Assembly (NCBI GenBank): GCA_020137815.1
Contig: CM035359.1
Coordinates: 7,936,001-8,000,000, forward strand
DNA length: 64,000 bases
Origin: Hormiphora californensis
Taxonomy: Eukaryota > Animalia > Ctenophora
Direction: 5' to 3'
The position numbers and the translations under genes were made by a program. Shown here piece by piece: positions 1 through 64,000 of this stretch (the stretch's first letter is position 1; every line of letters starts with the position of its first letter). The notes under the pieces are model-generated. The model ran no database searches, was not told where the DNA came from, and was given only the letters and a program-made list of their open reading frames with translations.

Positions 1-65
1 GAGAGGAGAGAGAGAGGAGCGGGACAGACAGAGAGGGAGAGAGAGAGAGAGAGAGAGAGAGGAGT

Positions 66-119
<54 letters not shown>
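1..119. repeat. (GA)n microsatellite, left flank of the R4-like element
   Basis: Imperfect GA dinucleotide run read directly from the sequence. Confidence 0.97.
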
Positions 120-122
<3 letters not shown>

Positions 123-3100
123 GACCCGAGTGGAGGAAAGGTGGTCAAAGACAACCTACCCTTCCAAGACTGATGACCAGCTTAGATCCCAACTGAGATC
201 TATAACTCAGTCGGGACTCCTTTCACCACAGAAGCTGATGGAAATCAGAACAGCGGCCGTAGCCGACCGTGAAGCAACTGAATCGGCACGACAGGCTGTG
301 GTAGAGGACAACCCACCCCCAGAAACTATTGAACCCCCCACAAACCCAGTGGAAGAGGAAGAGGAAGAGGAAGGGCCATCACCGAACCCTGAAATCGTGG
401 AGCAGTTCAAGAAACTACTCGAGGAACCAAGCTCCATCAAAGTCACCGACTTGAGGCATGTCCCCTGGGGGAAGCTACGAGTGGCAATTGACCGACTCAG
501 CCCGGTAATCAAGTCCTTTGAAACTCCAGACCTTACCACACTGAACACGCTACTGATGGCCGTAGCCCATGTGGTCCGAGAACAGATGGGCGTGAAGGCA
601 CCAAGCGAACCCACCAACATCACCCCCAGAAGGAATAAACAACCTATGTGGCTGCGACGACTCGAAGAGAGTGTCGCCAAGCTTCGCTCAGACCTCTCCA
701 GGCTGACCGAAATGAGCAGAGGTGCCACCCACAAGTTCCAAACTATAGATATTATCTATAGAAGATACCCGCTGCTGCCCAAGAAGGGCTATAAACAAGT
801 TATAGAAGAAGTGAAGCAGAGACTGCTAGCGAAGGCCGGAAAGATTAAGAGATACAAAAAGAAGCAGCAGACATTCGTTGACAACAACCTGTTCCAGAAC
901 AACCAACGAAACTTTTACCGGAAACTGGAGAAACGTGGATCGGACCCCACGCCACTCGATTGTACTCCAGAAGACCAGAACAGGACGCTTAACTTCTGGA
1001 AAAATATCTGGGAAAACGAGGCTGGTCATAACACTGAAGCAGAATGGTTTGACGGAGTCCAGGAGAACTTTGAAACAGTCAGCCAACAGGAAGAGTTTCA
1101 GATCACCACGGAAAGAGTTGCAGCCCGGGTGAAAGGAATGACCAACTGGTCAACCCCAGGTATAGATGGTCTCCACGCCTTCTGGATTAAACACACGACT
1201 TGCCTCCATGGTCGGATAGCTGAGCTACTCAATGACAGTCTCATTACGAGTCAAGTCCCGGCATGGATGACTGAAGGCAGGACCTTCCTCCTGATTAAAG
1301 ACCCCAAGAAGGGTATGTCAAACCCGGGGAACTTTAGACCCATAACCTGCCTTCCGAACCTCTGGAAGCTGTATACAGGAATATTATCAGAGGACATCTA
1401 CCAGCACCTCGATGTAAACGGGCTCTTTCCGGAAGAGCAGAAGGGGTGCCGCAAAAAGAGTCGAGGATGTAAAGAACAACTAGCAATTGACAAACTTATC
1501 CTACGTCATTGCAAACGCTCAAAGTCTTCCTTGTATATGGCTTTCATAGACTACCAGAAGGCATACGACTCGATCCCCCACTCCTGGATCCTTAAGTCAA
1601 TGGAGATGTGCGGGATAAACCCTCAGATAATCCGACTATTCGAGTCATCATTCCAGCAGTGTATTGTCAACATCGTCCAATCTGGGTCAGACTTAGGTAA
1701 AATACACATCAAGAGAGGCCTCTTCCAAGGAGACTCCGTCTCCCCTATTCACTTTATTATAGGCCTGATCCCCCTGTCCATGCTCCTAGCTGCCCAAGGA
1801 AGAGGCTACACCATATCTAACCCAGTAGCTCCAGATCCAGATATTAGTATCAACCACCGCCTATACATGGACGATCTTAAGCTGTATGCCAGCTCGAAAG
1901 AGGACCTTCAGCAGCTCTTAGCAGTCACTGAGAAGTTTAGCACTGACATCAACATGTCCTTTGGTCTATCCAAGTGCGGATAGCCTCATCACAGCAATCA
2001 ACACATGGGCAATACCTGTGATCCGTTACGGTGCCGGAATACTGGACTGGTCCACTTCCGAAGCCAGTGGACTAGACATGATGACTAGGAAGATCCTGAG
2101 AAGAGGAGTCATCAAGAGCAACAGTGACATTGACCGGCTGTATGTTAGCACGAAACTGGGAGGAAGGGGTCTCCAACGGATTGAAGATGTCATTGTGAAG
2201 GAAGAGACAGGACTCGTGACATTCTTCACCAATTCCACGGACCCCAAGATCCGTGCCCTCCACACGGCGATGCAGTCTGAAGATATGCTAACTGGGCCCC
2301 CAGAAGACGCAGAAGCCCTGAAGGAAAGACTACAGACGGAACTTATAGAGAAATGGAAACACAAAGTCTTACATGGAAGATTCCTGAAGCAACTTGAAGA
2401 AGGGGGATGCGACCCTGACGCGACCTGGGCCTGGCTCAACAAAGAGAGCCTCAGCAGATACACCGAAGCCGATATCTTTGCTGCCCAGGATCAAGCCATT
2501 CGCACGAACTGGTTGAGAGCTGCCATACAGAAAGAGAATGAAGTGACTGAGAAGTGCCGGATCTGTAACCAACACAACGAGTCGGTGGAACACATCCTAA
2601 ACGGATGCACAAAACTTGCCAACGGAGACTATAAACTCCGACACGATCGAGTAGCTGCTGCCCTGCACTGGGGAATATGCAAGATTGCAAGGACCACGGA
2701 TTTCCTACCGAATCAAAGTGGTGGAGCCACTATGCAGAGAAAGTGCTCGAGAATGAGAACTGCAAGATCCTCTGGGATTTCCACATTCAGACGGATAACC
2801 CCATCGAGGCATGTAAACCTGACTTGGTCCTTCTAGACAAACTAAAGAAGGAAGCGCTTCTGATCGATGTCGCTGTACCAAAGGACAGGTCAGTGTCGGA
2901 CAGGGAGATGGAGAAGATCGAGAAGTACCAAGAACTACGGAGGGAGCTCACACGAATTTGGGATCTTAAAAAGGCCACGGTCATCCCTATCGTGATCGGA
3001 GCTCTTGGCGGAGTCAGCCCCCGACTGGAGAAGTACCTGACTGCTATAACCCGCCAAGTTTACCCCTCACAGCTCCAAAAGTCGGTACTCTTCAACTCGA

Positions 3101-3534
3101 TGTACACGCTCCGGAAAGTTCTCGACATGTAATCAGCCTCCTGTAACCCCACTAGATGTATTATATTTGTATTAGTTTTCTACCGTTTCACCCGTTCCTG
3201 CTTGCTATTAGACTGCCTTAGATTCCGTTCCAGACGTTTTGTTCCCGATAAGTTGTCTCTTCTTAGGCTCCGTTCCAGATGGTTGGGCTTCTTTCCAGAT
3301 AGTTTAGGAGGTCTTATGCTCCGTCTCCATGAGCTTTAATTCCCCTTTAAATATTTTCCCCTTACTTTAACCCATATGTACATTGTTCAACTTACCCCTA
3401 TGTACATTGTTCTACCTACCTTTACTCCGCAGGCCCTCTGGGCCCTCAGATCCAACAGGATCCGGGCTCGGGGGATTTAACCCTGTTCCCACATGGGACC
3501 TTACGGCCCCATGTGGGAGTGGTGCGTGTAGTGG

Positions 3535-3537
<3 letters not shown>
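120..3537 (+). mobile_element. R4/Dong-like non-LTR retrotransposon (RT + restriction-like endonuclease), 5'-truncated, inserted in (GA)n
   Basis: RT motifs (PGIDG, NFRPITCLP, EQKG, IDYQKAYDS, GLFQGD, YMDD), CCHC knuckle CRICNQHNESVEHILNGC, RHD motif and PD..D-type RLE (KPDLVLLD...IDVAVP...EKIEKYQEL); about 400 nt of 3' UTR, then (GA)n resumes. Confidence 0.9.
130..3132 (+). pseudogene. Disrupted RT-RLE polyprotein in three frames (130-1983, ~1984-2690, ~2677-3132)
   Basis: Stop and frame change after FGLSKC jumps straight to AINTWAIPVIRY, so the YKYLG-containing RT segment is missing; a second frameshift lies near 2685. Confidence 0.88.
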
Positions 3538-3591
<54 letters not shown>

Positions 3592-3592
3592 C

Positions 3593-3663
<71 letters not shown>

Positions 3664-3681
3664 CAGAGAGAGGGACAGAGA
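3538..3681. repeat. (GA)n microsatellite, right flank of the R4-like element
   Basis: GA run with a few GACA interruptions. Confidence 0.97.
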
Positions 3682-4438
3682 GAAAAATAGAGATTAAGAT
3701 CAACGGAGGTACAGCCAACGGGGTTCGACTAACGTACGTTCAGACGTCTAACATGCAGGGTCCAACCAACAGGCTTTCTTGTCCCTAAGATCTGTTACTT
3801 GACACTCCGTATCTTAATTTTCAATGATGTACCTAAATTATAGCCAGTACCTAATGTTAAATGGCATTCCTCCTTGTTCCCCCTTACTCAACAAATTCCT
3901 CCACGTTTGAAGGGCCCAGTTACAACTGAAAAGATGCGTGTGACGACTGACGAGTTTCGGGGTCAGACATTGTGGTAGTACCACTGGTAATGAAAGTTAT
4001 CCGCACAAATGCCAGCATCTGCAAACTGAGCTGTCTGGCGGCGCCAGACAGCTCTAACAGATCCTGACAGTGCGCTCAGATGGGGTCACGGCGCCAGACA
4101 GATAATAAATTGGCGCCAAAAAGTGGCGCTAACAACTAGCGCTCAAGGGTTAGTTAGCCGAAATTTTAAAGTTGGCGCTAATAATTGGCGCCAATTTTCC
4201 ATCCTATGACCCTAAATATTCAACAAATTGGCGCCAACAGTTGGCGCCAACTTTCGTCCCTTACCTACTTCACGCATATTCTTTCTCACCCTCTCTAGCT
4301 TCTCGCATCTTTCTCGCTTTTTTGTAAGGGGGAATTGGGCCCCGGGGTACTTGACAGTGCAGTGATATTTCGCGACGCTGTTTTTCTACAGCTATCAAAA
4401 TTAACTATCTACCAGTCACCAGTGTTTTGTCTTCCCAG

Positions 4439-4643
4439 GATTCACTGACAGGCTCACAGAGGGGTACTGGAGGTGGTCTGATCACAGTCCTGTCACCTAT
4501 ACGAACTGGGGAACTTCAGAGGACGGCAACCTTCACCCTGCCAATGAAGAGGACCAGCGACATACACTGGTAGATGAAATTTACTTGACAGGAATCCCAG
4601 GACGTTTTTTCTCCACTCGTCCCGCTACCTCAGACCAATTCCT
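4439..4643 (+). CDS. Probable host exon encoding part of a C-type lectin domain
   Basis: Pyrimidine tract + AG acceptor (ttttgtcttcccag), then (G)FTDRLTEGYWRWSDHSPVTYTNW, the typical CTLD pattern GxxD...EGxWxWxDxSxxxYxNW. The 3' end is uncertain: weak GT at 4570, or read-through to the TE end at 4644. Confidence 0.7.
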
Positions 4644-4800
4644 GGCAATTTGCGATTTGCGGGCGTAGCACTATAGACGCAGTACCCACGCACAATAAAC
4701 GCACTTTTTTATCAGTACTTAGTAGACGCATATTAGGCAGCGGATTACGGGGGCCCGAATAGATCGCCCGTATAGATCGCCCGTATAGACTGCCCGTACT
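4644..4800 (+). mobile_element. Left end of a GGCAATTT/(TATAGACGCA)-repeat TIR element (same family as 14353-17133)
   Basis: ggcaatttgcgatttgcggg...gcactatagacgcagtacccacg is nearly identical to the sequence starting at 14353. Confidence 0.75.
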
Positions 4801-4928
4801 TTTCATCTGCGCATTACGTTTCACCACACTTTCACCACAACGAGACACATGCCCGTGACGCGCATGTACCTTATTTTGAATAATGAGTTCAGATCAAGAA
4901 TTAAATAGGGAAGAAAATCGAAAAATAC

Positions 4929-5005
4929 TGGGTTTGACCGGGAATTGAACCAGGGACCTCCAGAGAGACATGCTCGGAGCTATAAACCACTAAGCTATCA
5001 AACCC
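4929..5005 (-). tRNA. tRNA-like sequence (pseudo-tRNA or tRNA-derived SINE/TE module)
   Basis: Minus strand shows acceptor stem gggtttga/tcaaaccc, A box TAGCTTAGTGG, B box GGTTCAATTCC and a T6 run just downstream; the anticodon arm is mispaired and lacks U33. Confidence 0.7.
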
Positions 5006-5176
5006 TATGTACTGATCGCATTTCATCGCTCTATATTCAAGCTCCTGCCCTTAACTAGACACCATGTGATAAAGGGAAGTAATTTTGATATCTCCTTCTG
5101 ACCTTCTGGTGATCAACACACACACACGCCCTCTGTACAACAGTTTAATGGGGAATCTCACACATACACGGGCAGA

Positions 5177-5196
5177 ACCCTAACCCTAACCCTAAC
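5177..5196. repeat. Short interstitial (CCCTAA)n telomere-like array
   Basis: aaccctaaccctaaccctaacc; a second short array lies at about 9773-9800. Confidence 0.85.
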
Positions 5197-7731
5197 CATT
5201 GAAACTGCTTATGGGCGTGAAAATTAGATCGAAAAAGGGTCAAAAATTCATCACCCCGATTTACCGGATAAAATGGCTTCCCCCGGAGATCCCGGTAAAT
5301 CGGGGTCCGACTGTAATGATTTGCCTAAATAGTAAAATTACTGTGATAATCTCAGGAAGATTGGTCGATGGCATGTGGGAGCGATGGATGGCAGTGGAGG
5401 GATGTTGGATCAAATGATTCTAAACTCTTATACAACCCCTTAACTCGGCAGGTACTATATAAGAGGTTACAGAATCAATTTATGTAGTATGTAACTAGTA
5501 GGCCCGTTCGCCCTACGGGCGAATTTCGGGGAAATGGTAGCTAGATTAGGGAACGCTGACATCACATGCACCATCCGTTCCTAGCCTCTCTCACTTTCTC
5601 CCTACCCATGTTGTTGTACGCTCTGGGCTTCCTGACAATGTCAAGGTGCGAATTTAAGAGATCAATGTCATGGAGGTGCAGTGCTGTTCCAGAAACTCAT
5701 CACGTAAAAACTTCGCCGCTATGTAGCCGATTCGGAGATTTCTAAATTCGACTGGAGTAATCACCCTTGGGCGACGTTGGGTAAAGCTATCCGTAGTCGT
5801 TGTCCGTTGATTGGCTCGCTTGAACACGTTGGCGTAATCTGTCATATTCTTTAGCCTGCTCCCTGACAGCAGCAGATCTTCTGGACCTATATAACCGTTG
5901 CTGAATAGCGCTTGGGGTGGAAGAGCTAGACATCAGGACAGAAGTAAAATAATGCACGTGCAGAATTGAATTGGCCCTTGGTACCCAAAAGGCAAAACTG
6001 CAACTGGGAGTGAGGTTTCTAAGTTGCTCTAATAATTGCACGTGCAGGTGTAGTTGCTAGGTGATGTAGCACTGACAATTTGAATAGTAAGTAGTATGAT
6101 GTAGTATTTAGACTTGGGTAAACCGGGGCAAAATGGTTAATTTTTTACTTAATCGGTTCTCAACCCCGTTTAAAAAATATAAAATGAAAAAAATTATATA
6201 GGATTAAAGTTCATTATTTTATCTTTCAAATAAGATAAATTTCAACTCTTGGGACCATCATTTACTTAATTAAATACCTAATTTAAAATTTTGGTAGGCA
6301 AAATTGGTACCGGGGCAATTCGAACAATCGCCCGTAGCGCCAAAACTAAGCATTTTAGAGTACATATATGTTTGTTCATAAGTCATATATAAACCTGGCC
6401 ATTGCAGAGCAGATTCTATAAGGAAAAATCAATTGGGTCACCCAATTAGCCACAATCAGCATATCAGCATATGGTCTCAAATGCTTAGTTTTGGAGTTAT
6501 AGGCGAATTAGTGAATTATGACGTTTTTTGGGCCTATTTTGCGAGCGGGATGGGGCAAATCATGGCGCGTTCCAAGTGATGAACCTTCCATCCAGTTAGA
6601 TTTTTGGCAATTATGGACCTTCATTATTGCACATACATCCAATTAGAGTTTTCCCTAAGGCGAGTGGTATTCTCGATCGCTCTAGGTCAGTTTTCGCTAA
6701 GGATCTCGGCCAGTAGGCTCTGCCCGTCATTAACGCTGAAATAGGGAACAACGTGTTTCTGAATGTGCTTTTCAATATGAATCCAACGAAACCGGAATTA
6801 GCTTTCTATCTTTTCGGGAAGTATCGCCCCATGATACCACCACTCGATCTTATCATTTATTATTTTGGGGTGGTTTAGTTTTGGGTAGCATGTTTTGTTC
6901 AAACAAATGGCAGTCTAGCTTGGCAAGTTTGTCCAGCAGTATAATAGTTTTCCATGTGGATTATTTGCTTTTTCAATTTGCTAGATATTGCAAAGGTAGT
7001 ATGAGGCAAAAATTTGGGCAGAGATTCCCAAGGGAAAACCCCCTATTTTTGTTTCTAGAGAGGGTAACCTCCGTCCGACCAATATGGCATGTTGGATTGG
7101 AGGGTTGTTTTAAAGGCTACAGCTGCCGGGTCAACAGGCATACGTAATAGGCAGAGGCCCTCGCCCCTCGGGTTGCCATAATTGAGGAAGGCTAGTTCAA
7201 ATCCCAGTTCTAACTCAAGCATACCCAACGGAAGAAAAATCTTTTTGTTTTAAATTCATGATTTTGTGTGTATTATAAACTATAGCGGGTCAAAATGTAT
7301 CTTATTATATACCCCGCCCGCTATAAAAAGCAATGATGCTTTTGCCGCTAAAGTTTATAATCGATAAATCCTCGCTTATAATATATAAAGTAAAGTATAG
7401 ACCCCTCCCCTCTAACTGGCTCTTACAGGTTGATAGTAGTTTTGGAAGCTGCACGCTGAAGAACTTAAGAATAGGATCTGCTAATGAAATCCCCTCATGT
7501 AAGTAAGCACATAAGATATCCAGGTTATATCGATTTTTTTACCTAGGTGATTTCATTCTACACAAACTTTTATAGATTATACAATGCATATAGATTATAC
7601 AAGGTGGGCTTTGTTTTGGGCGCGCGAATAACAGTCTAACTTGGCAAGGTGGGCCACGGATTGTTGGTCATGGTTGGCGAGGTGATGCGTTTTTTGTCAA
7701 AAATTCATTTTTCATTCCTCCATTCATTCCT

Positions 7732-8750
7732 TCAAGAAAGCAGCACGGTTGGAAGATGAAAGATGGGCGGATCGTTTGGCATCGGATTTGGAGGATGCTG
7801 TGGTACATGGGCTGTAGAGGGAGCTTTGGCAGCACATGAAAGATCTTTCAGGTGTGAGGAAACGTGGCGGTACAGCTGTTCGCGATAGGAATGGTGAACT
7901 CATCGCTGATCCTGTTCAACAGCGGGACCGCTGGGCGGAGCACTTCTCTGAGCTGTTAAACCCCCCTGTAAGGGGAAACTCTAACTGAATGGCATCCCAT
8001 TAATGGGATCCCATCAACAGTAAAACTCTAACTGATAATGGACCACAGTGATGGTTCTTTCTCTGTATTCTCTCTGTATGCAGTACATTAATGTACTGCC
8101 TACGGAGAGAATACAGAGAAAGAATTGGGCATGCCCGGGCGCGGGTGTGCACACAGAGAGAATACAGAGAAAGAACCATCACTGTGGTCCATTATCAGTT
8201 AGAGTTTTACTGTTGATGGGATCCCATTAATGGGATGCCATTCAGTTAGAGTTTCCCCTAACTACATCACAGCTCTCGGATCTGGATGGTCTGGATGTGG
8301 ACCCGTGTTTTGAGGACCTTATTGAGGATGATCCTCCACCTTCTCGTGGAGAAGTGTTGACAGCACTGAAAAAACCATAAGAGTCCTGGCGTCGATGGGA
8401 TCAGGAACGAACAACTACGGTATGGCTCGTCCGGTCTCGTTGGCCCCCTTGTGGATCTGTTTGGGGGAGTCTGGAGGGAGGAGAAGATCCCGGAGGAGTG
8501 GTTGAAAGGTGTCATTTCAGTGATCCCTAAGAAGGGTGACTCCAGTGTCTGTTCTAACAACAGGGGCATCACTCTGAGATCTACAACTTCTAAGTTGCTT
8601 CAGATTATTATGCTTGATAGGCTGTCATGATCATCTGGTCTTGAATTGGCACTTCAGGAAAACCAGTGTGGATTCAGACGGAACCGCTCTTGTGTGGACC
8701 AAAATTATTCCCTCCGCACCATCATCCACCAGTGTATTGCTTATAATCTA
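7732..8750 (+). pseudogene. RTE-like LINE ORF2 fragment, split by a MITE
   Basis: Manual translation: KKAARLEDERWADRLASDLE...RDRWAEHFSELLNPP / KSPGVDGIRNEQLRYG...IPEEWLKGVISVIPKKGDSSVCSNNRGITL...ENQCGFRRNRSCVDQ, with stops and frameshifts. Confidence 0.85.
7972..8258. mobile_element. PIF/Harbinger-like (Tourist-type) MITE
   Basis: Near-perfect palindrome, GGGGAAACTCT termini, TAA duplicated on both sides. Partial copy at about 9864-10040; diverged copy at 29621-29873. Confidence 0.85.
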
Positions 8751-10619
8751 GGCTAAACCGGGGCAAAATGGTTAACTTTTTACTTAATCGGTTCTCACCC
8801 CCATTTAAAAAAAGATACAATGAAAAAAAATCATATAGACTGAAAGTTCATTATTTTATCTTTCAATTAAGATCAATTTCAACTCTATATAGGGACCATC
8901 ATAACTAAAATTTTGGTCAGTAAAATTGGTACCGGGGCAATTCGGACCACACCAATAGGAGTGCTTTATTTCGTCACGTGGGAATATTTCAATTTTAATT
9001 CCTGAGTGAAGCCGCAAGGCGAAAGCTAGAAACGACGACTTTTTCTACCCGTGTTCAACACCCTTCTTTACGGCGGCGCCCCCTTCCTCCCCTAGTATCA
9101 CACTAGAACGGAAGATCCACGTTCACCCAGTGAAGGCCATCGGCCTTCACCCGGGCGGTGAAAAATATCGACAGAAACCAGGGCTTTACTTTCCAATTCA
9201 TTTTCAGACGAAGGATAAAAAGACAGATAAGAGGAAACGGAAGTTTATAAAGTAAAAAATTACTTACGCTTGCATTATACTAGTTTTCCTTGCATTTTCT
9301 GTGCACATTTAATCACGAAATGTGAGCGAGAAGTTGTGTTTAATTGTTTACCTACACGCTGGATTATACGGAAACATAATAAGTTGGTACGGGATATATT
9401 ACGGGGCCCCGTAATCCGCTGCCTTAAGACCCAATTATTCTCAATTAGGACACTTTTCCGATCTCAGACGGATTGGAAAAGTTGCTTACGTGATTCAGTG
9501 TATCAAAATTAGTCGATATTATTATTTTGATGGTAGGCTCTAGTGCTAACGGACTCTTTATCTAAATTCAAGGCAGACTCTATATCTAAAAGCGGACTCT
9601 TTATCTACAGTTATACTTTGAAAAAAGTTTAGATATAAAGTCCGCCCTTTGTAGACTTTTTAGATAAAGAGTTCCGCCCTGTGTAGACTTTTTAGACATA
9701 AAGTCCCCTGGTATATTTTGGTGCCAAATCCCCCAACCCGGACTCTATGTCTAAAATCCTAAACCAACCCAAAACCTAACCCTAACCCTAACCCTAACCC
9801 AAATAATAGCCCTAACACTTCTAAATTTGTATAGAGGTACAGCAAACTCTCTTTTCCGGCCTTAGGGGAAACTCTAACTGAATGGCATCCCATTAATGGG
9901 ATCCCATCAACAGTAAAACTCTAATTGATAATGATTAATGGACCACAGTGATGGTTCTTTCTCTGTATTCTCTCTGTAGGCAGTACATCTATGTACTGCC
10001 TACAGAGAGAATACAGAGAAAGAACTATAGGGCATGCCCTTTATCTAAATCTAAATTTAGATATAGAGTCCACTGTAGACTTAGATTGTAGCACTAGAGT
10101 CAGCCTATCGTGACTTGGTAAAAATCTTGCCCACATTATATGGGCATATTCAAGCATGGGCAGTCTGTGCGTGCCCCAAATAGAATTCCGTACATAGAAT
10201 CCCAGCAGAGTAAAATCAGGTAGGCAGTAAATTTTACCAGATCTGTGAGAATACCGTACGTTTTTTTACCATGCCCAGCCATTTCTAGACCAATTTTCAA
10301 AACCTTGGGCTCATTGGAAAGAAGATATTGAGTTCAATCAAATGAGCCCAAGAAACTTAGAAATGGCGCTAAATGTGCGCCGTTGTGGCGAAAACGCGCA
10401 TTTTGCGCCATGACGAAGCGCATTTTGATCCGATTTTAATGTTTAATTATCTCTATTTATCTCTCTCAATCAATCATCCGATTCTCGCATGCTCTCTCGG
10501 GAACTGCCATTGCTATATTGAATCGCCCCTAACAAGCCCAAGGCCCTGTTTCGCCGTGTGTGGTGCGGTGAAACAGGGTCGAGCTGCGAGAACAAGGCAA
10601 TTTTTTTGTAGATTGTGTA

Positions 10620-11539
10620 GGGTAAACTGGGGCAAACCCTGTTCAAAAACCGCATATTATACAGCAGGAAGAAAAAATGTATATGGCACAGTCCACGTCT
10701 GAGTGAGATAATCTCACTCAGACATCACAGAATTTCTCCTAAGTGTACAATCTTTTTTACAAAAATAGAGTTGCTACATAAACTAGAGCATCTCTAGTTT
10801 ATGTAGCAACTCTAATTTTTGTAAAAAGATTGTACACTTGGGAGAAATTCTGTGATGTCTGAGTGAGATTATCTCACTCAGACGTGGACTGTGACATATA
10901 GGCTATCCAATGAAACGTTTTCCTTTCAGTCGAGCTAAATTTTAAAATCTGCAAGTTTTATTTAATGGGTTAATTAATCGATTCAAAACATTTGGTGAGG
11001 CTTTTTTTGGAAAATTTGCACCGGGGCAAAGTGGACCCAGCCTTGAGCCTATAGCATTGCTTGATTTTATCACGTGGCTGGTGTTGTTAGAGCATTGATC
11101 AAATTAGGGGCAAAGTGGCCCATGTTATTTTATCAATTTTTGTTCTGGACCACTTTGCCCCAGTGCATTCCAATATCACGTGGTGTCACGTGGTATATCA
11201 GACTCCATTGGTCCTAGAGATGGACCACTTTGCTCCAGGGTGAACCATTTTGCCACAGAGAATGAACCATATTTGCCACAGTGTGACAAATTTGACAATT
11301 TAATCAATAAATTTTTTATACCAAGTCTTAGAAGTATAAAAAACCTAACTGGCAGTTTTTACAAAATTAAAATCGGCCAACCCGAACAGAAATTACAGCA
11401 GTTTTAAAGCAAAAATTCGGAACAGAACGAGCAGGTCTCCGCTGGAGAAAAAAGCCACGTGACACACGTTATTCTAAGGACCGATTTGCCCCATACATGG
11501 GCCACTTTGCCCCATGGACCAAAGTACCCCAGTTTACCC
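10620..11539. mobile_element. TA-flanked MITE with GGGTAAACTGGGG TIRs and a nested palindrome (~10680-10900)
   Basis: ta|gggtaaactgggg...ccccagtttaccc|ta; related ends at about 6116, 8751, 61867 and 62805-62877. Confidence 0.75.
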
Positions 11540-11959
11540 TAGCTATTACACAATGTGTAACTTACTATATTTTTCGTAAAGCACAGGAGTGCATCCATTT
11601 CTTTAGATCTGAGAATTCTCAGTGTCAAGGACGTCACGGGAGTTCACCGCTTAAAAAATAGTTTTGAGTTAAATTTTATTCTTTTAAATTGCCAAGCTAG
11701 ACTACCTTTCGCAAGTCCCACATGTAAAGGGAGGGTTAGAACATAACAACTTTTAAATATATAGTACATAACGTTCTGCACGCAGTGCAAGCGCGCCATA
11801 TACGATCTACACTGCAGAGCGTATATGGAGGTGAAATGCACGACAGCGCAGCTGGAGTGCATTTCACACCTATATTGCACGAGTGCAATGTAGGAGCGCT
11901 TGCAAATACCGTGCAGGACGTTATTGAGTATATATTCCGCGAGAAAGCACATAACAAGC

Positions 11960-12625
11960 AAACATTGGTGACATAGACACCGTGCGCGACCAAGATTGAG
12001 CTCACACACAGGTGTCTGCTCCGCCTCAAAAAGGGTCGTATCTTTCAAGGGATGTTGCACGCGATCCACTGGACCGATTTGCATCCGGTTTCTCGCAAAA
12101 GACTACAAATGATCCTAATATACTGGAAAATACCCGAGAAGTTTGTCTGTCAACAGGAAGTGGGTCAAAATTGACACTGAAGTCAAATCTATATTCTGGC
12201 TTCCGAGAGTTTCTGCACTACGCCCATGCGATTTAGAAGATATTGGGAGATATGTTGATGCAATTAGCATCAGCTATTAATGCCGGGTATTTTCCAGTAC
12301 TCACAAGAGTTCAACCTATCTTCTGATACCCTCAGATTCATTCTAAACCGTCTGGGAGTGGTGCAAAAAGGCTCAGAAGCCAGATTACAGATTTGACTTC
12401 AGTGTCAATTGTGACCCACTTCCTGTTGACAGACAAACTTCTCGGGTATTTTCCAGTATATTAGGATCAATTTGTAGTCTTTTGCGACAAACCGGATGCA
12501 AATCGGTCCAGTGGATCGCGTGCAATTTGGCTTGAAAGACATGACCCTTTTTTAGGGGGCGGAGCGGACACCTATGTGCGAGCTCGATCTCGCACGCACT
12601 AGGTGTCAATGTCACCAAAAGCAAA
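11960..12625. mobile_element. Diverged palindromic MITE-like element
   Basis: About 11990-12200 is the reverse complement of about 12375-12600; termini not resolved. Confidence 0.65.
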
Positions 12626-13196
12626 CAGTCATAATTTTGGGTGATTACACACAGAGAGATGTGACAAAACAAGGTACAAACTAAGCAAAACTACACAAAA
12701 ATAAACTTCTACACCTGTTACACACAGGGAACCCGTTCTGTTAGTTTTAATTAGTGAAAAGAAGACAGGGATAAAGAGAGAGATACGAGAGAGGGAGATT
12801 GGAATTCTTGCAAATAGTGAACAACAAAACATGATAAGGGGATAATTAGTGAGAGAAAGAGGGAGAGTGGGTGTAATTTGACAGACTTTGTGTCGCTTGG
12901 CACTGTGTCAGTCATATTCTGTGTGTTTGTGTGTGAATAAGGTGTAAAAATACTGAGGGGACACTGTTCTTACTTATATCTCGCTACCTCTATATCTGCA
13001 CGCTCCCGCGGAAGCACAGTGCATATTTCAGCGTGCAAATGGTCGCGCACAGCGGGAGTGATATGTGCACTCGCGGTATATATAACTACATAATAACTAT
13101 CATTATCGTATCAGTCGTTATCAGTTTCATATCACATCTCATCGCTCTGACTGTGACCGTTACTTGCTGCAGTTTTCTAGAACAATATATACATCA

Positions 13197-14225
13197 ATGC
13201 CCAATCCAGACCCTCTTTCCTTGATGATGATGAGCCTTGTTGAGAGGAGTAGTCCCGGGCATGCCATGGCCTACAAGGTTGAGGATTTTACTCGATCTGT
13301 GTATGGAGACAAGCGTGAAGATGTTGATCATATTGGTATTTTTGAGCTTGTCTCTAATGGTGAGGAGGTCCCTGGTTTCTCCGCCAGTGATTTTGACACA
13401 CGTCAGTTTACCAAACAGGTTTTGAGTACCTTGTTGGAGTCTGCTTGCAGTTTGCTATTCAAGCAGTGCCTTCCTTACTTCATGCAAACTAGGAAGTTAC
13501 AGTGTTACACGACCAGGTTGCTAAGTTAGAGAAGGAAGCAGAAGAAGAAAAGAAGACTTCAGTTCCCGCCACCTCCACTAGTGCCTTACAGCTGAGTGAA
13601 GAGCTGAATGCTGCCCAGAGGAAGATCATCACCCTCCAGGAGCAAGTGATTGCGCTGAAGGATGATGTCAGATTGGCTGAGTCCAGTGCAGTCACCAAGA
13701 CTGTAGAGAGAGATATGAAGAGCTTTTCTACTGTTCTCTCCCAGAATTGTGCAGTAGCAATGGCACCAAGGAGGATCCAACAAGCTGTGCGGAAAGCTAC
13801 ATCAAGCTCTGTTCCCGAGGACAGGTCCTGTAACCTGATGATATTTGGGTTGCCAGAGGAGTCATCGAAGGAGACTGTTCACTGTTCAGACCTCTGTCAA
13901 AGGCCAAGGAGTTTTGGACCAGTTGAATGAGAAGCCAGTTCTGGACAAGTGTGACAGAGTTGGTAGTCCGACAGCTGGGAAGGTGAGGCCTGTCAGAGTA
14001 ACCCTCAAATCGAGGGAAACTCTGATCGCTATCCTGAGGAAGGCGAAGGAACTAAAGGGTTCTACCGGTGAAATAGAAAAATACTGCAAGGTGTTTCTAG
14101 AGCCTGATAGGACCCCCGAGGAGAGATTGGAAAGGAGAAGAACTCTACAAACCCTGAGTGATTTGAGAGTGTCACATCCTGAGGGACGTTACGTGATAAG
14201 ACGTGGAGTGATTCAGTGTGTGTAG
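13197..14225 (+). pseudogene. LINE ORF1p-like protein (coiled coil + RRM-like + CTD), frameshifted, no ORF2 downstream
   Basis: DRSCNLMIFGLPE...RPVRVTL...ILRKAKELK...VFLEPDRTPEERLERR; collinear homolog of 15341-16390; frameshifts near 13490 and 13885, the latter at a 7-bp ACTGTTC duplication. Confidence 0.8.
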
Positions 14226-15253
14226 AACTCCGGGTGTTGCCTGTTATAGCGGGATTTTCCTGCGTTGGCAAAGCCCTTGATTGGGTGTGTGGAAATATTT
14301 GATTTTCATTGTTTTCCGTACCCTTTCTAAATTTTACCCCGATAAAAAATCAGGCAATTTGCGATTTGCGGGTATCGCACTATAGACGCAGTACCCACGT
14401 ACTAAAGACGCATTATAGACGCACTATAGATGCATTATAGACACATGCAATATAAACGGACTTTCGTAAGCAGCAGTATTATACTAATAGACGCAGTATA
14501 GGCGCATTATAACAGCTATATAAACGCATTTTTATAGACGCGACGCAGTATAGCCGCATTATAGGCGCACTACCCACTACCCAGAATCACCTTTAAATAG
14601 ACTGACTATAGCAGCACTATAAACGCTACATAGACGCATATAGACGCATTATATACGCAAATCGCTTTTTACAGGTCACGCCGCGTCTATAAAAACGTGC
14701 TTTTTTAAGAAGCACTATAGACGTATAACTCAGACGCACGCTGCGATATTTGAGGTGCAGTTGGGCGAACTATAAACGCATTTTTGTCGCATATAAAAGG
14801 AAGCAGTACAGGGTGTCATAACCGGGCTCCTCAGAGTTAGACATAACGAGTAACCGTCACTTTTCAACACAGAGATAAGAGACAGCAGCTTTTCAAACGC
14901 ACGATAGTAGAGGGAGAGAGGGAGGGATACAGAGACAGATCAGACAGAGAGAGATGGACAAAGATCTGAGACAGACGGACAGAGAAAGATGGAGAGAGAT
15001 TAAGATGAAGAAAGAGTGAGACAGAAAGGAAGATAGTAAGCGCGTGTTTGTCCGTCCGTCTTTCTCTGTCCGTTTTTTTCCATCTCTGACCTCTGTCATT
15101 TTCTGTCTCACTCCGTCCCTATCTCACTCTCTCTCTATCCATTTCTCCCTCCCTCCCTCTCTCTCTCCGGCCCTCTCCTTATTTTGCGTCTATATTGCGT
15201 CTTTATCGATTTTGCACACATGCGGCTATAATGCGTCTATACTGCTTCCTTTT

Positions 15254-16690
15254 CACTTCTCACATATCACTTATCAGTTTCGTTTGAAAAGCTCGTTCCT
15301 GATAGTTTTTGATCTTGCACCGTTGTACACGCGTACGAACATGGCCTCCAAGTTGGATCGTGCCTTCACTACCTGGCAACAGGGCGGTCCGGGCAACCGT
15401 CCTTATGGTATGACTTCTGATTACAGTAAGCTAGAGACGTCTATCTTATCTACATTGAGGAGAGTTGCTGGGTACCCTGACCCTAACAAGGAAGGTGGTG
15501 AGTTTGATCCGAATAAGTTGACCAGCAAATACCTCTCAAGTCTAGACACGAACAAGAAAGTACAGCTTCTTTCTGACATGGCTGGTTTGCTTTGGTTTCG
15601 TGCACTTCCTCTTAGTCGATTAGCTAGGAAGGAGTTGTTATCAGCTGACACGAGAGCGAAACAGAATAGTTCTGTGTGCAGTAATGAATCGAAAGAAACG
15701 GTAGAGAAGCTGATGGAGCATATGGACCACACCCGTGACCGCCTTGACAGTGCTACAGATTTGGTATTAGAACGTGATTCCAAGATCATTGAACTGCAAT
15801 CAGAGATCAGTGCCTTGAAAGACTCTATAATATCCATGAAGGACACCATGCTGGAGAAGAGTGTGACTGCTGTACAGACAGTTGTTAAAGACGAGATCCA
15901 GAACTACTCTGCTGTTCTCCAGACAGCTGCTACTGCTGTAAACCAGACCTGCGTAACTGCCCTTGCTCCCAGTAAACTCCGAACAGCAATTGCCAGTGCT
16001 TCAGTTGATCGTAGTAGCAACCTGATGGTATATGGTCTCGCAGAGAGTGATCAGCAAAGTGACAGTACTTTAGTAAAGGAACTATTTGAACAGTTGTCTG
16101 AGGCACCAGTGTTATCAGAGGTGGCACGACTTGGTAAGAGAGGTGGTGAGGGAGTGCGGCCAGTGCGGGTGGTGCTGAGGAACAGAGAAGTTGCCAGAAC
16201 TATTTTGGGGAAATCAGCGACGCTGAAGGACTCAGACCAGTATCAGTCAGTGTTTGTTGCACCAGACAGATCAGTAGAGGAGAGAACTGAGAGACGAGAA
16301 TTAGTTGCTAAACTGAGAGAGAAAAGAGATAATGAACCTGATAAAGTCTGGAGGATTAGAAGAGGTTCTATTGTAGAGAGTGAAACATGAGAAGTGTTGA
16401 GAGAATTTAGTGAGAGTGATGAATAAGATATTGTTTTAGATATGGATTTATTAATGATTTATACTATTGTTTTGGTTTTCAGTTTTGTAAAGACATAGTG
16501 GGGACCAGGGTGGGGTAGCAGGTTCAAAGCACACATAAGACCTAACCGTCTTCGTGCTGACGACCCTGTTACGCCACCCTGAATCCTCACTCAGTTTGGT
16601 CTGTGTGGTTGGTTTGTTTGCTATTATATGTTTATTTCGGCGCAATGCCACTGCCAGCGGCAGTTTTGATTGATTGATTGATTGATTGAT
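15254..16690 (+). mobile_element. ORF1-only non-autonomous non-LTR retroposon
   Basis: Interrupts the host right arm exactly (expected ttcctttt-atat-gcgac); 87-nt 5' UTR, one intact ORF, structured 3' UTR, terminal stem-loop, (TGAT)6 tail, no TSD. Confidence 0.8.
15341..16390 (+). CDS. LINE ORF1p-like protein, 349 aa, intact
   Basis: First ATG inside the element (MASKLD...); heptad coiled coil followed by DRSSNLMVYGLAE...RLGK...RPVRVVL...VFVAPDRSVEERTERRELV, as seen in L1/CR1/L2-type ORF1 RRM-CTD regions. Confidence 0.85.
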   Translation: MASKLDRAFTTWQQGGPGNRPYGMTSDYSKLETSILSTLRRVAGYPDPNKEGGEFDPNKLTSKYLSSLDTNKKVQLLSDMAGLLWFRALPLSRLARKELLSADTRAKQNSSVCSNESKETVEKLMEHMDHTRDRLDSATDLVLERDSKIIELQSEISALKDSIISMKDTMLEKSVTAVQTVVKDEIQNYSAVLQTAATAVNQTCVTALAPSKLRTAIASASVDRSSNLMVYGLAESDQQSDSTLVKELFEQLSEAPVLSEVARLGKRGGEGVRPVRVVLRNREVARTILGKSATLKDSDQYQSVFVAPDRSVEERTERRELVAKLREKRDNEPDKVWRIRRGSIVESET

Positions 16691-17148
16691 GCGACAAAAA
16701 TGCGTTTATATAACGCCCAACTGTGCCTCAAATAACGCACTGTAGCCTGGAGTACGTCTATAGTGCTTCTTTAAAAAGCACGTTTTTTATAGACGCAGCG
16801 TCTATAAAAAGCAATTTGTGTCTATAATGCTTCTATTATGCGTCTATATGCGTCTATGTAGCGTTTATGGTGATGTTATAGTCACTCTATAATGAGTCTA
16901 CAGTGCGTCTATAAGGCGATTTTGGCGTGGTTAGTTCGCTATACTGCGTCGCGTCTATAAAAATGCGTTTATATTACTGTTATAATGCGCCTATACTGCA
17001 TCTATACTGCTGCTTACGAAAGTCCGTCTATATTGTGTGTGTCTATAATGCATCTATAGTGCGTCTATAATGCGTCTATAGTACGTGGATACTGCGTCTA
17101 TAATAGTGCGATGCCCACAAAACGCAAATTGCCTAACTATCACATATC

Positions 17149-17212
17149 ATGTTAGGGAAGATGCTCCTCGTCTGGTTAATATGGAGTACTATCCTGGCTT
17201 CCTTGGCAGCAG
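17149..17212 (+). CDS. Possible first coding exon of a host gene (signal peptide)
   Basis: MLGKMLLVWLIWSTILASLAA followed by a phase-1 donor CAG|GTATAA. Confidence 0.45.
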
Positions 17213-17406
17213 GTATAAAAATTATATGCATTATACTCAATGATTTCATTTGCTGTAAAACTCTTGCACCCTACCAGTACCACGCGTATTCGCCACATAC
17301 CGTATTAGGTATTCAGCCACCGTATTCCCACTACAAGCAGCACTGTCACTAACCTGTTTCCATTCGTCTCTGTCACCCACACTGCCTCATATTTATAACC
17401 TTTCAG

Positions 17407-17490
17407 GGTCCAGTTCTTGTCGCCTCCCTTACCAGCTCTACCATAAGGTGGTCGGATTTCATATAAGCCAGACAAGGACTGAAAACTCAG
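17407..17490 (+). CDS. Possible second exon of the same gene
   Basis: tttcag acceptor, CAG|GTAACA donor, 84 nt, open in phase 1-1 (GSSSCRLPYQLYHKVVGFHISQTRTENS). Confidence 0.4.
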
Positions 17491-17564
17491 GTAACAGTAC
17501 ATTACATGAACTTTTTGAGCAAACCTTGACCTTTACTTCTAAAGATCTCTCGGGAGCGAGGAGC

Positions 17565-17610
<46 letters not shown>

Positions 17611-17642
17611 GAGGATAGGAGAGGACGAGAGGAGAGAGAGAG

Positions 17643-17682
<40 letters not shown>

Positions 17683-17798
17683 CGGGAGAGAGAGAGGAGA
17701 GCGAGAGAGGCGAGAGAGGAGATGCCTGGAGGCTCTATCGTAGCAGCGAGTCGCGATAGAGCGATAGCTCGAGTTCTCTCTCTCGATCTCTCTCTTTG

Positions 17799-17862
<64 letters not shown>

Positions 17863-18610
17863 TTCTTCCACTATACCCCATCGCTGACTATTTTTGTACT
17901 TCCTGCTGTGAAATCAAGGTGACGTCATAGCGTGACGTAACTAGGAACCGGCGATATCGGATTTTTTTTTCGATTCGATCTCGATCTTTTTTGGACGACC
18001 AAAATTTTTCGATTCGATCTCGATTCGATCTTTTGGGGTTCAAAAACTTTCGATTCGATCTCGATTCGATCTTTGAGCGTTCAAAAAATCTCGATTCGAT
18101 CTCGATTCGATCTTTGAGGGTTCGAAAAATCTCGATTCGATCTTTCGGTTTTCAAAAATTTCGATTCGATCTCGATTCGATCTTTGGGGGATCAAAAAAT
18201 ATCGATTCGATCTTTCTGCGATCAAAATTTTTCGATTCGATCTCGATTCGATCTTTGGGGGATCAAAAAATATTGATTCGATCTCGATTCGATTTTTTCC
18301 CTGCCCGGGTGGATGCCCGAAGGGCATCCACCCGGATGATCGTTTTAGCACGTGTGCTAAAAAGATTATAAAGGGTTTAGAAATCTCGGATTTGAAATAG
18401 TAACTCGAGCGTGGTCAAAATCGCGTGTGTCACGGTAGCAGCCTGACAACCGCGATGCTGACAATTTTGAAAAGTTCGTCTGCAAAGTTATTTCACTACG
18501 GACCATGGTGGCGCGCGCTCAAAACTTGCTGCGCGCGCAGCGCTGTTGTTCTCACACCTCGCGCGTTACAGCAGAGCGCCGCTATACTACTAAAGTACTC
18601 CCCAAACTAC

Positions 18611-21600
18611 GGCAATTTCTGATTGCGTCTAGACGGTATACCGTCTGGACGGGTTTCGGTGAAATCAGCTAAAAACGGTACCGAAATTGCTTGAGACGGG
18701 TTATAGACGGTATCAGACGGTCTCTAGACGGGTTATAGACGGTATCAGACGGTGTTGCGACGGTATCAGACGGTCTCTAGACGGTGTCTAGACGGTACCG
18801 TCCCGGCGTCTGGACGGCGTCTGGACGGTGTCTAGCCCTTTAAGGACGAGAAGGATTGGCTCGATAGATTTTTCTAATTTTTCGTTTATAAGTAGATATT
18901 ATTACCACAAACTATCTCGAAAAAGAAATTTGAAGTTTCGACATGTAGTTTTTGCTGGGCCCACTGTGTCATATATGACTCTATCGTCCGTAAGGGAATT
19001 CTAGTAACAAATGTCATTTGTGCAAAAGTATGGGTCCAATAGTCAAATTTTATGCTTTGAGGCAGTCTATAGCTATAATTTCTACAATCTTGAACGGTTT
19101 TTACTAGAAAAATACCCCAAATTCTACATTTTGTATCATATATGACTCTATCGTCCCAATAGGTAAATTCTCCAAAAACATCCATAACTCGGGCTAGAAA
19201 AGGAGCTAAGAGTCAAATCAGGACACTAAACTGAGTAGAATCATCGCATTAATGGGGGTAGAGCACATATTTAGGTCGCTATCTTGCCCCCTAATTGAGA
19301 TAATTGGATAATTAGCCAATCATCTGTCCCGCGCATACTAATAAATGAAACTTTGCTTTGGGAAGGAGTTATGAGGCAAATGGGGGCACTAAAATGTGTA
19401 GAATCATCACATTAGTGGGGTTAGAGCACATATTTAGGTCTCTATCTGGACCCCTAATTGAGATAATTGGATAATTAGCTAATTAGTTGCCCTCCAGCGC
19501 TAAAAAATTAAATTTGGCGGAGTATACAAGAAAAATGGGGGCACTAAATTGTGTAAAATCGTCGCCTTAGTGGGGGCAGAGCACATAGCTGAGTTTCTAT
19601 TCCCGCTCCTAATTGAGATAATTGGATAATTAGCTAATTGACGGTTGCATAATGCCCCCTTTTCACCATATACCGTGGTTTCTGGCTAATCCTGAGGTCT
19701 TTTGTTCAATCTAAGGATTTTTTGGCATCCCTTTACCCCATTTGTATCACCTTTGACTCGTTTTACACAATAATATAGCACTCTATACAACCCTAGACGC
19801 CGACTTCAGCTCTGTACAACCCCTTGCTTCATTCCTAGACCTCTCATACATAAACGCCTTCTACAGATCATCTTTATTTTCGATGGAGTTCATGAGAAGT
19901 TTCCTTAGTGGCAAATGAGATTGTGAGAGTGATGAGGAGAAATAATGTAGGGGGAATCTAAACTGTGTGTCCAATAATAAAATGGGAAACTGTAGTACAT
20001 TAGGGTTCATTCAACGTCTTGTAGGAGCAATAGGATATCCCAAAAAAAATCGGTTAGGAAGGTGTATGGATCTCGAAATTATGAGAGGTCTAGGATTAAG
20101 CAAGAGGGTTCTAAAGAGCTGAAGGCGGTGTCTAGGGTTGTATAGAGTGCTATATTAGTGTGTAAAACGAGTCAAAGGTGATACAAATAGGGTAAAGGGA
20201 TGCCAAAAGATCCTTAGATTGAACAAAAGACCTCAGGATTAGCCAGAAACCACGGTATATGGTGAAAAGGGGGCATTATGCAACCGTCAATTAGCTAATT
20301 ATCCAATTATCTCAATTAGGAGCGGGAATAGAAACTCAGCTATGTGCTCTGCCCCCACTAAGGCGACGATTTTACACAATTTAGTGCCCCCATTTTTCTT
20401 GTATACTCCGCCAAATTTAATTTTTTAGCGCTGGAGGGCAACTAATTAGCTAATTATCCAATTATCTCAATTAGGGGTCCAGATAGAGACCTAAATATGT
20501 GCTCTAACCCCACTAATGTGATGATTCTACACATTTTAGTGCCCCCATTTGCCTCATAACTCCTTCCCAAAGCAAAGTTTCATTTATTAGTATGCGCGGG
20601 ACAGATAATTGGCTAATTATCCAATTATCTCAATTAGGGGGCAAGATAGCGACCTAAATATGTGCTCTACCCCCATTAATGCGATGATTCTACTCAGTTT
20701 AGTGTCCTGATTTGACTCTTAGCTCCTTTTCTAGCCCGAGTTATGGATGTTTTTGGAGAATTTACCTATTGGGACGATAGAGTCATATATGATACAAAAT
20801 GTAGAATTTGGGGTATTTTTCTAGTAAAAACCGTTCAAGATTGTAGAAATTATAGCTATAGACTGCCTCAAAGCATAAAATTTGACTATTGGACCCATAC
20901 TTTTGCACAAATGACATTTGTTACTAGAATTCCCTTACGGACGATAGAGTCATATATGATACAACGACTAAAACGTTAATAACTCATTCAATTTTCAATA
21001 TTTTTTGATGCGGTTTTTTGCATTCGATTTGTTATGTCAAGTAGTTTTATCCCTTCAAAGGATTATTTGTGCCCCTCAAAAACAAAAATTTGAGAGGGGT
21101 TTTTAAAAAAAGGCCTAAATTAGCCTCCCGAGAAGGGCCATAAAAAAAATTCTTCGATTTTCCGAGCAGATTTGGACGTGGTTTTGGGTTCAAAATCCCT
21201 AAAACTAGCTTGTGACAAAAAATTAGCCACCTAGACATCATGTAGCGCCTTCCAGACGGTCTAGAATGGACCGTGTCATATATGACCTATCGCCCTCAAA
21301 GGGCTAGACGGTATCCGTCCGAAGTTGAGACGGCACGTCTGAAAATTGTACCAGACGTTGAGACGGACTTTTAGAACTCCGTCTGTATTTCAGACGGAGT
21401 TTTAAAAGTACGTCTCAACGCAGTCTAAAGGAAAATCGATGAAAGTACCGTCTAGACAACGTCTCAACTGAAACCGGTCAACATACCGTCTAAACAACGT
21501 CTAGACAACGTCTAAACAGAATCTCGCGATTCAGTTTCAAATACCGTCTAGACAACTTCTCCAGCAATTTCGATACGAATACCGTCTAAACAACGTCTAG

Positions 21601-22455
21601 ACAACGTCTTAAGCGAATCCGATACAGATACCGTCTAAACAACGTCTCATAACCGACACTATCTATCACTGATAGTATCAGCCATAGACAGTATATTTGA
21701 AGTTGGGTACGAAAATTACCGGGAGGATAACCCCTTTCCCGTCCCCGAGCATCGCGGTACGACTGTGCTGGTTAAACACATGTGTAATTTTCATTCAATA
21801 GGCACACATCTACCACTAATTCCAACTGGCATGGGTAATCCAGAATGGTCTTCGAAAACGGTCGAGTCTAGACATCATTATTTGAGACGTTGTCTAGACG
21901 TTGTTTAGACGGTATTCTTATCGAAATTGCTGGAGAAGTTGTCTAGACGGTATTTGAAACTGAATCGCGAGATTCTGTTTAGACGTTGTCTAGACGTTGT
22001 TTAGACGGTATGTTGACCGGTTTCAGTTGAGACGTTGTCTAGACGGTACTTTCATCGATTTTCCTTTAGACTGCGTTGAGACGTACTTTTAAAACTCCGT
22101 CTGAAATACAGACGGAGTTCTAAAAGTCCGTCTCAACGTCTGGTACAATTTTCAGACGTGCCGTCTCAACTTCGGACGGATACCGTCTAGACACCGTCCA
22201 GACGCCGTCCAGACGCCGGGACGGTACCGTCTAGACACCGTCTAGAGACCGTCTGATACCGTCGCAACACCGTCTGATACCGTCTATAACCCGTCTAGAG
22301 ACCGTCTGATACCGTCTATAACCCGTCTCAAGCAATTTCGGTACCGTTTTTAGCTGATTTCACCGAAACCCGTCCAGACGGTATACCGTCTAGACGCCGT
22401 CTAGACGGCGTTGCGACGCCGTCTAGACGCCGTATGCGGCAAATCAGAAATTGCC
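18611..22455. mobile_element. Mutator/Foldback-like element with long AGACGG-repeat arms
   Basis: TIR ggcaatttctgatt; perfect 9-bp TSD ccaaactac; empty site seen in the duplicate at about 24653. Confidence 0.88.
18836..21303. mobile_element. piggyBac-like non-autonomous element with CTAG TSD and ~0.9-kb internal inverted arms
   Basis: TIRs ccctttaaggacga / tcgccctcaaaggg; CTAG on both sides; the opposite host arm shows a single CTAG. Confidence 0.78.
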
Positions 22456-22738
22456 CCAAACTACTATGTCCCTCACTCGGGTTTTGTGAAATTTCCCACG
22501 GTCATAACTCCACTCCCTGATGAGATAAAGACTTGAAATTTGTTTTGTAGGAAGAACTCGACATGATCTCCTCACAAAACAAATTTCAAGTCTCTATCTC
22601 ATCAGGGGGTGGAGCTATGGCTGTCTAAAATCCGGTCGCGCGCAGCAAGGGACATAATAGTTTGGGAGGACCTTTAGCGCTCGAATGGATTTAACTTAGT
22701 TAATCTGATCGAAACTAAAAGCTCAGCTCGTTAGTATA

Positions 22739-23030
22739 GGGATCCCTAAAAAAGTTCAGTATTTACACAGCGTTTACACAGTCTTTACACAGTCGTTACA
22801 CCCAGAGCGGCGCGTGCTGCGTTTTGCGGCTTTTTCTAAGAAAATATTGGATTGTGTGCTGCACAATTGAGTAAATTGAGCGCTGCGGCGAAAAAAGTTT
22901 CCAAAAACGCTGCAAATCGAGTGCGAAAGACGCAGTCTTTACACCCAGAGCGGCGTGGGCGCTCTGGGTGTAACGACTGTGTAAAGACTGTGTAAACGCT
23001 GTGTAAATACTGAACTTTTTTAGGGATCCC
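22739..23030. mobile_element. TA-flanked palindromic MITE (GGGATCCCTAAAAAAG TIR)
   Basis: About 70-bp TIRs; copies at 24939-25230 and 37726-38017. Confidence 0.85.
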
Positions 23031-23493
23031 TATGGTGATTGACGGAACGCGAGAAGTTCCTATGCATAGCTTAGTGTCACATAACATTGTAATTAGGCGT
23101 TGGCGACGACGATCATATCACATTGCACGGTATCATCTAGTGTGGGCGGCGCTTAACAGATCTCATCGCTTATCAGTGAATGTGATCGATTTCAGTATTC
23201 GTTGGCAGGGAAACACAGCATTATGAAACATAATGCAATAATAATTCTTGTTCGGGGTTCAAAAAATATCGATTCGATCTCGATTCGATCTTTGGGTGAT
23301 AAAAAACTTTCGATTCGATCTCGATTCGATCTTTTGGGGTTCAAAAAATTTCGATTCGATCTCGATTCGATCTTAAAGGGTTCAAAAAATCTCGATTCGA
23401 TCTTTGGGCGCTCAAAAAATGTCGATTCGATCTTTGGGCTCAAAAAACTACTCGATTCGATCCGATCCGATCTCTCGATCTTTCGATTCGATT

Positions 23494-23783
23494 GGGGGGG
23501 GGGGGTGACACGTAACACTTTGTAACACTTTGTAACATGTGCAGAAAGTTTTTTGTGCACGTTACATGTTACAAAGTGTTACAAAGTGTTACAAAATGTT
23601 ACAAAGTGTTACAAAATGTTACAAAATGGGCATTTTTTGCAACATTTTGCAACATTTTGTAACACTTTGTAACACTTTGTAACACTTTGTAACGCTTGTA
23701 ACACTTTGTAACATGTGCAGAAAATATTTTGTGCACGTTACATGTTACAAAGTGTTACAAAGTGTTACGTGTCACCCCCCCCC
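23494..23783. mobile_element. MITE with G-run termini and TGTAACACTT repeats
   Basis: Inverted ends; absent from the duplicate copy; apparent 7-bp TSD ttcgatt. Confidence 0.75.
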
Positions 23784-23842
23784 TTCGATTCGATATTATC
23801 GCCGGTTCCTAGACGTAACGAAGTTATACCGTCATGGTGGTG

Positions 23843-23912
<70 letters not shown>

Positions 23913-23991
23913 TTCTTCCACTATACCCCATCGCTGACTATTTTTGTACTTCCTGCTGTGAAATCAAGGTGACGTCATAGCGTGACGTAAC

Positions 23992-25755
23992 TAGGAACCG
24001 GCGATATCGGATTTTTTTTTCGATTCGATCTCGATCTTTTTTGGACGACCAAAATTTTTTCGATTCGATCTCGATTCGATCTTTTGGGGTTCAAAAACTT
24101 TCGATTCGATCTCGATTCGATCTTTGAGTGTTCAAAAAATTTCGATTCGATCTCGATTCGATCTTAAAGGGTTCAAAAAATCTCGATTCGATCTTTCGGT
24201 TTTCAAAAATTTCGATTCGATCTCGATTCGATCTTTGGGGGATCAAAAAATATCGATTCGATCTTTCTGCGATCAAAATTTTTCGATTCGATCTCGATTC
24301 GATCTTTGGGGGATCAAAAAATATTGATTCGATCTCGATTCGATATTTTCCCTGCCCGGGTGGATGCCCGAAGGGCATCCACCCGGATGATCGTTTTAGC
24401 ACGTGTGCTAAAAAGATTATAAAGGGTTTAGAAATCTCGGATTTGAAATAGTAACTCGAGCGTGGTCAAAATCGCGTGTGTCACGGTAGCAGCCTGACAA
24501 CCGCGATGCTGACAATTTTGAAAAGTTCGTCCGCAAAGTTATTTCACTACGGACCATGGTGGCGCGCGCTCAAAACTTGCTGCGCGCGCAGCGCTGTTGT
24601 TCTCACACCTCGCGCGTTACAGCAGAGCGCCGCTATACTACTAAAGTACTCCCCAAACTACTATGTCCCTCACTCGGGTTTTGTGAAATTTCCCACGGTC
24701 ATAACTCCACTCCCTGATGAGATAAAGACTTGAAATTTGTTTTGTAGGAAGAACTCGACATGATCTCCTCACAAAACAAATTTCAAGTCTCTATCTCATC
24801 AGGGGGTGGAGCTATGGCTGTCTAAAATCCGGTCGCGCGCAGCAAGGGACATAATAGTTTGGGAGGACCTTTAGCGCTCGAATGGATTTAACTTCTTAGT
24901 TAATCTGATCGAAACTAAAAGCTCAGCTCGTTAGTATAGGGATCCCTAAAAAAGTTCAGTATTTACACAGCGTTTACACAGTCTTTACACAGTCGTTACA
25001 CCCAGAGCGGCGCATGCTGCGTTTTGCGGCTTTTTCTAAGAAAATATTGGATTGTGTGCTGCACAATTGAGTAAATTGAGCGCTGCGGCGAAAAAAGTTT
25101 CCAAAAACGCTGCAAATCGAGTGCGAAAGACGCAGTCTTTACACCCAGAGCGGCGTGGGCGCTCTGGGTGTAACGACTGTGTAAAGACTGTGTAAACGCT
25201 GTGTAAATACTGAACTTTTTTAGGGATCCCTATGGTGATTGACGGAACGCGAGAAGTTCCTATGCATAGCTTAGTGTCACAAAACATTGTAATTAGGCGT
25301 TGGCGACGACGATCATATCACATTGCACGGTATCATCTAGTGTGGGCGGCGCTTAACAGATCTCATCGCTTATCAGTGAATGTGATCGATTTCAGTATTC
25401 GTTGGCAGGGAAACACAGCATTATGAAACATAATGCAATAATAATTCTTGTTCGGGGTTCAAAAAATATCGATTCGATCTCGATTCGATCTTTGGGTGAT
25501 AAAAAACTTTCGATTCGATCTCGATTCGATCTTTTGGGGTTCAAAAACTTTCGATTCGATCTCGATTCGATCTTTGAGTGTTCAAAAAATTTCGATTCGA
25601 TCTCGATTCGATCTTAAAGGGTTCAAAAAATCTCGATTCGATCTTTGGGCGCTCAAAAAATCTCGATTCGATCTTTGGGCTCAAAAAACTACTCGATTCG
25701 ATCCGATCCGATCTCTCGATCTTTCGATTCGATTCGATATTATCGCCGGTTCCTA
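23992..25755. mobile_element. hAT-like TCGAT MITE, copy 2 (tandem duplicate) containing HINE copy 2 (24346-25452)
   Basis: Same TIRs, same TSD gacgtaac and same flanks as 17942-23811. Confidence 0.88.
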
Positions 25756-27176
25756 GACGTAACTAAGTTATACCGTCATGGTGGTGAAGTTATACCATCA
25801 GGCTCACCAGATTAAAATACTGACTAAGTTTTGGTAATGAAATTCCCCCTCTGCGCTAGCTCACGGAGGGGTAATAATATCGCTTGTACGGCGGGAAAAA
25901 AATTCCTGTGTCCAAACTACAAAACAGAAAGTTCTAATTTTTTGAACATACCGAGGAAATTGTCTGAGCTACCATTACATACCGGAATTTTTTGATATTT
26001 TGGCCATTAACACTGTTTTTGTTTTTGGAAAACTATGAAGATGCTGGAATTTGGCTACAAAAACCTTCAGAAATGTGCAAAATGCCATTCCAAAGGTATT
26101 AGAGGTGGATTCATTGATAACTAAGCTATAGTCGAGTCAGAAAAAATTCCACAAGATTGGAATTTTATGCCCATATAAGGAGTTATGCGACACACCTCTG
26201 TTGTTAAACATGTGGTGTAATCGCTACCGGTCGTTACTTTCTGTAGAATTCAGGCCCTGGTTACTATACAAACTAGTACCATACGTTTTAGATAGGTTTT
26301 AGACAAGTTTTCGATAACTTTTTATGAGAAGGTCCCGTAAATTTTCATTTTTAGGTAGGCGGTATTGTCACCCCTATATGCAATAATAGGGGTGACTTCG
26401 TAACCAAGACTAAGTTTGAGATCTGTCTAAAAATGCGTGGAAATATGGTTTTTAGAGGGTGTTTTCAAGGCAAATATAAGGACGTTTATTTTGGCTATTC
26501 GGGGCCTGGCAAGGCCCCCCGACCCGAACATAACCCAATCTCAACCCATCCCCCCTAAAACAACGGGGCCGAGCCGACAGGCCCTCTATTATAACACATG
26601 CCAAAAAGCCATTCGGGGCCTGGCAAGGCCCCCCGACCCGAATATAACCCAAACTCAACCCATCCCCCCTAAAACATCCCCCCTAAAACTAAAACAACGG
26701 GGCCGAGCCGACAGGCCCTTAATACCAGATGAAAAAAAAACCATAAACCATAAAACCATAACCATAGATATTTTTAGAGTGAAAGTTTTGAAGCCCCCTG
26801 AAGTAGTAGAGAGGTGTTCTATGGCTCGTTGGAAAGGTCTCGAGGTCCCGCGACGTATAGGGGGTGTGGCGATGGCCATACCCAAACCTATAAGGGGTAG
26901 GACGTGAAAAACAGTCAAAATAAGGGGTATAAATAACTCGGCAATTAGAAGGAGTAGAAAGGTGTTCTAGGGTGCGTTCGAAAGCTCTCGAGGTCCTAAA
27001 GTAATTGGAATGTAATTGGAAGTAATTACATGTAATTGGAAGTAATTACATGTAATTAAAGGGTAATTACATGTAATTAAAAGGTCTAAATGACCCCAAA
27101 TGACAATTCAGACATATTTAGACGTATTTGGAGGCCCTGAGATAAAACCATAACCATAAACCATAAACCATAGATA

Positions 27177-27712
27177 TTTTTTCCCTGCCCGGGTGGATGC
27201 CCGAAGGGCATCCACCCGGGATGATCTTTTTAGCACGCACGTGCTAAAAAGATCATTCAGGGTTTAGAAATCAGCAGATCGTGGGAGTTAACTAAATGTC
27301 CGTCCGTCACGGACAACGCCTGACAACGCTCGAGTGTGCTCCTTCATCAAATCAAATAACTGTTGTGATGAAACATGATGTCAGGACGCTTATTTCTCAA
27401 ATCTGTGCGCGGCGCTAACTGTGAAAGAAACCACAAAGCCGCGCACGTTTCCTTATAGAAAATCCGTTCGGCGAAGCGTGTTACGTTTAGTTGACGCTGC
27501 TAACTTGCGATGTCGAACTTGGTGGTTGATGAAATGAGTGTTTGGGCTAGGTACTGTCGAATGCTCGTTACTAAGTTTGAATTAGCGATGTGAGAAGTAC
27601 ACATCGCATGCATCTCACATTACATTGTGACCAAGACTTGATATTGTGATAGTGTGATGATGGAGGGCAGGGAAACACCGCATTATGAATACATAATGCA
27701 ATAATTCTTGTT
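27177..27712 (+). mobile_element. HINE/DINE-1-like element, copy 3, different interior
   Basis: Same subTIRs and 3' stem-loop; inserted in the T-run of gatattttt|agagtg, with the empty site seen in sister units. Confidence 0.85.
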
Positions 27713-30700
27713 AGAGTGAAAGTTTTGAAGCCCCCTGAAGTAGTAGAGAGGTGTTCTATGGCTCGTTGGAAAGGTCTCGAGGTCCTGCGACGTATAGGGG
27801 GTGTGGCGATGGCCATACCCAAACCTATAAGGGGTAGGACGCGAAAAACAGTCAAAATAAGGGGTATACAGAACTCGGCCATTAGAAGGAGTAGAAAGGT
27901 GTTCTAGGGTGCGTTCGAAAGCTCTCGAGGTGCTGAAGTAATTTGAATGTAATTGGAAGTAATTACATGTAATTAAAATGTAATTAAAGGGTAATTAAAG
28001 GGTAATTACATGTAATTAAAAGGTCTGCATGATCCCAAATGATAATTTAAACATATTTTGACGTATTTGGAGGCCCTGATAACCATAAAACCATAAAACC
28101 ATAGATATTTTTAGAGTGAAAGTTTTGAAGCCCCCTGAAGTAGTAGAGAGGTGTTCTATGGCTCGTTGGAAAGGTCTCGAGGTCCCGCGACGTATAGGGG
28201 GTGTGGCGATGGCCATACCCAAACCTATAAGGGGTAGGACGCGAAAAACAGTCAAAATAAGGGGTATACAGAACTCGGCAATTAGAAGGAGTAGAAAGGT
28301 GTTCTAGGATGCGTTCGAAAGCTCTCGAGGTGCTGAAGTAATTGGAATGTAATTGGAAGTAATTACATGTAATTAAAATGTAATTACATGTAATTAAAGG
28401 GTAATTACATGTAATTAAAAGGTCTAAATGACAATTCAGACATATTTTGACACATTTGGAGGCCCTGAGACCAGCGGGTGGCAAAATTTAATCCGGTTTC
28501 GGGTCGGCTGACGTAAAAACTCCGCGTTTTGGTCGAGGTAACCATAAACATAACCATAGATATTTTTAGAGTGAAAGTTTTGAAGCCCCCTGAAGTAGTA
28601 GAGAGGTGTTCTATGGCTCGTTGGAAAGGTCTCGAGGTCCCGCGTAGCATAGGGGGTGTGGCGATGGCCATACCCAAACCTATAAGGGGTAGGACGCGAA
28701 AAACAGTCAAAATAAGGGGTATGCTGAACTCGGCAATTAGAAGCAGTAGAATAATGTTCTAGGGTGCGTTCGAAAGCTTTCGAGGTACTGAAGTAATTGG
28801 AATGTAATTGGAAGTAATTACATGTAATTAAAATGTAATTACATGTAATTAAAGGGTAATTACATGTAATTAAAAGGTCTAAATGACCCCAAATGACAAT
28901 TTAGACATATTTTGACATATTTGGAGGCCCTGAGACCAGCGGGTGGCCAAATTTAATCCGGTTTCGGGTCGGCTGACGTAAAAACTCCGCGTTTTGGTCG
29001 AGATAACTTCTAAAGGAAATAAGTTAGACACTTCTCGTTTTTTTGTATCATGTTGGCATTTGTCTGAGCTTCATTTTCATGTATATAATGTATATTTTTC
29101 CTTTTTTTTCTTTTCTGGGTTAGAGTTCGATAAGTAGGGGGTATTTCTGAAATCCACTGTGCCAGTTTTTCGGCTATAACTTTGAACGCCTGCATGAAAT
29201 CAAACTTCGTAAAAATTTCGCTTTGAGAAGACGCAAAGTGTGGTGTATACCAACTCTTATTTTGGTCCACAATTACAGTGGCCACTGGCCAATGAGGAGT
29301 CCTCCCATGCTCCCCTGGGTTGTTTCAGGCGTTCCTCAAGTTGTTGCTGGTACTCCCTGAGTTGTCCCAGACGATCACTGGGACCTCCTGGGTGCTCCCT
29401 TTGCCGTTCTGGGTGCTCCCTAAGTCGTCCCGGGTGCCTCTAGCTCGTCCCAGATGTCCAATGAGGTCATAGGTTAGACATATCAAACACTAGAATCGGT
29501 AATAACAAGATAAAAATGGCCCAGAGTCATTTACAGTACTAAAATGTTTACTAGATGTTGCGAAAACGCAACGATTGGAAACGGTTCAATCATATACAGA
29601 TTACCTACAACTATGGCTGAGGGGAACTCTAATTGAATGGACGCGCAGTACTGGCGTCCCATCAACCGTAAAACTCTAACTGGATGGAAGGAATGATGAA
29701 CAAAACGTGCGACAATGTCCGTGTGTTTGTCATCGTGCGCTACGTAAAGGCCTTTTTTACGAGCTGAATGTGGCAAATCATGTCGCGCCCTGAGTGATGG
29801 CTCCCATTATCAGTTAGATTTTTACAGTTGATGGGCTGCCATTACTGCGCATGCATTCAGTTAGAGTTTTCCCTAATGCAACTATGGCTAAAAGAATCTA
29901 TTAGCCATAGATGTATGCAACTATGGCTAAAAGATTCTATTTGCCATAGATGCATACAACTATGGCTAAAAGAAATGTGATCTGATTAGATTCTATCTCG
30001 ACCAAAACGCGGAGTTTTTACGTCAGCCGACCCGAAACCGGATTAAATTTGGCCACCCGCTGGTCTCAGGGCCTCCAAATATGTCAAAATATGTCTTAAT
30101 TGTCATTTGGGGTCATTTAGACCTTTTAATTACATGTAATTACCCTTTAATTACATGTAATTACTTCCAATTACATGTAATTACTTCCAATTACATTCCA
30201 ATTACTTTAGGACCTCGAGAGCTTTCGAACGCACCCTAGAACACCTTTCTACTCCTTCTGATTGCCGAGTTCTTTATACCCCTTATTTTGACTGTTTTTT
30301 CGCGTCCTACCCCTTATAGGTTTGGGTATGGCCATCGCCACAACTAGGCAATTAGAAGCAGTAGAAAGGTGTTCTAGGGTGCGTTCGAAAGCTCTCGAGG
30401 TGCTGAAGTAATGGGAATGTAATTGGAAGCAATTACATGTAATTAAAATGTAATTACATGTAATTAAAGGGTAATTACATGTAATTAAAAGGTCTAAATG
30501 ACCCAGAATGATAATTTAAACATATTTTGACATATTTGGAGGCCCTGAGACCAACGGGTGGCCAAATTTAATCCGGTTTCGGGTCGGCTGACGTAAAAAC
30601 TCCGCGTTTTGGTCGAGATAAACCATAGATATTTTTAGAGTGAAAGTTTTGAAGCCCCCTGAAGTAGTAGAGAGGTGTTCTATGGCTCGTTGGAAAGGTC

Positions 30701-31193
30701 TCGAGGTCCCGCGACGTATAGGGGGTGTGGCGATGGCCATATCCAAACCTATAAGGGGTAGGACGCGAAAAACAGTCAAAATAAGGGGTATACAGATCTC
30801 GGCAATTAGAAGGAGTATAAAGGTGTTCTAAGGTGCGTTCGAAAGCTCTCGATGTGCTGAAGTAATTGGAATGTAATTGGAAGTAATTACATGTAATTAA
30901 AATGTAATTACATGTAATTAAAGGGTAATTACATGTAATTAAAAGGTCTAAATGACCCAGAATGATAATTTAAACATATTTTGACATATTTGGAGGCCCT
31001 GAGACCAGCGGGTGGCCAAATTTAATCCGGTTTCGGGTAAAAACTCCGCGTTTTGGTCGAGATAACTATAACAACACAAAACGTTTTTACGTTAATTTTA
31101 GGTATGTACTTTAATTTTAGGAAAGTAACTTTTAGGGTGCATTACATTTCGGTAATAAGGTTGGTAATGAAATTACCCCTCCGCGCTATTATA

Positions 31194-31365
31194 CAGTCGA
31201 ACCCCGATTTACCGGGCCCCGATTTACCGGAACCCCGATTTACCGGAAGTAAAATCTTCCCCCGATTTAGGAAATTAACGGTATATCGCCCCGATATACC
31301 GGGCACCCCGATTTACCGGGCAAAACCCTTTCCCCCGAGCATCCCGGTAAATCGGGGTCCGACTG
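31194..31365. mobile_element. Tc1/mariner-pogo-like MITE, 172 bp
   Basis: CAGTCG...CGACTG TIRs, TA TSD, empty site at about 32850; apparently identical copy at 62629-62800. Confidence 0.9.
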
Positions 31366-32960
31366 TAATAGCTATATGCAATATAATAACAGGGGTGACT
31401 TCGTAACCAAGTAATAAGGTAGGATGTTAGGTCTTCCCAAAGTAGGTACCTTCCAAAAGGAATATTCTCGGGATAGTCAAGGTGGTCTTGTATGATAATG
31501 TGTGGGTGAATGGGTTTACTGTTTTGTATAACACTTGAGAACTACAGTATATATTATCTCGACCAAAACGCGGAGTTTTTACGTCAGCCGACCCGAAACC
31601 GGATTAAATTTGGCCACCCGTTGGTCTCAGGGCCTCCAAATATGTCAAAATATGTTTAAATTATCATTCTGGGTCATTTAGACCTTTTAATTACATGTAA
31701 TTACCCTTTAATTACATGTAATTGCTTCCAATTACATTCCCATTACTTCAGCACCTCGAGAGCTTTCGAACGCACCCTAGAACACCTTTCTACTGCTTCT
31801 AATTGCCTAGTTGTGGCGATGGCCATACCCAAACCTATAAGGGGTATAAAGAACTCGGCAATCAGAAGGAGTAGAAAGGTGTTCTAGGGTGCGTTCGAAA
31901 GCTCTCGAGGTCCTAAAGTAATTGGAATGTAATTGGAAGTAATTACATGTAATTGGAAGTAATTACATGTAATTAAAGGGTAATTACATGTAATTAAAAG
32001 GTCTAAATGACCCCAAATGACAATTAAGACATATTTTGACATATTTGGAGGCCCTGAGACCAGCGGGTGGCCAAATTTAATCCGGTTTCGGGTAAAAACT
32101 CCGCGTTTTGGTCGAGATTCGGGGCCTGGCAAGGCCCCCCGACCCGAATATAACCCAAACTCAATCCATCCCCTCTAAAACATCCCCCCTAAAACTAAAA
32201 CAACGGGGCCGAGCCGACAGGCCCTTAATACCAGATGAAAAAAAAACCATAAACCATAACCATAAACCATAACCATAGATATTTTTAGAGTGAAAGTTTT
32301 GAAGCCCCCTGAAGTAGTAGAGAGGTGTTCTATGGCTCGTTGGAAAGGTCTCGAGGTCCCGCGACGTATAGGGGGTGTGGCGATGGCCATACCCAAACCT
32401 ATAAGGGGTAGGACGCGAAAAACAGTCAAAATAAGGGGTATACAGAACTCGGCAATTAGAAGGAGTAGAAAGGTGTTCTAGGGTGCGTTCGAAAGCTCTC
32501 GAGGTGCTGAAGTAATTGGAATGTAATTGGAAGTAATTACATGTAATTAAAATGTAATTACATGTAATTAAAGGGTAATTACATGTAATTAAAAGGTCTA
32601 AATGACCTCAAATGACAATTCAGACATATTTTGACATATTTGGAGGCCCTGAGACCAGCGGGTGGCAAAATTTAATCCGGATTCGGGTCGGCTGACGTAA
32701 AAACTCCGCGTTTTGGTCGAGATAACTATAACAACACAAAACGTTTTTACGTTAATTTTAGGTATGTACTTTAATTTTAGGAAAGTAACTTTTAGGGTGC
32801 CTTACATTTCGGTAATAAGGTTGGTAATGAAATTACCCCTCCGCGCTATTATAATAGCTATATGTAATATAATAACAGGGGTGACTTCGTAACCAAGTAA
32901 TAAGGTAGGATGTTAGGTCTTCCCAAAGTAGGTACCTTCCAAAAGGAATATTCTCGGGAT

Positions 32961-33408
32961 AGTCAAGGTGGTCTTGTATGATAATGTGTGGGTGAATGGG
33001 TTTACTGTTTTGTATAACACTTGAGAACTACAGTATATATTGCAAGGCAATGTTAACTTGCAATCAGTGATCTGATGGGTATCCTCCGATTCAAGGGGTG
33101 ATGGGTCAAATATCAATGGGATCGTTCTCGGGTCCTTCCGTACTATGGTGTGAGTCGGGTGATGAGTCTTGTGGTAATTGAGTCCAAGTGAGTCTCAGTG
33201 AGTGTCCTCTCCGCTTCGTATCCTCCTTTAAGTATCTCCCTGATTCTCCTCGGTAGACATAACAATTGGTTGTTCTCTGACGCAGGTGTTATAGGAATGT
33301 TACTTTACGTCAGGTGTCATAACGTTTCTCGGTATCCATCCAGCGTAGGTAATCTAGAATCCCCGGAAAGCTATCCAAGATGATGTAATGAAATATGTGG
33401 ATATAACA
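32961..33408 (-). repeat. 3' LTR
   Basis: Direct repeat of 36387-36834; outer terminus mutated (agtc instead of tgtt on +). Confidence 0.92.
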
Positions 33409-34433
33409 CATCCCCTTTGTTGTTTTAAAAGAAAATTGTATAGTCCATGTTGGGCTATAGAATTTTCTTAATGGGCCCTATCGTGTTGGCCAGACGATTC
33501 ATGTTTTTCAAGAGGTCGTGCAAAACCTGTTAATGTTTGTTGATGTTAGTACCTGTATTATTTGTACTGGACCCTTGTGGATAATTGCTTGTGCAATTAC
33601 CTGAATGAAAATTTACGTGTTTGTACGACAATTAATGTTTTTCGAGAGATCGTTTAGAATCTGATGATGTTAGTTGATGGATGTGTATCTTTGTATTGCA
33701 ACTATATTGGTTCCACTTGACTATCTCAGAGTCCCATAAAGTCCATCATTAGCCTGTCAATCCATCCCTGAGCGATGAACCAGTTTTTTGATCCCTCAGC
33801 CGAAAATTAGGTGATTTGTCCAAAGATCGGGGATAACTAGTTGGTTCCATAAGGTAGGGTGGGTTATCGATGACAGGACGCTACAGTAAACCTGCAGTAG
33901 CGATTTATCGTTTCCTGGAGTTCTCCTTCTCCTCCGTCCTTCTCCTCTCCTTTTCTTGCCGGTATCTCTTCAGCTCTTCTTTCTCGCTGCTTGAATAAAT
34001 AGGATCAGCTAACCCAATCTTGGTTAGTGCATCCTCTATCCCCTTCGGCTTCTTCAACGGCCGTCCTGGCACGTTGAATTTCGGTTTGTCCTTGACTTGA
34101 TTCATGGACGTAGTAGGTGGCTCTAAATCCGGTACCACCTCTGGTTGAGTCTCCACCTCAGGATGACTCTCAACCGTGGGCTGCGTGTCTTCCGTGACTG
34201 GTTCTGGAGTCTGCTCTTCTGTCGCAGTAATATCCAAAGCATCCAGAAACTCATCAGCTCTGCTCTCGTTTTCCGATTCCGCTTCCACTGGTGCAGGAAT
34301 CACTGGCTGTATTGGGGGTGGCAATTGTTCTTGCCTTTACTTGGTTCCCCTCCCAGTGTTTCGTAGTTTAATCTCTCTGTAGTCTTCCTCTTTCTCCCTG
34401 ACTTCCGTGTCGGTGCTGTGGGTGTAGAACTCT

Positions 34434-35360
34434 CTACTGGAGTAGGAATAATGTTCTGCCGGGTGTGGGCAGTAGATTGATCCTTTGTAGATTTGGACGA
34501 TGTGTGTAGATGATCGGTTGATTCCTTGTAGGTGTAGGGAAATCGTCATCATCACTATCCGAGTCAGAGTCCGTGTCATCTACGCCTGATGGCGCTGAAG
34601 TAGGAGCTGTTTCATAGTCGCTTTCCTTCGGGGTGTCCTCAGACTGGAGATTCGTGTTTTTCTCAGTTGGAGAAAATCTGTTGGTTTTGTAACGCTTCAT
34701 TTTTTCGATGTTGACTAGTTTTTGTGAGTCACCAATTTTCACCATGTAGTTGTGGTTAGATAATTTTTCTGTGATCAGGTATGGACCTTCAAATCGTGGT
34801 AGCCATTTGTGTTGGTTTGGTTTTATGAGAAGCATGCAATGTTGTCCTTTTTCAAAATATGGACCTTTGATATGTTTATCATATGCTGCTTTCATATGTT
34901 TTGCCTTTTCTTGTATGGCGTGTATCACATTTCGTGAGATTGTTTGTTTTGCAACGTCTATACGCATATCAAGTTGCTCCATTAAATATGTACCAGCCAG
35001 TATGTCATCCGGTAGATTGTCCATTACAATGAATTTTTGTACGACCTCTGTTTTGGCTACTGATATTTTTAAGTAAATTTCGCCTTTAGTTAATAACTTC
35101 AGGTTTGATAGACCCTTTGTAGCTATTGTAGCTGTAGGTTTGATATGGTTCAACATGTTTAGTTGGTGTATGATCCGTGTGCTGATCAGACTTGCTCCTG
35201 CTCCGGTGTCAAGGAACATGTTAAAAGGTTTGTTTGACACATATGCTGTCACAATTAGTTGTTTTGATTCGTTGTTAGGGGTAGAGTTGCAAGAGTTATT
35301 GTGCCTCTGTGTTTGTTTGAGGGAATTTATTGTACTAGAGTTGCAACCCTGTCTTAGTTT
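34434..35360 (-). CDS. Aspartic protease fused in frame to the integrase C-terminal GPY/F region
   Basis: FLDTGA and ILAG protease motifs, then MKAAYDK...KWLPRFEGPYLITEKL; no YxDD, RNase H or DDE core between them. Confidence 0.85.
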   Translation of the reverse strand, partial: KLRQGCNSSTINSLKQTQRHNNSCNSTPNNESKQLIVTAYVSNKPFNMFLDTGAGASLISTRIIHQLNMLNHIKPTATIATKGLSNLKLLTKGEIYLKISVAKTEVVQKFIVMDNLPDDILAGTYLMEQLDMRIDVAKQTISRNVIHAIQEKAKHMKAAYDKHIKGPYFEKGQHCMLLIKPNQHKWLPRFEGPYLITEKLSNHNYMVKIGDSQKLVNIEKMKRYKTNRFSPTEKNTNLQSEDTPKESDYETAPTSAPSGVDDTDSDSDSDDDDFPTPTRNQPIIYTHRPNLQRINLLPTPGRTLFLLQ

Positions 35361-36277
35361 AAATGATGTTTCTTGTTGCAGTTGGCGATGAAGTGCCCAT
35401 TTTGGCCACAATGGTAGCATTTTCGTGAGTTGCTACTGCGTTGATCGTTGTATCCTCTGTTAGGGTGGGGTGATTTGTTTCGATATCGGTCTTTGCTACT
35501 GGATCTGCTGTTGTTGTGATATCTCTGAGAGTTGTATCTTCCCCTGCTGTCGCTTCTGCCGTAGTTTCTTCTAGGACTGTTGCTTCTTTCTCTGTGGTAG
35601 CTCCTTTCTCTGCTGTAGTTCTGATCTGTTGTAACTTGTTTAATTTCTTGTTCCTCTGTGCTGAAGTTAGGCGTTTCACTTTGTTTGATCAGCGTGTCCA
35701 CTGATTCGAGATGTTTTGCAAGTCTCATAGCTTCCTCAAAAGATCCGCAGACTGCTTCGTTTAGCTTTCTTCTGACTGACGTGTCTCTCAGTCCTCGTAG
35801 TAGCACAAGTAGTGCGATGTCCCCAGCGTGTTCAACTGCTCCATATGCTGCTCTCGCCTTCTGCCTGATGTCGTTGCAGAACTGTGTGATGTTATCATTT
35901 GGCCCTTGTTTCAATTTCATGAGCTGTTGTTTTATGGACGTTTGTGTATGTCCCAAGTATTCTTCTTGCAAGATCTCGCATAGTTTCTGTGCGTCAATTT
36001 TCTCTCTTTCGGTTAAACTTTCCACCACAGTTTTTAATGTAATGTATGTATCATCATCGACACAAAACATGAATAGTTTGTCAAGATTTGACCGTTTGTT
36101 TGACATTTCTACGTAGTCTATGAATCGTTCACAGAATGTGTTAAAATTGTCACCAGTTTTAAATTTTGGTGCCTTAGTATTCCATGTGTTGTTATTGGAA
36201 TCGATGTTATCAGTTTTCATGCCTTGTTCGGCCATTTTCATTTGTGTTTTTTCCATCTCTAGTTTTAGTTCGAGCAT
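35354..36277 (-). CDS. gag: Gag with CCHC zinc knuckle
   Basis: KAPKF...LKQGPNDNITQF capsid-like segment, Arg/Ser-rich linker, CYHCGQNGHFIANC. Exact start codon uncertain. Confidence 0.88.
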   Translation of the reverse strand: MLELKLEMEKTQMKMAEQGMKTDNIDSNNNTWNTKAPKFKTGDNFNTFCERFIDYVEMSNKRSNLDKLFMFCVDDDTYITLKTVVESLTEREKIDAQKLCEILQEEYLGHTQTSIKQQLMKLKQGPNDNITQFCNDIRQKARAAYGAVEHAGDIALLVLLRGLRDTSVRRKLNEAVCGSFEEAMRLAKHLESVDTLIKQSETPNFSTEEQEIKQVTTDQNYSRERSYHRERSNSPRRNYGRSDSRGRYNSQRYHNNSRSSSKDRYRNKSPHPNRGYNDQRSSNSRKCYHCGQNGHFIANCNKKHHLN

Positions 36278-36386
36278 TTTTAAGCTTTTTGTTCTTCAGA
36301 CATTGTTCAATGTTTACAAATGCGTTATGGTTTGAAATGTTTAATATGTTTAAAACGTGTTGGTTCGTTTGTATTCAGGCTCCACT

Positions 36387-36834
36387 TGTTAAGGTGGTCT
36401 TGTATGATAATGTGTGGGTGAATGGGTTTACTGTTTTGTATAACACTTGAGAACTACAGTATAAATTGCAAGGCAATGTTAACTTGCAATCAGTGATCTG
36501 ATGGGTATCCTCCGATTCAAGGGGTGATGGGTCAAATATCAATGGGATCGTTCTCGGGTCCTTCCGTACTATGGTGTGAGTCGGGTGATGAGTCTGGTGG
36601 TAATTGAGTCCAAGTGAGTCTCAGTGAGTGTCCTCTCCGCTTCGTATCCTCCTTTAAGTATCTCCCTGATCCTCCTCGGTAGACATAACAATTGGTTGTT
36701 CTCTGACGCAGGTGTTATAGGAATGTTACTTTACGTCAGGTGTCATAACGTTTCTCGGTATCCATCCAGCGTAGGTAATCTAGAATCCCCGGAAAGCTAT
36801 CCAAGATGATGTAATGAAATATGTGGATATAACA
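36387..36834 (-). repeat. 5' LTR
   Basis: TGTTA...TAACA termini, followed on the minus strand by the PBS-like sequence. Confidence 0.92.
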
Positions 36835-37065
36835 TAGATATAATATGTAAATTATAATTACCATAATTAGACCCATCATTAATTGGATAACGAAGTCACC
36901 CCTATTACGATGCAAGGGATATTTTCATTACCAACGTTGTTCAAGAGGTATAAAAATTACCTGTCAGTTTACGGGTTATCTTTCACCGCTTAACTCGACA
37001 CCACTGCTGGAATCACTAAATGGTTTTACTGTCTGTATTTGTTATTAACACTCATCCTTCTACAG

Positions 37066-37161
37066 AAGACACCGCAGTTCCTGCTGCTAGCAGTAGTAGT
37101 GGTTCCAGTTCCAGATCTCACTTTGGCCTGGACAACGACTTCGATTTCCAAAAACCTACCA
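37066..37161 (+). CDS. Possible host exon
   Basis: Branch/pyrimidine tract tattaacactcatccttctacag, 96 nt open in phase 1-1, GTACGT donor; no recognisable domain. Confidence 0.3.
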
Positions 37162-37241
37162 GTACGTGAAATTGATTATCCTGTATCCAATTCCTTGCCT
37201 AGATGGACTGTGTTTCGTGCGCCTCGACTATTCTGCACCGG

Positions 37242-37667
37242 AATATGTCCATGAAAACGGTCTAGGACCAGCCGAAGTGGAAATATTAAGAATGTGCATT
37301 AAATCATGAATCGGTGCATAAATATGCAAATAACGGCTTAACGGTGCGAGATAGAGATTTTTGTCCCGAGTAAGACCCCCCATAAATCGACTATTTTGCG
37401 TCGAAATATGTCCATGAAAACGTTCTAGGACCAGCCGAACTGGGAATATTCAGGATATGCATTAAATCATGAATCGGTGCATAAATATGCAAATAACGGC
37501 TTAACGGTGCGAGATACGACTTTTTGTCTGGGGGACGTCACCCCATAAATCGACTATTTGGCGTCGAAATATGTCCATGAAAACGTTCTAGGACCAGCCG
37601 AAGTGAAAATATTGAAAATATGCATAAAATCGTAAATAGGTGCATAAGTATGCAAATAACGGCTTAA
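37242..37667. repeat. ~163-bp tandem repeat, about 2.6 copies
   Basis: aatatgtccatgaaaacg recurs at about 37242, 37405 and 37568. Confidence 0.85.
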
Positions 37668-41369
<3,702 letters not shown>

Positions 41370-41969
41370 TTAAGGCCAGAGGGGGGGGGGGGGTCCGGGG
41401 GTATAAAAAGTCACTTTCGGTCTCTGGTCCGGCTCGAAGAGCCGGATCAGATGATGTGCTCAGAATGGATTTTGTGCACACTGTATTGGAGAAAATTGAG
41501 GTTAATTTTTGTCCAAAATCTAATGTTAACCTCATTTATTCATGAACCACAATAGCTGCGAAGCTAAATTTAGTACTGAATGATAGATCTAGTTATAAGG
41601 TCAACTCAAACGAAGTTTCAGACCTCTACACCTAATGGTTGGATAGAAATCTGAGGTTAACTTGATCCTCAAAAACTAAGTTATTCTTGAATATTCTCTC
41701 AGCCAGCAGGATAACAATGTCATAAAAAGGGCCATTTTTAGCTGTTTTTTCGTCATAACTCTCGACTGGCTGGTTGTGCCCGCTTCAAAATGCTCACAGC
41801 AACTCCTAAAATGGTACTGGTCGTTACCAAACCGATTTTAGGGCGGTCCGACCATCCCTTCTTTGGTCACGACCGCGCCCTAACTTGCTTCCTGAATATA
41901 ATTCTCCGCACCGCCCTAATAAGTGCCATTGTGCGTGTGCATATTGGGGGGTGGGGTTCAGCCCCCCTT

Positions 41970-42188
41970 TAAAAAATTATTATAATTGAGATCTGGCAAA
42001 AAGGAATTTCGAAAAATGGTCGAAAGAAATATTGGCTGTGGTGGTATGTTGTTGGGGGGTGGTAATTTTTTTGATGTGTGGGGGTTGGGTGGTTTGTGTT
42101 GTGGGGGGTGTGTTGGGTTTTTTGTTTTGGTTGTGTTTTTTTTTTTGGGGGTTTTTTTTTTTTTTTTGTTTTTTTTTTTTGGGTGTTT

Positions 42189-42221
<33 letters not shown>

Positions 42222-42225
42222 TTTT

Positions 42226-42267
<42 letters not shown>

Positions 42268-45200
42268 GGGTTTTTTTTTTTTTTTTTTTTTGTTTTTTTT
42301 TTTTTTTTTTTTTGGGGGGTTTTTTTTTTTTTTTTTTTTCCCAGGTTTTTGACACGGTACGACCAAGGTGGTTGGCCAATTTTTTTCGAGGTGTTGTAAA
42401 ACGAGATTTTTGAAGATTGGATGCGCTGCTACCCAGCCCCCTTTAAAGGTGTCCCTCGGGCATGAAAGATTATATCATTGAAACTTCGGGAAATGGAGGT
42501 TTGACGTCGGGTGGGAGGTAAAAAGTGGTTTTGGTCATGGGGGTTATTTTTTTTTTAAGGGGGGTTTTTTGGGCCGAACTGACCGGCTAAAATTGGGTCT
42601 CTCTCTGAGAGGGTAGCGAGTGTCCCGGCAGGTCTGTGCCCTTGTTCGATGGGGCTTGATGTACGGGTTAGTTCCAGGGATGGTAGCTTGGCTATCGTTG
42701 GAGGTATTAATGGTGAATCCAAAGCCCTAGAAAGGGGTCGTGTCCCGGTGTCTCCAAAAAAGGGGGCTTTTGGGTCTTCCGTTGATCCCATTGTCCATTG
42801 AGATAAGAGAGATGAAATTGTTAAGTTTGTGTTTGAGATTTTCCTGATTAAAGTGGGTCATTGGGCCAATTTTTCGTGGGGTAGTCTTGGGCCCCCGGCA
42901 GTGGGGGACAGATGGGCGCTCCGAAAATGCAATCGGTTTGATGAGGGCTTTTAAAAGACTAAGGTTTTGATTGAAGAAAGTGCCCCTTCTGAGGTCACGC
43001 AAGCCGTCATGGCCCGGGTTGCTTTGTGGTGAGGTCCTTGAGGCGGTTTTTTAAATGAAGTTCCAGGGATAAAATTCAGCCCAAGGTCAGTAGTTTTTCC
43101 ATTTGGAAAGCTTTGGCCTAGTTTTGTGGTGTGTGTGGGTGGGGTTTGTGTGTGTGTGTGTGTACACGGTTTTTGCCCGGGTTTTGACACGTTTTAAATA
43201 TTCTACTCATTTTCCCCATGAGTGAAAAGAAGGGAAGATGTCTCCAAGAGTAACTAAGAGTTCCCTTCGAAAACCCTTTCCCCTGCTCGTGTAATTATAA
43301 TAATAAATTAAATATACGCGAACACAAAAGTAAGGGCCGGGTTAACCCAAAAAATTACCAGGTAAAAACATTTAAATAAATCGAAAATCCTAAAAATGTG
43401 GGGCACAAAAACGTAAAACCCCCTCTTTTCGTTCGAACGTCTCTCGGGGTTTATTTTTCAAAGTTTTTAAGTGTTGTAGATTTTTTCTCTTCTGCTCCCC
43501 CTCAATACATCTGGACGGAATAACTCTGCTGTAGATTTCATATTCTCACGTGGGCCCCCAGTGAGTCAGAACATGTCTCTAGACCCAAAGGGTCCCTGAG
43601 GGCCCGGGGTTTTCCCCCTTCGGGGGCGGTTCCAAGTCTACAAATGACGATTAGGGGGTTTCGTCGACTCCAAACACAGTAAGTGCCATCATAACTGTTC
43701 GCCCCTCCCGCAGGCCAAAAAATAGGTTCTTAGTCGTATCTTTTTGGAGTGCGGTGTGGGGGAGAGCCCCCCCCAATCCCCTCGGTGCGGCTTTGCCGTT
43801 TGGGCCATCAGCGACCAAAATTAAAGGCTTTCTGCGTTCATTTCAGTCTCCCCCGTTTCTTCCTCGCTTCATTCGTTTTGTTTCTGGAGCTGTTTTCCCC
43901 TTCGTGCATTTCAACTTTAATTTTTCAGTAGGTATCTCCTCTGTCATGATGATTGACTGCCCAAAAATTCCCTTCCTCAGCCTAGCACCCTCAACATGGC
44001 CCCTCTTTAGTTTTCTTTTACTAACGCGTCATTGTAAAAGCGGAACAGACTTTATAAAAAGGGAGTTAAATTAGACTTCCCCAGGAAACGTTCATTCCTC
44101 CACATCATTCCTAATTCGGAGTCAGGGGTTTGCCAATCCAAACCCCTTGGGGGCCTTCCTATACGGTTCGTAGGGGTATCCCGTTGTTGTCACCCTCGTC
44201 CGCGTCATCAATTTTTAGACTTGCAACTCTGCAAGTCAGACAAAGGGCCTGGCAGTTTTTTTTTGCAGTAAAATCTTTTAGAGTCTTCCCTTGCTAAGTA
44301 GCTCGTCATTAGAGGGGTTGCTCATGTTGGGTGCGTGTAAAAGGTCGCAAGCATTTAGGAGGGAGAGCCGAAATTTTTGTGACACGGTTTTTGACACGGT
44401 TTTGACACGGTTTTAAACAAACGGGCCCACATTCCCCATGGGGTGCAGATTGGGGATAGCACAATATTATGCGAAAACCCGAATTACAAATTTATGAGTG
44501 CTATCCCCGTGTGCAAATTTTAAGAACACCCTGGTGATGAAATTTATTTCCTACTCTAGCCATTCAGGGTTTTAGGAACCTGTCGCCACCCGAGCAATAT
44601 TTCGTATGTTGTGATTAGAAGCTACCCCAACGGGCGCGTTTTGGAAAAACAACACGGCGACAAAAAGCGAGGGGCCCTACTGCCCGGGGTGGGGGGGATG
44701 CTAGTCCAGGTGGGGGGTAAGGGTCTTTGTTTGGGCAGGGGGTTACCGAGGGAGGCTCATGGTAGGTCCTTTTTCGAATCTCTCTAGAAGTTCCTGGCTT
44801 TCCCGGGGTTGTATAGGCAAAATCACCCAGGGAAAAGGATTCCGTTCCAAATTTTCCTCCCCCCAACGTTAATTTCAAGAGGGACAAGAGGGTTCTTTGG
44901 TATGCTTTGGTGGCGCCCGTTTCGATTGAAGGGGCAGGGGGCCCCTCTTCAAAGTTTGCCATGGATTCGATGTTCATATTTTAGAACGAAAAGGGAAATG
45001 GGGGTAGTCCGGTGGTGGCCCAATTTTCTTCTGTAAACTCGATTTTTTCTAGGGGGTCGTCAATGAGGCGCCCCCGGCGGTTCTGGGTATCCCGTAGCTT
45101 CGCTAAAAAGGGGACTCCAAACTCGGGGAAGGGGGGGTTCCTTTCGTGCTCCTAGTAGACTTGGGGGGTTTCAATTTTCCTGCCACTTCGAGGATGTGCA

Positions 45201-48200
45201 TCGAAGTGGTTCAGGGTAGAGGGGTCCAGAGCTAACAGGGCCGCAGAGGGGTTTTATCCCGGGGGGAGAAAAAGGTTTTTCTGTTCGGGGTTTAGGGGGG
45301 TTGAAAAAGAAAGGGGTTTTCTATTTTTTTTCCCCCTTTCAAAAAAATTTTTCAGACGGTGGGCTTCTACGGAGGGGGCTGGCACTATCACTCCATATGC
45401 TGCTTGGGGGCACTTTTGGACTCCTAAAAACACTTGAGATGGATTTTTGGAGTTTTTTTGCTTTGTAGTGCAAAATGCCTTAGGGTTGCCCTTTTGGGCC
45501 GCCCCTCCCCCGGGTTTTGAAAGTTTCTTGCCCCTCCGCCGGGGGGGGCCCCAGATTGCAGTCCAAGAGGAGGATCGTTTGCAGGGTGAGAACAGCGTTT
45601 GCGGGCTTTGTGGAAATCTGGTCTCCCCCGATTGTTTTTTTAGAGAGTGAAAAGCTCGTATGTTTTTGAGGTGAGGTCCTCTCTACGGTAGTGGTGAAAT
45701 TCCAGACGCGGATCTTGATCCCAAGGTAACAGAAAGCTATCCGTCTTTTCGAAAGCCCGTTCCCCCCCGGGTGAGGATGGGGTTTGGGTTTCCCCCTCGC
45801 CGGGACTGGTTTTTCCTTTAAAGACCGGGTTGGTTTGGATAGGTTGATTCGAGCCCCCCAAGATTTGCAGTAACTGCACAAAGTATTAAATTGGCGCTGG
45901 TGGTCGTCTGTTAAAGGGATAGCATAATCAGATATCCCCGAATACAAGTGATACCCCCCGAGCGCCGTGGTAGGCGTTTTCCCCCTGGTCTGTGGCTGGT
46001 TTGGAGCGTAAAATCAAACGGAAAATTTTAAAAAGCTCCGGAGATAGGGGGGCCCCCTGTTGGGTGCCTTTCCTGTTTGCACCCGTTTGCTGATGTGCCC
46101 CGAGAGTTGATTGGCTAGATGCACTATAATCTTTTTAATAGTTAGAATTTCCCGGACCCCCAATTCGCTGTTTTAGGAACCCGGCCTGTCGGGGGTTGAA
46201 TCAAAAGCTTTTGCTTTGGGAAGGCCCGACTGAAATGTAAAATCTCAGCAGAGTGATCTTGTCCGTGGGTTTTGGGAGGACGAGAGGGGGGAATCTAAAA
46301 CCCTTTGAAAACTTAAAAGAGAAACCCCGAGAGAAGCGAAAAAGAGAGGGGAACAGGGGGGCCCCAAAGAGAGGATTTTGAATAATTTTCCCCGGGGAAC
46401 AGGAAACCCGGGGAAACAAAAAAGGGGGGGGGGCCGGGGGGGGAAACAAAAAAACCGGCAGAAAGGGGGGCCAAAAAAACAACCAAACCCACCCCACAAC
46501 CCCAAACAAAAAACAAAAACCAAACCCCCAAAACCCACACACCACAACACCCCCCAAACACAAAAACAAAACCAAAACCACCACACCCCACCAAAACCCC
46601 CAACCAACCACACACACACCCACCCAAAAAACCCCCCACCCCCCCCCCCCCCCCCCCCCCAAAAAAAACCCAAACCCCCACCACAACCCCCCCACAAACC
46701 CCCCACCCCCTTTCCAAAAAATTTTTTTTGAAAAAGTTTGTTTCCAGGGGTTTAATCCCTCCTATAGCCCAAACCACAATTTAACAACCCCCCCACCCTT
46801 TTTCGGGCTGCAGGGCTCCCAATCTACCCCCCCTTTTCTCAAAGACCCCCGGTTCCCAAAGGGATTGATTCCCAAAAGTGTACCCGGTTCCCGGTTTCTT
46901 TTCCATCCATCCCACCCCTTAGGAAACCAAAATTAAACCCCCCCCCCCCCCGGGCAGGGTATGGGGGTCGGCCCAGCCGCATTGGGGCCGTTTGTGGAAA
47001 ACCCGGGTAATTACTCCCGGGCAGGCACCACCCCAAGCGTCCGCTACCCCCCGGTTTTTAAAAATGGTTTGCGTTGTTTATTTTTGAGCTACTCCGGAAA
47101 ATTCTCCCGGATGAAACTTCCGATAAAAAAATGGCAATGAAATATCCCAAAATTTTGGCAAATCGGGAGTCGACCCCCCCCCCCCCTCGGGGCCCCTTGG
47201 CGTTGCGTGGGGAGCCCCTACCAAAACGAGCTGGGAGGGCTGTAAAATTAGCGTTCAGTGATATATATAATTTTTCAACTATCTTTTTCTTTGTGATTCC
47301 TGAACCTGCCCCCACCGAGCAGCGCCCCTGGGCATGCACGTGATAGACCCCCGGGTTTTTGTTTTTTGTTTTTTTTGTTAGACCAGCTTTTCTCTTGTTC
47401 TGGAGCTCTGCTGCCCCTTTACACAAACCCCACCAGCACTCAGTTACTTAAACTACATCCGGTAACCCACATCAGTTACTCATAAAACCCTGTATGCACA
47501 ACCATCTCTCTCTCCCCCTTTTCTTTTTCTTTGTTCAACTGTGCTAGCTTTTTTGCTCCCATTCGTTGAAGAAAAAGGCAAGAAAAAAAAGAAAAGGAAT
47601 GACCCACCTATCTCCCCGGCTAGGGAAAAGGGACCCACCCATCCCGGAAAAGTAGGATCTTCGACGACGAATAAGATTTTGACCGGCGACAGACATCCCG
47701 GAATCCTACACATCAGCTTTGGAGTCCTGCCCCCGTCTACCCAAATTTTTACCCAGAAGGGGAAGTAGCTGATATCCACCCAGCTCAAACAACCTAGTGG
47801 TACCCACCGACCCTGTCATGAACTCTCCCCATTCTAGCACACCTGAGAAGTCCCCATCAAGACCCCGACGTGGGTCGAACCTGACACCGTCCCAGCGGAT
47901 GCGGAAACGAAGAGAAAGCTACGAGTCCCGAACCAGCGACACGTCAGGAAGAGGTGATGCCAAGGAAAGAAAATCTCTAGATCCAGGAGTTCATCCGTGG
48001 GACAGCAAGAACCGCCAGCAGATCTGCTGGTCCCCTGGTATGTACAAGAGTAACATCACTGCTCTAACTAGTGATTTTACCTTACCAGAGTCCAATACAG
48101 TGTACACAATAAACGATCAACTTGACTCCTCCCTGAAACACTTCCTGTCTGGTGTGGAGAATAGCATAAACGACTTCCTCGGCCTTGATCTCAAGATATT

Positions 48201-51200
48201 GAAGCCAGCATCTTGCCTGAGGTAATGTCAACCAACAGAGAATACGTGGCTATTCCCAAAGAAATTAAGGTTGGATCGGGAAAAGAGAACCGAGAACCCT
48301 ACCATGATCTTCATTGGTCTATCGGAGTCAATGACAAGACCGCTGGCCGTGAGGAAACCGAACAGATCTCCAAGTGCCCAAATATCGAAAAAAGGGCCCT
48401 CGTTAGGAAAAAGGGCAAAACCCCCTAAAATCCAATGGAGGAAAATCCCAGGCTAACAATGACAGATCAGAGGAATCGGGAACTCTCCTGGTCATCAAAG
48501 CCACCCACGCCCCTACCGATATAAACACTGGTGAAGCCACCCGAACAATTGGGTCGGAAACAGAATCCGAAAATTCGGATGCTACCACAGACACACATTC
48601 TGACACCGAGAGCTATATCTTAGAAACACCGGCGATTTTGGAACTAGGGCTTCTGACTCAACCCAAGGGAGGATGTCAAAACTAGTGACTACCCGTCAAT
48701 TCTCTTAACTCAACCACCTGTGGACCCTTTGGTGGGAAAACCCTAAAAAAGAGGGTAGCCCCCAAAGGGAAAACTTCCCTTTTGCTAAATTTAAACCCCG
48801 GGGGAAAACAATAAAAAAAAACCGGGTCCTCCCCCCCCAAAACCAAAAATTCCCCCCCAACCCCCCCCAATCTCCACACTTCGGGTGAGGGGAAAAAAAC
48901 GGGGTTGGAAATTTCCCAAAACGGGGAAACCGGGGAGGAGGAAAAAAGGGATGATCCGAATTTAAAAAGCGGAAAAGGGGGAGGAAATTTGAAAAAAAAC
49001 CCCCAGTTTGCCCCGGGGTTCCCCGGGCTGGGCCCTAAAAAAAATCCCCAAAAAACTTCCCGGAAAAACCCCCCCCGGGCCCCCCGGAACCCCCCCCTTG
49101 GGGCCCCGGACCCCCAAAATCCCTTGGACCAAAAAAGGGGCCCCCCCTTTGGGCAACCCCAAATTTGGGAATAAATTTAAAGGAAAGAAAACTCAAAAAA
49201 CCCCCAAATTTAATGGAAAAGGGTTTAAAACCCCAAATCAAGAAAGAGTTGTAAAAAAGTTGGGGGGGAAAAAAGAGAAATTGACGAAAAAAAAAAGGCT
49301 AAGGGGTTAAAAATTTGGGGAAGGGGGAAGGGAAAACCCCCAAAATTCTCCACCGAAGAAAAGTGAGAACTGAGACACGGTGAGTTAGGAACCCTTAACA
49401 AAACCCGTCCGGATGGAAAACCAAACCCCAAAACAGGGGAAAACGGGAAAACCACCCGTATTAAAAAGGCAACAAAGCCGGGGAAAAATTTTTGGCGGAA
49501 GGAGGAACCAACCAAAACCCTCAAGGGCCCCCCCAAAAAACACCCCCCCCGGAATTAAACCCGTACCCCCCCCAAACGGGGGAACCCAAAAGGGCCCCAG
49601 GCCAACCAAAAAAACGGAAGGATTGGGGAAAGAAAAGCCCCCCAAAGGCCGCCAAAAGTGCCTAATCCGACACTTTTGCGCAAACCGGGGGAAATTTTTT
49701 GGAGGGGAAAAGGCACTTTAAACGAACCCCCTCATGGGAAAAACACAAAAACGGGAGAAGAAAGGTTTTAGGAAAAATCGTGACTTGCCCCCCGCCCCTA
49801 ATACCCCAGGACAAAATTGTGTACACCCAGGGGGGTCCCAGTGATCAAACTTTTAGACCCGTAAAACCCCTTGGGGGCCGGGTTTTTCCTTCAGGGGGTT
49901 TCCCAAATCTCAGATGCTTTGGGATTTCCTCCACCCCTCAAACACATAGGAATAAACGTTTTTCCTCCTCGGGCAGGCCCAAAACAAAATTTCTTACCCA
50001 TTTTTTTAGAGTACCAACCTGTAAAAACGATGGATCCCCCATCGAATCTGGTGCCGTACCCTGCGGGGGAATTTCCCGGTTAAAAAACACCCCAAAACTT
50101 CTAAGCGTCAGAAGAAACTAGCGCCTGAGACGACCCCCCCCGCTGATCCCCCAGCCGCCAACACCCTTGAACGTACTCCCTCTCAAAGTGATACAGGGCA
50201 CCGCCCCCCAACAGAGGAAATACCGGATAATCAACACACCGTTTAAATGAGAAAAAGACGATAGCAAAGCCAGGGGTAAATTTTTTTGGGACAAAAAAAA
50301 CCTTAAGATGAGTAGGGAAATAACCCAATACTCAAATGGCGTCCCCAAGCACCACGACCCCCACCATAAAAGTTACAAATGCTCACGATACGTCTCCCTG
50401 CAGGAAATTAACAGGTGTTCCTATCCCTGACTTTGAAGGGGCCCCCCTGTCCGTAGACCAAAAAGACGAGGAGTAAGTATTTTGGTGAAGCAAAGCCCCT
50501 CCCAAGGTTTTCAGCCCTGAATGCTAATCCTGACACACGCAGTAAACTCTTGGGGAAGCTTTGGGCTTGGAAAGGCACGATATTATAAACGTATACGCAG
50601 TCCCCGGAAAGCCCCTGGAAAACCATCAAAAAGGGAGAAGATCCATTGGGCCTCAGGGTTATCTTTCTAAGTTTTTCAAGTGTCTGTAGATTCTTCGTCT
50701 CTCTGTCTTCCTCAAATCCGATTGGCAGAGATACACTCGCTGTAGATTTCACATTCTCCTGTCGGCCTTCCCCAGTAGAGTCGAACACTGTTCTAGCCCC
50801 CCCGGGGGCCCTGATGGGCCCGGGTTTTTCCCCTTTTAGCGGGGGTTCCAAGTTAAAAATGAGATATAGGGGCTTCCGTCGAGCCCTCAAACACAGTAAG
50901 TGCACGATCAGAACTGCTCGCTCCTCCCTTTGGGAGGCCATAAACAAAGTTTAGCTCTGCTATCTTTTTCTTTTAGAGCCCCCAACCTGGGGAAAGGGTT
51001 CAACGTTTTTTTGGGGAAATTTACCCGGAACCAAAAAAACTTTTTCAAGCGATCCACGAAACCCGTGAGGCGCCTGGACGACCCCGCTGAATTTCAACGC
51101 ACTTTCAGGGGTATTTTTCTGTACGGAGGGACCAAACCCTTTTTCCCCCCACCCCGAGGAAAGGGTTTACCGTAACAAACAAAAAGGGAAAAATTTTTTT

Positions 51201-52200
51201 AAAAAGGAGGTAAAAGCAAGGAAAGTTTTTCCCCCCCAAACCTTAATTGAGTCAGGCTCCCAATCATGACCCTTTGGGGCCCCAAAGGACCCCACGGGGC
51301 CCCGGGCACCTGGCTAAATCTTTACCCCTAAAATCTGCTGCAGAAAAATTGGGAGCCTATTTCAACTTAGATTCCTTCCCTTGCAAAGACCGAAAGGGGT
51401 TAGTTTCTGGGAACAAAGGTCCAAGCGTTTAAGGGCCAAAGGAAAAAATGCTTTAAATTTGGTTTTTTGGTTTGTGGTATTCTTTTTTACTTTTGGAAGG
51501 AGGACCACGGTTTTTAAACCCCCAAAAGCCCCCGCTGGAAAGCGAAAAACCCTCCCCAAAAGGGGGGGAGGAAGATACCTTGGGGCCTTCCAAAAGGGGA
51601 ACCTTTTTTAAAGTTTTCAGGGGGTTCCGGGGATTCTCCGTCTTTTTCGGGTTTTCCCCCCCTCTTATCCGGGGGCAGGAAAAAACCCCATGGGGTGAGG
51701 GGGTCACCCATTTCTAGCCGTCGGGTTTTTCCTAAAGGGGGGAGGGTGGCACGGGTCTCTAAGGAGAGGGGCCCCGGTTTTAGGGGGCCCCGGGTTTCCC
51801 AAATGAACCAAAAATGAGATTAAAAACGAGGGCCTGAGCCACCAGGGGAGGGGCCCCCGGGGAAAAAACCAGGGGGCTTCTGACCCAAAAATTTTAAAGG
51901 GGGTTTGCTTGGTTCTTCCCCGGGAAATCCTTTAAGCCCCATCCGGGGGGCGGCCCCTTTGGCATTCAAACAAAATGTTTTTTTTTTGGGACCGGGGGAG
52001 TCACAGGAAACTAGGGGGTCCAAGGTCCTTACGCTTTTGGGACTAAAGGGGGGTATCCCCGAGGGGAGTAATTTTTCTGACGGAGTGGTGTTTCCCCGGG
52101 GGTTCCCTTGAGAGGACGTGAGGAAAACTGTAGGCTTGCGAATAATCATTTCAATTTTTGTCGTGGAGCGGAAGGTTGTTTTTGCTTGGAAAAATCGCAC
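41970..52200. other. Probable low-accuracy assembly segment
   Basis: Pervasive homopolymer inflation; an otherwise clean RT ORF degrades abruptly right after FFADD at about 52220. Confidence 0.8.
45450..45950 (-). pseudogene. Garbled non-LTR RT remnant
   Basis: QRQFNTLCSYCKSWGARINLSK...FCYLGI resembles RT subdomains 6-7. Confidence 0.55.
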
Positions 52201-54310
52201 TGCCAAGTCGGGGTTTTGGCAGAGTACGTCTCTCGAGGAGGTGATGTGTTTGGAGAGACGGGTGTCATCCGCAAAGAACCGTATCACTGAGTGCATGATG
52301 ACATCCTCTAGGTCGTTGACAAAGAGAAGAAATAGGATAGGGGCAAGCACGGTGCCTTGTGGGACGCCGCTGAGAATAAGGGAAATACGGGAGAGGGAGC
52401 CTTGGACCGCAACGGTTTGGGTACGACCAATCAGGAATGAGGCTATCCAGTCAGTGATCTGGGTAGGGAAGCCGTATGATTCCATTTTGGAAAGCAGGAG
52501 GCGGTGGTCGACTCGGTCGAAAGCACGAGAGAAATCCAGGAAGATAGTGTCTGTTGCAGACCCCTCGATTAAACCCTCGATGACGTCATCGATATGACTC
52601 AGGAGCTGGGTGAGACAGCTGTGACCCGCTCGGAAACCATGTTGGTTGTCGGAGATGATATTGTTCTCCTCTATGAAAGACACAAAGTGCTTTCTCATTA
52701 CCCTTTCAAAGGACTTCATGATATGAGAGGTCATAGATATAGGGCGGTAGTTGTTGGGATCGGAGGAGGACCCCTTTTTGTGGAGGGGAGTGATAGTCGC
52801 ACGTTTATAGTAGTCTGGTACCTTGCGCAGTTCGACTGACTCTCTCAATAGTAGTGCAAGGGGAACAGCCACCTCAGTCCTACACTCTCTCAGGAATACC
52901 GCTGGAACACCATCCGGTCCAGAACCGGAAGTAGGATTGAGTTCTTTTAGGGCAGTAATGAGATCCCCTTGAATATCGTATACAGGAGATCAGGGAATGG
53001 TGTGGAGATGGTGGGAGGGGTAACGTTGATGGAAAGACCCGGGGCACATGGATCGGAAAAGGATTCGGTAAACTTGTCCTGGAAAAGATCAGCTATTGAG
53101 GCGGGATCCGAAACAGCGCTCCCTTTAGAATCGAAAAGAAGGCCAATCTCAGTTTGGAGCTTGTTCATCTGTTTGGCGAAACTATAAAAGGCCTTGGGGT
53201 TGGTTTTCATAGTTTTGACCACTGACTTCTCCTTCTTCTCTCTTAGATTGTTCAGGGCTTCACCCAGTTCGAACTCTGTGGAGGCAAGTTGGTCCGTGGC
53301 AGCAGATATTGAAGCGGGATTTGGAGAGGGGTGGGAATGTAGTGCAGCAAGCCTAGTTCTTAGCTTCTTCTTGCGTCGCCGAAGGCAGTTCAGAATCTTG
53401 GGCTTACCGGAGCGAGCTGGGCGGGTTGGGGTGTGGAGTTCACAGATTTCGAGGAATTTGTGGGTCAGGGAAATCGGGAACTCAACGAAGGAGGTTTCAT
53501 CTCGAAGTAGGGACCAGTCAGTGGAGATCAGATCTTGCTTGATCGCAGTCCAATCTGCTCGAGAGAAGTCAAGGGCTCGGAATCCTAGGGCAGCAGGAGG
53601 GCTATCATGGTGGGCAGGTGCATTTAGGGGTGGGGAGGTAAGTGCGATGTCTATGAGGCGGTGATCCGACATTTTTGTAGCCTCCGTGGACACCTGGGCC
53701 ACCCGGAGAGGTTGGTTAGTGAGGAGTACATCGAGGATATTACTTCCCCTGGTTGGGGTGAGGATGACTTGGTTGAGAAAGAAATCGGCCATGAGCGAGA
53801 ATAAGGAACAAGAGTCTGAACCTTTTCCTCTCTCCGAATTGGAACTCCAGTCAATATCCGGGAAGTTTAGATCACCACCAATAAACAGAGAGTAGTCATC
53901 GTCTATATCACTTAGGCATGATCTCAGGAAGGCAATGAGTTCGGAGAATTCAGATACCGATGAATCAGGGGGGCGGTAGACAGATGCAACTAACCATTTG
54001 GCGTGGTCAAACTTACAAACAACTGCCTGGCATACTGAGTTATCGAAGGCTAGGGAAGATGATACGGGGAGGTCAATTCTCGAGTATAGAGCGACACCAC
54101 CGCCATTCCGCAGGCCTCTGTCTGATCTATGCACCGTGTAACCAGGGATGTTAATCTGGGCATCAGAAATGTACGATTTCAGCCAGGTTTCAGATAGGAA
54201 GATAAAAGGAAGGGAGTGATTCATGGAAGCCTCATCTTCCAAAAATGTCTGCAGTGCAGGGACCTTCCACCTGGAAACACTGCGGGCAGATGGGTTAATC
54301 CCCCGTGCGT

Positions 54311-56170
<1,860 letters not shown>

Positions 56171-59100
56171 CTGGAAAGCACTGCCCTTCATCAACACTTT
56201 CCTGGCTTTTTAAATGTATGTATTACCTACCTATACGGACTGACAAATTTACGACCTTAATGGATGTGATGGGTACCGTGACGTCTTTGTGGTGAGGTGA
56301 GAGGGTGATTAAACTGGTTTAAATCCCGACGCCGATCCCGAGGCGCCAGCCGAGGGTGAGGGGGAGGTGATTTAAACCTATAAAGCGATAAAATAGGCTA
56401 ACAAACGTGCATAGTTTATGAACCCCGATAGTAATTACACGCAAATAAGAGACACAACACAAGGTGAAACACACTAGGACTGCTGGCAAATAGTCAACAG
56501 AAACCCTCAAAATGTATGTAGACTTAGTGTCTACTGTTCCTAACATGGTTGAGAAAGAGAGAGAGAAAGATTAGGGGCAATACACACTGTGAGAGGTAGT
56601 GAACAGTAAAAGAGACAATGAGAGAGAGAAACGAATGGAATGTGATTCTTTTCACTCCTTATGAGAGAGATAACATTGAAACGTGTTTCAGACATGTTTC
56701 CCCTTTCTTTTGTTGACAGAACTGTGTGTTTACACAAATTTTGAATACTTAGAATTTTACACGCATGTTATTCAAATGAAGAGAAACGCGTGAAAAAAGG
56801 GAACTGGTCTGTCAAACTGCGAGCAGGCAGCTGGCAGTTATCATGTGCACGTAAATTCTTCAAACGACTGATAATACAGCTATTGGGGTTCATAAGAGAA
56901 TGATCAAATACAAATAAGGGGTAGGCCAGATTGTAGCGCCACTAAAGTCGGATTTTTTGAAACTCTCGCCCCCCTGGGTGGCGCGCGAGTTTTTATTTGC
57001 GTGTCGGAAACTTTTTTCGCTCTCACGCCTTTGTTTCTTGACCAATTTCGTCAAACCAAATTTTTACGGACTCACAAAATTATGCTCTTTCCGATAATAT
57101 GCGTTTTTTTGCAGAAAAGTGAGAGCAAGTGGGGGCTGTCACGCACAAATACGACGCCGTGCGTGAAAATCCGACTTTAGAATGTAAGATGTTCTAGAAG
57201 ACAAGTCGGGTGGGCAGATAAGACCATTTGTTAGCTGTTACACGCGATAAGCGACTTAGTGCACCAAAACACAAGGATTGTCTCTGTAGTGTGGTGTTTA
57301 GCAATGTCCGCTATATTGAGAGAGGTGGGTGGGGAGGCGGGCGCGGGGTGAAGGTGTGGGAGGAGGGGTCAAGCAAAAGTGAAACGAACTGCAACGTAAC
57401 GGACGAGTAATTCCCATAGGACGTTCTGGAAATGCAATGTGTAGTACTAGTGTGTGTAGTACTAGTAATATTATATTCAAAAATATTTGCAGGTTATAGC
57501 AGTTACTCGTCTCGAAACTTGGCAGAGCTAAGGTACGGAGACTACATAATTGTGGATTGTAGTGAATCGATTCATAGTGTCAGTAGTGATCAAAGTTCTG
57601 ATGGACTTGCTCGGAATCTGCCGGTAAGACATGATTTTATTTCAGAATTATTTTGGAACTATCAGACAATAATATAATCAATAAATCACTCAAAACACAG
57701 TTCCACGCATCCCACACTGACTGGAATACTCCAGACAGAGCAACTAAGGGCTGCGTACAGTTTAAGATTTATAAAAGATAAAAATATGCGTTTTCACACA
57801 CGTATACTTGTTAAGAAAACACGAGAGGGAGGGGAGGGAAATCGGCACGGGTAACCAAACGGGAAGAATGCCCCAATCGGCAAAGTGGTGGTGACCTTCA
57901 ACTATGGCTCATGCAACTATGGCTCATAGAATCTATGAGCCATAGATGCATGCAACTATGACTCATAGATTCTATGAGCCATATATGCATACAACTATGG
58001 CTCATAGAAATGTGATCTGATTAGGTTTTATGAGCCTAGCTAGTGAGAGTGAGAGGGACGTGAGTGACACGTGAGTGACACGTGAGAGGCACGTGAGAGA
58101 TCGAATCATATAATATTGAATGAGCACAATATGAATAATGAGCACAAATGTAAACGATTTACATAATAATAAATCTAATATTACATAATTAAAATTACAC
58201 TATCAGTTCATCTTGGATATAATGGTAAAAGGGGTCCTTCTTTGGACAGTTCATAGAGCTTTTCACGTGAATCAGCAGCACGATGTTTATTCAAATCTAT
58301 GATCGGGTTGTTATGTTCTAACCCTCCCGAAACACAGTCTAGCCAGGCAATGATTTGATTTGAAAAAGGATAAAAATCGATATACAATATATAAAGACAA
58401 TATCCCGGTTGGCTCCTATTGACGGAGTGTCAATATAGACTGAGCGCTTACACCTCAAAATACTATAAAATTCACACACAGACAGTTCTCGCACACTACG
58501 GACAAACAGACTAATATAGTATACTTTTAATAGCTAAATAAAATAGAAATGGCTATAAGGCTATTCACACTAGACTAGATGGTTAATTTTAATTCACTCA
58601 TTAATGATAAAAATAATTACTTACCCTTGCCCATTTTTGCTAGTCCCCCACCCCTCCCCCATAATCCCCATCCAAAATGATCGGGTAGGTACTAAACAGC
58701 CGCCTTGCATTATCACTATCAGGATCCACAGTAAAAAACTCTCCAACAGGTCTGATTTTCGAGAAAGTAGTATAGGTAGGATGTTCCCAGAAATTGCCTG
58801 GCTAAAGTTTCTGATCTTTCACACTCTTCCAAAACCTCCCGGTACTCGTTGAACGTTGTAGTGTTGTTAGTGACGTCGATAACAGTTATAGCTAGTGAAT
58901 CTACTAACAAATTCTAATGAGCGGGATGGATATGTGACAGTGTCACATATCTACCCCCCCCCCTCACTGACACGATTCTGGGATGAGTCATTAGCAGAGT
59001 GAAATAATACGAGATACGAAACTTATGATTCGGGGGAGCTCATTAGCAGTGTGAGACGATACAGGATGTGGAACATGATTCGGGGAAGCTTATTGGGAGT

Positions 59101-60369
59101 GTTAGACGATAAAATGAAACACGATTCGGAGAATTTTTTATCGCTCTTTCTATCTATCTCTATCTCTATCGATCTCTATCTCTTTTTGTCAATTATCTTG
59201 GACTTGAGAACCAGATGAGGTGCCTACCATTATACTATAATGCGAGCTGACGCTACACACTTGGTGAGTTTAGTGCCCTTATTTTTGGTAATAAGATCCT
59301 ATCGGCTCGCCTCATTGTTTTTAGGAGGATATGTTGTTTTAGATGGAATGCGTTGGGTTTTATTTATTTTCGAGTCTTGCCAAACAGACCAAATTCAAAC
59401 CATTCCATCTAAAACAACAACATATCCCCCTAAAAACAACGGGACTGAGCCGACATCTCTATTATAATTTGGAAATGTCGCTAGCAACCGTTTGTGCACG
59501 TGCAAATTGAAGAGGTTGTTAGGGGCGGGTTGGTTTATACTGCACGTGCAGATGGGTACAGCAAAAGGGCAGTACTGTACTGCTGGGCAGGGGGAGTGGG
59601 TATTTGAGATAACGAGCGCTGTAAATAAACGGGTTTTCTAGTCCAGATAAAAAAAGAAAAGGAGTTTTTGAGTAAGGGGGAAGAGTGTTCCCCCTTACTC
59701 AACAAAAAAGGAATATAGTATGGACAAAAATAAGGGCACCAAAGTTGCTTCCTCGCATTAGTATGGGTAGGTATCTCATCTGGTTCTCAAGATAATTGAC
59801 AAAAAGAGATAGAGATAGATAGAAAGAGCGATAAAAACATTCTCCGAATCGTGTCTCATATCGTCTAACACTCCTAATAAGCTTCCCCGAATCATGTTCC
59901 ATATACCGTATCGTCTCACACTGCTAATGAGCTCTCCCGAATCATAAGTTTCGTATCTCGTATCGTTTCACTCTGCTAATGACGCATCCCAGAATCGTGT
60001 CAGTGAGGGGGGTGGATATGTGACACTGTCACATATCCATCACAGTGCTGCTTGCAGTCAAAATACGGTAACGCAAAATACAGTAAGGAGACGTGCACGG
60101 TGCATAACACGCGGCAAAAAGTCCATGTGTCAGCACGTACTAGCGCCCTGATTGGTCACGGCTGCGCGTCGTCTTACTGTATCTTCGTTTTCCATTACCG
60201 TTTTCCCACTACAAGCGACCGTGTCACGCTCATTAGAATTTGTTAGTGGATTCACTAGCTATAATTGTTATCGACGTCACTAACAACACTTCAACGAGTA
60301 TCGGGAGGTTTTGGAAGAGTGTGAAAGATCAGAAACTTTAGCCAGGCAATTTCTTGGAATATCCTACCT

Positions 60370-61861
60370 TAGGCCAGTCACTTTTTGCTTAATTGGTGAA
60401 CTGAGACATAACAAAGGTTTTCCACTTGCATTGTACTCCTATGGGGTCCCAGAAACACCAGAAAAATTGTTCACTCCAACCGAGGTGAAGAAAGTGCCCC
60501 AAATGGCCACGCCCTTTTTGCCTGTATTTTCAGCCTTGACCAAAAATAGCAACATTGCTTTGGATTGGAGTAGAAACGTAAATGAGGGCACTAAAATGTG
60601 TAGAATGAGCAGCAGAATCGATTGGTACCAAGCAGAAGTCGTTATCTCATCAGGTTCGAGAGATAATTGGATAATTAGGTATGCGCATAACCGTTTTTGA
60701 GCCATATGGCTATAGCCGCTCAGGAGCGGTTTCAGAAATTTTGCTTCACAGGAGCTTGTTCAGCATATAAAATTTAGTGGGGGTATCAAATATGAAGTTT
60801 TTATTGCATAAGGTCAATGAGTTATTCATCTTTAAAGATCGAAAAATGAGGGTAAAAATGAAGGAAAATCGGCAGGTGCACAGTTGCTCGACAGTCTATT
60901 TCTGGCTGCTATTTCTGGCTGCTATTTCTGGCTGCTATTTCTGGCTGCTAGACCTATTTCTGGCTGCTAGACCTATTTCTGGCTGCTAAATCTATTTCTG
61001 GCTGCAAGCAGCCAGAAATAGATTTTAGCAGCCAGAAACAGATCGTGATCAGAGTTCCCCGCCAATTGTCTTGCTATAAACAGTGTTTATGACGGTGGAG
61101 ACGGTGTAGTCCTCAGTCGGGCGCTGCTGCTGGACGTGTTGGCGAGGAAGATGGTGGTCGCATATGAACTGGTCCACTATGGTCCTCTCGATGTGCGTAT
61201 TCGGGTTGCAGGTTTACGGTCCTCGATACCTTGCAGCCAGAAATAGATTTAGCAGCCAGAAATAGGTCTTGCAGCCAGAAATAGGTCTAGCAGCCAGAAA
61301 TAGCAGCCAGAAATAGACTGTCGAGCAACTGTGCACCTGCCGGAAAATGACCAAATTTCGACTTTTTACCCCCATTTTTCGATCTTTAAAGTTGAATAAC
61401 TCATTGACCTTATGCAATAAAAACTTCATATTTGATACCCCCACTAAATTTTATATGCTGAACAAGCTCCTGTGAAGCAAAATTTCTGAAACCGCTCCTG
61501 AGCGGCTATAGCCATATGGCTCAAAAACGGTTATGCGCATACCTAATTATCCAATTATCTCTCGAACCTGATGAGATAACGACTTCTGCTTGGTACCAAT
61601 CGATTCTGCTGCTCATTCTACACATTTTAGTGCCCTCATTTACGTTTCTACTCCAATCCAAAGCAAAGTTGCTATTTTTGGTCAAGGCTGAAAATACAGG
61701 CAAAAAGGGCGTGGCCATTTGGGGCACTTTCTTCACCTCGGTTGGAGTGAACAATTTTTCTGGTGTTTCTGGGACCCCATAGGAGTACAATGCAAGTGGA
61801 AAACCTTTGTTATGTCTCAGTTCACCAAACGGCCCCAAAATGACAAAAAATGACTGGCCTA
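60370..61861. mobile_element. Palindromic non-autonomous element with TAG...CTA termini and 4-bp TSD (Academ-like)
   Basis: acct|taggccagtca...tgactggccta|acct; about 600-bp inverted arms; internal TATTTCTGGCTGC repeats. Confidence 0.72.
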
Positions 61862-62628
61862 ACCTAGGGTAAACTGGGGCAATTCGAACAACCGGGGCAA
61901 TTCGAACAATGTACCTACTGCCCGTCTCTCACCTAGTTAAGCTATCATAATGACGTCATCCTATCTCCAGAAGAAAACTGCTCGTTCGAGCCTGCCCGTT
62001 ACCACTAAATAGACTCTAGATCCGGTTTAAGTTGGTCAATTTCCGATTTGAAAAAAACCAGCTGAAAGCTAATAATATTAGCTTTCAGATGGTATAAAAA
62101 ATTATCTAAATATTCGCATGTTTTCATTACAAATTCTGGTAAATTAAGATTATCGGGGCAATTCGAACCACCGGGGAAATTCGAACCGGGGCAATTTGGT
62201 TAGTGAACCGGGCCAATGATGTGCAGTTCTTTGTACCACGTGATACCGGGGCAATTAGAACTAGAACGACCAGCGTGTAGATTGCGTGGAGATTACATTG
62301 TTCGAATTGCACCCACCTCTATCAACACAAGGCGGGAATCTTCTTCTGGTGTTGTGAGGACGTTCACGTGACTCCCACGTGACGAAATAAAGCACTCCTA
62401 TTGGTGTTGTCCGAATTGCCCCGGTACCATTTTTTCCGACCAAAATTTTTAAATTAGTTATTTAGTTTTAAAGTAAATGATGGTCCCTAGAGTTGAAATT
62501 TATCTTATTTGAAAGATAAATAATGAACTTTAATCCTATATAATTTTTTTCATTGTATCTTTTTTTAAATGGGAGTGAGAACCGATTTAAAAAACTCTCC
62601 AACAGGTCTGATTTTCGAGAAAGTAGTA

Positions 62629-62800
62629 CAGTCGAACCCCGATTTACCGGGCCCCGATTTACCGGAACCCCGATTTACCGGAAGTAAAATCTTCCCCCGA
62701 TTTAGGAAATTAACGGTATATCGCCCCGATATACCGGGCACCCCGATTTACCGGGCAAAACCCTTTCCCCCGAGCATCCCGGTAAATCGGGGTCCGACTG
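62629..62800. mobile_element. Tc1/pogo-like MITE, copy of 31194-31365
   Basis: Same 172-bp sequence, TA flanks. Confidence 0.9.
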
Positions 62801-64000
62801 TATAGGGTAAACCGGGGCAAAATGGTTAACTTTTTACTTAAAAGTAAAAAGTTAACCATTTTGCCCCGGTTTACCCTATACTACTTTCTCGAAAATCAGA
62901 CCTGTTGGAGAGTTTTTTACTGTGGATCCTGATAGTGATAATGCAAGGCGGCTGTTTAGTACCTACCCGATCATAGATTTGAATAAACATCGTGTTAAGG
63001 AGCTGCTGATTCACGTGAAAAGCTCTATGAACTGTCCAAAGAAGGACCCCTTTTACCATTATATCCAAGATGAACTGATAGTGTAATTTTAATTATGTAA
63101 TATTAGATTTATTATTATGTAAATCGTTTACATTTGTGCTCATTATTCATATTGTGCTCATTCAATATTATATGATTCGATCTCTCACGTGTCACTCACG
63201 TGTCACTCACGTGTCACGCACGTGTCACTCACGTGTCACTCACTCTCACTAGCTTTAGCTCATAGAACCTAATCAGATCACATTTCTATGAGCCATAGTT
63301 GTATGCATCTACGACTCATAGAATCTATGAGCCATAGTTGCATGCATCTATGGCTCATAGATTCTATGAGCCATAGTTGCATGAGCCATAGTTGTAGGTA
63401 ATCGTCGTTATACAGCTGATTGAAAGTTGCAGGAAGAGCCAAATTCATGCATGTCTTTGGCTAGGACTAGTTGGACTGTCTCCCCTGACAGGGGCACCTT
63501 CTAGATTTTGCGATGCCATCCTCTGGTCTAGGACCAGTGCTACATGTGGGTTCATGTAGCATCACGGAGTGACGCATGCAACGTCCGGCCGTTCATAAGG
63601 GGTAAAGTCGGGTTCCTACCCAGGTTAGCGGTTCCCGAGAAGTAAGAGGGTAAGTGTATTCGTCCTGTGGGCGTCACTGCTGCACAGGTTGACGTTTGAT
63701 TAGGTTGTTATAAGGCGATGATCGTTGCTTATGCGAAGAGTAGGTAGCTTGGTAAAATTGTACCAGTCTAGCTGGTAACTTTCATGAGGTCCAGTGGCAG
63801 TGTCAGTGCCGGTAAGCGTGATGTCTCTTTGCCTCAAAGACTTTGAGGCATTACAGCGGTCCCATATGATTTTCTACCGCCCCCGCATGGAAATTTTGCT
63901 GAGGGTGGTTGGTAGACGGGCTACCAGTAAGCGTGTTGTCTCATTGAGGCAAAACGACGGTCCCACATGATTTTCTACCGCCCCCAGCGTGGAAATTTTG

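Follow-up and report, generated by a model that had tools for sequence, protein, structure and literature searches.

The 1.44-kb insert at positions 15254–16690 (forward strand) of the window, as we call the whole 64,000-nucleotide stretch of Hormiphora californensis DNA analysed here, is a full-length copy of an ORF1-only non-LTR retroposon. In our assessment this is very probably a young copy from a multi-copy family whose members likely borrow EN and RT in trans from an autonomous LINE, itself likely of the CR1/L2 group. That the family is multi-copy is supported by a second full copy, whose locus is unrelated to this one, by a third 5′ junction, by proteins read through from the element's own untranslated regions and by purifying selection on ORF1. 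Encoding one ORF1p, with no EN or RT up to its 3′ end and with dispersed copies sharing the same ends, the element is an ORF1-present non-autonomous LINE.

The boundaries of the insert can be read against its host, a foldback (MITE-like) element with approximate ends at 14352 and 17134 and no assigned strand, whose right arm contains the insertion. As the first-pass annotation had claimed, the mirror arm fixes these boundaries: with the insert left out, the two arms align at 385 of 482 columns (E = 1e-109), and seven contigs with an empty site in run X12, which represent other copies of the foldback family at a locus different from that of the window insertion, agree by running on from 15253 with the letters of the mirror arm. 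Comparison of the filled and empty sites gives a loss of 2 nt of target and no target duplication, consistent with the earlier description, and none is seen at the second full copy either; the last 2 nt of the insert (16689–16690) are common to element and target and can be assigned to the tail or to the target. The 5′ boundary at 15254 holds to within one base, but could equally be placed at 15255, since the base preceding the shared start is C in two copies and G in two.

The 87-nt leader (15254–15340, forward strand), whose first 26 nt match the second full copy at 25 of 26 positions, contains four tandem initiator-like words and is probably an internal Pol II promoter. One of these words, ATCAGTT at 15273–15279, had been singled out as Inr-like; the word is present, but is probably not the start site, as 20 nt separate it from the 5′ end and the other three words precede it. 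A trans-spliced leader was considered as the source of the 5′ end and rejected, because the 18-nt core of the Hormiphora spliced leader, as given in PMC8527503, has no match in the window at 3 mismatches. In L001, a related metagenomic stretch, the leader opens with a tandem duplication of its first 20 nt (positions 1–45), and one could speculate that such a duplication, or the run of initiator-like words, acts as a buffer against the loss of 5′ bases at each cycle. As to transcripts, the RNA run X13 contains one 182-nt contig on the element at a depth of 2.9, and run X14, which we guess to be RNA, contains three short ones; these contigs do not amount to proof of expression.

Downstream of the leader, ORF1 (15341–16390, forward strand) is an unbroken reading frame of 349 aa, followed on the same strand by a 275-nt 3′ UTR (16391–16665), a terminal stem-loop (16650–16664) at the end of this UTR, and a (TGAT)6 tail (16667–16690), all of which had been recognized at first reading; the UTR has stops in all three frames. 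The tail is the sole array with at least three such units in the window, and the same repeat ends both the second full copy, L002, and the read-through of a related protein, P0024. A search with the three EN/RT proteins of the window against positions 12000–18500, L001 and L002 (tblastn) gave a best E of 0.85, in agreement with the original statement that no trace of EN or RT is present.

The structures in the 3′ UTR qualify the earlier proposal that the terminal stem-loop serves as a cis signal. Together with a small hairpin it occupies 16639–16664 (forward strand) and recurs in L002, where one G-C pair is A-U instead, but the terminal 61 nt alone fold no better than chance (z −0.97), and the first-pass annotation had missed a 112-nt hairpin further upstream, at 16491–16602 on the forward strand. 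This long hairpin is a candidate cis signal: in the window its z is −6.12, with none of 200 shuffles as folded, while the L002 counterpart is weaker (z −1.85, 8 of 200 shuffles). Window and L002 have 30 base pairs of the long hairpin in common, three of them altered on both sides, and for both 3′ structures together the count is 37 common pairs, four with changes on both sides; these paired changes are only suggestive, as they come from two sequences and a fitted structure that 34 of 500 shuffles match equally well. A stem-loop combined with a short tandem-repeat tail and no poly(A) is the 3′ anatomy of the CR1/L2 group, and PMC3747384 describes a stem-loop plus short-repeat tail as the mark of LINEs, UnaL2 among them, whose 3′ recognition is stringent. 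It is this 3′ anatomy alone that points to the CR1/L2 group as the likely clade of the partner. Rfam contains no known RNA family or ribozyme matching the UTR, with one weak miRNA row at E 0.77. The identity of the element as a SINE was rejected, as Rfam gives no small-RNA (Pol III) head and the ORF is under selection.

The encoded protein had been called ORF1p-like, and its predicted structure agrees. The monomer model (mean pLDDT 74.7, pTM 0.34) has a helical N-terminal part, a long helix or coiled coil at about 115–207, an RRM at about 223–311 and a helix-plus-hairpin C-terminal domain (CTD) at about 312–349. At E < 0.001, all 10 of the 10 Foldseek rows for this model are human L1 ORF1p (E 6e-5 to 7e-4). 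By VIA-align, the L1 ORF1p RRM ranked first (Z 10.9, rmsd 2.5, 87 residues) and the first four rows are all L1 ORF1p, with ordinary RRMs at Z 9.3 and below; residues 180–349 align to the chains of the L1 ORF1p trimer with Z 10.4 and rmsd 8.3, and the TM of the whole model is only 0.27. A model of three copies of residues 110–349 as a coiled-coil trimer reached 0.46, compared to 0.00 for the best control, a mark attained by 21 of 30 solved pairs and by none of 23 single chains, with at least 77% contact agreement between runs and a pLDDT of at least 71; this pass may mirror mere likeness to the solved L1 trimers. The match does not extend to sequence: Pfam Transposase_22 (L1 ORF1p) is absent among the matches listed for the window protein and for 24 distant relatives, as well as among the first 25 of 46 families for 26 aligned members, and a profile search of the PDB gave no sequence match to L1 ORF1p (best E 0.15). 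Judged by its modelled fold rather than by its sequence, the protein is a type II ORF1p, with coiled coil, RRM and CTD in that order, and is predicted to form an RNA-binding trimer. Since type II ORF1 is reported from L1, CR1, L2 and R1 elements (PMC4120745), the ORF1 type does not fix the LINE clade. Neighbours in the Atlas outside ctenophores include PHD-bearing clusters, a layout given for CR1 and L2 subgroups in the same source.

The existence of further copies with the same ends, which had been proposed as a check, was borne out by a metagenome scan in which 2 of 318 candidate stretches (L001 and L002) were confirmed. L002 carries a second full copy at 563–2101, which begins at the same first base as the window copy and has a decayed ORF1, no ORF2, and the same hairpin, stem-loop and tail; its flanks have no match to the window at E 1e-3, and the locus is unrelated. 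The complete DNA copies read are thus these two, of which that in L002 has a broken ORF. A third 5′ junction, at 15255 and with a different flank, appears in two of four runs, and no target preference is seen among the three 5′ junctions. L001 contributes the leader and an intact ORF with 85% amino-acid identity to the window protein, and ends early. Among 74 proteins collected, P0024 is an ORF1 C-terminus read through the 3′ UTR into the tail, leaving no room for ORF2, P0067 reads part-way through the same 3′ UTR, and the leader is likewise read through in P0010, P0029 and P0031. As the P0024 clade is only 61–67% identical to the window protein, the direct layout from ORF1 to tail spans a deep split; the window copy itself is young, given that its protein differs from P0001 by a single residue. 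Contigs on the element are deeper than those over its junctions (457 and 860 compared to 99 and 104 in run X1; 59, 157 and 290 compared to 19 and 35 in run X4), which is consistent with many copies and does not represent a copy number.

These copies bear directly on the two contrary outcomes that had been named in advance, a single-copy host gene and a one-off deletion of a LINE, neither of which survives L002 and the other members of the family. An intact ORF under purifying selection, in a copy that sits within a foldback element, might be read as the retrocopy of a domesticated host gene of the L1TD1 type, or as a cargo gene of the foldback DNA element itself. L002 largely refutes both, and we assign them a negligible probability: the foldback family occurs without the insert and the flanks of L002 are unrelated, while the element has no poly(A), no duplication and a microsatellite tail, occurs as many parallel subfamilies, and has left pieces inside unrelated genes in the gene models of Pleurobrachia bachei.

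The constraint on ORF1 is considerable. Between the window and L001 we obtained a dN/dS of 0.18 (bootstrap 0.12–0.26, 347 codons), lowest in the coiled coil and in the RRM-CTD, and a tree of 37 near-full-length rows (290–410 aa, with shorter and fused rows excluded) resolves about ten well-supported intact sublineages, down to 50% identity. Some of this dN/dS signal could have been inherited from autonomous parents, and this would be expected if each subfamily were, like TRE5-A.2, a short-lived derivative of a separate full-length LINE, with selection on ORF1 acting mostly in those parents. Such recurrent internal deletion agrees with the description of ORF1-present non-autonomous LINEs in PMC5786205 as products of this kind, with the 3′ UTR of L001, which parts from that of the window soon after the stop, and with contigs that join other sequence before 16454 and before 16498. 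We nevertheless consider it improbable, as two clades 61–67% identical have the same direct ORF1-to-3′ UTR junction region and no RT remnant, and as the contigs bearing the 30 full-length relatives are all too short to hold a two-ORF LINE. In this count, which omits fragments and models without a contig, 25 of the 30 members lie on contigs below 1.8 kb (median 1480, maximum 4112), a weak hint only, since contigs in the collection are generally short and there is no control set. The preferred reading is that the family would have arisen by a single ancient loss of ORF2 and later diversified as a lineage of its own.

Within this reading, the element would be transcribed by Pol II from its leader, and ORF1p would coat its own RNA in cis, which would account for the retention of the gene. 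The ORF2p of a partner, likely from the CR1/L2 group, would then recognise the 3′ hairpins, and target-primed reverse transcription would begin in the (TGAT)n tail. A tested precedent is found in Dictyostelium, where TRE5-A.2 has no ORF2 and is mobilised in trans, and where loss of ORF1 reduces the activity of tagged elements to 0.5% (PMC3159450). One could instead picture a divided system, in which a LINE lacking ORF1 is supplied with ORF1p in trans by the element and provides RT in exchange, or in which ORF1p is a decoy that limits the partner. Vertebrate L2 lineages without ORF1 are described in PMC13343379, ORF1 is under selection, and a variant spanning 15907–16052, which skips 144 nt and adds 10 other letters (a net, frame-breaking deletion of 134 nt through ORF1), is found in three of four runs at several times the depth of the junctions, as would fit an ORF1p acting in trans. 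This deletion derivative may itself have multiplied, but it could have done so inside a host repeat; a benefit in cis, as reported in PMC3159450, is enough to explain why ORF1 is kept, and our search found no partner LINE in the window. We therefore regard the divided system as very improbable, and the decoy or regulator role originally suggested gains no support beyond the selection on ORF1.

The autonomous LINE with the same 3′ end and TGAT tail that had been anticipated is absent from the 64-kb window, in which the 3′ UTR and tail have no other match. Of 7994 candidates in a search for longer proteins (a weak test), two were hits; both lack EN and RT and are models of the P. bachei type joined to unrelated domains. 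No match came from viral contigs or prokaryote genomes scanned by motif or protein. An APE-RT LINE at 51820–56191 on the reverse strand was tried as a partner and rejected: its cysteine-rich ORF1 is unrelated, and error-rich sequence makes its 3′ end unreadable. The sequence is error-rich below about 52200 and in stretches near 39000–51000, which suggests poor polishing of the assembly.

Searching the window with the ORF1 profile matched three peptides, all within two ORF1 genes, that of the element and a decayed one 1 kb upstream (13197–14227, forward strand). The latter has two frameshifts and 58–65% identity to intact 328-aa relatives of the P0100 cluster, which comprises 14 members on contigs of 0.6–1.6 kb, and is possibly a second ORF1-only family; an ATCAGTT word lies upstream of it, and no tail is visible before the foldback element. 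Similarity between the UTRs of the two is not above that of shuffles (37 and 113 of 300). A further copy of the element, seen in runs X2 and X4, has its start 21 letters after the high-copy repeat (12900–13053) that precedes the second ORF1 gene, by either chance insertion or a common upstream promoter. The window also holds an LTR element at 32962–36834 (reverse strand) with 447-bp LTRs 99.1% identical, a gag-like ORF and an ORF with protease and integrase C-terminal regions; its two ORFs have no RT match, and it is likely a non-autonomous LTR retrotransposon. An RT element in three ORF pieces lies at 238–3132 (forward strand), and the last piece, to judge by its motif, may be a restriction-like endonuclease. 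Dense nests of long inverted repeats and foldback elements, with arms of up to 884 nt at 98%, occur at 18000–33000 and 57900–63400.

A protein search found 26 relatives among 7286 candidates (45–100% identity); those with names are EukProt models, the one with an accession shown being from P. bachei, and for one relative the nearest Atlas clusters come from ctenophores, judged from the few members with a record. These relatives by themselves would make a Pleurobrachia-like comb jelly the likely host. Two EukProt models, P0045 and P0046, have pieces of ORF1 fused to unrelated nuclease and glycosyltransferase domains, probably because insertions in introns were annotated as exons. When 1.84 billion representatives were searched with the profile, 5867 clusters matched at E 0.001, 974 at E 1e-10 and 111 at E 1e-30, and many of the weaker matches may be coiled-coil matches or the ORF1s of ordinary LINEs. 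The 185 new proteins taken from this search have a median length of 290 and a maximum of 362, and the best 150 matches include no protein of EN-RT length. For ten of these clusters of distant relatives, 33 of the 37 listed members of at least 290 aa lie on contigs below 1.9 kb (maximum 3338), again only a hint given the generally short contigs. The wider, very large ctenophore radiation of related ORF1 proteins, found on contigs near 1.4 kb, may consist largely of ORF1-only elements, and one could speculate, with considerable doubt, that there is a phylum-wide ORF1-only radiation of hundreds of lineages, its ORF1p having no autonomous counterpart and its tie to the RT donor being 3′ RNA structure alone. 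If true, this would be the largest and oldest lineage of protein-coding LINE parasites described, and it might form a two-part retrotransposon together with a LINE that lacks ORF1.

With this element, parasites of LINEs that encode only ORF1 reach an early-branching animal phylum and come to include a family whose 3′ end is of the stringent type; it also offers a natural minimal RNA of 1.44 kb with which to probe the need for ORF1p in cis and the 3′ structure seen by a CR1/L2-type RT. Elements without RT escape RT-based annotation and end up as hypothetical proteins of the host or as fused gene models, as in P. bachei; if the wider ORF1 radiation is also ORF1-only, they would constitute a large unannotated fraction of ctenophore genomes. 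Our literature search found no paper describing an ORF1-only element in ctenophores, and the family may be catalogued in Repbase or in subscription journals, which lay outside that search.

Mammals, flies, mosquitoes and slime moulds already provide examples of the ORF1-only way of life, to which the ctenophore case is an addition. HeT-A of Drosophila has a Gag-like ORF and a role at telomeres. It belongs to the Jockey clade, has a zinc-knuckle ORF1, is telomere-specific and is several kb long, features not seen in the present element; the two are alike in that HeT-A, too, is a long-lived ORF1-only lineage that depends on the RT of another element (PMC5786205). The same source lists HeT-A, HAL1 and Ag-Sponge as ORF1-present non-autonomous LINEs of the Jockey, L1 and CR1 clades, and with Dictyostelium added, the first-pass statement that ORF1-only elements are rare was overstated. 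HAL1, the half-L1 of mammals, arose several times (PMC5753468) and resembles our element in encoding only an ORF1p of the coiled coil-RRM-CTD type (PMC5753468, PMC5786205), whereas inserts mobilised by L1 have poly(A) and L1-type duplications (PMC3747384) in place of a stem-loop, (TGAT)n and a 2-nt loss without duplication. The 3′ end finds its closest likeness in UnaSINE with UnaL2, which have a stem-loop and short-repeat tail of the stringent type (PMC3747384); such L2/CR1-dependent SINEs have a small-RNA head and encode no protein, whereas the element has a selected ORF and no small-RNA match in Rfam. TRE5-A.2 likewise keeps ORF1, has ORF2 deleted and carries a structured 3′ UTR, but is a close derivative of a known parent and targets tRNA genes (PMC3159450), whereas the family described here is deeply diversified. 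Ag-Sponge of Anopheles gambiae, of the CR1 clade, differs in host phylum and in having its parent clade assigned and, compared by its description in PMC5786205 only, is like the element in keeping ORF1 without ORF2, a CR1-group origin being the likeliest here too.
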